Assembly (NCBI GenBank): GCA_965204215.1 | Contig: CBDBDZ010000013.1 | Coordinates: 1,165,606 to 1,229,605, forward strand | Direction: 5' to 3' | Length of the DNA stretch: 64,000 nucleotides | From: Pseudomonadales bacterium | Lineage (GTDB): Bacteria > Pseudomonadota > Gammaproteobacteria > Pseudomonadales > GM7GCV1 | Shown here: positions 1-64,000 of the stretch, piece after piece | How the letters are laid out: the number at the start of each line of letters is the position of its first letter | Position numbering within the stretch: the first letter of the stretch is position 1 | Position numbers and translations under genes: made by a program | Notes under the pieces: generated by a model | Seen by the model: only the letters and a program-made list of their open reading frames with translations | Told to the model about the DNA's origin: nothing | Databases searched by the model: none

Positions 1-10
1 AATCGTTAGC

Positions 11-628
11 ATGTGCAGAGCAACAGGTGCAAAAATTAAATGCCAGGGTTATTTAACCGTGAGTAATCAGCTCTACCCTGTATTTTTAAAACTGGATCAA
101 CTCAAAGTGCTTATTGTCGGTGGAGGCAGTATTGTTATTGAAAAAATTCATTCCATATTTGAAAGTAGTCCCAATGCCAATGTTACAGTACAGGCACAGC
201 AAATGAGTGAAGAATTACATTTTTTATTAAAAGGTCACTCCATCAAATATCAGATCAAAGCATTTAAAGCAAATGATGTTAAAAACTATTCCATAGTTAT
301 TGCAGCTACAGAAGATCCAGCATTAAATTGTATGGTTTATCGTGCAGCTAAAGCACATAATTGTTTGGTGAATGTTGCAGATACACCAACATTTTGTGAT
401 TTTTTCTTAGGTGCTATTGTCAATAAAGGCAACTTGAAAATTGCGATATCAACCAATGGTCAATCGCCGACTGTTGCAAAGCGCTTAAAACAATTATTTC
501 AAGATATTATTCCTATTGAAATTAATAGTTTAATTAACAATCTTAATATTATACGTAAACAGTTAAAGACAAACTTTGCAACCAAGGTTAAGCACCTCAA
601 TCAGCTTACCGAATCACTCGTTTCATAA
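11..628 (+). CDS. Siroheme-synthase N-terminal-type enzyme (precorrin-2 dehydrogenase / sirohydrochlorin ferrochelatase, CysG-N/Met8/SirC family)
   Basis: 205-aa ORF with Rossmann motif LKVLIVGGGSIVIEK. The stretch KIAISTNGQSPTVAKRLK resembles the CysG N-domain. The in-frame GTG at 59 (VSNQLYPVFLKL) is a more typical start. Confidence 0.75.
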   Translation: MCRATGAKIKCQGYLTVSNQLYPVFLKLDQLKVLIVGGGSIVIEKIHSIFESSPNANVTVQAQQMSEELHFLLKGHSIKYQIKAFKANDVKNYSIVIAATEDPALNCMVYRAAKAHNCLVNVADTPTFCDFFLGAIVNKGNLKIAISTNGQSPTVAKRLKQLFQDIIPIEINSLINNLNIIRKQLKTNFATKVKHLNQLTESLVS

Positions 629-653
629 TCTAAGATAATGATATCGCGAAGTC

Positions 654-1814
654 ATGTCAACTAGATTTGAAACGGATGCCATTCGCATTCAAACGCCACG
701 AAGTCAAAATAAAGAGCACTCAACACCACTATACCTGACTTCAAGTTTCGTGTTTGATGACGCCAAAGAAGCAGAGGCATTATTTAATGACTTACAAGAA
801 GGCAATGTTTACAGCCGTTTCACTAACCCCAGTGTACGCGAATTTGAATTAAAAATGGCAGCGCTTGAAAAACTGGATGATACACTGGCAACAGCATCTG
901 GAATGGCAGCTATTTTTGTATCCATAATCGGTTTGCTAGAGCAGGGGGATCATTTATTAGTATGCCGTTCTATTTTTGGTAACACTCACAAAATTGTTCG
1001 CGATATACTGCCGCGTTACGGTATTAGTAGCACCTATGTCGATATTAACCAAGCCGAAGTGTGGGAAGCAGCGATTCAACCCAATACCAAGATGATTTTT
1101 GTTGAAAGTCCATCTAACCCCAAGCTGGATATTATTGACCTCAACTGGCTTAGTCAGTTAGCCAAAAAACACAATGTACTGACTAATGTTGATAACTGTA
1201 TGGCAACACCTTATCTACAACAACCAGCAAGTTTTGGTATTGATATTGTTACCCACTCCGCAACTAAATTTATCGACGGTCAAGGTAGAGTCTTGGGTGG
1301 TGCTATTGTTAGCAACAACAAAATTATAGAAAAACTTCGCAAATTTAACCGGCCAACTGGCGCCAGCCTGTCACCTTTTAATGCCTGGGTACTATCCAAA
1401 AGCCTGGAAACATTAGCCCTAAGAATGGACAGGCACAGTGCTAATGCTTTGGCTGTGGCGCAATATCTGGAAAATCATAACGCGGTAAAGCGTGTCTATT
1501 ACCCTTTTTTGCCATCTCACCCACAATATCAATTAGCTAACAGACAAATGAACACAGGTGGCGCATTAGTAGGTTTTGAAATGAAAAATGGTAAGGCTGC
1601 TGACTTTCTCGACAACTTGAAAATGATCTCTCTGACAGGTAATTTAGGCGATACAAGAAGTATTGCAACCCATCCAGCCTCAACCACGCATTCCAGGTTA
1701 AACACTGAAGAACTACAACTAGCAGGTATTACGCATAGCTTCATTCGCATATCAGTAGGGTTAGAGCATATAAGAGATATTATTGAGGATATAGAACAGG
1801 CAATTAGTCTATAG
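654..1814 (+). CDS. metZ: O-succinylhomoserine sulfhydrylase (PLP-dependent Cys/Met metabolism family)
   Basis: 386 aa. The N-terminus (TRFETDAIR...HSTPLYLTSSFVF) and the PLP-lysine context (THSATKFIDGQGRVLGG) are typical of MetZ. Confidence 0.8.
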   Translation: MSTRFETDAIRIQTPRSQNKEHSTPLYLTSSFVFDDAKEAEALFNDLQEGNVYSRFTNPSVREFELKMAALEKLDDTLATASGMAAIFVSIIGLLEQGDHLLVCRSIFGNTHKIVRDILPRYGISSTYVDINQAEVWEAAIQPNTKMIFVESPSNPKLDIIDLNWLSQLAKKHNVLTNVDNCMATPYLQQPASFGIDIVTHSATKFIDGQGRVLGGAIVSNNKIIEKLRKFNRPTGASLSPFNAWVLSKSLETLALRMDRHSANALAVAQYLENHNAVKRVYYPFLPSHPQYQLANRQMNTGGALVGFEMKNGKAADFLDNLKMISLTGNLGDTRSIATHPASTTHSRLNTEELQLAGITHSFIRISVGLEHIRDIIEDIEQAISL

Positions 1815-1956
1815 AGAGTTTTGAGTAATACAGTGTTGTATTGTGGGACTTTTCATTTGTACAAAAAGCATGAAGTATTAAACTGATTTTTATTAAGTAG
1901 TTTGAGTTAAAGACAAAATACAGTATTATTAACGGATTTTTCTCATAATACAGAAT

Positions 1957-2148
1957 ATGCATAACCCTGACGATTTATCCAGCGAAGATATTGAGCGCGT
2001 TAACAACGTTATTAATAGTGGTTATAACGATACTCAACGTGGACCCTTTCGGTTTTGGCGCTTACTTGGTATCTTATGGGCAATCGTTACCCTGCTTGGC
2101 TTGATTGCTTTGGGGTTAGGTCGATATATGGAAAATAATTTGTTATAA
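1957..2148 (+). CDS. Small membrane protein (DUF3094-like)
   Basis: 63-aa ORF with a polar N-half and one C-terminal TM helix (FWRLLGILWAIVTLLGLIALGL). Its position between metZ and the transporter gene is free of competing ORFs. Confidence 0.55.
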   Translation: MHNPDDLSSEDIERVNNVINSGYNDTQRGPFRFWRLLGILWAIVTLLGLIALGLGRYMENNLL

Positions 2149-2156
2149 CATTAAAT

Positions 2157-3182
2157 ATGAATCAATTATCCACCGCGTCAATAACGCTCATTGTCAGCGC
2201 TAGTTTTGTTATTGTTATCGCTGGTCTTAAAATTGCCAGTCCGATTATATTGCCCTTTGTTTTAGCAGTATTTATAGCTTTGTTGATGACTCCTATGATT
2301 AATTTCTTCAATGCTAAAGGTTTACCTAATGGGTTATCTATTTTACTCGGGATAATGTTACTGATTGGTTTCGGTATGCTAATTGGTTCATTAGTTGGTA
2401 ATTCTGTTACCCAATTCATTGCCAATTCTGAAAGTTATCAACAGCGTTTAGATGTACTCTTTACCAGCGCAGCGGATTTTTTTAAACAGTTTGATATTGA
2501 TATCAGTTTTGAATTACTGCATGAACATCTAAACCCGGCAGCGATATTTCCACTGGCAACTAATTTATTGAATGCAGTAGGTGGCGTGCTTGCTAATACT
2601 TTTATTATTGTGTTGTTTTTAATTTTTATTCTGACAGAAGATATCGGGCTTTATGAGCGTCTTAAACTGGCCTTTCCAGAGCAACATGAAAGCCTAACGA
2701 CGATACAAACGATTAACAGCAAAATTACAAAATACATGGGAATTAAAACTGCCATTAGCTTAGCTACTGGTTTAACCATATATATCGGTTTGTTGATTAT
2801 TGGCGTCGACTATCCGCTACTTTGGGGGTTTTTAGCGTTTTTACTTAATTTTATTCCTAATTTTGGTTCATTAATTGCAGCAGTACCACCTATTTTGCTG
2901 GCTCTTCTGCAATTAGGGCCAGTACATGCGTTAATTACCACTGGGTTGTATTTTGTAAGCAATACGCTTTATGGTAATGTCATTGAGCCCAAAGTGCTGG
3001 GTGACGGGTTAGGTATATCACCTATTGTAGTATTGGTTTCATTAGTGTTTTGGGGGTGGATCTGGGGTCCTGTCGGTATGATTTTATCCGTGCCATTAAC
3101 CGTAATGATCATGTTGGTAATGGAATCCAGTGACAATACAAAATGGGTGTCGGTCTTATTGTCATCGCAGAAAATACCATAA
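2157..3182 (+). CDS. AI-2E family transporter (PerM/YhhT-like permease)
   Basis: 341-aa polytopic membrane protein with the conserved C-terminal core (LNFIPNFGSLIAAVPP ... VEPKVLGDGLGISP ... WGWIWGPVGMILSVPLT). Confidence 0.85.
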   Translation: MNQLSTASITLIVSASFVIVIAGLKIASPIILPFVLAVFIALLMTPMINFFNAKGLPNGLSILLGIMLLIGFGMLIGSLVGNSVTQFIANSESYQQRLDVLFTSAADFFKQFDIDISFELLHEHLNPAAIFPLATNLLNAVGGVLANTFIIVLFLIFILTEDIGLYERLKLAFPEQHESLTTIQTINSKITKYMGIKTAISLATGLTIYIGLLIIGVDYPLLWGFLAFLLNFIPNFGSLIAAVPPILLALLQLGPVHALITTGLYFVSNTLYGNVIEPKVLGDGLGISPIVVLVSLVFWGWIWGPVGMILSVPLTVMIMLVMESSDNTKWVSVLLSSQKIP

Positions 3183-3183
3183 A

Positions 3184-4563
3184 GTGCATATTTATATTTT
3201 AGGAATAGGCGGTACTTTTATGGGGAGTCTTGCGCAACTAGCCAGTGCTAGTAGCTATCAGGTATCAGGTTGTGATAAAAACGTATATTCGCCTATGTTG
3301 GAACAATTAGAGCAAGCCAATATTAAATGGAAAGAGGGTTACGACGCTAATCAAATTAATGACGATATTGATTTATATGTCATCGGTAACAACATTAGCC
3401 GAGGCAATCCGCTGTTAGAAGCTATTCTTAATCGAAACCTGCCTTATACCTCAGGCCCTCAATTGTTGTGCGATTACATACTGCGCGAAAAATGGGTGCT
3501 GGCCTGCGCTGGAACACACGGCAAAACCACTACAAGTTCAATGCTGTCCTGGGTGTTAGAATATGCAGGTATGAAACCTGGATTTCTAATAGGTGGTGTA
3601 CCATCGAATTTTGGTTATTCAGCCACTTTAGGTGACAGTGATTTTTTTGTGATTGAAGCCGATGAATACGACAGCGCTTTTTTTGATAAGCGCTCAAAGT
3701 TTATTCATTATCGACCACGCACTTTAATTGTTAATAATCTGGAATTTGACCACGCCGATATTTTTGATGATTTAGCAGCGATTCAACGTCAATGTCATCA
3801 TTTAATTCGTACCTTGCCAGAATGTGCACTTTTAATTACCCCTGAAGGTGTAACCGCAATAGAACAAGTCATAGAGCAGGGTTGTTACTCGGAACGTCAA
3901 TTAACCAGTAGCACAAATGATAGTGCCCATTGGTATGCCAAAGCGCTGAATAACGATAGCAGTCACTTTGATGTGTACCATTTAGGTACTGTTGTAGCTC
4001 AAGTTAATTGGCAATTAACAGGGGAGCATAACATAGCAAATGCTATAGCGGTATTTGCAGCGGCTATGCATGTTGGTGTGAAAGCGGAAATTACAGCAAA
4101 AGCATTAGCAACATTTAAAGGTGTAAAACGACGTATGGAATTGTTGCGTGAAAGTGTCAATGATAATCGAAAGATATATTTTTATGATGATTTTGCTCAT
4201 CACCCCACGGCGATAACTACAACTTTAGAAGGGTTGCGCAACAAAGTTGACAATGCTGTTATTGTAGCCTTAATTGAGCCACGCAGTAATACCATGAAAA
4301 TGGGAGTGCATCAACAACAATTATTAACTTCGGTTGCAACGGCAAATATTGCGCTTTGGTACCAAAATGCCCGTGTTGATTGGGCTATGAGTGAATTATT
4401 AGACCAGGGTAATAGTAGCGTAAGGTATCATATTGACGATATTGTTGAAAACTGTAAAGCCTATCTTAAAATTTATGACTCGCAAGACATTTATTTTGTG
4501 ATGATGAGTAATGGAAATTTTGATGGCATTCATCAAAAATTGATTGATGCACTGACAAATTAA
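3184..4563 (+). CDS. mpl: UDP-N-acetylmuramate:L-alanyl-gamma-D-glutamyl-meso-diaminopimelate ligase (murein peptide ligase)
   Basis: Mur-ligase family with Mpl-type N-terminus (V)HIYILGIGGTFMGSLAQLA and ATP motif GTHGKTTTSSM. The start was moved to GTG 3184, because the ORF-track start at 3130 overlaps the upstream gene with unrelated sequence. Confidence 0.9.
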   Translation: MHIYILGIGGTFMGSLAQLASASSYQVSGCDKNVYSPMLEQLEQANIKWKEGYDANQINDDIDLYVIGNNISRGNPLLEAILNRNLPYTSGPQLLCDYILREKWVLACAGTHGKTTTSSMLSWVLEYAGMKPGFLIGGVPSNFGYSATLGDSDFFVIEADEYDSAFFDKRSKFIHYRPRTLIVNNLEFDHADIFDDLAAIQRQCHHLIRTLPECALLITPEGVTAIEQVIEQGCYSERQLTSSTNDSAHWYAKALNNDSSHFDVYHLGTVVAQVNWQLTGEHNIANAIAVFAAAMHVGVKAEITAKALATFKGVKRRMELLRESVNDNRKIYFYDDFAHHPTAITTTLEGLRNKVDNAVIVALIEPRSNTMKMGVHQQQLLTSVATANIALWYQNARVDWAMSELLDQGNSSVRYHIDDIVENCKAYLKIYDSQDIYFVMMSNGNFDGIHQKLIDALTN

Positions 4564-4565
4564 CC

Positions 4566-7082
4566 ATGCTTAATTCTCTTGTCCAATTGTATTTACGTTT
4601 GGTTATACAGCGTAAATTTGTAATGCTTTTCTTCTATAGTTTGATTATTGCAATCAGTTTGGTTGGTGTACCCAAGTTTGCAATTGATGCTTCGTCAGAT
4701 TCTATTTTACTGGAAGGAGACAGTTCTCTGCAATTTTATCAACAATCGTTAAGGCGGTTTAATTCAGGTGATATTTTGGTTGTGGCATATAGCACAAAAC
4801 AGGGCGATGTATACAGCAATAAGGCTATTTCACAAATTAGCGAATTGACAAAGCGACTGAAACAAATTAACAGAGTTCAAAGTGTTATTTCCATAACTAA
4901 CGCGCCATTATTTTTTAGCCCTAAAGGCGACATTCAGGCGTTGCTTCGAACACCAAGAACCTTAACCTCAGAGGGCACAGATAAGAATTTGGCAGCCAAA
5001 GAATTTGATTTTAACCCACTGTATAAAAACACATTAGTAAGTGCTGACAGGAAGAGTACCGTTATTTTACTTAATTTATCGGTTAATCAGGATTACCTGC
5101 AATTAGTGCTAGAGCGCGATGCACTCTTAAAGCAGCAAGAGTTGAATGGCCTATCAGATGTGCAGAAGATACAATTGAAGCATCTAAAGCAATCCATTAG
5201 CAGTATGGCTACACAGAGTCAAAAGGATGACAGGCTATTTATTCAGCAAATTGAAGCGATTGCATCACACTATAAGCAAAGTGCTGATATTGAAATTGGT
5301 GGCGCTACCATGATTACGGTAAATATGATCGATTTCGTTAAACAAGATATGCAGCTATTCGGCTCACTTATTGTGTTAATGGTTGTTTTGGTATTATGGC
5401 TACTGTTTAAACAATGGCAATTGGTGTTATTGCCTTTAATCAGTTGCCTGTCTATTATCGTTATTATGATAGGTATGTTGGGATGGCTAAATTGGAAAGT
5501 AACACTAATATCTTCTAACTTTGCTATTTTTCTCTTTATCGTATCACTTGCGACTTGTATCCACTTGTTAATCCGCTTTAAAGAATTTTATCATGAAGGA
5601 GGAAGTTATAGTCTGGATGAGTCTATCATCGCTATGTTAAAGCGCATGTGGAGTCCGTGTCTGTACAATATGTTCACAACTGTATTAGCTTTTTCATCGT
5701 TAGTAGTCAGTGGTATTCGACCAGTGATAGACTTTGGCTGGATTATGGCAATTGGTGTGTTTCTGGCCTTGTTGCTTTGTTTTGTGATTATTCCGGTTGG
5801 ATTAGGGTTATTTAATCATTTACCTAGACAAAATCTTTCTCAGCGTCAAGGACAATGGCTTAATCATCTCGGTCATTGGGTAACAGAACATCATCGCAGT
5901 ATTATGGTAATGACTTTAGTTGTTACGATTATTGCAGTGACAGGACTGTTTAAATTAAGCGTTGAAAACCGTTTTATCGACTTTTTTAAAGAAGGCACGA
6001 CGGTTGCCAGAAACATGACATTCATTGACAGGCATTTTGGTGGCACAATGCCTTTGGATATTATACTCAGTGCACCAGCTAAAATGGAAATAAGCGAAAC
6101 GGTCGATAGCAGCCAATTAACAGATGATGAGCTTTTTACAGATGAGGATTTATTTGCCGAAGATGACTTGTTTAAAGATGAAGGTTCCGAACAAGAAGTG
6201 CTAATCACCTATTGGTGGAGTCGTGCAGGTATTGAACAAATTCAGAAGCTGCACAATTTTTTAGAACAACAGCCTGAAATTGGCAAGGTTTACTCACTGG
6301 CAACGGGTTACCAGTTAGCAACACAATTGTTGAATATCGAAATTGGTGATGTAGAGCTATCCATATTACGCAAGCAGCTAGGTGATGTGGAAGAGCAAAT
6401 TGTGACACCTTTTTTGGATGACGAAGTGAATCAGACACGTATCAGTATGCGTATTTTTGAAACCACAGAACATCTGAATCGCAATGAGTTAATGCAGCGT
6501 ATTCAACATTTTGCAGAAAAAGACATGCAGTTAAAACCTGAACAATTTCACTACACAGGACTTATGCATCTTTACAACAATATGTTACAGAGCTTATACA
6601 ATTCTCAAATCCTGACTCTGGCAACCGTATTTATTGCAATTTTTATGATGGTAGCTATATTATTTCGCTCATTTATTTTAGCGGCAATAGCCATTACTCC
6701 TAATATAATCGCAGCATTGCTTATTTTAGGAATGATGGGGCATACAGGAATATCGTTAGATTTTATGACCATAACCATAGCTGCCATCACCATAGGAATT
6801 GGAATTGATTACGCCATTCACTACATCTACCGCTTTAAACATGAATTAGCTGAACAGGACAACAGTGTACAGGCTATTACCAATAGTCACAGCAGTATTG
6901 GACGTTCACTTTTATTTTCAGCACTGACAATAATTTGCGGATTTTCAGTCTTACTATTCTCAAATTTTATTCCGTTGGTTTCTTTTGCTATATTAACATC
7001 CATTGCTATGTTAAGTGCTTTAATCGGCGTGATGACATTAGTTCCCAGATTGTTGTTATTACGTTATAAATCCACTGATTAG
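4566..7082 (+). CDS. MMPL/RND-superfamily exporter (two 6-TM bundles with two large periplasmic loops)
   Basis: 838 aa. Two hydrophobic blocks (about residues 255-420 and 680-830) are separated by soluble loops. The architecture is that of MMPL/hopanoid-transporter-like RND proteins. Confidence 0.8.
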   Translation: MLNSLVQLYLRLVIQRKFVMLFFYSLIIAISLVGVPKFAIDASSDSILLEGDSSLQFYQQSLRRFNSGDILVVAYSTKQGDVYSNKAISQISELTKRLKQINRVQSVISITNAPLFFSPKGDIQALLRTPRTLTSEGTDKNLAAKEFDFNPLYKNTLVSADRKSTVILLNLSVNQDYLQLVLERDALLKQQELNGLSDVQKIQLKHLKQSISSMATQSQKDDRLFIQQIEAIASHYKQSADIEIGGATMITVNMIDFVKQDMQLFGSLIVLMVVLVLWLLFKQWQLVLLPLISCLSIIVIMIGMLGWLNWKVTLISSNFAIFLFIVSLATCIHLLIRFKEFYHEGGSYSLDESIIAMLKRMWSPCLYNMFTTVLAFSSLVVSGIRPVIDFGWIMAIGVFLALLLCFVIIPVGLGLFNHLPRQNLSQRQGQWLNHLGHWVTEHHRSIMVMTLVVTIIAVTGLFKLSVENRFIDFFKEGTTVARNMTFIDRHFGGTMPLDIILSAPAKMEISETVDSSQLTDDELFTDEDLFAEDDLFKDEGSEQEVLITYWWSRAGIEQIQKLHNFLEQQPEIGKVYSLATGYQLATQLLNIEIGDVELSILRKQLGDVEEQIVTPFLDDEVNQTRISMRIFETTEHLNRNELMQRIQHFAEKDMQLKPEQFHYTGLMHLYNNMLQSLYNSQILTLATVFIAIFMMVAILFRSFILAAIAITPNIIAALLILGMMGHTGISLDFMTITIAAITIGIGIDYAIHYIYRFKHELAEQDNSVQAITNSHSSIGRSLLFSALTIICGFSVLLFSNFIPLVSFAILTSIAMLSALIGVMTLVPRLLLLRYKSTD

Positions 7083-7085
7083 TTG

Positions 7086-7676
7086 ATGCCATCACTGCGA
7101 CAAATCTTCCTGCGATCGATTGCCATTGTATTGATTATGGGGTTGGTGGGTTGTCAAACCTATCCGCCAAGTGATATTAACAACCTCTGCGTTATCTTTA
7201 AAGAAAAGCGGGCATGGTATAAACAGGCTAAAGCAGTGGAAAAACGCCGTGGTACACCCATTCCTGTTATGATGGCATTTATCCATCAGGAATCCAGTTT
7301 TAAAGCCAATGCCAGACCTGGTCGTATTGAGATATTGGGCGTTAAATTGTGGCGTAAAAGTAGCTCTTACGGCTATTCGCAGGCTAAAGATGGAACTTGG
7401 GACTGGTACCGCGACAAAGCCAACAAACCTTTGGCAAGACGCAATAATTTTGCCGATGCGTTAGATTTTATTGGTTGGTATAACTCAGTCAGCAAGCGCA
7501 GTGCAGGTACAGCATTGACAGATGCCTATAACCTGTATTTAGCCTACCACGAAGGACATGGAGGTTTTAAACGCAAAAATCACAATAAGAAAAAATGGTT
7601 ATTAGCTGTGGCAAAAAAAGTGGAAAATCGTTCTAAAATATATACCCAACAACTTGGAAGTTGCAAGTTGCGTTAA
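7086..7676 (+). CDS. Lipoprotein with lytic-transglycosylase-like (SLT-like) region
   Basis: Signal peptide with lipobox (LIMGLVGC). The motif FIHQESSFKANARP resembles the catalytic-Glu region of SLT-type transglycosylases. The ATG at 7086 is preferred over the TTG at 7083. Confidence 0.65.
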   Translation: MPSLRQIFLRSIAIVLIMGLVGCQTYPPSDINNLCVIFKEKRAWYKQAKAVEKRRGTPIPVMMAFIHQESSFKANARPGRIEILGVKLWRKSSSYGYSQAKDGTWDWYRDKANKPLARRNNFADALDFIGWYNSVSKRSAGTALTDAYNLYLAYHEGHGGFKRKNHNKKKWLLAVAKKVENRSKIYTQQLGSCKLR

Positions 7677-7694
7677 TACAAAGGGTGGCGATTA

Positions 7695-7919
7695 ATGGCT
7701 TTTTGGGCTAAATTGAAAAAACAAAGGCAATCTAAAATGCCACTATTGCTATGCATTGTATTTGTTGCTGCCTGTTATCACTACTTTCCAGTCGACTGGA
7801 ATGAAGTGACTCAAGTTCTGTTAGCCATATTGATGCTAATAGGGCTTGTTATAATAGCAGCAATTGTAACGGTAGCGTTTATCAATGGAATTAAAAAACT
7901 TTTTAACAAGTCTTCCTGA
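7695..7919 (+). CDS. Small membrane protein, hypothetical
   Basis: 74-aa ORF with two predicted TM helices. It fills the intergenic gap on the same strand as its neighbours. No recognisable family. Confidence 0.4.
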   Translation: MAFWAKLKKQRQSKMPLLLCIVFVAACYHYFPVDWNEVTQVLLAILMLIGLVIIAAIVTVAFINGIKKLFNKSS

Positions 7920-7931
7920 TAGTTAGAGTCA

Positions 7932-8888
7932 ATGCGTAAAATACTTATTACAGGTGCAAATGGCTTTATTGGAAAGCAGTTAGTCAGAGATTTAAGTGCA
8001 GACTATTCCATTATAGGAACGGTTAGAAACCAAAGTGCTGAAAGCAGCCAGCAAAATATTCAAATTAGTGCCTGTAACTTTAATGAATCTACTAACTGGG
8101 GTGTACTGTTAAAGGGTGTTGAATGCGTGATTCATTGTGCAGCAAGGGCGCACAAAATGAAGGATACGGCTGTTGACCCTTATGCAGAATTTTATAAAAC
8201 CAATACCTTATCTACCATTAATCTGGCAAAACAAGCAGCTATTAATGGTGTCAAACGCTTTATATTTATTAGCTCTGTTAAAGTTAATGGCGAGCTTACT
8301 ACGGAAAAAGCCTTTAGCAATAATGACAGTATTGATATATCCAATCCCAACCTTGATGATTATGGACGCTCAAAATATCAGGCAGAACAAAAAATAGAGT
8401 CTATTGCCCGGCAATCAGATATACAGGTTATCACTCTGCGCTTGCCACTGGTTTATGGTGTTGGAGTGAAAGGTAACCTCGATGCTTTGGTTCAGACATT
8501 GAGTAACAATCTTCCGCTACCCTTAGGTGCAATCACAAATAAGCGCAGTATGCTTTACGTAAAAAATTTAAGTGCGTTAATTGCTAAAATATTGACCACT
8601 GAAATTAACGATACTTATTCGATATGGATGGTAAGCGATAATGACGATATTTCTACCACCGAATTATTGCAATCAATGAAACAAGCCTTAAATAGCCGCT
8701 CATGGTTAATACCCATACCCCAATGGTTGCTTAAAGCCATGGGGAAAATAATCGCTAAAGAAAAATTACTGCGCCTGACATCTAACTTGCAAATAAATTG
8801 CGAACCTACATTAAATGCTTTCAATTGGCAGCCACCATATAGTGCCAGACAGGGCATATTAGATGCTTTTTCGAGTGCACAAAAATGA
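7932..8888 (+). CDS. NAD-dependent sugar epimerase/dehydratase (extended SDR, UDP-hexose 4-epimerase-like)
   Basis: Contains ILITGANGFIGKQL (GxxGxxG) and YGRSKYQAE (YxxxK). Its stop overlaps the start of the downstream glycosyl-1-phosphate transferase gene. Confidence 0.85.
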   Translation: MRKILITGANGFIGKQLVRDLSADYSIIGTVRNQSAESSQQNIQISACNFNESTNWGVLLKGVECVIHCAARAHKMKDTAVDPYAEFYKTNTLSTINLAKQAAINGVKRFIFISSVKVNGELTTEKAFSNNDSIDISNPNLDDYGRSKYQAEQKIESIARQSDIQVITLRLPLVYGVGVKGNLDALVQTLSNNLPLPLGAITNKRSMLYVKNLSALIAKILTTEINDTYSIWMVSDNDDISTTELLQSMKQALNSRSWLIPIPQWLLKAMGKIIAKEKLLRLTSNLQINCEPTLNAFNWQPPYSARQGILDAFSSAQK

Positions 8889-9913
8889 TTTACCTGTTAG
8901 TCATCCTGAGTTTTGCTCTAGCTGCCCCTTTAACTTTTTTGGCAAGGCACTACGCCATTAAGAAACAGCTAGTCGATATACCTGATGAACGTCGCAATCA
9001 CAGGCAGGCTACTCCGCGCGGTGGCGGTATTGGTTTTGTCATTAGCTTCAGTACATTGTTGATTGTAGTGACGCTAATGGATTTAATTGTAATGAATATC
9101 AGCCTTGTTATGCTTGCAAGCATTATTCTGATTACTGCTATGGGTTATATGGATGACCACAGAAATATCTCGTCAATATCACGCCTTGCCTCTCAAGTGA
9201 TTGCCGCCGTGGGTGTCATGTTGTTTCTGCCTCTGCCAGAAAGTTTTCATGTAATTGCCAACTTTTATGTAACAGGCTGGGCGTTACAGGCAGGAGTGTT
9301 TATCAGTATTATTTGGCTCATTAATGTTTATAATTTTATGGATGGCATTGATGGTATTACATCTATCGAGGTGATAAGTGTTTGTTTGTTAATGTACTTG
9401 TTATTGTTCTGGCAAAATGACTTAAACAATCAGGCATTATTGTTGTTGTTACTGCCAGCAGCAGTAACAGGCTTTTTACTTTTTAACTGGCCGCCTGCCA
9501 GTATTTTTATGGGTGATGTAGGTAGTTGTTTTCTCGGATTGGTTATGGGTATAATGTCATTGTTGCTTTGGAGTATAGGCGATGCCAATATGTGGGCATG
9601 GGTTATTCTTCAAGGTGTTTTTGTAATTGATAGTGTGGTGACATTGCTCAGGCGCGCAGCCAGAGGTGTTAAAGTGTTTGATGCCCACAGCCAACACGCC
9701 TTTCAACATGCATTTCGACGCTTTAATAGCGCTCATAAAATATTAATGGCATCGTTTATTATAAAATTACTGTGGTTAGCTCCCTGGGCTTATGCTGTTG
9801 TCAACCTTTATGTTTCGCCACTAATTGGGTTGGTGCTAGCTTATATACCATTAGTCGTTATTACTTTTTATTTTAAAGCTGGTAGCGAAAACCAAAACAC
9901 AACAACACATTAA
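8885..9913 (+). CDS. Glycosyltransferase family 4 polyprenyl-phosphate sugar-1-phosphate transferase (WecA/WbpL/MraY-like)
   Basis: 342-aa polytopic membrane protein with YMDDHRN and NFMDGIDG motifs characteristic of the MraY/WecA superfamily. Confidence 0.85.
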   Translation: MIYLLVILSFALAAPLTFLARHYAIKKQLVDIPDERRNHRQATPRGGGIGFVISFSTLLIVVTLMDLIVMNISLVMLASIILITAMGYMDDHRNISSISRLASQVIAAVGVMLFLPLPESFHVIANFYVTGWALQAGVFISIIWLINVYNFMDGIDGITSIEVISVCLLMYLLLFWQNDLNNQALLLLLLPAAVTGFLLFNWPPASIFMGDVGSCFLGLVMGIMSLLLWSIGDANMWAWVILQGVFVIDSVVTLLRRAARGVKVFDAHSQHAFQHAFRRFNSAHKILMASFIIKLLWLAPWAYAVVNLYVSPLIGLVLAYIPLVVITFYFKAGSENQNTTTH

Positions 9914-9915
9914 CT

Positions 9916-11574
9916 ATGTCCGATTACAATACAAAAAAATTACCGCTTCAACAATTTTTACATCGCGCAAAAACTTTTCCCTACAAAGCTTATTTGCATC
10001 AGCCAGTGGGCAGTAAGTGGACGACTTATACCTGGGGTGAAATTGATAGTTTGGCGCGCAAAGTAGCTGCGGCATTGCAAGCAAACGGCTTACAAGCTGG
10101 TGATAAAGTCGCTATATTGGCTAAAAACAGCGTTGAGTGGGTGGTAGTGGATTTTGCAATTGCAATGGTTGGAATGATAAGTGTACCCATTTATTCCACT
10201 GCTGGAAGCCATACGATTGAATATGTATTGGAACACAGTGAAGCCAAGTTAATGTTTGTTGGTAAATTGGATAGTTGCGCTGCTTTAAAGGTAGCAAATG
10301 TCAATATTCCTACCGTAGCTTTTCCCTACAAAGCTCTGATTGACAGTTACCAATCCAGTCATCAATGGGCTGACTTTATCAATGTCGAACCGTTAATCAA
10401 TGTATATGACCAGCAAGAAGACGATATTTACACTTTGGTTTATACCTCAGGCAGTACAGGTAAACCTAAAGGTGTGGTATTGAGTTGCTTAAATATGGCA
10501 TTGGCAACCGTTAGCTTGCGTGAATTATACAATGATGAAGATACAGCCAAAGGGGTGTCCTATTTGCCAATGGCGCACATAACCGAGCGCTCTGTGGTAA
10601 CCATGACTTCGCTTTATGTTAATTCAGAAATATATTTTGTCGAAAGTCTGGATACTTTTGTACAAGACCTAAAGCATGCTAAACCTACACATTTTGTATC
10701 AGTACCTAGGTTATGGGCAAAATTTCAAACTGGTATTTTGGAAAAAATGCCCGATAGCAAATTACAGTTATTACTTAAAATACCTTTTGTTGGTAAACGT
10801 GTAGCTGCTAAAATTCGTGAAGGTTTAGGGCTAGGAGAATGTACACAATTTTCATCTGGCTCTGCGCCGATATCTCCAAGTTTACTGAAATGGTATGCTA
10901 AATTGGGAATGCCAATCTGTGAGGGTTGGGGCATGTCAGAAACCGCAGGTGCGGCTTGTGCTAATATGCCTTATAACGAATCGCACCTGGGTACTATTGG
11001 TTTAGCCTTAGATACCATTCAACTAAAATTAGGTGACAATGACGAATTATTAATCAAAGGACCTTCCATTTTTAAATCTTATTATAAAAACCCTGAAGCA
11101 ACGGCAGAAGCGTTTAGTGATGGCTGGTTCAAAACGGGGGATAAAGCCAAACAAAACGCAGATGGCAGTTGGGTAATTACCGGCAGAGTCAAAGAGCAAT
11201 TTAAAACAGCCAAGGGCAAATATGTTGCACCGGTGCCAATAGAAAGTTTGTTGGGAGACAATTCCATTATTGAGCAATGCTGTGTCGTGGGTTTAGGCAA
11301 ACCACAGCCTATGGCGCTAGTAGTGCTTAACTGTATGGATACCATGTCCGAAGAAAAAATTTCTGAAAGTTTGTCAGTTACCATTGAAAGTGTTAACAAA
11401 CAGTTAGAATCGCATGAGCGGCTATCTCATATTCTGGTTACGCAAGAGCCCTGGTCTATTGAAAACGGTTTGTTAACACCTACTTTAAAACTGAAACGCC
11501 CTGAAATAGAACGTCACTACCAGACCTTAATTGATGGTAGCCATAGGCAGCCTGTAGTTTTTGAAAACATTTAA
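9916..11574 (+). CDS. AMP-dependent acyl-CoA synthetase (long-chain fatty acid-CoA ligase-like)
   Basis: 552 aa with the AMP-binding signature YTSGSTGKPKGV, plus GWFKTGD and the C-terminal LTPTLKLKR motif. Confidence 0.85.
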   Translation: MSDYNTKKLPLQQFLHRAKTFPYKAYLHQPVGSKWTTYTWGEIDSLARKVAAALQANGLQAGDKVAILAKNSVEWVVVDFAIAMVGMISVPIYSTAGSHTIEYVLEHSEAKLMFVGKLDSCAALKVANVNIPTVAFPYKALIDSYQSSHQWADFINVEPLINVYDQQEDDIYTLVYTSGSTGKPKGVVLSCLNMALATVSLRELYNDEDTAKGVSYLPMAHITERSVVTMTSLYVNSEIYFVESLDTFVQDLKHAKPTHFVSVPRLWAKFQTGILEKMPDSKLQLLLKIPFVGKRVAAKIREGLGLGECTQFSSGSAPISPSLLKWYAKLGMPICEGWGMSETAGAACANMPYNESHLGTIGLALDTIQLKLGDNDELLIKGPSIFKSYYKNPEATAEAFSDGWFKTGDKAKQNADGSWVITGRVKEQFKTAKGKYVAPVPIESLLGDNSIIEQCCVVGLGKPQPMALVVLNCMDTMSEEKISESLSVTIESVNKQLESHERLSHILVTQEPWSIENGLLTPTLKLKRPEIERHYQTLIDGSHRQPVVFENI

Positions 11575-11579
11575 AGAAA

Positions 11580-12584
11580 ATGGAACTTGATGTAGATATC
11601 TTAAATCAATATTTAGAAAGTAATATTGAATCATTTCGAGGTTTGCAACATATTGATAAATTTAGCGTGGGGCAATCCAACCCTACTTATCTTCTAACGG
11701 CAGACAGCGGCAAATACGTTTTAAGAAAACAACCTTCTGGCAAATTGCTAAAATCGGCCCATGCTGTGGATAGAGAATACCGAGTTATTACTGCTTTGCA
11801 TAATAACGGTTTTCCCGCACCGTTGACTTACCATCTCTGCGAAAATATTGACATTTTAGGTTGTCTCTTTTTTGTGATGGATTTTGCAGATGGTACCTTA
11901 CATGGAGATCCATCATTACCTGAAATAGAAGAAACGAGTCGTGCAAATTACCATTTTGCCGTCATTGATACTTTAGCTCAGTTACACTCCATTGACTTAG
12001 AACAAGCTAATTTGACGACTTATGGCAGGGGCACTGATTTCTTTGCAAGGCAAATAGCCTTATGGATAAAGCAATACCGTGCTGCCGAAACGCAGTTGCG
12101 CGCCGATATGGAAACCTTGATTGAGTGGCTGCCAGCTAATATGCCCGCCGATACAGACGATATTTGCTTAATTCATGGCGATTATAAATTTGACAACATG
12201 CTTTTTGTCCACAATCAACCCAAAGTGTTGGCTGTATTAGATTGGGAACTATCTACGCTGGGAAACCCTATTGTTGATTTAGCATATTTCTGTATGACAT
12301 TGCGTTTACCCGCTGTGGGAATTACTCCTGGATTAGGAGGCATCGATAGAAGCAGTATGGGCATTCCCGAAGAACAGATTTTACTCGATCGTTATTGCAC
12401 CATGATGCAACGCCCGATGATTGAAAATTGGAACTGGTACTTAGTCTTTAGCTTTTTTCGACTTGCATCTATTTCTCAAGGCGTTTATAAGCGTTCAATA
12501 GATGGCAATGCCTCGAGCTCTAAAGCTGTTATTGCAGGGGAGGCAGCACAACAATTAACGAAAATGGCTATTGAATTAATTTAA
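11580..12584 (+). CDS. Phosphotransferase-family protein (APH/ChoK-like kinase fold)
   Basis: 334 aa with the Brenner motif LIHGDYKFDNMLF followed by VLDWELS. This family is often found next to acyl-CoA metabolism genes. Confidence 0.8.
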   Translation: MELDVDILNQYLESNIESFRGLQHIDKFSVGQSNPTYLLTADSGKYVLRKQPSGKLLKSAHAVDREYRVITALHNNGFPAPLTYHLCENIDILGCLFFVMDFADGTLHGDPSLPEIEETSRANYHFAVIDTLAQLHSIDLEQANLTTYGRGTDFFARQIALWIKQYRAAETQLRADMETLIEWLPANMPADTDDICLIHGDYKFDNMLFVHNQPKVLAVLDWELSTLGNPIVDLAYFCMTLRLPAVGITPGLGGIDRSSMGIPEEQILLDRYCTMMQRPMIENWNWYLVFSFFRLASISQGVYKRSIDGNASSSKAVIAGEAAQQLTKMAIELI

Positions 12585-12587
12585 AGG

Positions 12588-12616
12588 TTGATTTTAACCA
12601 TATTTGTCAGTATCAT
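12588..12616 (+). promoter_or_regulatory. Candidate sigma70 promoter of rplM-rpsI
   Basis: TTGATT, a 17-nt spacer, then TATCAT, located 39 nt upstream of the rplM ATG. It is followed directly by a GC-rich CCGCGCCC discriminator, as expected for stringently controlled ribosomal-protein promoters. Confidence 0.5.
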
Positions 12617-12654
12617 CCGCGCCCTTATTTATATAGCACGTTTCGGACCATAAC

Positions 12655-13092
12655 ATGAAGACATACAGCGCCAAACCTGCTACCGTGAAACGCGATTGGT
12701 ACATCATTGATGCACAAGGTCTTGTATTGGGCCGCCTTGCATCAGGAGTAGCGCATCGCCTTCGTGGTAAGCACAAACCTGAATACACTCCTCATATTGA
12801 TACTGGCGATTATATCGTTGTTATCAATGCGGAAAAAATCAAAGTTACAGGTAAGAAAATTACTGATAAGCTTTATCACCATCACACCGGTTACATAGGT
12901 GGGCTTAAAACGAGCACTTATGGCAAATTGATTGCAGACTATCCCGACAGACCTTTAACCATGGCGGTTAAAGGAATGCTCCCTAAAGGACCGCTGGGTA
13001 GAACCATGTTGAAAAAACTTAAAGTTTATGCGGGTTCAGAGCATCCACATAGCGCTCAGCAACCTAAACCACTAACATTAAAAGGGGTGTAA
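12655..13092 (+). CDS. rplM: 50S ribosomal protein L13
   Basis: 145 aa starting [20 protein letters not shown], which is unmistakably L13. The conserved rplM-rpsI pairing is present. Confidence 0.97.
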
Positions 13093-13095
13093 TTT

Positions 13096-13494
13096 ATGGC
13101 TAATGAAACTCAAACATATTACGGTACAGGGCGACGTAAAACCTCAACTGCTCGTATTTTTATGCAAGAAGGCAGTGGCAATATTATTGTCAATGGTAAA
13201 AGTCTGGACGATTATTTTGGTCGTGAAGTTGCGCGTATGATTGTTCGTCAACCCATTGAACTGATAGAGGAGACTGACAAATTTGACTTTAATATCACTG
13301 TTAAAGGTGGCGGTAGCTTTGGTCAAGCGGGAGCTATTCGTCACGGTATGACCAGAGCTTTAATGCAATATAACGAAGAGCACAGGCCTGCACTGCGTGA
13401 AGCTGGTTATGTTACTCGTGACGCACGTCAAGTTGAACGTAAGAAAATTGGTTTGCACAAAGCACGCAAACGCCCACAATTCTCCAAGCGTTAA
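13096..13494 (+). CDS. rpsI: 30S ribosomal protein S9
   Basis: 132 aa starting [15 protein letters not shown] and ending [11 protein letters not shown], the canonical S9 termini. Confidence 0.97.
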
Positions 13495-13515
13495 TTTGGG
13501 GTATCAACCTCATGT

Positions 13516-13546
13516 AAAAAACCTCGCTATTGCGGGGCTTTTTTTT
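13516..13546 (+). terminator. Rho-independent terminator after rpsI (possibly bidirectional)
   Basis: Hairpin CCTCGC-TATT-GCGGGG (13522-13537) is followed by eight T. It is preceded by an A-run, so it could also terminate the convergent minus-strand gene. Confidence 0.7.
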
Positions 13547-13648
13547 GGGAAGCATGTAATTTGTTCGGTGTTATTAACCTCGCAATAAACGCTTATTTTA
13601 CTTGCGTGAGCTTATGTTTTATTGCCGTTTTTGTCTTCGTTATAATTT

Positions 13649-14755
13649 TTATACCGGCTCTGGAATAACGACAATATTGCCTACATGCTGTTTTTTAAGA
13701 AACATCTGCTGGGCTTCAACTACTTGTTGCAAAGGAAAAGAAGCTGCTAAAAGCGGTTTAATCTGATGCGATTCAAGCAATTTAATCAAGCGTTGCATGG
13801 TGCCAGGCGGAACAATGGTAGCCCCGGTAAATTGCAGGTCTTTGTATATGAGTTGTCGCAAGTCAAAATCAACTTTGGTACCAGCTATAGTACCAGAAGA
13901 GCTATAGCGACCACCTTGAGTCAAATTATCAATAAGGGGATTAAATAGTTGCCCACCTACCACATCTAAAGCCACATCAATAGTGCCATTAGCGGCTTCT
14001 TGAATAGCACCACTTATATCTGTTTCATTTCTATCAATAACGCTGGAAACACCTAAATCATATAAATAAGAGGCTTTGCCTTTACTTGCAATAGTTATAA
14101 CTTTTGCGCCGCGAAGCAAACAAAGTTGAATGGCAAGACTACCAACGCCACCAGATGCTCCAGTAATAACAACAGTTTCACCAGGCTTTAGTGCAGTACG
14201 TTGTACTAAATTTTCAGCGGTGGTCAGCGCGCAGGGCAATGTCGCTAGCTCAGTATCATTGTAACTGCTGTTAATAGCTATGGCATTACTGCTTCTGACT
14301 TTGGTAAATTGAGCGAAACCCCCATCGCATTCTGAACCAAAATAAGCCGAGTTTTGGTTATCTAACCAGTTGCCATCGGCGAGAATCCATGGATCAATGA
14401 TAACGCGCTCGCCAATTCTGTGGGTATTATTGCTGTTGCCAACATCGACAATAACCCCTGCGACATCAGCACCTTGAATACGTGGAAATTGCAGCTTTTG
14501 AGCACCCCAGCCAGAGCCATGAGATTGCTCAATATTGAAGCCTGAACTAGCACCTGTACCAACTTCAGCTTCGACAGTTTTAGAGTACCAGCCTGTGCGG
14601 GTGTTAATATCGGTATTATTTAAACCGCAGGCTCCCACTTTGACCAGCACTTCATTGTGTTCTGGCTGGGGAATAGGGTAGTCGGTTCTAAATTCGAGTT
14701 TATCAAAGCCACCATATCCAGTGAGTAGCATGGCGTGCATAGTGTTTTTTGTCAT
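13649..14755 (-). CDS. Medium-chain dehydrogenase/reductase (zinc-type ADH / quinone oxidoreductase family)
   Basis: 368 aa with a GroES-like N-domain and the nucleotide-binding motif [17 protein letters not shown]. Its start overlaps the stop of the mutase gene. Confidence 0.8.
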
Positions 14756-16893
14756 TTTAACCTGGACTCAATTGCGCCAATCGTTGCTTTAGCAGATTGT
14801 AAAATAGGCGTTCCAGGTCCAAAGATTTCGGCAACGCCAGCTTGTTTTAAAAACTCATAATCTTGTTTGGGAATGACACCTCCTGCGATAACAATAATGT
14901 CATTTACTTCTAATTTATTAAGTTCATCAATAAGTTGCGGAATAAGCGTTTTATGTCCAGCAGCTTGTGAGGAAACACCGATAGCATGAACGTCGTTTTC
15001 CAAAGCTTGCATGGCAATTTCGGCTGGGGTTGAAAACATAGGTGATAAATCAATATCAAAACCAATGTCAGCAAAGGCAGTAGCGATAACCTTGGCTCCC
15101 CGGTCATGGCCATCTTGCCCCATTTTACAGACTAACATACGAGGTCTGCGACCATGATTTTTTTCAAAATTTTGAATTTCGTTACTTAGCATATTCCAAC
15201 TCTCATTGTCTTTAAAGGCGCTACCATATATACCTGAAACGGTTTGCGATCTTGCCTGGTAACGCCCATATTCGCGCTCTAGTGCCTCAGATATTTCGCC
15301 AACAGTAGCGCGCATTCTGGCAGCATTAATAGCTAATTCCAACAGGTTTTGATTTTGGTTACCGGCAGCTTTAGTTAATTCATCTAATGCTAGTTGTACC
15401 GCATTGTTATTACGTTGGGCTTTAATATTAGCAAGTTGTACAAGCTGTGCTTCTCGCACTTTGTCATTGTCAATATCCATAATATCCAATGTGTCGCTTT
15501 GTTGTGCTTCGTTTAATTGGTATTTGTTAACACCGACAATAACTTCGCTACCACTATCGATACCCGCTTGACGGCGTGCAGCAGAGGCTTCAATTTTTAA
15601 TTTTGGCAAGCCTGTTTCAATAGCTTTAGTCATGCCACCATGTTCTTCAACTTCATTAATTAACTCTCGTACTTTTTGAGCAATTTCTTGAGTTAAGTTT
15701 TCCATCATATAAGAACCGCCCCAGGGGTCTATCACTTTGGTAATACCTGTTTCTTCCTGAATGATTAATTGAGTGTTGCGAGCAATTCGTGACGCAAAAT
15801 CAGAGGGCAGGGCAATGGCTTCATCTAATGCGTTGGTATGTAGTGATTGAGTGCCTCCGAAGACAGCAGCCATTGCTTCTATAGTGGTACGCACTACATT
15901 GTTGTATGGGTCTTGCTCAGTTAACGACCAGCCCGATGTTTGGCTGTGAGTACGCAATATTTTGGATTTGGGGTTTTGTGGATTAAACTCACTGACAATT
16001 TCAGTCCACAGTAGTCTTGCTGCACGCATTTTGGCTATTTCTATATAGAAGTTCATACCAATTCCCCAGAAAAATGAAAGGCGTGGTGCAAATTGATCGA
16101 TATCGAGTCCTGCAGCTAGTGCTGTGCGAATGTACTCTTTGCCATCGGCCAAAGTATATGCCAACTCTAGTGCTGCATCGGCACCAGCTTCTTGAATGTG
16201 GTAGCCAGAGATAGAAATACTATTAAAACGCGGCATATTTTTACTGGTAAAAGCAATAATATCACCAATAATTCGCATTGAAGGAATCGGAGGGTATATA
16301 TAGGTATTGCGTACCATGAATTCTTTGAGGATATCGTTTTGAATGGTGCCTGATAATTGCTCCATACTCACGCCCTGTTCTTCAGCGACTACTATGTAAC
16401 TGGCTAAAATAGGTAATACTGCACCATTCATTGTCATTGATACAGATATACTATCTAAAGGAATTTTATCAAATAATCGTTTCATATCTTCAACGCTATC
16501 AATAGCAACACCTGCTTTGCCTACATCACCTGTTACGCTTGGGTGGTCAGAGTCGTAACCTCTGTGCGTGGCCAAATCAAATGCCACAGAAATGCCTTGA
16601 GCACCATTGGCTAGCGCATTGCGATAGAATGCGTTTGATTCTTCAGCAGTGGAGAAACCAGCGTATTGTCTTATGGTCCATGGCCTGCCTGCGTACATTG
16701 TAGCTTGAGGCCCCCGAATAAAAGGTTCAATGCCTGGCATGGTGTCAGTATGTTGCAGCGTTTGTATATCGGCTTGCGTATAGAGAGGTTTAACGGCGAT
16801 ACCTTCGGTTGTCTTCCATGTTAATTCGTGTAACTTGCCTTTGGTCTGTTTATTAGCTAGCGCTTCCCATTGTAGTTTCAGGTTATCGTTCAT
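14752..16893 (-). CDS. scpA: Methylmalonyl-CoA mutase, single-chain form with C-terminal B12-binding domain
   Basis: 713 aa. The catalytic barrel shows [18 protein letters not shown] and [10 protein letters not shown]. The C-terminal cobalamin domain carries the DxHxxG motif ([11 protein letters not shown]). Confidence 0.95.
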
Positions 16894-16905
16894 GTTTATT
16901 TATAC

Positions 16906-17310
16906 TTATTTATCTGCTGGTTGGCTGAGTTCAATCAAAACACCGTCGCAGGATTTAGGATGGATAAATATAACCATGCAATCATGAGCACCTTTATAAG
17001 GTGCATCTGATAAAAACTGATAACCCTTAGCATTAAGCCTGGCAATATCAGCGTAAATATCATCGGTTCGGAAACATAAATGATGCAAACCAGAGCGTTT
17101 TTCCAGGAACTTGGCGACTGGCCCACTGCCATTAAGCGGATGTATCAATTCAATTTGAGTAGGGGGCAATGGAAAAAATGCAGTGGTTGTCTGTGCTGAT
17201 TCAACCGCTTCAGTGCCACTGTATTCCAGGCCAAAATCGTTCATAAAACGCTTAATAGCCTGCTCTAAGTCAGGTACTGCAATGGCTATATGGTCTAGTG
17301 CCGTAATCAT
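16906..17310 (-). CDS. mce: Methylmalonyl-CoA epimerase (VOC/glyoxalase fold)
   Basis: 134 aa. The LDHIAIAVPDLEQA start and the HHLCF and GVLIEL motifs are typical of the epimerase. It is sandwiched between the carboxylase and the mutase. Confidence 0.85.
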   Translation of the reverse strand: MITALDHIAIAVPDLEQAIKRFMNDFGLEYSGTEAVESAQTTTAFFPLPPTQIELIHPLNGSGPVAKFLEKRSGLHHLCFRTDDIYADIARLNAKGYQFLSDAPYKGAHDCMVIFIHPKSCDGVLIELSQPADK

Positions 17311-19709
17311 ATTAATTGATTGAGAAATTCATGGGTAAATTGTTTGCGTTGTAACGCAATTTGCTCATCATCATTAAGCACAATGGGTTCATCAGGTGTG
17401 ACTTCTAAAATGACTTGCCCTTTTTTGATAATACAGCCATCAGTGTCGATAGAGACTTTATCAACCGTACCAGCAAAAGGAGCCTTGACAGTATTAAACA
17501 TTTTCATTACTTCAACAATATAAAGTGAATCGCCCTGATTAAAATGGCTGCCCACTTCCACAAAAGCCTTCATATCAGGTGATGGTTTGGAATAGTACAT
17601 ACCACCGCTGACAGCTAGTATCTGATTCGCGTTGGTTTGGGGAGGTGGAGCTAGTACCAGACTCATAGCTTGTTGATAGCTTTTATCTTTAAACTTATCG
17701 GGAATGTCAATAGTTAAGTTGTTGCAAACTGTAATGCTATAACACTCAGCTTGTTTGGCTAGCCATGGCAGAACTTCTAAGGTTCGGATATTTTTTGCTG
17801 TGTCCAGCGTTTGCAGTAATTCATAATCTTCTTTCCAAATCATATTAGCAGCAGGTCTGTTTTTGCGGTAGTCCATATTCAAATAGTGATATAAATCAGC
17901 AAGGTGGTTGACAGTTAAACTCGGATTTTCAATACTGTAATTTAAGCGCTGTAAATTGATCCAGCCCATTAAGTGGTGCGGATTACTAAAGAGCTTTTGA
18001 AGCGGTCTAAGTATTAAATTATGTGCATTGCCATCAGGGGTTTCAATATTGTGATGTAACAGTTTTAAATCAATATTCTGCGCTAATTGATAAAGTTGGC
18101 CTACTAAAGTCAAGTAAGGTTGAATAAAGGCAGTAGTAGGGCGAGCGTTGATATTATTACCAATAAACCAGTTAACCAAGCCGTATTGAAACGCCAGGTT
18201 AGTGGCTAAATCTTTGCCTCGTATAGTGCTTTGGCGTAGTACTTCCGCCATTTGTTGGTAGCATTCCAAGCGATTATTTCCTGTGGTTAACAACAATGCT
18301 ATATTAGAATCATAGGCGCCTGCCAAGTAGTATTTGATAAAGGCATCAGTGTCAGGGTTTGACGTGCATATACCCTGGTCATCGCGTATTTCAGTATCAA
18401 GCGCTTTCGACCAATATTCGATAGTACCACCCGCATGAGGTTGCAATGCGTGATTGGTGGCATTAAGTCTAGCCTCTACTGCGGAGCCTTCTCTTAGAAT
18501 ACGTTTGGGTTTAGGCAATCTCTTTCCATGTGCAGCCAGCAATACCATTAACTCAACCAACGACTCCACTTCAAATTGTTCTTGCGCTGCATCAGGGTTA
18601 CTAAATATTAGTTTATAACAAAGCTCGCTAACGCGGTGTTCTACTTGAATGCGGGTATTCATTTCCATGAAAAAATGGTTTTTGCCATCGACAATACACT
18701 CAAAGGTGGATACTGAATCAAGCCCTGTAGCTTTACCAAAGCGCACAGCTTCCGATTCCATTTTTTTCAAAATATCCAGGTCTGTTTTGAGAATATCCGC
18801 TTCAATAGTGTTGCCTTGCTGTTGTGCCGATTGTATAGCTTGTTGAAGCTCTTCCACAGTGACAGACACTTCCAGTAATTTTTGTTCGTGCATTTGCAGT
18901 GAACAATCACGGCCACCTAAGGTAATACACCAGTCGCCATTGCCAATAACCTGAATTTCCTGGTGGCGAGTGGTTTCAATATTGAGCTCAATTAATATGA
19001 CATTGTCATCATCACTACATTTCATTTCAGAGAGAATTTCTCTGCTCAACATTTCGGCATCCTCTGCATTATCTAAAATACGTTGACCTTTTCCACCTCC
19101 GCCATTAGTTGCTTTTAATCGAATTCTGTAGTCAGGGTATTGGAGCATTAAATTTTCAACTTGCCGCTTGACATTGGCTAAATTAGTTGCCTGGTTTATA
19201 CCAGGCGTCACACTGACATTTGAGGCTTCTGCTGTACGCTTGGCTTCATCTTTTAAACCAGCTTTGCGAACTGTCATAGAGCAAGGACCAATGAAGGTAA
19301 GCCCTACGCGTTCTACGGCGGCTACCATGTTTTCATCTTCGGCCATAAATCCATAGCCAGCAAAAATCGCGTTGTAACCATTAGTAGTGGCAATAGTAAT
19401 GATTTCTTCAATTCGCTGCCGTCTTTCATCGGCATTGTTACCGCTGTAATCAGCAATTGGGTGAATGCGGTGTTGATTTTTGAATGCGCGAAGTTCAGGT
19501 GCCAACGCATTGGGGTAGACAATGGAATCTTTATTGGAAACCAGTATGCCGTAGTGGTTAATACCCATTTCGGTAAATACATTCATCGCCTCAAAGCGAA
19601 TAGGGCCACGGCAAATGATTAGCGGTGCAATGCGACTGCAGTTAAACTGTGCCACCCAGTCAGTGGCAACATTTCCTAAGCGGCGATCACGGTGTACTAG
19701 TGAATTCAT
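17307..19709 (-). CDS. Biotin carboxylase / biotin carboxyl-carrier fusion (propionyl-CoA carboxylase alpha-like, atypically long)
   Basis: 800 aa with the ATP-grasp glycine loop KATNGGGGKGQR, the motif EMNTRIQVEHRVSE, and a C-terminal biotinyl-lysine motif EVMKMFN. There is a long divergent linker between the BC and BCCP parts. Confidence 0.85.
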   Translation of the reverse strand: MNSLVHRDRRLGNVATDWVAQFNCSRIAPLIICRGPIRFEAMNVFTEMGINHYGILVSNKDSIVYPNALAPELRAFKNQHRIHPIADYSGNNADERRQRIEEIITIATTNGYNAIFAGYGFMAEDENMVAAVERVGLTFIGPCSMTVRKAGLKDEAKRTAEASNVSVTPGINQATNLANVKRQVENLMLQYPDYRIRLKATNGGGGKGQRILDNAEDAEMLSREILSEMKCSDDDNVILIELNIETTRHQEIQVIGNGDWCITLGGRDCSLQMHEQKLLEVSVTVEELQQAIQSAQQQGNTIEADILKTDLDILKKMESEAVRFGKATGLDSVSTFECIVDGKNHFFMEMNTRIQVEHRVSELCYKLIFSNPDAAQEQFEVESLVELMVLLAAHGKRLPKPKRILREGSAVEARLNATNHALQPHAGGTIEYWSKALDTEIRDDQGICTSNPDTDAFIKYYLAGAYDSNIALLLTTGNNRLECYQQMAEVLRQSTIRGKDLATNLAFQYGLVNWFIGNNINARPTTAFIQPYLTLVGQLYQLAQNIDLKLLHHNIETPDGNAHNLILRPLQKLFSNPHHLMGWINLQRLNYSIENPSLTVNHLADLYHYLNMDYRKNRPAANMIWKEDYELLQTLDTAKNIRTLEVLPWLAKQAECYSITVCNNLTIDIPDKFKDKSYQQAMSLVLAPPPQTNANQILAVSGGMYYSKPSPDMKAFVEVGSHFNQGDSLYIVEVMKMFNTVKAPFAGTVDKVSIDTDGCIIKKGQVILEVTPDEPIVLNDDEQIALQRKQFTHEFLNQLI

Positions 19710-19728
19710 AGCATTATGAAATTAATGA

Positions 19729-21306
19729 TTAGTGAAACTCGCGTTGTACAGATTGCAACGGTTCAGCACGATAATGACGCAGGTGAAAATGCATATTTTT
19801 TACCAACTCTTTGCGTAAATCACAAGGCATAACTATCTGTGAAATACTACCAAGACTTAGCGCTTCTTTGGGGTTCATTAACTCGCGTTCATAACGCTGT
19901 GCCAGCTCTGATTCCCGTTGGGCTAACCATCGTGCAGATTCACTCCTGGCTTGGTTTCGGATGGCTTTTAATTCTTCTTTATAAACAAATTCAACACCAG
20001 CTGGGCCCATAACTGCTACTCTTGTTGAAGGTAGAGCTAGTACCAAATCTGCACCAGTAGGGTAGTTGTTATAAGAAGCGTAAGCACCGCCAAAGGCATT
20101 GCGAATTAGTACGAGAAAACGCGGAGTGCGCAAGTCGATAATACTGTCGAGCATAGCGCGGCCTGCTTGCACAATACCTCCAGTTTCCTGCTCTCTTCCC
20201 GGTAAAAACCCTGTAGTGTCTTCCATAAAAATAACAGGAATATTGTAAAGATTGCAAAAGCGGATAAACCGCGCATTTTTATAAGCAGCCGCAATGTCAA
20301 TTTGCCCTGATGCAACGGCGCTGTTATTGGCTACAAAGCCAACCACATTGCCACCTAAACGACCCAGAGCAGTAATGGTATTACGTGCACGCTCTGACTG
20401 TATTTCCATATAATCGCCATGATCGCAAAGTTGTTCAATAATTATACTGATATCAATAGGTGTGTTATATCCCGTAGGTGATGTAAAGGCTTGATGCAAT
20501 AACGTATCAACAGTTTGGGTTGATCGGTCTGTAGGGTCAGATTGCGCTTGTTGCTTGCGAACAGGTACCATCTGTTCATGGTTATCAGGGATATAAGTAA
20601 GTATCTGTTTGACTTTTAATAAAGCACTGACTTCATCTTCTACAATAAAATCGGCAACACCGCTTTGGCTGTGAACCGAAGGTCCTCCAAGTTCTCCAGG
20701 TGTGATGTCTTCACCCAAAACTGATTTAACTACACCAGTGCCGGTTAAACCGAAAAAAGTATCTCTGGGTTGAATTACAAAACTGCCTTGACGCGGCAAA
20801 TACGAACCCCCGCCTGCATTAAAGCCAAACATACACATAATAGAAGGGACAATGCCACTAATTTTACGCAGTGCGGTAAATGCTTCGGCGTAACCATCAA
20901 GCCCGCCAACTCCTGCAGGAACAAAAGCACCTGCCGAGTCATTCATGCCTATAAGAGGTATTTTACGCTTGCCTGCCAATTCAAATAACCTGGCTAATTT
21001 TTTGCCATTGGTGGCATCCATAGAGCCTGCCCGCACACTAAAGTCATGCCCGTACACCGCAACATCTCTACCCTGTATTTGAATAACGGCGGTTACCAGC
21101 GACGCACCATCCAAATTTTTCCCCCAATTTTGAAACAGTATAGTAGGTTCGTTATCGGCGAGTATATCCAGACGCTCCCATACCGTCATACGGTTTTTGG
21201 AATGTTGCCTGGCAATGGCTTTAACTGGTGTACTGTAACGCGCTTTTAACTGAAGTGCTTTACCTTCTTCAATGTCGCGTTCATATTGATGGATAATTTC
21301 AGACAT
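19729..21306 (-). CDS. pccB: Acyl-CoA carboxylase carboxyltransferase subunit (propionyl-CoA carboxylase beta / 12S-type)
   Basis: 525 aa of the carboxyl_trans family ([27 protein letters not shown]). It is adjacent to the biotin carboxylase. Confidence 0.9.
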
Positions 21307-21469
21307 AAGACCACTATTTTAAAAAAATATCTAATTATTATATTAAGTTAGGCGATATATTTAATTGTTTATTTAATTCAATTTACAGGCAGAAAGATAC
21401 ACACAGATAATAGGGGTTGCCCGCATAAATGCCAGATTGGTTTCATATTTCAGTATGCCTTCTTTTTCG

Positions 21470-22321
21470 TTATTCAACAACAGCAGCACTCCATTCGATA
21501 GGACCGCCGAGCATTGCGCGGTGCGAAACAGGTTGTTTGCCCGCTGTATTTTTTATTTGATAACGCTCACCTAATTCGGCACTGATATGAGCGTTGCCGC
21601 TAAGTTGTAATAATTCCGGGTCTTTGTATAGTGCATCAATAATGAAGCCTTGAAACTCTGGGAGTTCAGCCATTTCCTGAAAGCCCGTGTATTTTTCAGG
21701 CTCAGCTTGTATAACGCGTTGAGTTCTTTCTGTTAACAACATGCCCATCCACAGAGAGATCGCTGCGACATTGAAGGGGCGCAAATCATGTGCCATATCC
21801 CATGTCATTTTATCAATGCCTGCCTTTTGGGCACCGTAGCAAGGGCCGTGCATATAGCAACGTGCGCCAAAAGATGAGGTATTGACGATTAGTCCACGTT
21901 GTTGCCTGGTCATAATCGGAGCGGCGTGATAGCTTGCTAAATAGGCAGATTTTAAGCCAACATCCAGAATCTCAACCATATCTATCGACTTTTCCCAAAA
22001 ACTTCCACTGGCGATGAGATCATCGTGAATAACAGTAGCATTGTTAACCAGAATATCAAGGCGTCCTTGTTCTAATTGAATTTTTTGAAATAGCGTTTCA
22101 ATTTGTTCAGGGCTTGAATGGTCGCAAATAACACCAACGCCAGAACCATTGCGATTAATTTCGCCAACAGTTTGCCAAACGCTGCCAGGCAGTGGATTGT
22201 CGCCATCTTTTGCCGTTCTTCCAGTGACATAAACGCAATATCCTGATTTCCCAAGAGCCAGCGCTATACCTTTGCCTGCACCACGACTAGCTCCTGTAAC
22301 CAGGGCGACAGGTACTTTCAT
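21470..22321 (-). CDS. Short-chain dehydrogenase/reductase
   Basis: 283 aa with TGASRGAGKGIALAL (TGxxxGxG) and YGAQKAG (YxxxK). Confidence 0.8.
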   Translation of the reverse strand: MKVPVALVTGASRGAGKGIALALGKSGYCVYVTGRTAKDGDNPLPGSVWQTVGEINRNGSGVGVICDHSSPEQIETLFQKIQLEQGRLDILVNNATVIHDDLIASGSFWEKSIDMVEILDVGLKSAYLASYHAAPIMTRQQRGLIVNTSSFGARCYMHGPCYGAQKAGIDKMTWDMAHDLRPFNVAAISLWMGMLLTERTQRVIQAEPEKYTGFQEMAELPEFQGFIIDALYKDPELLQLSGNAHISAELGERYQIKNTAGKQPVSHRAMLGGPIEWSAAVVE

Positions 22322-23085
22322 TAAACACCAATAGGAGGGGTAATTGACGAGCAGTTATCAATTAAAAAATGAGCACCGTTAACAAAGCGAGCTTCATTAG
22401 TTGCCAGATACAATACCATAGCAGCAACCTCTTCAGGAAGCGCCATAACGGGCTTCAATGTTTCTATTTGTTCTGTGCTGGCTTCTCGTGTACCAAAGGT
22501 CACGTCAGTTACCATTGGCGTGATAACGCCATCGGGATGAATTGAATTGCAGCGAATATTATTTTGTTGCTGTTTGCAATGCATTGCAACTGAACGTGTC
22601 AGTGACTCAACTGCGCCTTTACTGGCACTGTAGGCAATTGCGAAATTCATACCTTGTTTTGATGCCAGTGAAGACATATTGATAATAGAGCCACCCCCAC
22701 TTTTTTCCATAGCAGGTAATACCGTCTTGCAGCCTAGAAAAGGCCCTTCGGCATTTACAGCGTGAATTTTACGCCATAACTCTAACGATGTATCAGCAAT
22801 AGAGGCAAATTGAAGAATACCTGCATTGTTAACCAATATATGTACGCCGCCAAATGTCTTAACTGTGGTGTCCACAACTTGTTGCCATTGCTTTTCGTTT
22901 GTTACATCGTGCTGCATGTAAATAGCGTTATTACCAATGCCTTCAGCAACACTTTTAACCGTATTCAAATCGATGTCAGTTAACACGACTTTAGCACCTT
23001 CTTCAGCTAAGCGGATAGCATCAGCTTTGCCCATACCGCTACCTGCGCCAGTAATAATGGCGACTTTGTCTTGTACCCTGTTCAT
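22321..23085 (-). CDS. Short-chain dehydrogenase/reductase (classical SDR, 3-oxoacyl/hydroxysteroid dehydrogenase-like)
   Basis: 254 aa with ITGAGSGMGKA, NNAG and YSASKGAV motifs. Confidence 0.85.
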   Translation of the reverse strand: MNRVQDKVAIITGAGSGMGKADAIRLAEEGAKVVLTDIDLNTVKSVAEGIGNNAIYMQHDVTNEKQWQQVVDTTVKTFGGVHILVNNAGILQFASIADTSLELWRKIHAVNAEGPFLGCKTVLPAMEKSGGGSIINMSSLASKQGMNFAIAYSASKGAVESLTRSVAMHCKQQQNNIRCNSIHPDGVITPMVTDVTFGTREASTEQIETLKPVMALPEEVAAMVLYLATNEARFVNGAHFLIDNCSSITPPIGV

Positions 23086-23132
23086 AATAATTGATAAGTA
23101 ATGGTTAGCAGAACATATCGCTCCAGTTATGT

Positions 23133-23354
23133 TCAGGTAAACACTTTCCAGAGGATAGCCATCGTAAAAGCCAGATTAAAACCAAGCATCCAGCTATGTA
23201 ACTTTTGAGTGGCTTTAAGCTCGTAAATATCAGCTTTGGTTGCTAAATTTTCGGCGCTAAGCGCTTCAGCAGCTTGCCGTGCTTTATCTTCAGGTACGCC
23301 TGCAACGCGGAACGCTTCGTAAACTTCAGAAATCATGGTAGTCATAAGCAGCAT
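23133..23354 (-). CDS. DUF1640-like small membrane-anchored protein
   Basis: A helical N-part (AFRVAGVPEDKARQAAEAL) precedes a C-terminal TM helix. The ORF-track TTG start at 23396 overlaps the comM-tail remnant, so an ATG at 23354 or 23345 is more plausible. Confidence 0.55.
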   Translation of the reverse strand: MLLMTTMISEVYEAFRVAGVPEDKARQAAEALSAENLATKADIYELKATQKLHSWMLGFNLAFTMAILWKVFT

Positions 23355-23392
23355 TTTTTCATAAACATCGTATTCTGTAAATCGGTTCCTTA

Positions 23393-23490
23393 TCAAACCT
23401 GACGAAAACTCAATGTTTCAGTCAAATGCTGTTGCTGGATTTGCTCACTCTCCTGCATGTCCGCCAGCGTCCGCGCCACCCTGATAATAC
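23393..23490 (-). pseudogene. comM: Displaced 3'-terminal fragment of comM (about 32 codons plus stop); left island junction
   Basis: The reverse complement reads ..IIRVARTLADMQESEQIQQQHLTETLSFRQV*, against ..IIRVARTLADMQESEQIQQQHLTETLSFRKL* at the end of intact comM (56231-56328). No upstream comM sequence is attached. Confidence 0.85.
23405..23472. repeat. 68-bp direct repeat, left copy (putative attL core)
   Basis: Identical at all 68 positions to 56243-56310 (AAAACTCAATGTTTCAGTCAAATGCTG...CGCCAGCGTCC). The next 18 bp match at 13 positions. Confidence 0.85.
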
Positions 23491-23882
23491 CCGTCTTTAT
23501 CTTGTAGCGTTTTATCCTTGTTATGAATCAGTTTTAAATGCGTTGCCTGTTGCGCTTTAAGACGCTCAACTTCTTCAACAAGTCGTTGATTTTACTTCTG
23601 TAATTGCACAAAATTCATCACGCAATTATAGCAAAACCAACCCTAAAAAGCGCCCTAAATCAACCCACTACCGATAAATAATTTAAAGCACTATGACCTT
23701 GCATCCTGGTTACATCCAAACCTCGCAATAATCACTCCAATTGTTCAACAGACCACTCCAATACTTCCGATTCCAATGGTAGAAATATCAGGGCTTATAG
23801 CGATACTATAGATTTATTTGATAATTTTTAATTTTATATTTAATATCTGCATCGTGATTATGTTGACTTTTGCAAGTCGATT

Positions 23883-24127
23883 AACCTAGATTCCGTAGTT
23901 GAACCTGGAATTTACAGTTATTTTCAGGAAATAATGCAAGGCATGGCTTGCAGGTAATGGTTGTAGCCCTTACCAAAAGCCATAACGCAGCAGTGTGAAC
24001 TGAAAAGGGCTGTAAAGCCAGGTAGCGGTTTGTAATTCACTTATGAAGTGAATCGAAGAATAAGCGTTTATCAATAACATTCAAACTCTTAGAAGTGAAA
24101 TTAGCGTTCAACTGCGGAATCTAGGTT
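23883..24127. other. Unclassified 245-bp element bounded by 22-bp inverted repeats (MITE-like or structured RNA)
   Basis: AACCTAGATTCCGTAGTTGAAC (23883-23904) pairs with GTTCAACTGCGGAATCTAGGTT (24106-24127) at 21 of 22 positions. The interior has several compact hairpins, two with GNRA loops (CAGT-GTGA-ACTG at 23991-24002 and GGCT-GTAA-AGCC at 24008-24019), plus an 8-bp stem at 24035-24053. Confidence 0.45.
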
Positions 24128-24244
24128 TAAGGGTCTGGTTTTGATTATTGAACAAGGGCTATCGCTTTTGCCGATAAGTGGTGCTGTGTTTGTATTTTGT
24201 AATCGCAAACGCGACAAAATGAAAATCGTGTACCGGGACAAGAC

Positions 24245-24337
24245 AATTAGATGCCTTGCGCCAGTTTGTAACATTTTTGTCAGTTCGTCGCTAAAACTTG
24301 TTGGATTTTCGAATAAATTTAAAGTATTGTTAGTCAT
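24245..24337 (-). pseudogene. Transposase N-terminal remnant (possibly IS256/Mutator-like)
   Basis: Only about 31 codons (MTNNTLNLFENPTSFSDELTKMLQTGARHLI) resemble the N-terminus of a DDE transposase. The frame then degenerates, and the remnant abuts the IS5-like element. The family assignment is from memory and is weak. Confidence 0.3.
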
Positions 24338-24418
24338 GGTGTATCTCGTTGTAGTGGTTAAAATTAATGTTTTTATCAAACATCATTTCAACAGGATATG
24401 CAGCTTTTTTCAACTACT

Positions 24419-25931
24419 TAGTCAGTCCTGAAAAACATTTACCTATTTGATTATTATATATATTTTGTTACTATGTCAGTGTGATTTCGACCAGATATGT
24501 TAAAATGGTCTCTTATTTTTGGTCGAATTCATTTAAGCAATGCTCCCTCAATCACCGGTAATATCTCCCCAAACTGGCTTTTTTGATATAGCCAGCCAAC
24601 TCAATCCCAATCATATGCTACTGGCCTTGAGTCGTGAACTAGATTGGTCAAGTATCGAGTCATCGCTCAGCCCTTTATACAGTGCTAAAGGGCGCCGTGC
24701 TAAACCAATTCGACTTACTGAGTGGTCTGTTAATGTTAAAGCAACTGTACAATTTGAGTGATGATTCAGTCGTTGAACAGTGGCAAATGAATCCCTACTA
24801 TCAAGTATTCTGTGGAGAGACGGTGTTTCAAACATTGCCTCCTTGTCATTCAACTGAGTTGGTTAAGTTTCGTCAACGTATTGGCGAAGAGGGCGTGAAG
24901 CAACTTTTTCATAGTAGCGTACTATTGCATGGACAGGCATCGGATGAAATCACGGTATTGGTTGATAGTAGGGTACAAGAAAAAGCGATTACTTACCCAA
25001 CCGATAGTAAGTTGGCAATCAAGATTATTAATCGGTTGAATAAGTTAGCTAAAGAAGAAGGAATTCAACAACGTCGAACCTTTGTCAAAGAAGTGAAAGA
25101 ATTACGTTTATCTTGTCGTTATTTTCGTCATGTAAAACGACGTGCTAAAGCACGTAAAGCATTAAAACGTTTAAGAACTATAGCTGGTATTTTACTGCGT
25201 GAATTACAACGAAAATTACCAGCAACAGTATTGGCGTTACAGACAGAATCGTTTGAATTGTATGAGCGTGTACTAATTCAACAACCTAAAGATAAAAACA
25301 AAGTGTACTCACTACATGAACCTGACATTTACTGTGTCGGCAAAGGCAAAGACCATAAGCCCTATGAGTATGGACGTAAAGCATCAATTGTAGCCACACA
25401 GAAAAGTCAGGTCATTGTTGGCGTAGCCAGCCATGATGAAAATGAACATGACTCAAAGAATTTGAAAGCAGCTTTAGAATCTGCTCATGAGCATCGGCAA
25501 ACAACAATAGAACTAGCTGTGCTTGACCGTGGTTATCGAGGTGCAAACAAGCATGTTGATGTTGAGGTGTTATTACCCAATAAAAAGCTGAAACGAGATA
25601 CGCCGTATCAATCCCAAAAGAAGCGAATATTATGTCGGCAACGTGCAGCGATTGAACCTATTATTGGGCACCTCAAACACGATTATCGATTATCAAGGAA
25701 CTGGCTTAAAGGCAGTGAGGGCGATTCAATCAATTTACTGATGGCTGCTTGCGCCTGGAATTTGAAAAAATGGATGATATTTTTCTTTGTCTATCAAAAT
25801 GTTGATGTTAGCTATCCTGATAACGCACCAAAAGCTACTTTTATTTTCATTTTTGAAAACAATATCCTCATATTCAATACTCAATCACTATAATTGTAAT
25901 CCTCAAATTGCTAATTTTTCAGTACCGACTA
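24419..25931 (+). mobile_element. IS5/IS1182-family element, copy 1 (transposase frameshifted)
   Basis: About 1.5 kb and nearly identical to copy 2 (52398-53909). Terminal inverted repeats are TAGTCAGTCCTGAAAAA and TTTTTCAGTACCGACTA. An extra C at 24718 splits the 450-aa transposase into ORFs 24540-24761 and 24682-25893. Confidence 0.85.
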
Positions 25932-25945
25932 GGTACTTTGACTAG

Positions 25946-27530
25946 CCCGCATATTTCATAAAAAAAAGTACGGTGCTTGTTTAATGCGTTATAATTCAAT
26001 GTGTTAAGTCAAAATTATAAGCCAAGCACCGATGACAGATTGTACCTCAACTTCTACTTACTTTTCACCTTTAAATCGCCGTCAAATCGAAACTCAATTT
26101 AGTGGTGGCGATATGACCAGCAATGCTGGTGTTTTATTGCTCAGAGAGCTTGATAAACACTTATGTCTAAGCAAGCAAGTGGCATCGGTATTTCCCGATA
26201 CCCGGCACAGCAGTTATGTGAAACATTCACTGCAGAGTTTGATTCGTCAACGCTTGTATAGCTTATGCATGGGTTACGAAGACCTTAACGATCACGAGAC
26301 CTTGCGACACGATAAGGCATTACAAACGGCAACGGAAGCTGATCAAGTACTGGGAAGCCAGTCGACATTGTGTCGATTAGAACAATCATTTACTGCGCAA
26401 TCAAACATTGCCATTCATGACGTATTGTTGAACCTATTTATTGATTCGTTTGATAGTGCCCCAGAGGAATTAATTCTCGACTTCGATGCCACTGATGATC
26501 GCGTCCATGGTACGCAAGAAGGTCGCTCTTACAATGGTTATTATCGGCATTATTGTTTTTTACCCTTGTATGTATTCCTGCGGTGAACAACTGTTGGTCA
26601 GCTATCTTCGACCCAGTAATATCGATGGCGCGAAGCACAGTTGGGCGATTCTCAGTTTGTTGGTAAAACGGTTGCGTAAACAGTGGCCTAATGTCAGAAT
26701 CATTATACGTGGCGATAGTGGGTTTTGTCGGCATCAAATGATGAATTGGTGTGAGCGTCATGATGTTGGTTACGTGCTGGGCATTGCAAAAAATAGCCGA
26801 ATACTAGAGATGCTGTCACCCTGGATTGATGCGGTCAATGAACAATATGAACAATCTGGAAACCCCTTGCGCTGGTTTACTCATATCCAGTATGCAGCTC
26901 AATCATGGTCGCAGTCAACGCCGTGTCATCGCTAAAATTGAACATACTGGAAAAGGCATGAACCCGCGATTTGTGGTGACGAATTTATCGGGCGAACATC
27001 AAGCTATTTATGAGGATCTCTATTGTGCTCGTGGCGAAATGGAAAACCATATTAAAGAACAGCAACTCGATATGTTTGCTGACCGAACGAGTTGTCATCA
27101 CTGGTGGCCTAATCAATGGCGACTGTTGTTATCGTCACTGGCTTATGTGTTGATGGAGCGACTACGTCATCACTGCTTAAAAAGCACTGTTTTTGCCCAA
27201 TTACAAGTAGGAACCATACGCCCTTAAATTACTCAAAGTGGCTGCCGTTATTTTATCCAATACCAAGCGTATACGCTTACTATTACCCAGCGCATATCCT
27301 TATCAAGATATCTTCGAGTTGGTTGTCGCCCGGCTTTAAACCTGGATAAGACTGTAAAAAGTGCTGCCCCGGCACGAGAACAAACAATGGGGGTAAGGGG
27401 GAGTTATGTCTGAAATTCGGGCAAAGAGCATATTAAGCTACGTATTCAACAAACTTAAACTAAATTAAAGCAGGATAATCCAACTTCACCTTAAACTCAA
27501 AGTTATTTGTAGGTTTATGAAATATGCGGG
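25946..27530 (+). mobile_element. IS1380-like element, copy A (transposase degenerate)
   Basis: Terminal inverted repeats are CCCGCATATTTCAT and ATGAAATATGCGGG. It is flanked by CTAG on both sides (25942-25945 and 27531-27534). Several 1-nt insertions relative to copies B and C break the 437-aa ORF into 26032-26586, 26486-26935 and 26826-27227. Confidence 0.85.
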
Positions 27531-27734
27531 CTAGGAATTGTCGATGAAGCGGGCGAAATTAACTGGCATAATTTTGAGCGAACTAGTGACTTTATACAGC
27601 GCGAGAAAGCCAAAGGCGTTGTTCCTGAATTTGAAGGATAAAAGCTTATTTGAAGCCTGAAAAAATCTGATATTTTGACGGCGAGCCTTTTTTCTATCAC
27701 TATAAACGCATGGAAATTATCAATGGAACTATTA

Positions 27735-28843
27735 ACCCTGCATGAATATATCATAATTTTATGTTATAATACTAGTCATGAAACAAGTAGATTTAAGAAC
27801 CCTTAGCCCCGAGTCTCGACTAGAATTGAAAAAAATTTGTCTTCGCCTTTACAAGAAGGGAGATCGTACAAAAAAAGCCATAGCCGAAGAGCTTGGTCTT
27901 CGCTATATCACGGTATCAGAATGGCTACGTGAATATAAAGCATCAGGCGAAAAGCTCACCAAAGAAAAACCACGAGGACGCCCATTGGGAGTGGGACGGG
28001 ACTTAACACCGGAGCAAGAAAAACATATTCAGAAGTTGATTATTGACAAGACACCAGACCAGTTAAAGCTGGATTTCGCACTGTGGTCAATCAAAGCAGT
28101 TCAACAATTGATTGATGATGAATTTTCAATTGATTTAGCCTATCGAACTGTCTGTCTTTACCTTAATCGTTGGGGTTTTACCCCCCAGCGTCCAGTCAAA
28201 CGTAGTTATGAACAGCAACCTGCTCAAGTTCAACAGTGGCTTGATGAAGATTATCCTGCAATTCACCAACGCGCCCAGGATGAAGACGCAGAAATTCACT
28301 GGGGTGATGAAACAGGTATTTCGAGTCAAGAGCATTATCCTCGCGGTTATGCTCCTAAAGGGCAAACACCAGTTTTAGTATTATCTCACGCTAAGCGTGA
28401 ATGAGTTAACATGGTGTCAACCATTACTAATCAAGGAAAACTTCATTTTATGGTCTATGACGATAAGTTCACGGCTCAGGTCTTCATCAAATTTTTGAAA
28501 CAATTAATAAAGCAATCATCTAAAAAGGTTTTTTTGATTGTTGATAACTTACGCGTACATCATGCTAAATTGGTTCAAGAATGGTTAGCAGGTAATACTG
28601 AAAAAATTGAGGTCTTCTATCTGCCTAGCTATTCCCCTGAACTTAACCCCCGATGAGTATCTCAATTGTGATTTAAAGCGCTCAATGGGTGCTGATAAAC
28701 CGACTCGAAAGAAAGGGGATATTGCTAAAAATTAGATAAGCATATGAATCTGCTACAACAGCAACCCGAAAGAATTCAATCTTATTTCAAGCATCAGAAA
28801 ATTAAATATGCAGCTTAATAATTTCGAATATTTAATGCAGAGT
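27735..28843 (+). mobile_element. IS630-family element, copy 1 (transposase inactivated)
   Basis: 1109 bp flanked by TA. Relative to the intact copy 2 there are three lesions: a C-to-T nonsense change (GAACGAG to GAATGAG, stop at 28402-28404), an extra C in a C-run near 28648, and a lost A in an A-run near 28726. Confidence 0.85.
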
Positions 28844-28886
28844 TAATAACCAAGATAAAAACTGCCTAGAAGCGGCGAAGATAATC

Positions 28887-29237
28887 ATGGCACATTATCC
28901 ATTTGACCGTATCGCCACACAGGAGGAGATAGATTGGGCGTTGGCATGGTTACGGAGCGTCGAACCGTCTAACTCTGAATATGCACACTCCAAATCTGCG
29001 GCGCGAGATATGATTGCGTTGAAAGTTGCTTCGCCCAATAGCTACGAACCCAATGACCCGAAACGACTCAAGAAAATATCAGCTTTTATATGGGCAAGAG
29101 TCGGGCAACAGCCTAATTTTGGAGAGTTACTGGATTATCTTAAGACAGACGACGCGAAAATAAAAAGCCATACGGCGAAAGCATTGAAGAAGCGGAAGTT
29201 AGCGCGAAAGCGAGGTAGGGTTGGGAGAAAACGTTAA
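28887..29237 (+). CDS. Hypothetical island protein with Lys/Arg-rich tail
   Basis: 116-aa ORF with a clean ATG start and no competing ORF. The C-terminus KKRKLARKRGRVGRKR is strongly basic. No family recognised. Confidence 0.4.
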   Translation: MAHYPFDRIATQEEIDWALAWLRSVEPSNSEYAHSKSAARDMIALKVASPNSYEPNDPKRLKKISAFIWARVGQQPNFGELLDYLKTDDAKIKSHTAKALKKRKLARKRGRVGRKR

Positions 29238-30097
29238 AAATGTAAACATCATTGAAAAAATGAATCTACTCTACACATCAGTACTGTCACTATCCATGCC
29301 GCTGAATATAGCAAAATCGAAAGAGACAATCAATCAGATGTCTAGGTTCAGTACATGTGAGACAAAAGCATAAACATCAAGCAGCCTGTGTAATTTTCAG
29401 ATAATACTCCATTGGAGTATCTAATCCAACCTTTTCGTGTGGTCTATAAGTGTTATAGTAACTTTCATAATCATCTAAGGCTTGATTCATCAATCTAACA
29501 CTTAAACTCCCTTCATAAAAGGGATAAAACTCATAACGTGTTGTACCATTAGCCCGTTCAACACAGCCGTTTAAATCAGGACGCTTAGGTGGTAATACCC
29601 AAAGTTTGATACCGAGTTCACGACAGTATTCTTCAAATTCAGCCATAAATTCGCTACCACCATCCACTTGTATGGACTCAATAGTGAATGGGGCTTGTTG
29701 TTTTAAATACATGAGAAAGCGCTTAGCATTATGACTGGTTGCGGTACTGTAACAACGTAAGAATGTCATACCTGTTATCGGGCAGGTAGCTTTGAATTCT
29801 TTGACATTAAAGCCTTCGGTAAAACTAATACTCATATGGTCAATTTGAATCATCTGACCTACCTTCTTGGCTTTCATACCATATTGCCAACGTCTAGCGT
29901 GATAACTAAATTGTCGTTTCTTTTTAGGCTTCATACGCCCGCCATAATAAAACGATACAGGCAATATCTTACCGTTTTTAATAAATTTACTGATAATCCT
30001 ACCGACGCTACTTTCACTAATCGTTTGCTGATGGTCACGAACCATTATTTTCCATATTTTACGCTTACCCCAACAACGGTAACGCTGCCTAATATTA

Positions 30098-31206
30098 ACT
30101 CTGCATTAAATATTCGAAATTATTAAGCTGCATATTTAATTTTCTGATGCTTGAAATAAGATTGAATTCTTTCGGGTTGCTGTTGTAGCAGATTCATATG
30201 CTTATCTAATTTTTTAGCAATATCCCCTTTCTTTCGAGTCGGTTTATCAGCACCCATTGAGCGCTTTAAATCACAATTGAGATACTCATCGGGGTTAAGT
30301 TCAGGGGAATAGCTAGGCAGATAGAAGACCTCAATTTTTTCAGTATTACCTGCTAACCATTCTTGAACCAATTTAGCATGATGTACGCGTAAGTTATCAA
30401 CAATCAAAAAAACCTTTTTAAATGATTGCTTTATTAATTGTTTCAAAAATTTGATGAAGACCTGAGCCGTGAACTTATCGTCATAGACCATAAAACGAAG
30501 TTTTCCTTGATTAGTAATGGTTGACACCATGTTAACTCGTTCACGCTTAGCCTGAGATAATACTAAAACTGGTGTTTGCCCTTTAGGAGCATAACCGCGA
30601 GGATAATGCTCTTGACTCGAAATACCTGTTTCATCACCCCAGTGAATTTCTGCGTCTTCATCCTGGGCGCGTTGGTGAATTGCAGGATAATCTTCATCAA
30701 GCCACTGTTGAACTTGAGCAGGTTGCTGTTCATAACTACGTTTGACTGGACGCTGGGGAGTAAAGCCCCAACGATTAAGGTAAAGACAGACAGTTCGATA
30801 GGCTAAATCAATTGAAAATTCATCATCAATCAATTGTTGAACTGCTTTGATTGACCACAGTGCGAAATCCAGCTTTAACTGGTCTGGTGTCTTATCAATA
30901 ATCAACTTCTGAATATGTTTTTCTTGCTCCGGTGTTAAGTTCCGTCCCACTCCCAATGGGCGTCCTCGTGGTTTTTCTTTGGTGAGCTTTTCGCCTGATG
31001 CTTTATATTCACGTAGCCATTCTGATACCGTGATATAGCGAAGACCAAGCTCTTCGGCTATGGCTTTTTTTGTACGGTCTCCCTTCTTGTAAAGGCGAAG
31101 ACAAATTTTTTTCAACTCTAGTCGAGACTCGGGGCTAAGGGTTCTTAAATCTACTTGTTTCATGACTAGTATTATAACATAAAATTATGATATATTCATG
31201 CAGGGT
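30098..31206 (-). mobile_element. IS630-family element, copy 2 (intact)
   Basis: 1109 bp. The inverted ends are ACTCTGCATTAAATATTCGAAATT and its near-complement. A TA duplication lies at 30096-30097 and 31207-31208, inside the palindromic target ATAT-TA-ATAT. Confidence 0.9.
30123..31163 (-). CDS. IS630-family transposase (HTH plus DDE_3)
   Basis: Uninterrupted 346-aa ORF with an N-terminal HTH (ITVSEWLREYK) and the DDE region (HWGDETG ... LIVDNLRVHH ... LPSYSPELNPDEYLN). Confidence 0.9.
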   Translation of the reverse strand: MKQVDLRTLSPESRLELKKICLRLYKKGDRTKKAIAEELGLRYITVSEWLREYKASGEKLTKEKPRGRPLGVGRNLTPEQEKHIQKLIIDKTPDQLKLDFALWSIKAVQQLIDDEFSIDLAYRTVCLYLNRWGFTPQRPVKRSYEQQPAQVQQWLDEDYPAIHQRAQDEDAEIHWGDETGISSQEHYPRGYAPKGQTPVLVLSQAKRERVNMVSTITNQGKLRFMVYDDKFTAQVFIKFLKQLIKQSFKKVFLIVDNLRVHHAKLVQEWLAGNTEKIEVFYLPSYSPELNPDEYLNCDLKRSMGADKPTRKKGDIAKKLDKHMNLLQQQPERIQSYFKHQKIKYAA

Positions 31207-34200
31207 TAATATGCAAAACTATTTGCTCTTGCTGTTTTGTCCATTGTGATTGACGGCGATTATAAGGGCGACGGCTTTGTTCCACTAATCCTTCCCAACC
31301 TAGCTGATTATAACGTGCGCTCCAGCGATAATAAGTGGCTCGTGACCAGCCTATTGACTTCAAACGAAGTGCTTCGCTACAACCTTCTTGTTTCAATTGG
31401 TCATAGAGTTCTAGTCTATGGATTCTGTCAATTGCTTCAGTTGGCGCTCTATCATTAATGCGCCAACTGCGATATGATTTGATTCGTAGGCTTAAGGTCT
31501 GCATGGGTAGTCTCTCTGTAAGTTAATTTAGTCAAATTACAAAGGCTACCCGACTTTAAACCAGCTTTCAAATGACCTATTAATTTGATGGAAAAGTCTT
31601 ACGACTTTACCACAAATTAACAGGTGAAAAATTTAAAAAATAAGTCTCATATCTATCTGAACCTATACATCAGAACCGATTTACCAATATCAATGTCGAG
31701 CAATTATCAGAATAAGATAAAAGGTATGCCCACGACAAATTAGTTGTAAAAGATAGATGCCTCTTTATTTTCCTATAATTTCAAACCCTGCCAATCTTAT
31801 TGGAACGCTCTCGCGGTTCTGGAATATTTGATAATTCGATTCCCTCTTTAATCCATAAAGACCACTGTCTCAAAGCTACACCATATCTAGCTTTAGATTT
31901 TATTTTCCAGTTAAGGTTATTTTCAAAAGATATCTTCTCAGCAATTCCTTTTGCATCTATATTTGGAAACTCTTTCATTAATTCAATACATCTCAGTACA
32001 GACATTTCAGTTTTCACAGCTTCCCAAATTGCTTCTTTTCTTCCTCCTGATTTTTTTATTACATCAAGATTTAAAGTAACTAAATTATTCTTATCGGTGA
32101 CTAAATCAAGCCTCTTTAAAACCGATAGTTCATTTCTTTTTATAGCGGTTTTCAGGCAACCTGAATCAGATATATCGTTAAATGCTTTTAAAGCCGCTGA
32201 AGGAGACACTAACGCTAAAAAAACTTTACTACGTTTATTTCCCCTTTTTATCAAATCTTTCCAATCTTTTATAGCTGATCCCGCATCTTGTACGATAAAA
32301 TCAGTACTAACTGGAGATAAAAACCCACTATAAATAAGGTAAATGGCTAACCTATTTGAATAAGTACTCCAAGTTTTTTCTTCATGTTTAGCTCTAGGCA
32401 CGCATTTTTTAAGAGTTTTTCGAATAATAGATTGGTTAATAATTTTACCAGAGTACTCTTGATAAAGAGCTGTTTTTAGGGAGTGTTTACCCATTTTTTC
32501 ACGAAGTGATTTCAAAATAGCTATTTCATCATTAACACCAAGCTTATCACTTATTTTAAAAGATTCTCCTTTTCGCTCAGCTAGACCAAGTATTACTAAA
32601 TCTGCACCTATATTTAAGACAGTTCTCTTTTTTAAGCCGACCAGCCTCCCAATATCAAAAGAACTTGTAAAATTATCCACTTTCAACATTATACAAATAC
32701 TTATAAGAGAAGATGCTTCGGTTTTTGGAATGTAGTTATATGGTACAGTTGGAATTTTTTTTGTAAGTAGATAGTCTCTGAATATGTCCCAATATACATT
32801 AAGACGATCACCGCTTTTTATAACTAAATGCTTCTGTATTAAATTATTCAAAGCTGTTATTCCTGATATTTCTATAATTTCACTCCAATCAGCTGGTGCT
32901 TTTTGAGCAATGAGCTTTAAACATGCTGATGACTGTTGGGATAAATCCTTTAAATCATCATAAAATAAACGCTCTACATCAATATTAATTAATACAGCAT
33001 CTGCTCCTTTCCCTTTGACCATTCCATCATACAAATTAATATATAACCTTTTTAACAACCATGGGAATCCCTGACTAACTTGGATTATTTGATGTTTAAT
33101 TTCTTGATCAACGTTCTGTCGAATTTCTTTCTCAAACTTAGTAATTGAATTCAATATTTCTCCTTTTTCAAAAACATCTAAAGGAAATTCTTTCCGATAG
33201 TCAGATAGTTCGTGCCATGCATAATAAGCTGGATGGTCATCCTGTGAAATATTATCTGTCTTCCATGCAAATCCTAGAACAATATTACTTTTAATGCTAG
33301 CCACATCAAGCATTAGGTTTTTAGCTGCATTAAATATTCCAAATAATTCAGGTTTGGCATAAATCTCTTCAAATTGGTCAAATATTAAACAAACAACTTG
33401 TTCCTTTCTCACTAAAGATTCTAAATATAACTGGACGCTATTTGAGCTTAATGGTGAATCTGGATTGGTTAGAAACAATTCATTTTTGTCTCCAAAATCG
33501 CATTTTTGGGCTTCTCTCAAAAATTGAATCAATGATGCCAATATATAAGTGGGTTCCCGAGCTCCTCTCATGTCAACAGCATAAACAAAATATTTTTTCC
33601 GATAAAATCTATTCTTAGACTTATCTCTCAGTTTTGCAATAAGGGAGCTTTTCCCTAAACCAGAATCACCTGTTATGGCAAATACTCTTGTCCCTAAATC
33701 TTCCTTAGCTGATTCTAAGAAATTTAGTATATCTTTTTGAGTTGTATCACGACCCACAAAATCTATAGGTCTTGCTGGGCGATAATCGTTCCATGAATCT
33801 GCCGTTTGCACTTCGGCAACAAAAGGTAATTTTTTTGGCAATACATTTTCAATTGTATTACCCATATTAACTTTGAGGTCATACTCAATTAATACCGTGT
33901 CTAACAAAGATAAGTTTTGAATATTAACTCTGCATTAAATATTCGAAATTATTAAGCTGCATATTTAATTTTCTGATGCTTGAAATAAGATTGAATTCTT
34001 TCGGGTTGCTGTTGTAGCAGATTCATATGCTTATCTAATTTTTTAGCAATATCCCCTTTCTTTCGAGTCGGTTTATCAGCACCCATTGAGCGCTTTAAAT
34101 CACAATTGAGATACTCATCGGGGTTAAGTTCAGGGGAATAGCTAGGCAGATAGAAGACCTCAATTTTTTCAGTATTACCTGCTAACCATTCTTGAACCAA

Positions 34201-34415
34201 TTTAGCATGATGTACGCGTAAGTTATCAACAATCAAAAAAACCTTTTTAGATGATTGCTTTATTAATTGTTTCAAAAATTTGATGAAGACCTGAGCCGTG
34301 AACTTATCGTCATAGACCATAAAATGAAGTTTTCCTTGATTAGTAATGGTTGACACCATGTTAACTCGTTCACGCTTAGCCTGAGATAATACTAAAACTG
34401 GTGTTTGCCCTTTAG

Positions 34416-35996
34416 CCCGCATATTTCATAAACCTACAAATAACTTCGAGTTTAAGGTGAAGTTGGATTATCCTGCTTTAATTTAGTTTAAGTTTGTTGA
34501 ATACGTAGCTTAATATGCTCTTTGCCCGAATTTCAGACATAACTCCCCCTTACCCCCATTGTTTGTTCTCGTGCCGGGGCAGCACTTTTTACAGTCCTAT
34601 CCAGGTTTAAGCCGGGCGACAACCAACTCGAAGATATCTTGATAAGGATATGCGCTGGGTAATAGTAAGCGTATACGCCTGGTATTGGATAAAATAACGG
34701 CAGCCACTTTGAGTAATTTAAGGCGTATGGTTCCTACTTGTAATTGGGCAAAAACAGTGCTTTTTAAGCAGTGATGACGTAGTCGCTCCATCAACACATA
34801 AGCCAGTGACGATAACAACAGTCGCCATTGATTAGGCCACCAGTGATGACAACTCGTTCGGTCAGCAAACATATCGAGTTGCTGTTCTTTAATATGGTTT
34901 TCCATTTCGCCACGAGCACAATAGAGATCCTCATAAATAGCTTGATGTTCGCCCGATAAATTCGTCACCACAAATCGCGGGTTCATGCCTTTTCCAGTAT
35001 GTTCAATTTTAGCGATGACACGGCGTTGACGCGACCATGATTGAGCTGCATACTGGATATGAGTAAACCAGCGCAAGGGGTTTCCAGATCGTTCATATTG
35101 TTCATTGACCGCATCAATCCAGGGTGACAGCATCTCTAGTATTCGGCTATTTTTTGCAATGCCCAGCACGTAACCAACATCATGACGCTCACACCAATTC
35201 ATCATTTGATGCCGACAAAACCCACTATCGCCACGTATAATGATTCTGACATTAGGCCACTGTTTACGCAACCGTTTTACCAACAAACTGAGAATCGCCC
35301 AACTGTGCTTCGCGCCATCGATATTACTGGGTCGAAGATAGCTGACCAACAGTTGTTCACCGCAGAATACATACAAGGGTAAAAAACAATAATGCCGATA
35401 ATAACCATTGTAAGAGCGACCTTCTTGCGTACCATGGACGCGATCATCAGTGGCATCGAAGTCGAGAATTAATTCCTCTGGGGCACTATCAAACGAATCA
35501 ATAAATAGGTTCAACAATACGTCATGAATGGCAATGTTTGATTGCGCAGTAAATGATTGTTCTAATCGACACAATGTCGACTGGCTTCCCAGTACTTGAT
35601 CAGCTTCCGTTGCCGTTTGTAATGCCTTATCGTGTCGCAAGGTCTCGTGATCGTTAAGGTCTTCGTAACCCATGCATAAGCTATACAAGCGTTGACGAAT
35701 CAAACTCTGCAGTGAATGTTTCACATAACTGCTGTGCCGGGTATCGGGAAATACCGATGCCACTTGCTTGCTTAGACATAAGTGTTTATCAAGCTCTCTG
35801 AGCAATAAAACACCAGCATCGCTGGTCATATCGCCACCACTAAATTGAGTTTCGATTTGACGGCGATTTAAAGGTGAAAAGTAAGTAGAAGTTGAGGTAC
35901 AATCTGTCATCGGTGCTTGGCTTATAATTTTGACTTAACACATTGAATTATAACGCATTAAACAAGCACCGTACTTTTTTTTATGAAATATGCGGG
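34416..35996 (-). mobile_element. IS1380-like element, copy B (intact)
   Basis: 1581 bp flanked by TTAG on both sides (34412-34415 and 35997-36000). The uninterrupted IS630 copy 2 carries a single TTAG at the homologous site (30583-30586), which shows a 4-bp target duplication. Confidence 0.9.
34597..35910 (-). CDS. IS1380-family-like DDE transposase
   Basis: 437 aa, identical to the product of 46665-47978. It has an N-terminal GGDMTSDAGVLLLRELD motif, GYEDLNDHETLRHD, and the C-terminal YCARGEMENHIKEQQ signature typical of IS1380/IS4-superfamily enzymes. Confidence 0.85.
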   Translation of the reverse strand: MTDCTSTSTYFSPLNRRQIETQFSGGDMTSDAGVLLLRELDKHLCLSKQVASVFPDTRHSSYVKHSLQSLIRQRLYSLCMGYEDLNDHETLRHDKALQTATEADQVLGSQSTLCRLEQSFTAQSNIAIHDVLLNLFIDSFDSAPEELILDFDATDDRVHGTQEGRSYNGYYRHYCFLPLYVFCGEQLLVSYLRPSNIDGAKHSWAILSLLVKRLRKQWPNVRIIIRGDSGFCRHQMMNWCERHDVGYVLGIAKNSRILEMLSPWIDAVNEQYERSGNPLRWFTHIQYAAQSWSRQRRVIAKIEHTGKGMNPRFVVTNLSGEHQAIYEDLYCARGEMENHIKEQQLDMFADRTSCHHWWPNQWRLLLSSLAYVLMERLRHHCLKSTVFAQLQVGTIRLKLLKVAAVILSNTRRIRLLLPSAYPYQDIFELVVARLKPG

Positions 35997-37414
35997 TTAG
36001 GAGCATAACCGCGAGGATAATGCTCTTGACTCGAAATACCTGTTTCATCACCCCAGTGAATTTCTGCATCTTCATCCTGGGCGCGTTGGTGAATTGCAGG
36101 ATAATCTTCATCAAGCCACTGTTGAACTTGAGCAGGTTGCTGTTCATAACTACGTTTGACTGGACGCTGGGGGGTAAAACCCCAACGATTAAGGTAAAGA
36201 CAGACAGTTCGATAGGCTAAATCAATTGAAAATTCATCATCAATCAATTGTTGAACTGCTTTGATTGACCACAGTGCAAAATCCAACTTTAACTGGTCTG
36301 GTGTCTTATCAATAATCAACTTCTGAATATGTTTTTCTTGCTCCGGTGTTAAGTCCCGTCCCACTCCCAATGGGCGTCCTCGTGGTTTTTCTTTGGTGAG
36401 CTTTTCGCCTGATGCTTTATATTCACGTAGCCATTCTGATACCGTGATATAGCGAAGACCAAGCTCTTCGGCTATGGCTTTTTTTGTACGGTCTCCCTTC
36501 TTGTAAAGGCGAAGACAAATTTTTTTCAATTCTAGTCGAGACTCGGGGCTAAGGGTTCTTAAATCTACTTGTTTCATGACTAGTATTATAACATAAAATT
36601 ATGATATATTCATGCAGGGTTAATAGTATCTTCATCTTGAATATGAGCACCACTTTCAGCTCTATATATTAAAACTCCATAAGGAGTACCTCCTTTTAAA
36701 GTGTATACACACCAATATAAACCATACTTGGATATTAATAATACCCAATCACCTAAAAGTTCCTGCTCTCCAACAAAGTTTTTAGCATCCCGAATAGGAG
36801 GTTCGATTATAATTGATGAATTGACTAGTGACTCAATAATAAAGTTGGGTGTATAAAAGCTAAGCCGAGATGATTTTTCTTTATCTTTAGACTTCCATTT
36901 TTCAACAAACCCTTTCGCATCCTTAGTCAAATCTGACGTTGATATAAGCCACCCTTCTGAATATCCCTCACTCTCTACTATACCCCATAATTTATATAAA
37001 ATAGATGCAGATATTGGTTCTTTTTGAGCTTTACATTCTACGAGAATTTCTTTTCCATTGATCTTATGTTTGCATAATAAATCTAATTCGGCACTTATAG
37101 TGCGTATATTTTTAATGACATCATAGTTTTGGGTCACAAGTAGTTTTTTTGCTAATTCTTCCAAAAGGTCACCTTTATCTTTGCTACTATCGCTTCTTTT
37201 ACAAGCAACTTCTATTGTTATATTTGTCATGTTTCAACCTTCTATATATTTAACAGTGATTATAGAATAACATTGAAAAATTTTTTTCAATTGACATCCA
37301 CATATCAAGGCTATAAAAACACGAAAACTACGCAAGATAGAAAAGTGTTGGTAGCCGAAAAAAATAATTTTTTACTCTTGGCTACTGTCCTAAACATCAG
37401 TACTGTAACTATCC

Positions 37415-37924
37415 ATGTTATTGGATATAGTAGAATCAAATAGTCAGAACCGTTTTGCCAATATCGACACCAAGCAATTGTCAGAGCAAGAAGAAGTTTC
37501 CGCAGTCAATTTAGCTACCCAAATACTAGAAAGCTGTATTGAGACTAAAGAGCAGTTACAAGGCTCACAAGATGTCAAAAAATACCTGAGGTTAAAAATG
37601 GATGGTTATAAGCGAGAAGTTTTCTCGGTGTTATTTTTGGATAATCATCATCGAATTATCAGCTATGAAGAAATGTTTCTAGGCACGATTAATGCCTGCC
37701 ATGTTTACTGTCGAGAAATTGTCAAAAGGGCTTTAGATTTCAACTCAAGCGCAGTGATACTCGCACATAATCACCCGTCGGGACTCACCGAACCCAGTCA
37801 AGCCGATATTCACATCACCAAAACCATCAAAGATATTCTAAATGTCATTGATGTAAGAGTAGTCGACCATTTAATCGTCGGGGAGATGGGCGTGGTTTCG
37901 ATGACAGAGATGGGTTTGGTGTGA
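37415..37924 (+). CDS. radC: RadC-like JAB/MPN-domain protein
   Basis: 169 aa with the JAMM-type motif AHNHPSGLTEPSQADIHIT. It is the short form common on mobile elements. Confidence 0.85.
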   Translation: MLLDIVESNSQNRFANIDTKQLSEQEEVSAVNLATQILESCIETKEQLQGSQDVKKYLRLKMDGYKREVFSVLFLDNHHRIISYEEMFLGTINACHVYCREIVKRALDFNSSAVILAHNHPSGLTEPSQADIHITKTIKDILNVIDVRVVDHLIVGEMGVVSMTEMGLV

Positions 37925-38072
37925 ACTTTAAAATTTTCTGAAAAAATAACTATTGCTTTACTCGGGAGCCGTTTCTAAACTGGCTGGCGGTTGGTCTCAG
38001 TCTATTTCATAACCCTATCTAAAAATAGACAAACCAACCCGTCCCGCTTTTCGTTATTATGGTGGCAAATGG

Positions 38073-38825
38073 ATGCTCGCCCCATGGATTATTGAACAAA
38101 TTGAAAAAATACCGCATAAAGTCTATGTTGAGCCTTTTGGTGGTGCCGCGAGTGTTTTGATTCGTAAAAAGCCCAGCGACATTGAAATCTACAACGACCT
38201 CAATGACGAACTGGTCAATTTTTTCAAAATTATCCGTAACCCGTACACCGCTGAACGGCTTATCAATATGCTGGAAAATACGCCGTACTCTCGGGTAGAG
38301 TTTAATACTTCCTATTTGCCCAGTAGCTTTAATCTTGAACGCGCTCGGCGATTAGCGGTTCGGGCTTTGATGGGTTTTGGGGCGACAGGGGCTAGTCGAT
38401 TAGCCAAAACTGGTTTTCGTTACCAAATATCAGGTGACCGCAGTGCCACACGTGACTGGATGACTTATCCCGAATCTCTCAGAAAAATATCCAAACGATT
38501 GAGGTCAGTGGTCATGGAAAATATCGATGCCTTGAAGCTGATTGAACGTTTTGACTCAGAGCGTACCCTCCACTATGTCGACCCGCCGTATATTTGGAAC
38601 ACTCGAAGTAAGAACGCTAAATACCAAGGCTACAAATACGAAATGAGCTATGAGGCCCATATCGAATTACTGCAACGATTAAAAAATTTGAAAGGTTCAG
38701 TACTGCTCAGTGCCTACGAACACCCGCTTTATGACCAACATTTGAAAGGTTGGAAAAAAATCACCAAACCCAGCTTTGCACTTAATGCCGCTCCAAGAAA
38801 AGAAGTATTGTGGATTAAATCATAA
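38073..38825 (+). CDS. DNA N6-adenine methyltransferase (D12 class, Dam-like); start problematic
   Basis: Catalytic DPPY motif (HYVDPPYIW). The conserved N-terminal AdoMet motif (FRYYGGKW) lies upstream of the first ATG, at 38049-38072 in frame. No ATG, GTG or TTG occurs between it and the in-frame stop at 38010. Confidence 0.7.
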   Translation: MLAPWIIEQIEKIPHKVYVEPFGGAASVLIRKKPSDIEIYNDLNDELVNFFKIIRNPYTAERLINMLENTPYSRVEFNTSYLPSSFNLERARRLAVRALMGFGATGASRLAKTGFRYQISGDRSATRDWMTYPESLRKISKRLRSVVMENIDALKLIERFDSERTLHYVDPPYIWNTRSKNAKYQGYKYEMSYEAHIELLQRLKNLKGSVLLSAYEHPLYDQHLKGWKKITKPSFALNAAPRKEVLWIKS

Positions 38826-38913
38826 ATTAGCATTAGAATAGTCATTCTCAATGTGGTACATTTTGAATTTTTGAATATGACAGTGATTTTCTTCGGGTTA
38901 GGCTAGTTTTTCT

Positions 38914-39633
38914 ATGGATAAAGATGGGCTTTCATTTTATATCCTAGTAGGACTTATTATAGCTAGCTGTTTTGCTTTAGGTTATCAAGAACTACTTCCC
39001 AACGATCCAGACGAGCGACTTATTTACGAGTTTTTCTTTTGGGTGTTGGCAGTTATTGCTGCAATAGCTTATCTTGTTCCAGGTTTTTTGATTGAAGGTG
39101 TTGAGATACTGATAGACGCCGCGAAACACTGGGGACACTCATCAAGAATCACTGAATCAAAAGAGTATCAAATATTAAATGAAACTAATGTAGCTTGTGA
39201 CATTGAGAGCTTTAGTGAATTCATTCACAAAATGGCAGCATATTCGGATATTAAATTTTCATTATTTGCCAAAGCAAAAATCCAACAGGTTTATTTTAAA
39301 CTTCAGCAACTGGAAAATTTGGTACCTGAAGTTGTTCAAAGTTTAAAAGCGGCAGAAACAGGGAAATTTGGTGATGCCGCTCAACAAATAGAAGATTTAA
39401 CTTTCACCCTCAAAAATTACCATTCATCAATAGAAGCACTGACAGTCAAGGCAAGCAGCCAGGTAAAATACTGTCGTTATGATTCAGGTGATAAAGCTTA
39501 TGCCTTTTATAATAATGATCTTCGCCAACAAACCCAACAAAAACTTATTGAAAAACTAACCATGCACAAAAATGAAATCATTCCTGACCTCGGACATCGA
39601 TTACTGCCATTGAAACGTTATCGGATAAAATAG
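38914..39633 (+). CDS. Hypothetical membrane protein (2 TM helices plus helical cytoplasmic domain)
   Basis: 239-aa ORF with TM segments FYILVGLIIASCFALGY and FFFWVLAVIAAIAYLVPGFLI. No recognisable family. Confidence 0.5.
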   Translation: MDKDGLSFYILVGLIIASCFALGYQELLPNDPDERLIYEFFFWVLAVIAAIAYLVPGFLIEGVEILIDAAKHWGHSSRITESKEYQILNETNVACDIESFSEFIHKMAAYSDIKFSLFAKAKIQQVYFKLQQLENLVPEVVQSLKAAETGKFGDAAQQIEDLTFTLKNYHSSIEALTVKASSQVKYCRYDSGDKAYAFYNNDLRQQTQQKLIEKLTMHKNEIIPDLGHRLLPLKRYRIK

Positions 39634-39668
39634 AGTCACAAGATCAAGTCAATAATCGTTTTGATAAA

Positions 39669-40019
39669 TTGCAACTTACTAATAAAAAACAAATTAATGA
39701 AGCACTAGCAAAATTTAATAAAATATCAGGTTTAGGTCTTAAGCAGCTTGCTAAGCTAGATGAGAAGTTTGAACTAATCATGGTAATGAAAGATTTGGTT
39801 TATGAACGTGCCGAAACGCAAGAATCACATAATAAGCAGTACAAACAGTTTATTGATGATACCGTCTCTGATTTGAAAAAAGATATGACCACTCTACATG
39901 AATACTTTGGTACATTGAAAACACAGAATGAAGCTCTGATGGCAGCCAATTCAGGCGATGAGCAAGGAGCTTCTATGCAACAAATGATGCTATTACTCAA
40001 AGAGTTGAAAGATGCCTGA
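39669..40019 (+). CDS. Hypothetical coiled-coil protein
   Basis: 116-aa ORF with a TTG start, so the start is uncertain. The sequence is helical and heptad-rich. Its stop overlaps the next ORF's ATG by 8 nt. Confidence 0.45.
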   Translation: MQLTNKKQINEALAKFNKISGLGLKQLAKLDEKFELIMVMKDLVYERAETQESHNKQYKQFIDDTVSDLKKDMTTLHEYFGTLKTQNEALMAANSGDEQGASMQQMMLLLKELKDA

Positions 40020-40527
40020 TTCGTTAGAAGAAAAAAAAGAACTGCTACGATTGAAAGAAGACATGAATCGCGCTCGCCTAGAAATGTCGAGCGGGTTAGC
40101 GGTAGAGCGTCAAAAATCTCGTGAACTCAGTCACCAACAGCGACAGGAACTGGCTCTACAGGGGAACCTTGAAGCCGTTAAGCTTAATCATGAACTCGAC
40201 CCCGTTATCCGTGACCGTGATTTTGCTGACCTTGTGCGGGAAGAAAATGTTCGAGTTCAATCCCTAGGGGCTGAATTATCACTACGCTGGCAATACGATA
40301 AAGCTCAAAAGAATTTAGAGCAAAAGCAAACGATGGAGCAGATGCAGGCTGAGTTAATGCGAATGACGCTGGAATCCAAGCTGGAACAGAAAAAGATGGA
40401 AAAAGAAGAAGCCCTTGAAGAAAAGCTACTGACGTTTAAAGCAGAACTGGCTCAAGAGTTTGGGCAATTATCGGAAGAACAGATAAATAAGGCAGTTGAG
40501 AAGTTAGTGAAGCAGGGGAAGGTTTGA
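40012..40527 (+). CDS. Hypothetical coiled-coil protein (Glu/Lys/Gln-rich)
   Basis: 171-aa ORF. Its TGA overlaps the TTG start of the methyltransferase by 4 nt. Confidence 0.5.
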   Translation: MPDSLEEKKELLRLKEDMNRARLEMSSGLAVERQKSRELSHQQRQELALQGNLEAVKLNHELDPVIRDRDFADLVREENVRVQSLGAELSLRWQYDKAQKNLEQKQTMEQMQAELMRMTLESKLEQKKMEKEEALEEKLLTFKAELAQEFGQLSEEQINKAVEKLVKQGKV

Positions 40528-41774
40528 ACTTTCTTGATTTGTTCGCAGGTGCTGGAGGACTATCAGAAGGCTTTATTCGAGCAGGGTTCAATCCTATTGC
40601 CCATGTTGAATCTGATATTGCAGCTTGCTTTACTCTCAAAACCCGTGAAACCTATCATTGGTTAGTATCCCAACAAGAAGAACAACACTATATTGATTAT
40701 TTATATGGAAAAATAAATCGCTCGGATTTATACAATTTTTTACCCAAAAATCATGTAGGAACTGTTATAAACACAGAAATAGGTCAGAACCAACTCGGAA
40801 ATATATTTGATAAAATTGATTCTATATTAAACGGTAAAAAAATAGACTTAATCATTGGAGGACCTCCATGCCAAGCATATTCTGTAGTTGGAAGATCACG
40901 AGATGAAAACCGTATGAAAGGTGATTCTCGAAACTTTCTATATATTTACTATGCCCAATTTTTAAAGCAATATAAGCCCAAATTCTTTGTATTTGAAAAT
41001 GTTAAAGGATTGTTGTCCGCTAAAAACACACAGAATATAAGCTATTTTGATGAAATGCGTACACTTTTTAAAGAGTGTGGTTATGAAACTGAATTCATGA
41101 CTCTTTCAGCTGAAGAATATGGAGTCCCTCAAAAGCGAAAAAGAGTAATTTTAGTAGGTAGAAGGGGTAAGAAAAAAAATTTCTATCCGGAACCCATCAA
41201 GCTATCCCCTCAAGCTTTAGTTGAAGAAATTTTTTCTGATTTACCGTCAATAAAAGCTGGAGAAGGGAGTGTTACACCATGCAAAGCTAAGTTTTATGAT
41301 AGAACTTGGTTATACGAATCAGGAATAAAAAATGACGTCTATCCAATTACTTGGCATCAATCACGTCCTAATAAGAAACAGGATTTGGAAATATATAAAA
41401 TTGCTGTTAAGTTATGGAATAAGAATAAATATAGGCTCAATTATAATAATCTCCCCAACAGATTAAAAACTCATCAACAAAGAACTTCTTTTTTAGATAG
41501 ATTTAAAGTCGTCGCATCAAATAACCATTATGCACATACTGTAGTTGCTCATATATCAAAAGATGGACATTATTATATTCATCCTGATATAAAGCAAAAT
41601 CGTTCATTAACGCCGAGAGAAGCAGCTAGATTACAAACTTTTCCTGATAGTTATTTTTTTGAAAGTATTACTGGAAAACCTGCTAGAACTCCTGCTTTTC
41701 GCCAAATAGGTAATGCAGTACCTGTTCTTCTTGCACAAAAAATAGCTGAAAAACTTATAGAGAACTGGTCATGA
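40524..41774 (+). CDS. DNA (cytosine-5)-methyltransferase
   Basis: All canonical C5-MTase motifs are present: I (LDLFAGAGGLSEGF), IV (GGPPCQAYS), VI (ENVKGL), IX (RSLTPREAARLQTFPD) and X (QIGNAVPV). Confidence 0.95.
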   Translation: MNFLDLFAGAGGLSEGFIRAGFNPIAHVESDIAACFTLKTRETYHWLVSQQEEQHYIDYLYGKINRSDLYNFLPKNHVGTVINTEIGQNQLGNIFDKIDSILNGKKIDLIIGGPPCQAYSVVGRSRDENRMKGDSRNFLYIYYAQFLKQYKPKFFVFENVKGLLSAKNTQNISYFDEMRTLFKECGYETEFMTLSAEEYGVPQKRKRVILVGRRGKKKNFYPEPIKLSPQALVEEIFSDLPSIKAGEGSVTPCKAKFYDRTWLYESGIKNDVYPITWHQSRPNKKQDLEIYKIAVKLWNKNKYRLNYNNLPNRLKTHQQRTSFLDRFKVVASNNHYAHTVVAHISKDGHYYIHPDIKQNRSLTPREAARLQTFPDSYFFESITGKPARTPAFRQIGNAVPVLLAQKIAEKLIENWS

Positions 41775-43936
41775 CTAAAAATAATGATACTTTTAAAATC
41801 AGACCTGCTGGTCGTCACATATTAACCATTGGCAGGGATTTAATTCAAGATGTCCATTCGGCTATTATTGAACTAGTCAAAAATGCTTATGATGCTGATG
41901 CAACTAGGGTCAATATTTCACTTTCGCCAAACCCTAACGAAAAAGGATATGTAATTACTATTTCTGATAATGGGCATGGAATGAGCAGAAATGTAGTAAT
42001 CAATAAATGGATGGTTCCATCTACTGACGACAAACTCAAGAGAAAGGAAAGCCCAAATGGACGAATTATGCAAGGCCGTAAGGGCATTGGACGCTACGCA
42101 GCATCCATTTTAGGAAATGACTTGTTACTAGAGACAGTAACTCCCAGTGGAGAAAAAACAAGTCTTTACATTGAATGGGATAGTTTCTCAGAGGCTGAAT
42201 TCCTTGATAATGTTGAAATATTAATTGAGTCATCTAAATCCGTGGATAAATGTGGCACGGCGCTAACAATTAATAGTGATGATTCAAGTGGGTCTGAATT
42301 TAATGAAAAAACCTTTAAAAAACTTACCGAAGAACTACAAAAACTAATCCCTCCTTTTGAAGAAATTTCTAATGAAAAATTTGAAATCAGGATTGAAATT
42401 CAAGGCTTTGGAGAGGAAACAGATAGAAATGAAATTGTTCAATCTTTTCCAATTTTCAAGCTATTTGATTATAAAATTGTAGGATCTGTAACTAATGATG
42501 GAACAGGCATACTTAAATACTCACAACAGAACGCCAAAAACTCAGTCACTGAAGAAATAGAAATTAAGGTCGCAGAAAGGACTAACTGTGGTAACTTATA
42601 TTTCGATATTCGTGTATACGATAGAGAACCTGAAGCAATCGGCGCACTTGTTGGTAGAGGTTTGAAAGATCAATTTTCAAAGCAATACGTTGGCAAGCAA
42701 GAAGCAAAAAACATTTTAGACCTACATAATGGTATTGGAGTATATAGAAATGGCTTTAGAATAAGACCACTTGGTGATTCTGACTATGATTGGTTGAAGT
42801 TAAATAAACGAAGAGTTGATAACCCGTCTATGCGTATTGGTACTAATCAGGTAATCGGCTATGTCCTTATTGAAAGAGAAGAAAGTTCACATTTAATTGA
42901 AAAAAGTGCTAGAGATGGTCTAATCAATAATTCAGCTTTTAAAATGCTTGTAGGAGCTACAAATAAAGTTATTGGAGAGCTTGAGGCAAGACGATTTAAT
43001 TACAGGTCTAAAGCAGGGTTAAGTCGAAAAACTTTAGAAGTCGAGAAAGATATAGAGAGATTATTTTCATTTGATGAATTAAAATCAGGTATTAGAAAAT
43101 CTCTGTCTAATTCTGGTATTGAAACAAAGGCAATTCAAGAAGTATTGTCGTTAATCAATCAAAGTGAAAAACAAAAAAGCGAAGCTGTAACTAATATTCG
43201 AAAGACAGTCGCTTTCTATCAAGGTCAGGCTACTCTCGGTAAAATTATGAGCATAGTATTACATGAAGGAAGACAACCCCTTAGCTATTTTAGAACACAA
43301 ACAAGAAGTTTTAATGATTGGCTTGATAAGTATAATGAGAGTGGAGACATATCAATTTTGATTAAACTAAAGGAAAAAACTAGAGGCTTGAGTGAAAATG
43401 CAATAATTTTTTCAAAACTATTTTCTCGTTTAGACCCTCTAGCAGTTGGGAAAAGGTCCCCCCAAAAATTATTAAATATTTACTCTTCACTCAAAAAAAT
43501 TGCATCAATTTTTGAAAGCAAATTAAGTGAATCAAATATCGAGCTAATTATACAAGGGGATAAAAACATTTCTGATAACTTCTGGGAACAGGATTTGTAT
43601 TCAATTTTTACGAATCTAATCGATAATAGTATCTATTGGATTTGCGAAAAGCGGTGTTCTGTCAGAAAGATAGAAATTATTATTAAACCTCAGGCTAAAC
43701 AAACCTTCTTTATAGATTATCAGGATAGCGGTCCTGGAATTGAAGCAAGTTTGATTGAAAGTCAGGTTATCTTTGAACCACATTTTTCTACTAAACCAAA
43801 TGGTATGGGGTTAGGTCTAGCTATCGCTGGTGAATCAGCCATTAGAAATGGATACGAATTAGCGGCATTAGAATCAGATTTTGGAGCATATTTTCGAATA
43901 CAACAACAAGAGGTATTCACTGATGAGTATTTGTAA
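41771..43936 (+). CDS. Dual-GHKL protein: N-terminal MORC/MutL-like ATPase (HATPase_c_3-type) fused to a histidine-kinase core (DHp plus CA)
   Basis: The N-terminal region has IELVKNAYDADATRV, ISDNGHGMS and GRKGIGRYAASILG. The C-terminal region has an H-box (IVLHEGRQPLSYF), an N-box (IFTNLIDNSIYW), G1 (QDSGPGI) and G2 (PNGMGLGLAIA). The ATG overlaps the dcm stop (ATGA). Confidence 0.8.
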   Translation: MTKNNDTFKIRPAGRHILTIGRDLIQDVHSAIIELVKNAYDADATRVNISLSPNPNEKGYVITISDNGHGMSRNVVINKWMVPSTDDKLKRKESPNGRIMQGRKGIGRYAASILGNDLLLETVTPSGEKTSLYIEWDSFSEAEFLDNVEILIESSKSVDKCGTALTINSDDSSGSEFNEKTFKKLTEELQKLIPPFEEISNEKFEIRIEIQGFGEETDRNEIVQSFPIFKLFDYKIVGSVTNDGTGILKYSQQNAKNSVTEEIEIKVAERTNCGNLYFDIRVYDREPEAIGALVGRGLKDQFSKQYVGKQEAKNILDLHNGIGVYRNGFRIRPLGDSDYDWLKLNKRRVDNPSMRIGTNQVIGYVLIEREESSHLIEKSARDGLINNSAFKMLVGATNKVIGELEARRFNYRSKAGLSRKTLEVEKDIERLFSFDELKSGIRKSLSNSGIETKAIQEVLSLINQSEKQKSEAVTNIRKTVAFYQGQATLGKIMSIVLHEGRQPLSYFRTQTRSFNDWLDKYNESGDISILIKLKEKTRGLSENAIIFSKLFSRLDPLAVGKRSPQKLLNIYSSLKKIASIFESKLSESNIELIIQGDKNISDNFWEQDLYSIFTNLIDNSIYWICEKRCSVRKIEIIIKPQAKQTFFIDYQDSGPGIEASLIESQVIFEPHFSTKPNGMGLGLAIAGESAIRNGYELAALESDFGAYFRIQQQEVFTDEYL

Positions 43937-44927
43937 AATTATTGTTATTGAAGATGTGCAGAGTCAACTTGATCTATTCTACAGTACCATTTCTGACTTG
44001 AAGGAATTGGACTCAATAGAAATAGAACTTGAATCAGCACGAAACGTAGCAGAAGCGTTCAAAAAAATTGATGGTACTTTCGACGGAGCAATAATTGATA
44101 TGAAATTAGAAAAAGAAGAGCAAGGTGGATTAACAATAATCCAAGAAATAAAAAATAGATTTTATAGACTACCAGTAATTATTCACACAGCGACTCCAGA
44201 TTCTGTTGAAATCAGAGGTTCTGTCATTAATGTTTGTAAACGAAGTGAAATCGATATCAAAGATTTAATCTTAGAGTTATATTATTTATACAAGACAGGG
44301 ATAACTCAAATAATGGGTGGAAGGGGTCAAATTAATCGTGCCTTATCAGAAGTTTTTCAGAATAACATATTGCCTAGAAGAAGTTCTTGGGTTAACTATG
44401 CAAAAAATAATCAAAATACTGAAAAAGCTCTACTTCGCTACACTCTCAATCACTTACTACATAATCTTGATGACAAAAATGAAACATTCTTTCACGATGA
44501 AGTATATCTTTTGAGCGAAGAACTTCATACTGGAAGTATAGTAAGAAGAAAAGATATTAATACCTTGTTTGTCATATTAACCCCATCGTGTGACATGATT
44601 AAAAATCAAGATGGCATTAGAAGAACTGACACAATACTTTTAGCTGAAATTGAACCTTTTGCTTTCAATGAAAACGACAGCAGGGATGAAAAAAATAGAA
44701 AGGAGTCTAAAAGGAAAAACCAAACAAATTACTGTCACTGGCTTCCTCCTAAAGAAGGTTTACTTGATAGTGGGCTTATTAACTTTAGGAAGTTATATCA
44801 CCATGATTCTGATAGTTTTGAAAATAATTTTGTGTCAAAAAATTTACAGATATCTCAACCTTTTGTTAAGGATGTAATCTCTAGATTTTCATCATATTAT
44901 GCTAGGCAAGGACAACCCCAGTTATAA
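43923..44927 (+). CDS. Receiver (REC) domain protein with uncharacterised ~200-aa C-terminal domain
   Basis: The start was set to the ATG at 43923 (MSICKIIVIEDV), which overlaps the kinase gene by 14 nt. REC residues are present: ED in IVIEDV, the phospho-acceptor D in GAIIDMKL and T in VIIHTAT. No HTH or any known output domain is recognisable after about residue 125. Confidence 0.75.
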   Translation: MSICKIIVIEDVQSQLDLFYSTISDLKELDSIEIELESARNVAEAFKKIDGTFDGAIIDMKLEKEEQGGLTIIQEIKNRFYRLPVIIHTATPDSVEIRGSVINVCKRSEIDIKDLILELYYLYKTGITQIMGGRGQINRALSEVFQNNILPRRSSWVNYAKNNQNTEKALLRYTLNHLLHNLDDKNETFFHDEVYLLSEELHTGSIVRRKDINTLFVILTPSCDMIKNQDGIRRTDTILLAEIEPFAFNENDSRDEKNRKESKRKNQTNYCHWLPPKEGLLDSGLINFRKLYHHDSDSFENNFVSKNLQISQPFVKDVISRFSSYYARQGQPQL

Positions 44928-44968
44928 TTTATATGGCACTCAAGAATACTAAAATTAGTACACGTTGA

Positions 44969-46069
44969 GTGCCCTACCAAGTCATTAAAACCATAAAAGG
45001 TCGCTCTTATTTGTATGAGCAGGAGACTTTTCGCGAGGGACAAAAGGTCAAAACGGTTAGTCGTTATATTGGTGCTTGCGACGGTGCTGGTAAAGCAACA
45101 TCCAAGGCAGTTCAACTAGCTATCACTGTACCACCTGAAGTCAAAGAAAACGATTCCCAAGCAAAATATGTTAGCGAAGAAAAGCCTCAGCCACCAAAGT
45201 TAACACTACAAATTACTACTGATTTGAAAGGCAATCATATCAGCCAGCCAGCGTTGGAACGTAACTACGATGATATTACTCATCAGATGCAGAGACAAGA
45301 GATTAAAGCCGAACATATCAAGCCTTTGGTTTTGGTAAAAGGCTTTAGTTTCAAGTACAAAAGCCTTAGGAAGCAGAACAAAATCAGTATTCCCAAAGCT
45401 AATGTCCGCGGTACTCGTGCTAAGGTCTGGCGCAGTTTTCACCTTGCCAACGCACACTCGTATCTCGATGGGTTACAGAAAAGTGATCCACAACGCTTTA
45501 CGGGTCTTCAGCAACATTTAGAGACATCCTACCGAAAGCAGAATAAAGCCATTGCCGCCCACATTATGAACAGCAACCGCAAGGACGTCTATAATATAGG
45601 GTTAACACTACATTTTATGTATTCTAAAATGGTGAGTGCTTGGACGCAGAGAAAGTTTCAAGCGGAAAACTTTGGACTGTCGAATTACGAAGACCGTTCC
45701 AGTTGGCGCGATGATGCAGCGTTGCTGATGGCAGAGATTCAAGCTGATGGCTGGCATCACTGTTACGACAAGTATCAACAAGAATTACTGCGTACTGAGC
45801 GTGCTTTGTTTCGGCAAATAACGAACTATCGCAAAGCTACTTTTCTCGACCGACTTAGTGGCAAGCGTGCCAAGCTGAAAAGAGCTTGTCTGCGAGCTAA
45901 TGCACGTCGTCGTGCGTTGTTTGAAACCTGTAATAAAATTTCGGTACTTTCATCGTTATACCACGGTTATAAGAATCAGTATCTGAATGGCAATGAACCT
46001 TTCACTCATGAACAAAACTGGCAAATAGCTCGTCAACGATACCGAAAAAAGAATAAATCAAAGCGATAG
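44969..46069 (+). CDS. Hypothetical basic protein
   Basis: 366-aa ORF with a GTG start, 41 nt after the REC gene. The N-terminus is YQVIKTIKGRSYLYEQETFREGQKVKTVSRYIG. The remainder is helical and Arg/Lys-rich, with the tail RQRYRKKNKSKR. No family recognised. Confidence 0.5.
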   Translation: MPYQVIKTIKGRSYLYEQETFREGQKVKTVSRYIGACDGAGKATSKAVQLAITVPPEVKENDSQAKYVSEEKPQPPKLTLQITTDLKGNHISQPALERNYDDITHQMQRQEIKAEHIKPLVLVKGFSFKYKSLRKQNKISIPKANVRGTRAKVWRSFHLANAHSYLDGLQKSDPQRFTGLQQHLETSYRKQNKAIAAHIMNSNRKDVYNIGLTLHFMYSKMVSAWTQRKFQAENFGLSNYEDRSSWRDDAALLMAEIQADGWHHCYDKYQQELLRTERALFRQITNYRKATFLDRLSGKRAKLKRACLRANARRRALFETCNKISVLSSLYHGYKNQYLNGNEPFTHEQNWQIARQRYRKKNKSKR

Positions 46070-46579
46070 TAAGTCTCTATCCGAAGTCATTATTCATTAC
46101 TAAATATTGGTGGAAGCACAGCGAAAAATTTGATTTACCCTGTGCTAAATTTTTTCAGATACCCGCGTTAATTTTTTTCTCCATGCCTATTTTCTATTTG
46201 ATAGACCACACCCCCCGCGACGACGGACGGTGCAGCGAGCGAGCTGCGGAGGCCGCTGGAGCGATGACGAACGAATGATGACGGGTAGGAAGAATGAGTA
46301 AGGAAGAGTGACAGTGGAATCCGAAGTTCGATTCGATGAATCGTACGGAGGATGCTAATTAGAAATGAGGTGTTAAGTTATTGTTTTATTGAATCTATTT
46401 CGCCTTTCTAGCACAATGACGGATACAAGGTCTAATACATAGGGTGCCAGCTACGTGAAAATAGATGAAGCGTTTGAAAAATCGCTCAAAACTATTCTTA
46501 AAGATTCGGGTTCAAACCGCTCATCAGGTTTGAACATCGGTAATTTTACTATTGCCGAGAGTACCGTTTTACAACTTAG

Positions 46580-48159
46580 CCCGCATATTTCATAAAAAAA
46601 GTACGGTGCTTGTTTAATGCGTTATAATTCAATGTGTTAAGTCAAAATTATAAGCCAAGCACCGATGACAGATTGTACCTCAACTTCTACTTACTTTTCA
46701 CCTTTAAATCGCCGTCAAATCGAAACTCAATTTAGTGGTGGCGATATGACCAGCGATGCTGGTGTTTTATTGCTCAGAGAGCTTGATAAACACTTATGTC
46801 TAAGCAAGCAAGTGGCATCGGTATTTCCCGATACCCGGCACAGCAGTTATGTGAAACATTCACTGCAGAGTTTGATTCGTCAACGCTTGTATAGCTTATG
46901 CATGGGTTACGAAGACCTTAACGATCACGAGACCTTGCGACACGATAAGGCATTACAAACGGCAACGGAAGCTGATCAAGTACTGGGAAGCCAGTCGACA
47001 TTGTGTCGATTAGAACAATCATTTACTGCGCAATCAAACATTGCCATTCATGACGTATTGTTGAACCTATTTATTGATTCGTTTGATAGTGCCCCAGAGG
47101 AATTAATTCTCGACTTCGATGCCACTGATGATCGCGTCCATGGTACGCAAGAAGGTCGCTCTTACAATGGTTATTATCGGCATTATTGTTTTTTACCCTT
47201 GTATGTATTCTGCGGTGAACAACTGTTGGTCAGCTATCTTCGACCCAGTAATATCGATGGCGCGAAGCACAGTTGGGCGATTCTCAGTTTGTTGGTAAAA
47301 CGGTTGCGTAAACAGTGGCCTAATGTCAGAATCATTATACGTGGCGATAGTGGGTTTTGTCGGCATCAAATGATGAATTGGTGTGAGCGTCATGATGTTG
47401 GTTACGTGCTGGGCATTGCAAAAAATAGCCGAATACTAGAGATGCTGTCACCCTGGATTGATGCGGTCAATGAACAATATGAACGATCTGGAAACCCCTT
47501 GCGCTGGTTTACTCATATCCAGTATGCAGCTCAATCATGGTCGCGTCAACGCCGTGTCATCGCTAAAATTGAACATACTGGAAAAGGCATGAACCCGCGA
47601 TTTGTGGTGACGAATTTATCGGGCGAACATCAAGCTATTTATGAGGATCTCTATTGTGCCCGTGGCGAAATGGAAAACCATATTAAAGAACAGCAACTCG
47701 ATATGTTTGCTGACCGAACGAGTTGTCATCACTGGTGGCCTAATCAATGGCGACTGTTGTTATCGTCACTGGCTTATGTGTTGATGGAGCGACTACGTCA
47801 TCACTGCTTAAAAAGCACTGTTTTTGCCCAATTACAAGTAGGAACCATACGCCTTAAATTACTCAAAGTGGCTGCCGTTATTTTATCCAATACCAGGCGT
47901 ATACGCTTACTATTACCCAGCGCATATCCTTATCAAGATATCTTCGAGTTGGTCGTCGCCCGGCTTAAACCTGGATAAGACTGTAAAAAGTGCTGCCCCG
48001 GCACGAGAACAAACAATGGGGGTAAGGGGGAGTTATGTCTGAAATTCGGGCAAAGAGCATATTAAGCTACGTATTCAACAAACTTAAACTAAATTAAAGC
48101 AGGATAATCCAACTTCACCTTAAACTCGAAGTTATTTGTAGGTTTATGAAATATGCGGG
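46580..48159 (+). mobile_element. IS1380-like element, copy C (intact)
   Basis: 1580 bp with the same ends as copies A and B. The flanking tetranucleotides differ: TTAG at 46576-46579 versus CTAG at 48160-48163. Confidence 0.9.
46665..47978 (+). CDS. IS1380-family-like DDE transposase
   Basis: 437-aa ORF identical in sequence to the product of 34597-35910. Confidence 0.85.
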   Translation: MTDCTSTSTYFSPLNRRQIETQFSGGDMTSDAGVLLLRELDKHLCLSKQVASVFPDTRHSSYVKHSLQSLIRQRLYSLCMGYEDLNDHETLRHDKALQTATEADQVLGSQSTLCRLEQSFTAQSNIAIHDVLLNLFIDSFDSAPEELILDFDATDDRVHGTQEGRSYNGYYRHYCFLPLYVFCGEQLLVSYLRPSNIDGAKHSWAILSLLVKRLRKQWPNVRIIIRGDSGFCRHQMMNWCERHDVGYVLGIAKNSRILEMLSPWIDAVNEQYERSGNPLRWFTHIQYAAQSWSRQRRVIAKIEHTGKGMNPRFVVTNLSGEHQAIYEDLYCARGEMENHIKEQQLDMFADRTSCHHWWPNQWRLLLSSLAYVLMERLRHHCLKSTVFAQLQVGTIRLKLLKVAAVILSNTRRIRLLLPSAYPYQDIFELVVARLKPG

Positions 48160-48163
48160 CTAG

Positions 48164-48380
48164 GCAGTTTATCAACGCCAAATATACTCAGCAAAACTTC
48201 ATCATAACGAAGCCAATCAGTATGAATAAAACGACTAGCTCCAGTCCACAGACTCAACCAGAAGCCAAGAATAATATGTTTAGGATTGTAACCCCTGTTG
48301 GATTCAGGTTGTGGTAATAAATCATCGACAATTAAGTCGATAAAACCGACTTTATCGATGAATTTCTTAAGTAGTGTCAT
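48164..48380 (-). pseudogene. N-terminal remnant of another DDE transposase (IS1380/IS4-like), truncated by IS1380-like copy C
   Basis: MTLLKKFIDKVGFIDLIVDDLLPQPESNRGYNPKHIILGFWLSLWTGASRFIHTDWLRYDEVLLSIFGVDKLP resembles transposase N-termini. The last residues of the ORF-track product (SPHIS*) are read-through into the IS end. Confidence 0.4.
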
Positions 48381-48741
48381 GCCTCTAATGGTGTCACTTT
48401 CTTCGAGGAGTAAACTATTGGGAGCTCTTTATTTATATCAATAATTTCAATACTTTAATCTCTTTATTCACTCATGTATAGCCCAATTGATTTTTTCTAA
48501 TGCATAATCTGGGTTCAATTTTCTCAGTATGCTCTGTCAGCCATTCATGAACAATTTTGACATGTACCACTCAAGTTAAACTGGACAAATGATTGACAAT
48601 TCCAAAATGTAGTATTAAGCTGGTCGGCGAGGTGTTTATCTTCACCAAACATCAAAATACCTCAATTAAAATATAAAAAATATAAAACAGAGATTTCCTT
48701 AAATCTTAAATATTTATTAAAACTTCCATAGATTGCAAATT

Positions 48742-51700
48742 ATGAAACCACACATTCAACCTAAAATATCGACAAAACAAAATATATTAATTAGTTCTAT
48801 AGTCATCTCATCATGCTTGATCGGTATCCCTTTAGTCGAGGCACAATCGCAAAACCCAAATGATACCAGCTCTTCACAAATCGAAGAAATGGTAGTGACT
48901 GGTTCTAGAATTAGAAGACCAGGCTTAGATACAATAAGACCAGCAATCTCTGTAGACTCAAGTTTACTTGGAGATAGAGCTTTCACAAATATCGCTGATG
49001 CATTAAGCGAAGTACCTACTTTTGGTGCAGGAATAGACCCGAATGGGGCGCAAAACGCTTTCACTGTAGGGCAAAATTTTGTAGACCTATTTGACTTGGG
49101 GTCACAACGAACTTTAACATTAGTTGATGGAAAACGGTTTGTATCTTCAAACACCCCTAGTATATTCGGCTCTGAAAGTGGTTTTCAAGTTGACATTAAT
49201 AGCATTCCAGTCGCTTTAGTAGATAGAATTGAAGTCGTACCACTAGCTGGTGCTGCAGTATATGGTTCAGACGCTATCGGAGGAGTTGTTAATGTAATAT
49301 TAAAAGAAGATTTCGAAGGTTTTGAAGCCAGTTTTCAAACTGGTATAACAGAAGAAGGTGATGGTGAGACATATCAATACCAAATAGTAATGGGTACAAA
49401 TTTTTCTGATAATAGAGGGAATATTACATTTTCTCTAGAACATGACAGACAAGAAGGGTTACTTCTAAATGAAAGACCCAGCCTTGTAAATAACAACCCT
49501 GGATTTTTAAATTTTGGAGGTCTTGATTTAGATGGAGATGGTAACGATGATGATTTGGATGGTGATGGACTCCCTGATTCTTTCGATGTTTTCACAACTG
49601 GGGGACAAGTCGTACAATTATTATCAGCAGGAGGTGCTGTTTCTGTCCCACCTGCGTTTTTTGCTCCATCAGCAGGCATTGGAGCTCTTGCAGATGGTAA
49701 CTTTTACCAATTTCAACCAAATGGAGACCTTGAAGCATGTACTCCAGGAGAAACTCCTGCTGGTTCAATATTTTTTGCATACGGAGGTACTTGTGGTGAA
49801 GATTTTTTTGACAATGTTGCTCAAATTAGATCTCCTCTCTCTAGAAATGTAGCTACAATATTTTCCAATTATGATATATCTGAAAATGTCAAATTTAAAC
49901 AAAGTCTCATTGTTTCAAATACTGAAGCTGATGAGCTAGTCAATCAAGGAGGATTTCAAAGCTTTCCTTTTTCAGGGACTTCTGGTCCGGTATCCCTCGC
50001 AGTTAGCAATCCATTATTGAATGATCAGGCTAGAGGAATATTGCAAGCAAATGGATTAACATCATTCAATATCAACAGATTTAATAATGATTTAGTATCA
50101 AATGGCATCGACTCTACTGAAAATTTCACATGGAGAAGCACCACATCACTCGAAGGCAGTTTTGAATTTGCTGAACGAAATTTCTATTGGGATATCACCG
50201 CTGTATTTGGTCAATCTGATGTAGAAACACAAACTACGGGAATAATTGATGGACGTTTTACTAATGCTTTAAACACAGTAACTTTAAACCAAGCCAGCTT
50301 ACAACCAGTAATTGACCAACTAACTAATAGTAATACGGATCTTAATGGTGATGGTGCTATAGATGTTAATGACGCTTTAATTGAATTCATTAGTAGTGGG
50401 GGTAGTGGTGTAGCGGATTTACAATTAGGTAGCATTGTTTGCCAAGCAAATATTGATGCCACTACAGGAACGCTTGATGGTGCTAACACTCCACCCTCAT
50501 TTGGGGGAATCACTGACGAAGACTCACCATTTGTAGAAGGCTGCGTTCCCTTAAACCTTTTTGGTCAAGGTGCCGCAAGCCCCCAAGCATTGGCTTTTAT
50601 CAATGGTGGTCCAAGTATTACTTCCTCAGATATTGGGCAAACTGTATACACAGCAAACTTATCGGGAGATGCATTTGACTTACCTGCTGGTACCATACAA
50701 TTCGCTATTGGATACGAAAATAGAGAAGAAACCGCTTCTTTTGTTCCTGGTTTAGGAGCTTCAATACCCATTACTCGAAGTTCTTCTTTCCCAACAACAG
50801 CTGGTAGACTAAATACTTCTGAATTTTATGGCGAATTGTTGATTCCAGTTCTATCTCAGGAAATAGATTTGGGTTCTTTTGATTTTATTGAGCTAGCAGA
50901 ATTTTCGGCATCAATAAGAAACGTAAATAACACTATTACAGATCCTAATGGCGTAGAAAATGAAGATAATGCTAACGCATGGGAAATAGGAGGTAGAATA
51001 AAGCCCTACAAAGGATTATCTATAAGGGGAACATTAACTCAAGCTATAAGAACTCCATCGCTAGTTGAACTATTCTCCCCTCAAGTACAAGCTTTTATTA
51101 GTGGAGCTGACCCTTGTGACAATAGAGAAATTAATGCTGGGCCAAATCCAGACGTACGCCGTGCAAATTGTATCTCTGCTGGAATTACAGATCCTGACAA
51201 TTTTACTTCAAACATACAAAATTCTACTATTATGGGAGCGACTGGTGGGAATCCTAATCTAATCACAGAACGCTCTAGATCTTCATTTGTTGGTCTCGAA
51301 TACTTACCTGAATTTTCTTTTTTAGAAAATTTAACTTTTCAACTAGACTTTTTTAATATTGAAATAGAAGACAGAATTGAAAATTTCGACTTTGAAGCTC
51401 TTGCCGAAACTTGTTTTGACAGCACTTCATTTCCAAACAGCGCATGTTCTCAATTTACTAGAGATGATACTGGTCAAGTTGTTGATGTAAGCGAAAGTTT
51501 CTTAAATGCAGCTAATTCAGAAGTCAGAGGATTTGTAAGTAGAATTACATACGAATCTCCATTAAGTGATTTAATTTGGTTTAGTAACAAGGAACTTGGA
51601 ATAATTGAGTTTGATTTGAGTACGGTTAGAACTTTTAGCGATATCACTCAAGTTGTTCCAACTAGACCAGGAGATCAAGATGCAGGAGACTTTTTCGACC

Positions 51701-52065
51701 CATCATTCGAAGGTACTTTTGATGTCACTTGGGAAAAAGGACCCTACCGAGTTTTTTATCGCATTCAGTTCCAAGACGCGCCAGACCTAGATGAAACTGG
51801 TGATGACATATTTTTATCAAATTTTGATCCTGACGACCTTACAGCAACTACATTTGTCTCAGAAACAAGGCCTAGAATTTTTCAAAATATATCATTTACC
51901 TATAATTTAGAACATTTGAATATCTTAGGTGACACTACTTTACAACTAAGTATAGATAATCTAACAAATCGTCAACCAGATCCAATTGAATTAGCTATCG
52001 GCTACGTATCTGTAACTGAACAATTGGGGAGAAGGTTTAATTTTAGGATTAGAAGTACATTTTAA
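48742..52065 (+). CDS. TonB-dependent outer-membrane receptor (large, ~1100 aa)
   Basis: A signal peptide is followed by a plug-domain start (IEEMVVTGSRIRRP) with IPVALVDRIEVVPLAGAAVYGSDAIGGVVNVILK, and a beta-barrel ending in the terminal F (FNFRIRSTF). The ATG at 48742 is preferred to the TTG at 48733. Confidence 0.9.
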   Translation: MKPHIQPKISTKQNILISSIVISSCLIGIPLVEAQSQNPNDTSSSQIEEMVVTGSRIRRPGLDTIRPAISVDSSLLGDRAFTNIADALSEVPTFGAGIDPNGAQNAFTVGQNFVDLFDLGSQRTLTLVDGKRFVSSNTPSIFGSESGFQVDINSIPVALVDRIEVVPLAGAAVYGSDAIGGVVNVILKEDFEGFEASFQTGITEEGDGETYQYQIVMGTNFSDNRGNITFSLEHDRQEGLLLNERPSLVNNNPGFLNFGGLDLDGDGNDDDLDGDGLPDSFDVFTTGGQVVQLLSAGGAVSVPPAFFAPSAGIGALADGNFYQFQPNGDLEACTPGETPAGSIFFAYGGTCGEDFFDNVAQIRSPLSRNVATIFSNYDISENVKFKQSLIVSNTEADELVNQGGFQSFPFSGTSGPVSLAVSNPLLNDQARGILQANGLTSFNINRFNNDLVSNGIDSTENFTWRSTTSLEGSFEFAERNFYWDITAVFGQSDVETQTTGIIDGRFTNALNTVTLNQASLQPVIDQLTNSNTDLNGDGAIDVNDALIEFISSGGSGVADLQLGSIVCQANIDATTGTLDGANTPPSFGGITDEDSPFVEGCVPLNLFGQGAASPQALAFINGGPSITSSDIGQTVYTANLSGDAFDLPAGTIQFAIGYENREETASFVPGLGASIPITRSSSFPTTAGRLNTSEFYGELLIPVLSQEIDLGSFDFIELAEFSASIRNVNNTITDPNGVENEDNANAWEIGGRIKPYKGLSIRGTLTQAIRTPSLVELFSPQVQAFISGADPCDNREINAGPNPDVRRANCISAGITDPDNFTSNIQNSTIMGATGGNPNLITERSRSSFVGLEYLPEFSFLENLTFQLDFFNIEIEDRIENFDFEALAETCFDSTSFPNSACSQFTRDDTGQVVDVSESFLNAANSEVRGFVSRITYESPLSDLIWFSNKELGIIEFDLSTVRTFSDITQVVPTRPGDQDAGDFFDPSFEGTFDVTWEKGPYRVFYRIQFQDAPDLDETGDDIFLSNFDPDDLTATTFVSETRPRIFQNISFTYNLEHLNILGDTTLQLSIDNLTNRQPDPIELAIGYVSVTEQLGRRFNFRIRSTF

Positions 52066-52351
52066 TAATACCTTTTGACCTAATTAAATAACTAGAGAGC
52101 TTTGCATAATTTGAGTGTACTCTGAAAATTCGTTTGGAATCTCCAAATTATTTCAAGTATACTGTGACGAGAAACCAACGAATCCGAAAGTGAGGTCTCG
52201 GAGAAATTTTTCCAAGCCATAGCAACACTACTCAGGTAAAAATTACTATTATCTTACATCAGCTTATACACTAAATCCCAATTCAGCCATTGCGCGACTC
52301 ATGTAAAGCTCTCTACTACAAAATTACTTCCATTTCCATAACAAAATGAAT

Positions 52352-52376
52352 GCCACACTTTTTAATGTGGCGTTTT
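52352..52376 (+). terminator. Candidate rho-independent terminator
   Basis: GCCACA, an 8-nt loop and TGTGGC, followed by GTTTT. It lies about 290 nt downstream of the receptor stop, just before the IS5-like copy 2. Confidence 0.4.
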
Positions 52377-52397
52377 AAGTATATCGAAGAATATAAT

Positions 52398-53909
52398 TAG
52401 TCAGTCCTGAAAAACATTTATCTATTTGATTATTATATATATTTTGTTACTATGTCAGTGTGATTTCGACCAGATATGTTAAAATGGTCTCTTATTTTTG
52501 GTCGAATTCATTTAAGCAATGCTCCCTCAATCACCGGTAATATCTCCCCAAACTGGCTTTTTTGATATAGCCAGCCAACTCAATCCCAATCATATGCTAC
52601 TGGCCTTGAGTCGTGAACTAGATTGGTCAAGTATCGAGTCATCGCTCAGCCCTTTATACAGTGCTAAAGGGCGCCGTGCTAAACCAATTCGACTTATGAG
52701 TGGTCTGTTAATGTTAAAGCAACTGTACAATTTGAGTGATGATTCAGTCGTTGAACAGTGGCAAATGAATCCCTACTATCAAGTATTCTGTGGAGAGACG
52801 GTGTTTCAAACATTGCCTCCTTGTCATTCAACTGAGTTGGTTAAGTTTCGTCAACGTATTGGCGAAGAGGGCGTGAAGCAACTTTTTCATAGTAGCGTAC
52901 TATTGCATGGACAGGCATCGGATGAAATCACGGTATTGGTTGATAGTAGGGTACAAGAAAAAGCGATTACTTACCCAACCGATAGTAAGTTGGCAGTCAA
53001 GATTATTAATCGGTTGAATAAGTTAGCTAAAGAAGAAGGAATTCAACAACGTCGAACCTTTGTCAAAGAAGTGAAAGAATTACGTTTATCTTGTCGTTAT
53101 TTTCGTCATGTAAAACGACGTGCTAAAGCACGTAAAGTATTAAAACGTTTAAGAACTATAGCTGGTATTTTACTGCGTGAATTACAACGAAAATTACCAG
53201 CAACAGTATTGGCGTTACAGACAGAATCGTTTGAATTGTATGAGCGTGTACTAATTCAACAACCTAAAGATAAAAACAAAGTGTACTCACTACATGAACC
53301 TGACATTTACTGTGTCGGCAAAGGCAAAGACCATAAGCCCTATGAGTATGGACGTAAAGCATCAATTGTAGCCACACAGAAAAGTCAGGTCATTGTTGGC
53401 GTAGCCAGCCATGATGAAAATGAACATGACTCAAAGAATTTGAAAGCAGCTTTAGAATCTGCTCATGAGCATCGGCAAACAACAATAGAACTAGCTGTGC
53501 TTGACCGTGGTTATCGAGGTGCAAACAAGCATGTTGATGTTGAGGTGTTATTACCCAATAAAAAGCTGAAACGAGATACGCCGTATCAATCCCAAAAGAA
53601 GCGAATATTATGTCGGCAACGTGCAGCGATTGAACCTATTATTGGGCACCTCAAACACGATTATCGATTATCAAGGAACTGGCTTAAAGGCAGTGAGGGC
53701 GATTCAATCAATTTACTGATGGCTGCTTGCGCCTGGAATTTGAAAAAATGGATGATCTTTTTCTTTGTCTATCAAAATGTTGATGTTAGCTATCCTGATA
53801 ACGCACCAAAAGCTACTTTTATTTTCATTTTTGAAAACAATATCCTCATATTCAATACTCAATCACTATAATTGTAATCCTCAAATTGCTAATTTTTCAG
53901 TACCGACTA
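52398..53909 (+). mobile_element. IS5/IS1182-family element, copy 2 (intact)
   Basis: 1512 bp with the same termini as copy 1 and an uninterrupted transposase gene. Confidence 0.9.
52519..53871 (+). CDS. IS5/IS1182-family transposase (DUF772 N-domain plus DDE)
   Basis: 450 aa with the N-terminal InsH-type region (GRRAKPIRLMSGLLMLKQLYNLSDDSVVEQWQMNPYYQVFCG) and the DDE region (VLVDSRVQEKAITYPTD ... AVLDRGYRG ... AAIEPIIGHLK). Confidence 0.9.
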   Translation: MLPQSPVISPQTGFFDIASQLNPNHMLLALSRELDWSSIESSLSPLYSAKGRRAKPIRLMSGLLMLKQLYNLSDDSVVEQWQMNPYYQVFCGETVFQTLPPCHSTELVKFRQRIGEEGVKQLFHSSVLLHGQASDEITVLVDSRVQEKAITYPTDSKLAVKIINRLNKLAKEEGIQQRRTFVKEVKELRLSCRYFRHVKRRAKARKVLKRLRTIAGILLRELQRKLPATVLALQTESFELYERVLIQQPKDKNKVYSLHEPDIYCVGKGKDHKPYEYGRKASIVATQKSQVIVGVASHDENEHDSKNLKAALESAHEHRQTTIELAVLDRGYRGANKHVDVEVLLPNKKLKRDTPYQSQKKRILCRQRAAIEPIIGHLKHDYRLSRNWLKGSEGDSINLLMAACAWNLKKWMIFFFVYQNVDVSYPDNAPKATFIFIFENNILIFNTQSL

Positions 53910-54119
53910 CTTATACACCACTTTTGAGTATAGCTCTGACAAATGAGAAAGCTTATTAAAACATTATACTCTCAACTATGCGACCAGTTTATGATTCGAC
54001 GAAATTATGCCAAAACCTTTCAAGAGCTAGCAACACGAATACTGGTTAAAGTTACTGCACTTACTATGATTCAATGGTACATAAAAAGAAACATCAATAA
54101 CATTAAAATCGCCTTTTAG
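53910..54119 (+). pseudogene. IS982-family-like transposase C-terminal remnant
   Basis: RKLIKTLYSQLCDQFMIRRNYAKTFQELATRILVKVTALTMIQWYIKRNINNIKIAF* matches my recollection of IS982-family C-termini. It begins abruptly at the IS5-like copy 2 end, and no upstream part lies on the other side of that IS. Confidence 0.5.
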
Positions 54120-54171
54120 AATGAACCATAGGTTATTAGAGTATTATTGAATATAAATAGAAGTTTGACTT

Positions 54172-56139
54172 ATGGCAAAAAAGGCTGTTTTCAATAGAGT
54201 AGCATTTTATAGGAAAGCAGTTGAAGTTATAGTAACTATTACTTCCTTTGCCGCTCCCGTTATTTTTACTGTAAAAGGTGCTGATTTTTCATACCTTCCT
54301 AAGCAGTTATTTATTTATTGTGGTATCTGTTTAATTATTTTTTTGTTTATTTGTGGGACAATTAATAAACAAAAGTTACGCTTTAATAATTTAGTCTTCG
54401 TATTATTTAGTTTTTTAATATGGTGTTTAGCTTCAGTGTTTTACGCCTATAATTTTTATGAAGCTTTTCCAATATGGGTGTATTGGATGGCATTGGGAGT
54501 ATTACTTATTACTTTATTGCAATTAGATAGCAAAACTTTAATCGTTAATTTGATGCTGGCTTTGATTCTATCGGCAACTGTAAATAGTTTGATTGGTATT
54601 GCACAATATTATGATTATTTACAATGGATTCCTCATAAAACCCCAACATCAGCAACATTTGGTAATAAAAACATAGCATCACAATTCGTAGTCATGATTA
54701 TACCGATTGCAGTGGCTATGATGTTCTTATCAAAATCACTACTTCGATTTTTATTACTGATGCTTGCATCAATTAGTATGTCATTTTTTCTAATCATTGC
54801 TGAAAGTCGCAGTGCATGGTTAGCTAATATGGTAAGTTTAACTACATTATTTATTGGAATCATCATTTTATACTATAGAGAACTACCTGATTTATTACGT
54901 AATAATAGACAAAGAATATTGATTATTGTCACCGTTTTACCAATAACTTGGTTAACATTATTACCTAGCGGTGATTTTTTCAAAGATCGCTTTATAATCA
55001 ATATTAGCTCAATTGAACAATATAGCAGTGAACGTCATAGAGTAGATATTTGGAAAAATACCATCGCAATGATTGAAGATAAGCCTTTCATTGGCTATGG
55101 TTTAGGCAATCATCAATTATTTTATCCAAAATACCACGATGCAGTGGTTGTTGATCAACGAATAGGTGAGCGATCAAAATTAAGATATGTTCATAATGAC
55201 TGGTTACAATTATTATCAGAAACTGGTTTAATCGGATTATCACTCTTACTTGCTTTGATTTTGGTAATTGTAAAATTAACTAGAAACTCTTATGTTTTTC
55301 AAACTTCACGTCAAAATAAAATCTATGTAATCAGTATCAGTGCTGGGTTATTGGCTCTTAGTGTTACAACATTGTTCAGTTTTCCGATGTATCGAAGCAT
55401 TCCACCTTTTGTAGCTATTATCTATTTGGCAATGTTGAGTAATTTAGGTTCTCAATTCACTTTTGTTACAGTGCCTAAATATGTTGTCAGGCTTGTGTTC
55501 CTTATACCGGCTACTTTATTGTTAGTATATTTAATAATAATAATGTTTCCCAAATTTATGACTAATTATGATTATAATATTAGCAAGGAAGCACATAGGC
55601 AGGGCTATAATCAAATTGCTCTTAATACCAGTAAAAAAGTTTATGAAAAAAACCCATATAACAAGAAAGTTCTTCTCCAATACGGTTCTTCACTTCTCAA
55701 TTTAAAAAAGTATAATGATAGTATTGAAGTTTTAAAATTATATAATTCATACTATCCTTACAGTTTTGCTGGATTATTTAACTTAGGATTAAGTTATTTG
55801 CGCAATGGAGATTATCAGCAGGCAAGAGTTAGTTTTCAGAACTTGCTTGATATTTACCCTCGAAACGCTCAAGCCTATCAAAAACTGGGAAAAGTTGATG
55901 TTTTTGAAAAACAGTACCAAGCTGCTGAACAAGCTTATCTAAAAAGTCTAGAGTACGATGCTAATAATGCTGAAGTCTATAACGACCTCGCTTTTATTTA
56001 TTTACAACAAAGTCAATTAAGCAAGGTCATTTATTCTTTAGAAAAAATGATTGAACTGGACCCAAATAGAAAAGATAAGGGAAAAGTAGAAAAGGCTATC
56101 AATCAACTAAAACTTGAATTAAATAAAGGTTCTAAGTAG
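54172..56139 (+). CDS. O-antigen ligase/polymerase-like (Wzy_C) membrane protein with C-terminal TPR repeats
   Basis: 655 aa. About 12 TM helices include the loop RSAWLANMV ... HNDWLQLLSETGLIG that is typical of O-antigen ligase-like proteins. The C-terminal ~170 aa are TPR-like repeats (YQQARVSFQNLLDIYPRNAQAYQKLG...). Confidence 0.8.
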   Translation: MAKKAVFNRVAFYRKAVEVIVTITSFAAPVIFTVKGADFSYLPKQLFIYCGICLIIFLFICGTINKQKLRFNNLVFVLFSFLIWCLASVFYAYNFYEAFPIWVYWMALGVLLITLLQLDSKTLIVNLMLALILSATVNSLIGIAQYYDYLQWIPHKTPTSATFGNKNIASQFVVMIIPIAVAMMFLSKSLLRFLLLMLASISMSFFLIIAESRSAWLANMVSLTTLFIGIIILYYRELPDLLRNNRQRILIIVTVLPITWLTLLPSGDFFKDRFIINISSIEQYSSERHRVDIWKNTIAMIEDKPFIGYGLGNHQLFYPKYHDAVVVDQRIGERSKLRYVHNDWLQLLSETGLIGLSLLLALILVIVKLTRNSYVFQTSRQNKIYVISISAGLLALSVTTLFSFPMYRSIPPFVAIIYLAMLSNLGSQFTFVTVPKYVVRLVFLIPATLLLVYLIIIMFPKFMTNYDYNISKEAHRQGYNQIALNTSKKVYEKNPYNKKVLLQYGSSLLNLKKYNDSIEVLKLYNSYYPYSFAGLFNLGLSYLRNGDYQQARVSFQNLLDIYPRNAQAYQKLGKVDVFEKQYQAAEQAYLKSLEYDANNAEVYNDLAFIYLQQSQLSKVIYSLEKMIELDPNRKDKGKVEKAINQLKLELNKGSK

Positions 56140-56230
56140 CTGATTATTTTGAAACTAGCACAGATTTTCAATAGTCTTTGAAAGAGTTGTTATTGCTTAC
56201 TGCGTTAAGCCACTGATATACATAATATGA

Positions 56231-57718
56231 TTACAATTTTCTAAAACTCAATGTTTCAGTCAAATGCTGTTGCTGGATTTGCTCACTCTCCTGCATGTCC
56301 GCCAGCGTCCTTGCAACCCGAATAATACGATGTATGGCACGAGGCGATAGTTTGAGTTGTTTCATGGCTTGTTGCAAAAATTGTTGCTGATTTGAAGTAA
56401 GTGGCGCGTACTGTTCCAGCTGTTTGCCTTGTAATTGTGCATTGGCACAGCCTTGACGTTGCATTTGTATTTTACGAGTTTGAATCACTCGCTTTCTGAT
56501 ATTTTCACTACTTTCTTCATGGGCGTTAGAAAATAGAGCTTGCTCGCTAGGTCGGTAAACATTAACCCGCAAGTCAATGCGGTCGAGAATAGGGCCAGAG
56601 AGTTTATTTTGGTAGCGTTTAATTTGATTATCGGAACACTGACAACTGTTGTCAGCTGAGCCATAATAACCGCATGGGCAAGGGTTATTAGCTCCGATTA
56701 ATGAGAACAGTGATGGGTATTTTACTTTTAGTGCCGCTCTGGATATTGTGACATTGCCGTTTTCAAGAGGCTCTCTCAGAGCTTCAATCACAGAACGTGG
56801 AAATTCTGGCAATTCATCTAAAAATAATGTTCCAAAATGACAAAGACTTATTTCGCCTGGCATTAATTTTTGATGACCTCCGCCCATTATGGCAATTTTA
56901 GAGGCGCTATGATTGACTTGACGAAAAGGTGGTTGTTTAAAGTCTGTTCTTGGAAGCCCGGCCACTGAGTAAATTGCCGCTACTTCCAATGCTTGTTCCT
57001 GAGTTAACGGTGGCAGGATGGATGGCATACGCCTTGCTATCATACTTTTACCAGTACCGGGGCTTCCAGTTAATAATATATTATGGTTGCCGCTGGCAGC
57101 AATTTCCACAGCCCGCTTGACTTGATATTGCCCTTTGACATCTGCCATATCAGGGTATTTTATTTGATTGTCATCACTTACTAAATTAATTTTGGGCAAG
57201 GTTTGTTGTCCAACTAAATGATTGCACACATCAATCAATGTTGATGCAATGTAAATGTTTTCATACTGGCTATAGATAGCATCTGTTTCATTGCAACTGG
57301 GGATAATGAGTTTTTTGTTATTGGCTTTGCAGGCTATAGCTATTGGTAACAGAGCATTAACGCTGCGAAGTTTGCCAGACAAAGCTAACTCGCCAACAAA
57401 GACATAATCATCAATATCGCTAGCTTCAATTTGACCAGCAGCCACCAGGATGCCAATGGCTATGGGTAAATCAAAGCGCCCACCAGCTTTTGGAAGGTCC
57501 GCCGGTGCTAAATTGACAGTAATGCGAAAATTAGTAGGGTACTTTAACTGCGAATTGGTAATAGCGCTTCGGACCCTTTCTTTCGATTCTTTGACTGCTG
57601 TTTCCGCCAGCCCGACAATGGAAAGCTGCGGCAGTCCATTGGCGAGATGGACTTCGACCTGTACAGCAGGTGCATCAACACCAATATTGGCGTGGCTTTG
57701 AATAATAGAAAGACCCAT
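56231..57718 (-). CDS. comM: Mg-chelatase-like AAA+ protein ComM/YifB
   Basis: 495 aa with a Lon-protease-like N-domain, Walker A (LTGSPGTGKSMI), Walker B (LFLDELPEF), a zinc-ribbon insert (CPCGYYGS..CQC) and a C-terminal helical domain. Confidence 0.93.
   Translation of the reverse strand: MGLSIIQSHANIGVDAPAVQVEVHLANGLPQLSIVGLAETAVKESKERVRSAITNSQLKYPTNFRITVNLAPADLPKAGGRFDLPIAIGILVAAGQIEASDIDDYVFVGELALSGKLRSVNALLPIAIACKANNKKLIIPSCNETDAIYSQYENIYIASTLIDVCNHLVGQQTLPKINLVSDDNQIKYPDMADVKGQYQVKRAVEIAASGNHNILLTGSPGTGKSMIARRMPSILPPLTQEQALEVAAIYSVAGLPRTDFKQPPFRQVNHSASKIAIMGGGHQKLMPGEISLCHFGTLFLDELPEFPRSVIEALREPLENGNVTISRAALKVKYPSLFSLIGANNPCPCGYYGSADNSCQCSDNQIKRYQNKLSGPILDRIDLRVNVYRPSEQALFSNAHEESSENIRKRVIQTRKIQMQRQGCANAQLQGKQLEQYAPLTSNQQQFLQQAMKQLKLSPRAIHRIIRVARTLADMQESEQIQQQHLTETLSFRKL
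56243..56310. repeat. 68-bp direct repeat, right copy (putative attR core, inside the comM 3' end)
   Basis: Identical to 23405-23472 and lies within the last 27 codons of comM. Confidence 0.85.
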
Positions 57719-58049
57719 GATATATCTCCTTAATTTCCAGTTCAGTGATTGATTAATTTAATACTGCGAAGTGTATCTACATGCGATTAAAAAATCAACA
57801 AGCTGATTCACATATCAAGGCTTCTAAAACTTGAAAATCATTGCGCATGAAATTAAAGTATTAATACCTGCTATATAAAATACATACTGAGGCCTTTGCA
57901 ATAAAATTCTTTTACCTTCAAACTGCGTTACAAACGTACTCAATTGCTCATTTACAACGATTAAACTCCGCTTTTCGGTGCGTTTTTGCCTTGTTTGAAA
58001 ACAAAATTTCTTTTATTACAAAGATCTCATACTCCAACTATTTAATTTA

Positions 58050-59036
58050 ATGTCTGCGTTTACAGCCGTCACTGAATGCCCTTATTGTAAAACTGCGTTT
58101 CTAGTGGCACTGAATCAGCTCAATCAAGCCAATGGCAAAGTGCGTTGCGGCAGCTGCTTAGGGATATTTCATGCCCATAAATCTATGATAGTGGAGCAAA
58201 AAAACCTTTTTTCAATGGATGGAGAAGTGCTCAACGCAGCGGCAGTTGCAAAGCCTGTAGAGAGTGAAAAAGATATTGCTAAGTTGATGGCAAAGGAAAC
58301 TTCAGCAAAATCAATAGAGCCAACATTAACTCAAAGAGATCTTAATCAGGAAGATGATATTCGCGATGAATTTAACGAGTTGATGAGCAATAGCCAACCA
58401 CTGACACAGCCGCAAGAATCCATAGATCGCTATTTTGGCGAACCTGAAGAACCAATAGATGAAAACAACGTGGATCCTGGTGCCATGGCAAAAGAACGCC
58501 ACGAAGATATGTTTGCTAATGACCCCATCGTCAAACGTCAGCAAGCCTATAGTGCGACAGCAGCGGCGATGAACTCATCAGCTAGCAATCGTTATTTTAT
58601 AACAGGTATTGTCGTTGCAGGAATATTGCTATTATTGCAAATTGTTTGGTTATTTAGTCCTTACCCAGGCACGCAATACAGCCGCCTATATTGCATGGTT
58701 AATAGTTGTGAGGTGGATAGTGATATCAGCAAGTATTTTCAGGTAAGTGGTGAAGTGCGGCGTTCGGTTGAAAGTGATGATATTCTCATCGCCAAAGTAC
58801 AATTGCATAATCGCGATGTAACTCAGGCTCATAAACTGCCTAATATTATTATTTCATTTGAAGATGCCGATGGTAATTTACAGGCAGGAAGAGAGTTTAC
58901 GCCACAAACTTACCTGAGAAGTAATCAACAGCAATTACAGAAAATTAATGCGAACCAAAAAATTTCGTTTGAATTAAACTTTCTTCACCCTGGCCGCAAT
59001 ATTAAAAAATCGCGGTTTTCAGTGAGCGCTAATTAA
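58050..59036 (+). CDS. MJ0042-type zinc-ribbon / DUF3426 membrane protein
   Basis: An N-terminal zinc ribbon (CPYCKTAF...VRCGSCLGIFHA) is followed by an acidic linker, a single TM helix and a C-terminal DUF3426-like beta domain. Confidence 0.75.
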   Translation: MSAFTAVTECPYCKTAFLVALNQLNQANGKVRCGSCLGIFHAHKSMIVEQKNLFSMDGEVLNAAAVAKPVESEKDIAKLMAKETSAKSIEPTLTQRDLNQEDDIRDEFNELMSNSQPLTQPQESIDRYFGEPEEPIDENNVDPGAMAKERHEDMFANDPIVKRQQAYSATAAAMNSSASNRYFITGIVVAGILLLLQIVWLFSPYPGTQYSRLYCMVNSCEVDSDISKYFQVSGEVRRSVESDDILIAKVQLHNRDVTQAHKLPNIIISFEDADGNLQAGREFTPQTYLRSNQQQLQKINANQKISFELNFLHPGRNIKKSRFSVSAN

Positions 59037-59042
59037 AGCACC

Positions 59043-59267
59043 ATGCCTACAAAGCGCCGATTTATTGCGGGTGCGGTATGTCCGAAGTGTAAGCAAATCG
59101 ATAAAACTATAGTGGTTGAAAGGGCTAAAGACAGAAAAACCCGTCAGTGCATCAGTTGTGGTTTTGATGAGCCTGCACCTTCCATATCATTCTCTCAAGA
59201 ACTTCCCACGCGTTTAACTGCTTCAAAGATTGATGAACAAGTTCAACCTATTAGTCTCAAGTTGTAA
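59043..59267 (+). CDS. yheV: YheV-family zinc-ribbon protein
   Basis: 74 aa. KRRFIAGAVCPKCKQIDKT...CISCGF matches the YheV pattern of four Cys. Confidence 0.8.
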   Translation: MPTKRRFIAGAVCPKCKQIDKTIVVERAKDRKTRQCISCGFDEPAPSISFSQELPTRLTASKIDEQVQPISLKL

Positions 59268-61288
59268 TGGGGTTAAATCCTCAACAATTACAAGCAGTCG
59301 AAACTGTCAATAAGCCTGTATTGGTTCTGGCTGGCGCAGGAAGTGGTAAAACCAGTGTTATTACTCAAAAAATAGCATGGTTGATTCAACAATCTGGCTA
59401 TGCATCGCACAATATAGCAGCAGTTACCTTTACTAATAAAGCTGCCAAAGAGATGAAAGAAAGGGTAAAAAGTTTGCTAAGTGGAATAAATACCCGTGGT
59501 TTAATAATTTCAACCTTTCACTCTTTAGGGTTGACTATAATTCGCAGGGAATTAAAGCACTTAAATTTAAAGTCAGGCTTTTCAATATTTGACAGGGAAG
59601 ACAGTTTAAGAATTCTGAAAGGTATTTTGTTAGACAATGAAGCCGATAAAATCAAAGCGGAAACTGAATTCATATTAAATTTAATATCGCACTGGAAAAA
59701 TAAGAATATCGACTTTAAACAGGCAATGGAGCTGGCAAGTAATCAGGAAGAACAACGCCTGGCACTAATTTATCAACGCTATGAAGAAACCTTGCAAGCA
59801 TACAACAGCATGGATTTTGATGATTTAATTTTGAAACCATTGAGGCTGTTTAAAAATAATAACGATGTATTGACTAAGTGGCAGCGTCAGATACGCTATT
59901 TACTTGTAGATGAATTTCAAGATACGAACCATACGCAATATCAATTGGTGCAGTTGCTGACATCGCAGCACCAAGGTATGACAGCGGTGGGAGATGACGA
60001 CCAATCGATCTATGCATGGCGAGGGGCGCAGTCGGATAATTTACTGCAACTACAATCGGATTACCCGCAATTGGAATTAATTAAATTAGAGCAAAATTAC
60101 CGTTCGACCAATCGTATTCTACAAGCGGCAAACCAATTAATTGGCAATAATCCACGTCAAATTGAAAAGCGCCTATGGAGTAAACTGGGCGATGGTGACC
60201 CCATCCGTGTTGTGCGTCGCCAAGATGAATTTGATGAGTTGCAGTGGATTGTTTCAGACTTACAGTACCGTATGGTGATTGCTCATCGCAGTTACGGAGA
60301 TTTTGCCATTTTATACCGCAGCAATCATCAATCAAGGCATTTGGAAACCCAGTTGCAAACGACAGGTACTCCCTATAAGGTTAGTGGTGGTACATCATTC
60401 TACGCACGCACTGAAATTAAAGATATTATGGCGTATTTGCGTCTTGTGTTAAACCCTGATGACAATAACGCTTTATTGCGAATTATCAATACCCCTAGAA
60501 GGCAAATAGGTAGTCAAACACTGTTTAAGTTAGGTGAGCTTGCCAATCAAACCAATCAGTCCATTTATCAATTGTTAACCGATACTAACTTTAACTTGCA
60601 GTCGGTACTCAATCACAGCCAACTAACCCATTTAGAAACATTCAAGTCTCTGATTGAAAAAAACAAAAAATTATGTGAACGAGGTGAACCAATCAAGGCA
60701 GTAAAGGAATTATTAGATGATATTAACTATTTACAATGGTTGCACAACAATTCCGCTTCAGCAAAAATGGCGGAAAAGCGCTATGAAAATGTGTGCTATC
60801 TCATTAACGGAATTGAAAAGGCTATGGAATATGCAGATGATGAACACAGCGATACGAAGACTTTATTTGAGCAAGTCATTAATAAAATGTTGCTTATGGA
60901 TGTGCTGGATAATCAAGAACAGGAACAAGACGACAATCAAGTACACTTGCTTACCTTGCATGCCTGTAAAGGTCTTGAGTTTAAAGAAGTCTATTTGATG
61001 GGAGTAGAAGAGAATATTCTGCCACATTACAACTCTATTGAAGCTGCTGGTATAGAAGAAGAGCGTCGTTTATTTTATGTGGGAATGACTCGTGCGCGTG
61101 AAAACCTTTGTTTGACACTGACAAAGAGCCGTAATCAATATGGAGAAAATAAAAAGGTTACTGCAAGTCGATTTATTGACGAATTGCCCGATGATATTAA
61201 AATGATGGGAATGGGAGAGCAAAAACAAGCCAGTCAACAACAAGTTGATGAAGCTTTTAACGATATTTTAAAATTACTTAAAACCTAA
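59267..61288 (+). CDS. rep: ATP-dependent DNA helicase Rep (UvrD/Rep SF1)
   Basis: 673 aa. LNPQQLQAVE...LVLAGAGSGKTSVITQKIAWLI..AAVTFTNKAAKEMKERV is close to E. coli Rep. Also present are DEFQDTN, the QNYRST motif and VHLLTLHACKGLEF. Confidence 0.93.
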   Translation: MGLNPQQLQAVETVNKPVLVLAGAGSGKTSVITQKIAWLIQQSGYASHNIAAVTFTNKAAKEMKERVKSLLSGINTRGLIISTFHSLGLTIIRRELKHLNLKSGFSIFDREDSLRILKGILLDNEADKIKAETEFILNLISHWKNKNIDFKQAMELASNQEEQRLALIYQRYEETLQAYNSMDFDDLILKPLRLFKNNNDVLTKWQRQIRYLLVDEFQDTNHTQYQLVQLLTSQHQGMTAVGDDDQSIYAWRGAQSDNLLQLQSDYPQLELIKLEQNYRSTNRILQAANQLIGNNPRQIEKRLWSKLGDGDPIRVVRRQDEFDELQWIVSDLQYRMVIAHRSYGDFAILYRSNHQSRHLETQLQTTGTPYKVSGGTSFYARTEIKDIMAYLRLVLNPDDNNALLRIINTPRRQIGSQTLFKLGELANQTNQSIYQLLTDTNFNLQSVLNHSQLTHLETFKSLIEKNKKLCERGEPIKAVKELLDDINYLQWLHNNSASAKMAEKRYENVCYLINGIEKAMEYADDEHSDTKTLFEQVINKMLLMDVLDNQEQEQDDNQVHLLTLHACKGLEFKEVYLMGVEENILPHYNSIEAAGIEEERRLFYVGMTRARENLCLTLTKSRNQYGENKKVTASRFIDELPDDIKMMGMGEQKQASQQQVDEAFNDILKLLKT

Positions 61289-61301
61289 GTTAATATTCAC
61301 A

Positions 61302-61994
61302 ATGAATGTCCTGGTTGTTGATGATGATTCCAATATTCGCAATATGCTGGACACGGTGTTAAAAGTATCTGGCTTTAACTGTTTACATGCTCAAGACTCT
61401 TATGAAGCAAATGAAATTATTAACCAAACTTTACCTGATGTCATTTTAGTGGATTGGATGATGCCCTATATGAATGGTGTTGAATGGATCAAAACATTGC
61501 GTAAAAATCAAAATACAGCAACCATTCCAATCATGATGATTACAGCTAAAGTACAGGAATCTAACATTATCAAAGGTTTAACTGCAGGTGCTGATGACTA
61601 TATTACCAAACCGTTTTCTCCGCGAGAATTAATCGCACGTATCCAGTCTTTAATACGTCGTTCAAGTAATAGCATTGATAAATTGCAACCTGATAACTTT
61701 AATTTTTTAGTGTTTGATGAAGCAAGTAGTAGTGTCAATATTCAATACCAAAGCATAACGCTGGGGACTACGGAATATAAGTTATTGGAAATTCTTTACA
61801 AGAGCAAAAACCGCCCTTTAACACGTACTCAAATTTTAGAACAATTTGGTAAAGTTGCAGACATATCTGACGAACGCACTATTGATGTCTATATTAAAAG
61901 ATTGCGAAAATCGCTAAAAACCATAGAACGTGACAATTTAATAGAAACCATTCGAGGGCGCGGCTACCGACTCAATTGCATAATCTGGGTTTAA
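61302..61994 (+). CDS. OmpR/PhoB-family response regulator (PhoB-like)
   Basis: The REC domain (VLVVDDD...ILVDWMMP...MITAK...GADDYITKPFSPRELIARI) is followed by a winged-helix domain (RTIDVYIKRLRK...IRGRGYRL). No cognate kinase gene is adjacent. Confidence 0.85.
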   Translation: MNVLVVDDDSNIRNMLDTVLKVSGFNCLHAQDSYEANEIINQTLPDVILVDWMMPYMNGVEWIKTLRKNQNTATIPIMMITAKVQESNIIKGLTAGADDYITKPFSPRELIARIQSLIRRSSNSIDKLQPDNFNFLVFDEASSSVNIQYQSITLGTTEYKLLEILYKSKNRPLTRTQILEQFGKVADISDERTIDVYIKRLRKSLKTIERDNLIETIRGRGYRLNCIIWV

Positions 61995-61997
61995 CTA

Positions 61998-62321
61998 ATG
62001 AATGAACGCTACCTTGCCATTTATAAACAAGTGCAAGCCATACCCAAAGGCAAGGTAGCAACTTATGGGCAAATTGGTTATTTAACAGGATTAGGTAGAG
62101 CCGCAAGGCAGGTAGGCAGAGCCATGGCAATACTAGAAAAAGGGTATAGGCTTGAAGGTGAAACAATACCCTGGCATCGTGTGGTTAATTCAAAAGGTGA
62201 AATTAGCCCCAGAGCCAATCCCGACGGTGTTATTATTCAGCGTATGTTATTAGAAGAAGAAGGTATTGAGTTTTTGCTACATGGAAGGCTGTCACTGAAA
62301 CATTATCAATGGCTGGGGTAA
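61998..62321 (+). CDS. ybaZ: Alkyltransferase-like (ATL) protein, MGMT DNA-binding domain without the catalytic cysteine
   Basis: 107 aa with IPKGKVATYGQIG...AARQVGRAM...IPWHRVVNSKGEIS. The position of the PCHR cysteine is occupied by Trp, as in YbaZ/ATL proteins. Confidence 0.75.
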   Translation: MNERYLAIYKQVQAIPKGKVATYGQIGYLTGLGRAARQVGRAMAILEKGYRLEGETIPWHRVVNSKGEISPRANPDGVIIQRMLLEEEGIEFLLHGRLSLKHYQWLG

Positions 62322-62463
62322 TGATATTTTACTAATTTTGAATGATTCATCCAATGCGCTATTGATCTGATACTTTTTGTCTATATCTTGAATGAATAAG
62401 AGCATTGTTATTTGTTAAGTTAACGGCTTAAATGATGATAACAATAATTCATTGAATAACATT

Positions 62464-63234
62464 ATGAATATCGAAGGTAAAGTTGCTGTAGTAACTGGTG
62501 GAGCATCGGGCTTAGGTGAAGCTACCGCCAGGCGCTATCACGCTAAGGGCTGCAAAATCGCTATTTTTGATATGAATCAGCAGCGCGCTGAAGATATTAT
62601 CAAACAACTAGGTGACAATGCTGTTTTTTATAGTGTGGATGTAACCAGTGAACAACAAGTTGAAAAAGCCATTCAAGCTACGGTAGAGCGTTTTGCTGCA
62701 ATTCATATTTGTAATAATTTTGCGGGAATTGGCATTGGCGTTAAAACCGTAGGCAAAGATGGTGCACACTCGCTAGATAGTTTTAAAAAAGTTATTGATA
62801 TTAACCTTGTTGGTACTTTTAATGTGCTTCGCCTTGCTGCATTACAGATGACCAAACAAGAACCCGTTACGGAAGATGGTGGCCGCGGCGTAATTATTAA
62901 TACAGCCTCTATTGCTGGTTATGAAGGTCAAATGGGGCAAGCGGCGTACAGCGCATCCAAGGGTGGAATTATTGGTATGACATTGACAATTGCACGCGAT
63001 TTGGCAGATTATGGCATTCGGGTTAATACTATTGCTCCAGGGCTAATTCATACGCCATTGTTTGATACTTTGCCAGAGAAGGTCTACAAGGCACTAGAGT
63101 CAAGCGTATTATGCCCCAGGCGCTTGGGCAAAGCTGATGAAATTGCTCACTTATCCCAATATTTAGTAGAGAATGACTACATGAATGGCGAATGTGTGAG
63201 AATGGATGGAGGTATTCGTATGCAGCCGCGTTGA
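62464..63234 (+). CDS. SDR, 3-hydroxyacyl-CoA dehydrogenase type-2-like
   Basis: Contains KVAVVTGGASGLGEA, NNFAG and YSASKGGIIGMT. The ATG at 62464 is preferred to the TTG at 62452. It lies upstream of an acyl-CoA dehydrogenase gene. Confidence 0.85.
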   Translation: MNIEGKVAVVTGGASGLGEATARRYHAKGCKIAIFDMNQQRAEDIIKQLGDNAVFYSVDVTSEQQVEKAIQATVERFAAIHICNNFAGIGIGVKTVGKDGAHSLDSFKKVIDINLVGTFNVLRLAALQMTKQEPVTEDGGRGVIINTASIAGYEGQMGQAAYSASKGGIIGMTLTIARDLADYGIRVNTIAPGLIHTPLFDTLPEKVYKALESSVLCPRRLGKADEIAHLSQYLVENDYMNGECVRMDGGIRMQPR

Positions 63235-63247
63235 TATCTCTTTTACT

Positions 63248-64000
63248 ATGGAATTTGAACTCAACGAACAACAATTAGCCATTCAGGCTAGTGTTAAAAA
63301 TTTTGTTGAGCAATATATTCGACTTCAGGCAGCACAGTGGGACAAACAACAAATTTTTCCAGTTGATACTTTAAAAATCGCTGGTGATTCAGGACTGATG
63401 TCTATGTATGTGGATGACCTGGGAACAAGCCTTTCAAGGCTGGATTCCGCTATTGCTATTGAAGCCTTAGCTGAGGGTTGTCCATCAACTGCTGCTTATA
63501 TTAGTATCCATAATATGGCGACAAACATACTGGCATGTTATGGAAGCAACGCCATCAAGCAACAATGGCTGGATGCGCTGTGTAAGGGTGAAAAACTTGC
63601 TAGTTACTGTTTAACCGAAGCCAATGCAGGTTCCGATGCTGCTTCGCTGCAAACCACAGCACGTTTGAATTCGGATTGTTATTTGATAAATGGTAGCAAA
63701 GCCTTTATTTCGGGTGCGGGTGATACCGATGTATTAATGGTTATGGCACGGACAGGAGAAGCAGGCAGTAAAGGTATTAGTGCTTTTGCTTTTGACGCAA
63801 GACTTGAAGGTATTAGTTATGGTCAAAAAGAAGAGAAGTTGGGTTGGAATTCACAACCCACCAGAGCCATTTATTTTGATAATGTTGAGGTCCCGGTGGA
63901 GAGCTTACTAGGTCAAGAGGGGCAAGGCTTTAGTATCGCAATGGAGGGTTTAGATGGTGGTCGTATCAATATAGCCGCCTGTTCATTAGGTGCTGCTAAC
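63248..64000 (+). CDS. Acyl-CoA dehydrogenase (5' part; runs off the window)
   Basis: The frame is open from the ATG at 63248 to the window end (251 codons). ACAD features are YCLTEANAGSDAASL, INGSKAFISGAG and GQEGQGFSIAMEGLDGGRINIAA. It is absent from the ORF track because it has no stop. Confidence 0.85.
   Translation, partial: MEFELNEQQLAIQASVKNFVEQYIRLQAAQWDKQQIFPVDTLKIAGDSGLMSMYVDDLGTSLSRLDSAIAIEALAEGCPSTAAYISIHNMATNILACYGSNAIKQQWLDALCKGEKLASYCLTEANAGSDAASLQTTARLNSDCYLINGSKAFISGAGDTDVLMVMARTGEAGSKGISAFAFDARLEGISYGQKEEKLGWNSQPTRAIYFDNVEVPVESLLGQEGQGFSIAMEGLDGGRINIAACSLGAAN

What the first reader, a model, noticed from the sequence alone, without database searches (positions are those of the whole stretch)
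43923..44927. Receiver-domain protein whose ~200-aa C-terminal domain matches nothing I recognise; putative effector of the operon.
After the REC domain (to about residue 125), the sequence has no HTH, GGDEF, HD-GYP, CheB or other familiar output signature. The sequence begins YKTGITQIMGGRGQINRAL, continues through LNHLLHNLDDKNETFFHDEVY and VILTPSCDMIKNQDG, and ends QISQPFVKDVISRFSSYYARQGQPQL. It does contain a His/Asp-rich patch (HLLHNLDD...FFHDE) that could bind metal, but that is speculation. If the operon is a defence system, this is the best candidate for the phosphorylation-gated effector.
Basis: inference. Interest (0 to 1): 0.6.

Follow-up and report, generated by a model that had tools for sequence, protein, structure and literature searches.

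The report
Receiver protein with toxin-fold output domain
This gene encodes a phosphorylation-switch protein whose unrecognised back half has the fold of the MazF/PemK bacterial toxins, and it is the likely killing or arresting arm of a widespread but untested three-gene DNA-methylase/sensor-kinase/effector module on mobile DNA.

Summary
The ORF at 43923-44927 is real. It has a receiver (REC) domain with the phospho-acceptor residues, then about 210 aa that no sequence library recognises.

The family is large: at least 851 clusters at 90% identity, in more than 10 phyla and on plasmids. A confident AlphaFold model of the C-terminal domain (pLDDT 92) shows a two-helix hairpin followed by a beta-barrel. 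That barrel's only convincing structural matches are MazF/PemK toxins, at fold level only. Sequence profiles find no similarity, and MazF's catalytic Arg/Thr are not conserved. The family has its own invariant set: R172, E193, Y195, C223-D224, K316-D317 and a C-terminal RQGxP tail.

The gene always follows a paraMORC-type GHKL + histidine-kinase fusion (79/80 loci). A C5 DNA methylase usually precedes that (58/73). In a distant variant, a REC-only protein plus a separate HNH endonuclease fills the same slot.

Best reading: a phosphorylation-gated, toxin-fold effector of a methylase-linked two-component defence or addiction module. The substrate and chemistry are unknown.

A 2021 comparative-genomics paper described this kind of cassette but not this domain, and its Pfam models do not hit this protein. 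I class it as a new variant of a known kind.

The parts
40524..41774 (+). C5 cytosine DNA methyltransferase (416 aa), first gene of the conserved cassette
   Evidence: Pfam DNA_methylase E=2e-61, TIGR00675 dcm, PADLOC DrmMII/MTase_II models. A C5 MTase lies immediately upstream of the kinase in 58/73 testable related loci. Its stop overlaps the kinase start (ATGA).
41771..43936 (+). Sensor protein (721 aa): N-terminal paraMORC-type GHKL ATPase, a highly conserved middle region, and a C-terminal histidine-kinase core (DHp + CA)
   Evidence: HATPase_c_3 at aa 28-153 and HATPase_c at aa 607-698. The N-terminus resembles BbrUII/HgiDII restriction enzymes (NF050001, E=1e-16). Residues 473-710 align to the FixL kinase core in the PDB. 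It lies immediately upstream of the RR gene in 79/80 loci.
41852..42229 (+). GHKL (HATPase_c_3) ATP-binding domain of the sensor; E34/N38 and D66-x-G-x-G70 motifs
   Evidence: E34, N38, D41, D66, G68 and G70 are 100% conserved in 74 homologues. Coordinates verified.
42728..42919 (+). Invariant motifs of the sensor's middle region (NGIGVYRNGFRIRPLGD ... EKSARDG), function unknown
   Evidence: 90-100% identity across 74 sequences from many phyla. No family matches this stretch.
43262..43267 (+). H-box His498-Glu499, the predicted autophosphorylation site
   Evidence: 100% conserved in 74 homologues, including MTase-less loci.
43589..43864 (+). Kinase catalytic ATP-binding (CA) domain with N, G1 and G2 boxes
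   Evidence: HATPase_c E=1.4e-17. N615, N619, D652, G654, G656, G678, G680 and G682 are conserved.
43923..44291 (+). Receiver (REC) domain of the finding's protein, aa 1-123; E10-D11, D54, phospho-acceptor D59 (44097-44099), T89, K106
   Evidence: PF00072, CheY matches, AlphaFold (beta-alpha)5 fold. D11, D54 and D59 are 100% and T89 98% conserved in 76 homologues.
44292..44504 (+). Gly-rich linker (G126-x-T-x-I-x-G-G-R-G135) and two long helices (aa 136-161 and 165-181) carrying invariant W156, R172, H177 and E193
   Evidence: Model m5e6c9a27dc6b, pLDDT 92; conservation. The MazF structural matches do not cover this part (aligned columns ~130 of 211).
44505..44924 (+). MazF/PemK-fold beta-barrel core, aa 195-334, with family-specific motifs P221-x-C223-D224 (44583-44594), HWLP (44736-44747), NFR (44781-44789), FVKD (44862-44873), Y-A-R-Q-G-Q-P (44898-44918) and a variable basic insert (aa ~244-269)
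   Evidence: Foldseek against the PDB: the top ~35 hits are all MazF-type toxins, probability 1.00, TM 0.65-0.76 normalised to MazF. BFVD returns PemK-like proteins and endoribonucleases. P221, C223, D224, R328, Q329, G330 and P332 are invariant in 137 and in 76 sequences and in Campylobacter and Bacillus plasmid homologues.
34413..35981 (-). Left copy of an IS (DDE_Tnp_1_4 transposase) bracketing the island that carries the cassette
   Evidence: 1,569-nt inverted repeat, 100% identical to 46594-48162; transposase Pfam E=8e-167.
46594..48162 (+). Right copy of the same IS

Best explanation
The protein is the response-regulator arm of a self-contained three-gene mobile module: C5 DNA methyltransferase, then a soluble sensor that fuses a paraMORC-type GHKL ATPase to a histidine-kinase core, then this REC-effector protein. 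The sensor autophosphorylates on His498 and passes the phosphate to Asp59 of the receiver. The receiver then releases or assembles the C-terminal domain, which is a two-helix hairpin packed on a beta-barrel of the MazF/PemK (CcdB/Kid) toxin fold. I propose that this domain is a latent toxic effector acting on nucleic acid. RNA is the most likely substrate, by analogy with every enzymatic member of that fold. It would use its own active site, built around the invariant Cys223-Asp224 with R172, E193, Y195, K316-D317 and the C-terminal R328-Q-G-x-P332 tail. MazF enzymes work as dimers and phosphorylated receivers commonly dimerise, so phosphorylation-driven dimerisation is the most economical gating mechanism. 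Occlusion by the helical hairpin is the alternative. The module would act as a defence or addiction system whose trigger is read by the GHKL/middle domain, plausibly from DNA whose status the methylase sets. Shown here: the ORF, the intact phosphorelay residues on both proteins, the fold, the invariant residues, the gene linkage, the swappable effector slot and the mobile context. Inferred: phosphotransfer between the two proteins, gating, toxicity, substrate and trigger.
For: Phosphorelay residues are intact and invariant: RR D11/D54/D59/T89, and HK H498/E499 with the N, G1 and G2 boxes. The HK gene is adjacent in 79/80 loci with overlapping stop and start codons, and a C5 MTase is adjacent in 58/73. 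No other window gene recurs. The C-domain model is confident (pLDDT 92.3, pTM 0.84). Its top ~35 PDB fold matches are exclusively MazF-type toxins plus the type III toxin CptN, and viral matches are PemK-like proteins and endoribonucleases. About 20 polar residues are invariant across phyla, and the Cys-Asp and RxGxP motifs persist in 28-31%-identical plasmid homologues and in a very divergent Allorhizobium variant. In a Bacillus variant cassette, a REC-only protein of this family's type (E=1.5e-9) is followed by a separate HNH endonuclease and an N6 methylase, so a killing effector occupies this slot. The beta-core is basic and the REC acidic (pI 8.6 against 4.5). The module sits in mobile or defence contexts: an IS-bracketed island with Mrr, RadC, Dam and a STAND NTPase nearby, conjugative plasmids, and neighbours such as type III R-M and TIR genes. 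There is experimental precedent for a kinase plus REC-effector defence system with swappable effectors: Detocs (bioRxiv 10.1101/2023.01.24.525353).
Against: The MazF similarity is structural only. hhalign against a MazF/Kid profile gives probability ~1%, and no Pfam PemK signal appears in any of 137 members. On that non-significant but topologically congruent alignment, MazF's catalytic R29 and T52 fall on non-conserved positions. The fold also includes the non-enzymatic gyrase poison CcdB, so the fold does not prove nuclease activity. H272 and N287/R289 are lost in Campylobacter homologues, so part of the apparent motif set is not universal. Ten of eleven MTase-less loci keep both proteins fully intact. 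That argues against a trigger as simple as 'unmethylated self-DNA', unless a methylase acts in trans. No toxicity, phosphotransfer or phage-defence data exist for any member in the literature I could search. I could not inspect model coordinates, so clustering of the invariant residues into one site is untested.
Confidence: 0.5

Rival explanations
1. The C-domain is a non-catalytic binding module of the CcdB type. After phosphorylation it binds and poisons or sequesters a cellular protein (for example a topoisomerase), or it docks onto the sensor or methylase to regulate them, rather than cleaving anything.
For: CcdB shares the MazF fold and is not an enzyme (established knowledge). The canonical MazF catalytic residues are absent. 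The HK partner is also extraordinarily conserved, including an unexplained middle region, which fits a co-evolving protein-protein interface. CcdB also depends on its last three residues, and this family has an invariant C-terminal RQGxP tail.
Against: Foldseek's top hits are MazF/Kid-type RNases rather than CcdB. An invariant Cys-Asp pair plus invariant Arg, Glu, Lys and Tyr is more typical of an active site than of an interface. The HNH nuclease in the variant cassette suggests the slot holds an enzyme.
Confidence: 0.17
2. The C-domain is the DNA endonuclease (the 'R' component) of an unusual phosphorelay-controlled restriction-modification system. It cuts DNA that lacks the cassette's m5C mark.
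For: There is tight linkage to a C5 methylase (58/73). The sensor's N-terminus is homologous to the N-terminus of genuine type II enzymes of the BbrUII/HgiDII family (PADLOC REase_II). The variant cassette has a separate HNH DNA endonuclease and a methylase. No other nuclease candidate exists in the three genes.
Against: No known DNA-endonuclease fold or motif is present, and to my knowledge the MazF fold has no known DNase members. Ten MTase-less loci retain intact kinase and effector, which would be lethal for a classical R-M system unless a trans methylase exists. My early PD-(D/E)xK guess was not borne out by the fold.
Confidence: 0.15
3. The invariant Cys223 is a nucleophile. The domain would then be a thiol-dependent enzyme of another kind, such as a peptidase or amidase, or an enzyme that forms a covalent adduct with a pyrimidine base.
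For: P-x-C-D is absolutely invariant down to the most divergent members. The Cys sits at the N-terminus of a short helix directly after a strand, a common geometry for nucleophilic cysteines. H177 is replaced by Cys in Campylobacter, which could instead point to a metal site.
Against: The fold is not papain-, caspase- or sortase-like. The candidate partner His272 and Asn287 are lost in Campylobacter homologues. There is no cofactor-binding domain.
Confidence: 0.1
4. It is an ordinary regulator. The C-domain binds DNA or RNA to control expression of the neighbouring methylase or R-M genes, as the 2021 paper speculated for such pairs.
For: PMC8011034 proposes that such TCS-like pairs 'control, directly or indirectly, R-M systems'. 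MazF-fold proteins bind nucleic acid, and the core is mildly basic.
Against: There is no HTH or other DNA-binding regulator fold. The invariant residue set is catalytic-looking. The cassette is mobile and self-contained, with no conserved regulated target beyond its own three translationally coupled genes.
Confidence: 0.08

Closest known systems
TCS-like HK/RR pairs linked to C5 methylases and paraMORC ATPases (Bellieny-Rabelo, Pretorius & Moleleki 2021, Genome Biol Evol, PMC8011034; Pfam HEF_HK PF19191 and Response_reg_2 PF19192)
   Same: Same kind of cassette. A soluble kinase with N-terminal HATPase_c_3 and C-terminal HATPase_c lies adjacent to an RR-like protein with a divergent receiver. 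A C5 DNA methylase is usually upstream. The taxon range includes Yersinia, Serratia and Vibrio. The paper suggests a link to R-M systems and paraMORCs.
   Different: The paper analyses only the receiver and DHp regions and says nothing about the RR's C-terminal domain. Its RR query is stated to be 600 aa, against 334 aa here. Neither PF19191 nor PF19192 hits the window proteins, the Serratia homologues or 137 family members, although PF19191 is cited as a live Pfam family in 2026. Membership of their families is therefore unconfirmed, and this may be a sister branch.
Detocs defensive two-component system (Rousset et al., bioRxiv 10.1101/2023.01.24.525353)
   Same: A histidine kinase is paired with a response regulator whose DNA-binding output is replaced by a cell-killing effector. 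The kinase His and receiver Asp are required for defence. The isolated effector is toxic, and the effector domain is swappable between operons.
   Different: Detocs has a TPR-type sensor, a third 'buffer' protein with a stand-alone receiver, a PNP ATP-nucleosidase effector and no methylase. This cassette has a GHKL/paraMORC-type sensor, no buffer gene, a C5 methylase and a MazF-fold effector. No PADLOC model hit the RR.
MazF/PemK/Kid endoribonuclease toxins (Pfam PF02452) and the wider CcdB/MazF fold
   Same: The beta-barrel core has the same topology: strand order, a short helix after strand 2, and a C-terminal helix. TM is 0.65-0.76 normalised to MazF, with Foldseek probability 1.00.
   Different: There is no detectable sequence relationship. 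The catalytic Arg/Thr of MazF are not conserved. The domain carries an extra N-terminal two-helix hairpin, a variable basic insert and a conserved C-terminal tail. Instead of being neutralised by a separate antitoxin, it is fused to a receiver domain.
paraMORC / BbrUII-HgiDII-type GHKL proteins of restriction-modification systems (Iyer, Abhiman & Aravind 2008, PMC2292703)
   Same: The partner sensor's N-terminal GHKL domain has intact ATPase motifs, is homologous to the N-terminus of HgiDII-family restriction enzymes, and sits next to a cytosine methylase.
   Different: paraMORCs are fused or linked to nucleases, helicases or TIR domains. Neither the receiver word nor any two-component term occurs in the 2008 paper, and 'histidine kinase' appears only as part of the GHKL acronym. 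Here the nuclease half is replaced by a kinase core that signals to a separate effector.
PrrC/EcoprrI-type latent RNase toxins embedded in R-M loci (my own knowledge, not tested here)
   Same: The concept is similar: a latent RNA-targeting toxin genetically coupled to DNA-modification genes and released on phage interference.
   Different: There is no homology. PrrC is held in check by protein-protein contact with a type I R-M complex, not by a His-Asp phosphorelay.

Membership tests
Response regulator receiver (REC/CheY-like) superfamily | (beta-alpha)5 fold | tested here: met
   The AlphaFold model shows alternating strands and helices over aa 4-124 with pLDDT ~88-95. A profile of the family hits dozens of REC structures in the PDB.
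Response regulator receiver (REC/CheY-like) superfamily | Acidic pair after beta1, phospho-acceptor Asp after beta3, Thr/Ser after beta4, Lys after beta5 | tested here: met
   E10-D11, D59 (plus D54) and T89 are 98-100% conserved in 76 homologues. K106 lies at the end of predicted beta5 and is Lys in the family consensus, but falls below 90% in my alignment.
Response regulator receiver (REC/CheY-like) superfamily | Pfam PF00072 score above its gathering threshold | tested here: not met
   26.2 bits against a 30.2-bit cut-off (E=9.5e-6). Only 77/137 members hit at E<=1, so this is a divergent receiver.
Response regulator receiver (REC/CheY-like) superfamily | Cognate histidine kinase with a conserved phospho-His | tested here: met
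   The adjacent gene has H498-E499 and N/G1/G2 boxes that are 100% conserved, and is adjacent in 79/80 loci. Actual phosphotransfer is not testable here.
HEF_HK / Response_reg_2 TCS-like system (PMC8011034) | RR-like gene adjacent to a HATPase_c_3 + DHp + HATPase_c kinase, with a C5 methylase upstream | tested here: met
HEF_HK / Response_reg_2 TCS-like system (PMC8011034) | Match to Pfam PF19191 (kinase) and PF19192 (RR) | tested here: not met
   No hit even at E<=10 on the isolated H-box and REC regions, the Serratia homologues, 137 members or the distant variants. I could not verify that this Pfam copy contains the two models.
HEF_HK / Response_reg_2 TCS-like system (PMC8011034) | RR-like protein comparable to the paper's reference (KS44_RS10365, stated as 600 aa) | tested here: inconclusive
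   The window protein is 334 aa and the family is 330-390 aa. The paper's sequences and supplements are not available here.
MazF/PemK toxin family (PF02452) | SH3-like barrel of the CcdB/MazF fold | tested here: met
   Foldseek against the PDB and BFVD, using a pLDDT-92 model.
MazF/PemK toxin family (PF02452) | Sequence-profile membership | tested here: not met
   No PF02452 hit in 137 members. hhalign probability ~1% against a MazF/Kid profile.
MazF/PemK toxin family (PF02452) | Catalytic Arg (E. coli R29) and Thr/Ser (T52) | tested here: not met
   On the topologically congruent but non-significant alignment, these map to variable positions. The family's invariant residues lie elsewhere.
MazF/PemK toxin family (PF02452) | Small cognate antitoxin gene (MazE/PemI type) immediately upstream | tested here: not met
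   The upstream gene is the 721-aa kinase in 79/80 loci, and no small ORF is conserved.
MazF/PemK toxin family (PF02452) | Homodimer with an active site at the interface; endoribonuclease activity | not testable with these tools
   No multimer prediction or assay was available.
Detocs | Kinase plus REC-effector response regulator | tested here: met
   Architecture; compared.
Detocs | Third gene encoding a stand-alone 'buffer' receiver (DtcB), a TPR-containing DtcA, and a PNP effector in most operons | tested here: not met
   No such gene in the conserved cassette. The sensor N-terminus is GHKL, not TPR. The effector is MazF-fold.
Type II restriction-modification system | DNA methyltransferase | tested here: met
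Type II restriction-modification system | Recognisable restriction endonuclease | tested here: not met
   No nuclease family was found in the three genes. Only the first ~200 aa of the kinase resemble BbrUII/HgiDII enzymes.
paraMORC GHKL ATPases | N-terminal GHKL domain with intact ATP-binding motifs, in an R-M context | tested here: met
paraMORC GHKL ATPases | S5-fold transducer domain after the GHKL domain | not tested
   Both structure-prediction jobs went on the RR, and no sequence family matches aa 160-470.

The most novel reading that the evidence does not exclude
A methylation-coupled innate-immune two-component system. A MORC-like GHKL clamp would read the state of DNA set by the linked m5C methylase and report it by His-Asp phosphorelay to a response regulator. 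That regulator's output would be a MazF-fold toxin with a previously unseen Cys-Asp-centred active site. If so, this would be the first toxin-fold response-regulator output and a new catalytic class within the MazF/CcdB fold, spread over more than ten phyla and onto Campylobacter conjugative plasmids.
Probability: 0.25. Interest if true: 0.8.

Novelty: new variant of a known kind. Interest (0 to 1): 0.62.

Why it matters
Two-component systems were only recently shown to act as direct anti-phage immunity (Detocs). This family would be a second, architecturally different case, and it is far more widespread: 500 clusters at 50% identity, found in bacteria and in one archaeal MAG, and on conjugative Campylobacter plasmids. 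It joins three themes that are normally separate: DNA methylation (self-marking), a MORC-type GHKL ATPase (relatives of eukaryotic chromatin silencers) and a toxin-antitoxin-type fold. The fold assignment turns an anonymous 'response regulator/hypothetical protein' annotation into a directly testable hypothesis, with named residues to mutate: D59, C223, D224 and R328. If the Cys-Asp site is catalytic, it extends the chemistry known for the MazF fold. If the GHKL domain senses methylation status, it offers a bacterial model for how MORC ATPases read epigenetic marks.

Tried and rejected
- **PD-(D/E)xK nuclease** (P221-x-C-D ... E240-x-E242). Rejected because the fold is MazF-like, not a restriction-endonuclease fold, and E240 is not conserved.
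- **Papain/NlpC-like Cys223-His272-Asn287 triad.** Rejected because H272 and N287 are lost in Campylobacter homologues and the fold does not match.
Only H177 and E193 are conserved, and the window's H191-D192 replace a consensus Pro-Glu.
- **A longer operon.** The 366-aa downstream gene (44969-46069) and the three coiled-coil ORFs upstream (38914-40527) never recur with the cassette.
- **Sequence homology to MazF.** hhalign was negative at ~1% probability.
- **Model coordinates.** They are not exposed to scripts, so 3D clustering of the invariant residues could not be checked.
- **E. coli complete genomes.** No DNA-level match to the Serratia cassette.
- **Promoter and terminator scans.** At chance level.
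- **Literature.** The WASA Vibrio cholerae systems (WonAB, VcSduA) and the 2020 conflict-systems paper are unrelated. DefensePredictor lists HATPase and REC only as abbreviations in a legend of predicted, unvalidated systems.
- **Source organism.** The window protein's own contig is not on record in the look-up, and its cluster carries no name, so the organism is unidentified.

Full report
**Observation**

A longer TTG-initiated version begins at 43881, but every homologue starts at the equivalent of the ATG. That ATG overlaps the stop codon of the upstream gene by 14 nt.

Residues 1-123 are a divergent receiver domain:
- Pfam PF00072 matches at E=9.5e-6 but scores below its gathering cut-off.
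- CheY-type structures are the only PDB sequence matches.
- AlphaFold gives a (beta-alpha)5 fold at pLDDT ~90.

The acidic pair E10-D11, D54, the phospho-acceptor D59 and T89 are 98-100% conserved in 76 homologues.

Residues 124-334 match nothing in Pfam, NCBIfam, PADLOC or PHROGs. This holds for the window protein and for each of 137 homologues scanned individually.

**Family size and conservation**

The C-terminal domain alone retrieves 851 clusters at 90% identity. An exhaustive HMMER scan finds 500 representative clusters at 50% identity. Almost all are ~350-aa proteins with the domain starting near residue 125.

Conservation was measured at three depths:
- **137 diverse sequences:** G204, P221, C223, R328, Q329, G330 and P332 are invariant. 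R172, E193, Y195, D224, H272, K316, R321 and Y326 are at least 90% conserved.
- **76 proteins from one genome per species:** the invariant polar set is R172, H177, E193, C223, D224, H272, R289, K316, R321, S323, Y326 and R328-Q-G-Q-P332.
- **Campylobacter and Bacillus plasmid homologues (28-31% identical):** these keep R172, E193, Y195, P221-x-C-D, K316-D317 and the R-Q-G-x-P tail. They lose or alter H272, N287 and R289, and Campylobacter has Cys in place of H177.

**Fold**

A full-length model was only moderately confident in the C-terminal half. A domain-only model built on the 137-sequence alignment is confident, with pLDDT 92.3 and pTM 0.84.

It shows:
- a Gly-rich linker (GxTxIxGGRG);
- two long helices;
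- a beta-barrel with a short helix after the second strand (carrying Cys223-Asp224);
- a variable basic insert;
- a long C-terminal helix followed by the invariant tail.

Foldseek against the PDB returns ~35 top hits that are all MazF/PemK-type toxins from E. coli, B. subtilis, S. aureus, M. tuberculosis, D. radiodurans and K. pneumoniae, plus the type III toxin CptN. Probability is ~1.00, TM is 0.65-0.76 normalised to the toxin, and identity is 8-14%. The viral library independently returns 'PemK-like protein' and 'endoribonuclease' entries. Only the barrel (~130 columns) is matched; the helical hairpin is not.

The relationship is at fold level only. A profile-profile comparison with a MazF/Kid/EndoA profile gives ~1% probability. 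The alignment it proposes follows the same order of secondary-structure elements, but it places MazF's catalytic R29 and T52 on variable positions of this family. On that same weak alignment, the family's N287-F-R289 motif falls on the strand that carries Kid's catalytic R73 and D75. Kid's catalytic residues are from my own knowledge, so this is a lead, not a result.

**Genomic context**

In the window the gene is third in a translationally coupled trio:
- a C5 cytosine methylase (40524-41774);
- a 721-aa soluble protein with an N-terminal HATPase_c_3 GHKL domain and a C-terminal histidine-kinase core (41771-43936);
- the REC protein.

The kinase's first ~200 residues also match the N-terminus of BbrUII/HgiDII-family restriction enzymes and PADLOC REase_II models. 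Its residues 473-710 align with the FixL DHp+CA core.

Across 80 loci from one-genome-per-species contigs (counts):

| Feature | Count |
|---|---|
| Kinase gene immediately upstream of the RR gene | 79/80 (the exception is cut by a contig end) |
| C5 methylase immediately upstream of the kinase | 58/73 testable loci |
| C5 methylase elsewhere in the locus | 4 |
| No C5 methylase detected | 11 |
| Any other window gene recurring with the cassette | 0 |

Serratia and Poribacteria loci show the same overlapping gene junctions.

The taxa span Gamma-, Alpha- and Deltaproteobacteria, Bacteroidota, Poribacteria, Chloroflexota, Nitrospirota, Spirochaetota, Chlorobiota, Verrucomicrobiota and Latescibacterota, plus one Methanoperedenaceae MAG.

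The pair also occurs on plasmids, including ~41 Campylobacter plasmids (the one inspected is conjugative). RefSeq there calls the genes 'sensor histidine kinase' and 'response regulator', with a convergent dcm next to them. It is rare in viral contigs, at 2 loci.

The kinase is extraordinarily conserved. The GHKL motifs (E34, N38, D66xGxG70), H498-E499 and the N/G1/G2 boxes are invariant. So are long stretches of the unannotated middle region, such as NGIGVYRNGFRIRPLGD and EKSARDG.

**Variants that inform function**

Two distant full-length relatives of the kinase (22-26% identity) sit in differently built cassettes.

- **Bacillus sp. SH8-8.** The kinase is followed by a 215-aa protein whose receiver matches this family's REC profile (E=1.5e-9) but which lacks the C-domain. 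A separate HNH endonuclease and an N6 methylase come next.
- **Allorhizobium.** An N6/N4-type methylase precedes the kinase. The next protein (409 aa) ends in a recognisably divergent copy of the C-domain: AECD, FRD and PPFITRVQQRYAAYMQRPGMP.

So the methylase type and the effector are both swappable, a bona fide nuclease can occupy the effector slot, and the Cys-Asp and RxGxP motifs are the deepest-conserved features of the domain.

**The methylase is not indispensable in cis**

Ten of the eleven MTase-less loci keep kinase and RR intact at every catalytic and motif position. Most of these are Poribacteria. In one, the same Abhydrolase_11 neighbour seen next to the methylase elsewhere now abuts the kinase, which suggests the methylase was deleted. 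Only L082 shows decay, with a split kinase and a truncated RR.

This weakens a classical restriction logic in which unmethylated self-DNA is lethal, unless an unlinked methylase compensates.

**Mechanism proposed**

- **Shown:** a complete and invariant set of phosphorelay residues on both proteins, obligatory adjacency, a toxin-type fold with a dense invariant polar set, a swappable effector slot, and mobile or defence contexts.
- **Inferred:** the GHKL/middle domain senses a trigger, plausibly DNA whose status the methylase sets. His498 is phosphorylated, and the phosphate moves to Asp59. The receiver then activates the C-domain, either by dimerisation (MazF active sites form at dimer interfaces and receivers commonly dimerise on phosphorylation; established knowledge) or by releasing the helical hairpin. 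The activated domain attacks nucleic acid, most likely RNA, and arrests the cell.

I put this at ~0.5. The rivals are:
- a non-catalytic CcdB-like binder (0.17);
- a phosphorelay-controlled DNA restriction nuclease (0.15);
- a thiol enzyme of another kind (0.10);
- an ordinary regulator (0.08).

**Comparison with the literature**

Bellieny-Rabelo et al. 2021 (PMC8011034) described TCS-like pairs with exactly this outline. They reported 91.6% linkage between an RR-like protein and a HATPase_c_3/HATPase_c kinase, with frequent upstream C5 methylases and a paraMORC affinity. They defined Pfam HEF_HK (PF19191) and Response_reg_2 (PF19192).

They did not analyse any output domain. Their RR query is stated to be 600 aa. 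Neither Pfam model hits any protein examined here, although PF19191 is still cited as current. I therefore file the window's pair as the same kind of cassette, with unconfirmed membership in their families.

The 2008 paraMORC paper contains no receiver or two-component terms, and names histidine kinase only within the GHKL acronym.

Detocs is the closest experimentally proven analogue. It has a kinase plus REC-effector, requires the His and Asp, has a toxic isolated effector, and shows effector swapping. It differs in its sensor, its buffer protein, its effector and the absence of a methylase.

Searches for a MazF-like or PemK-like response-regulator output found nothing.

**Verdict**

The new result is the fold assignment and the definition of the conserved three-gene module and its core motifs.

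- **Novelty:** a new variant of a known kind, namely an effector-bearing two-component conflict system with a methylase-linked paraMORC-type sensor.
- **Interest:** 0.62. The family is large, phylogenetically broad, plasmid-borne in a pathogen genus and completely uncharacterised experimentally, and there is now a concrete, cheap set of experiments. The function itself remains inferred.

Noticed in passing
window 34413-35981 and 46594-48162: Two 100% identical 1,569-nt IS copies (DDE_Tnp_1_4 transposase, 437 aa) lie in inverted orientation. They bracket 10,612 nt that carry an Mrr-like nuclease, RadC, a Dam-type methylase, three unknown coiled-coil ORFs, the cassette and an unknown 366-aa gene. 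This is a composite-transposon-like island.
   Followed up: partly
window 33952-34422 (-) and 35981-36577 (-): The DDE_3 half and the HTH half of an IS630-like transposase are separated by the left IS copy, so the IS inserted into an older IS. An intact paralogue lies at 30123-31163.
   Followed up: partly
window 31781-33907 (-): A 708-aa STAND NTPase (nSTAND1/NACHT/AAA_16 hits) sits in the lowest-GC stretch of the region (32%), next to the island. It may be another defence gene.
   Followed up: no
window 36610-37230 (-), 37415-37924 (+), 38073-38825 (+): An Mrr_cat/NA-iREase1-like nuclease-fold protein, a RadC JAB-domain protein and a D12-class N6-adenine methylase form a second cluster of DNA-modification or anti-restriction-type genes in the same island.
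   Followed up: no
window 38914-40527 (+) and 44969-46069 (+): Three consecutive ORFs (239, 116 and 171 aa) and a 366-aa ORF match nothing in any library. The last of the three overlaps the methylase start by 4 nt. None of the four recurs with the cassette in 80 related loci.
   Followed up: partly
window 42728-42919 (kinase aa 320-383): The sensor's middle region carries motifs that are 90-100% identical across phyla (NGIGVYRNGFRIRPLGD, EKSARDG, also DY.I.G and D.RV.DR) and match no known family. It could be the signal-reading or DNA-binding part.
   Followed up: partly
L028, L068, L070 (upstream of the kinase): In three Poribacteria loci that lack the methylase, a ~500-aa TIR_2/SEFIR-domain protein occupies the position immediately upstream of the kinase.
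   Followed up: no
L090 4486-9860 (Bacillus sp. SH8-8 plasmid pl193): Variant cassette: an 843-aa GHKL-kinase, a 215-aa REC plus coiled-coil protein, an HNH endonuclease and an N6 DNA methylase. It appears to be a phosphorelay-linked R-M-like system with a conventional nuclease.
   Followed up: partly
L089 3299-8848 (Allorhizobium pseudoryzae plasmid): Variant cassette with an N6/N4-type methylase, a 756-aa GHKL-kinase, a 409-aa protein and a 265-aa Cys-rich protein. The 409-aa protein has a degenerate receiver-like N-terminus (VVIDN...IMDWNL...IFTNE) and a divergent copy of the C-domain.
   Followed up: partly
L086 (Campylobacter jejuni pAR-0413-1) and ~40 other Campylobacter plasmids: The kinase/RR pair with a convergent dcm is carried on 50-75-kb Campylobacter jejuni and C. 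coli plasmids; the one inspected (pAR-0413-1) is typed conjugative and has the pair next to vapD and type IV secretion genes.
   Followed up: partly
P0151 (571 aa, metagenomic): A single protein fuses a partial C5 methylase (aa 105-244) directly to the RR's C-domain (aa 346-563). It is probably a deletion product or assembly chimera.
   Followed up: no
L060 (Candidatus Methanoperedenaceae MAG): A complete methylase/kinase/RR cassette occurs on an archaeal MAG contig. This is either inter-domain transfer or a binning artefact.
   Followed up: no
window 44493-44498 and 44919-44927: The window's protein departs from the family consensus at two points. It has His191-Asp192 where the family has Pro-Glu. 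It also ends right after the invariant RQGQP tail (QL-stop), whereas homologues extend 10-30 residues further.
   Followed up: no
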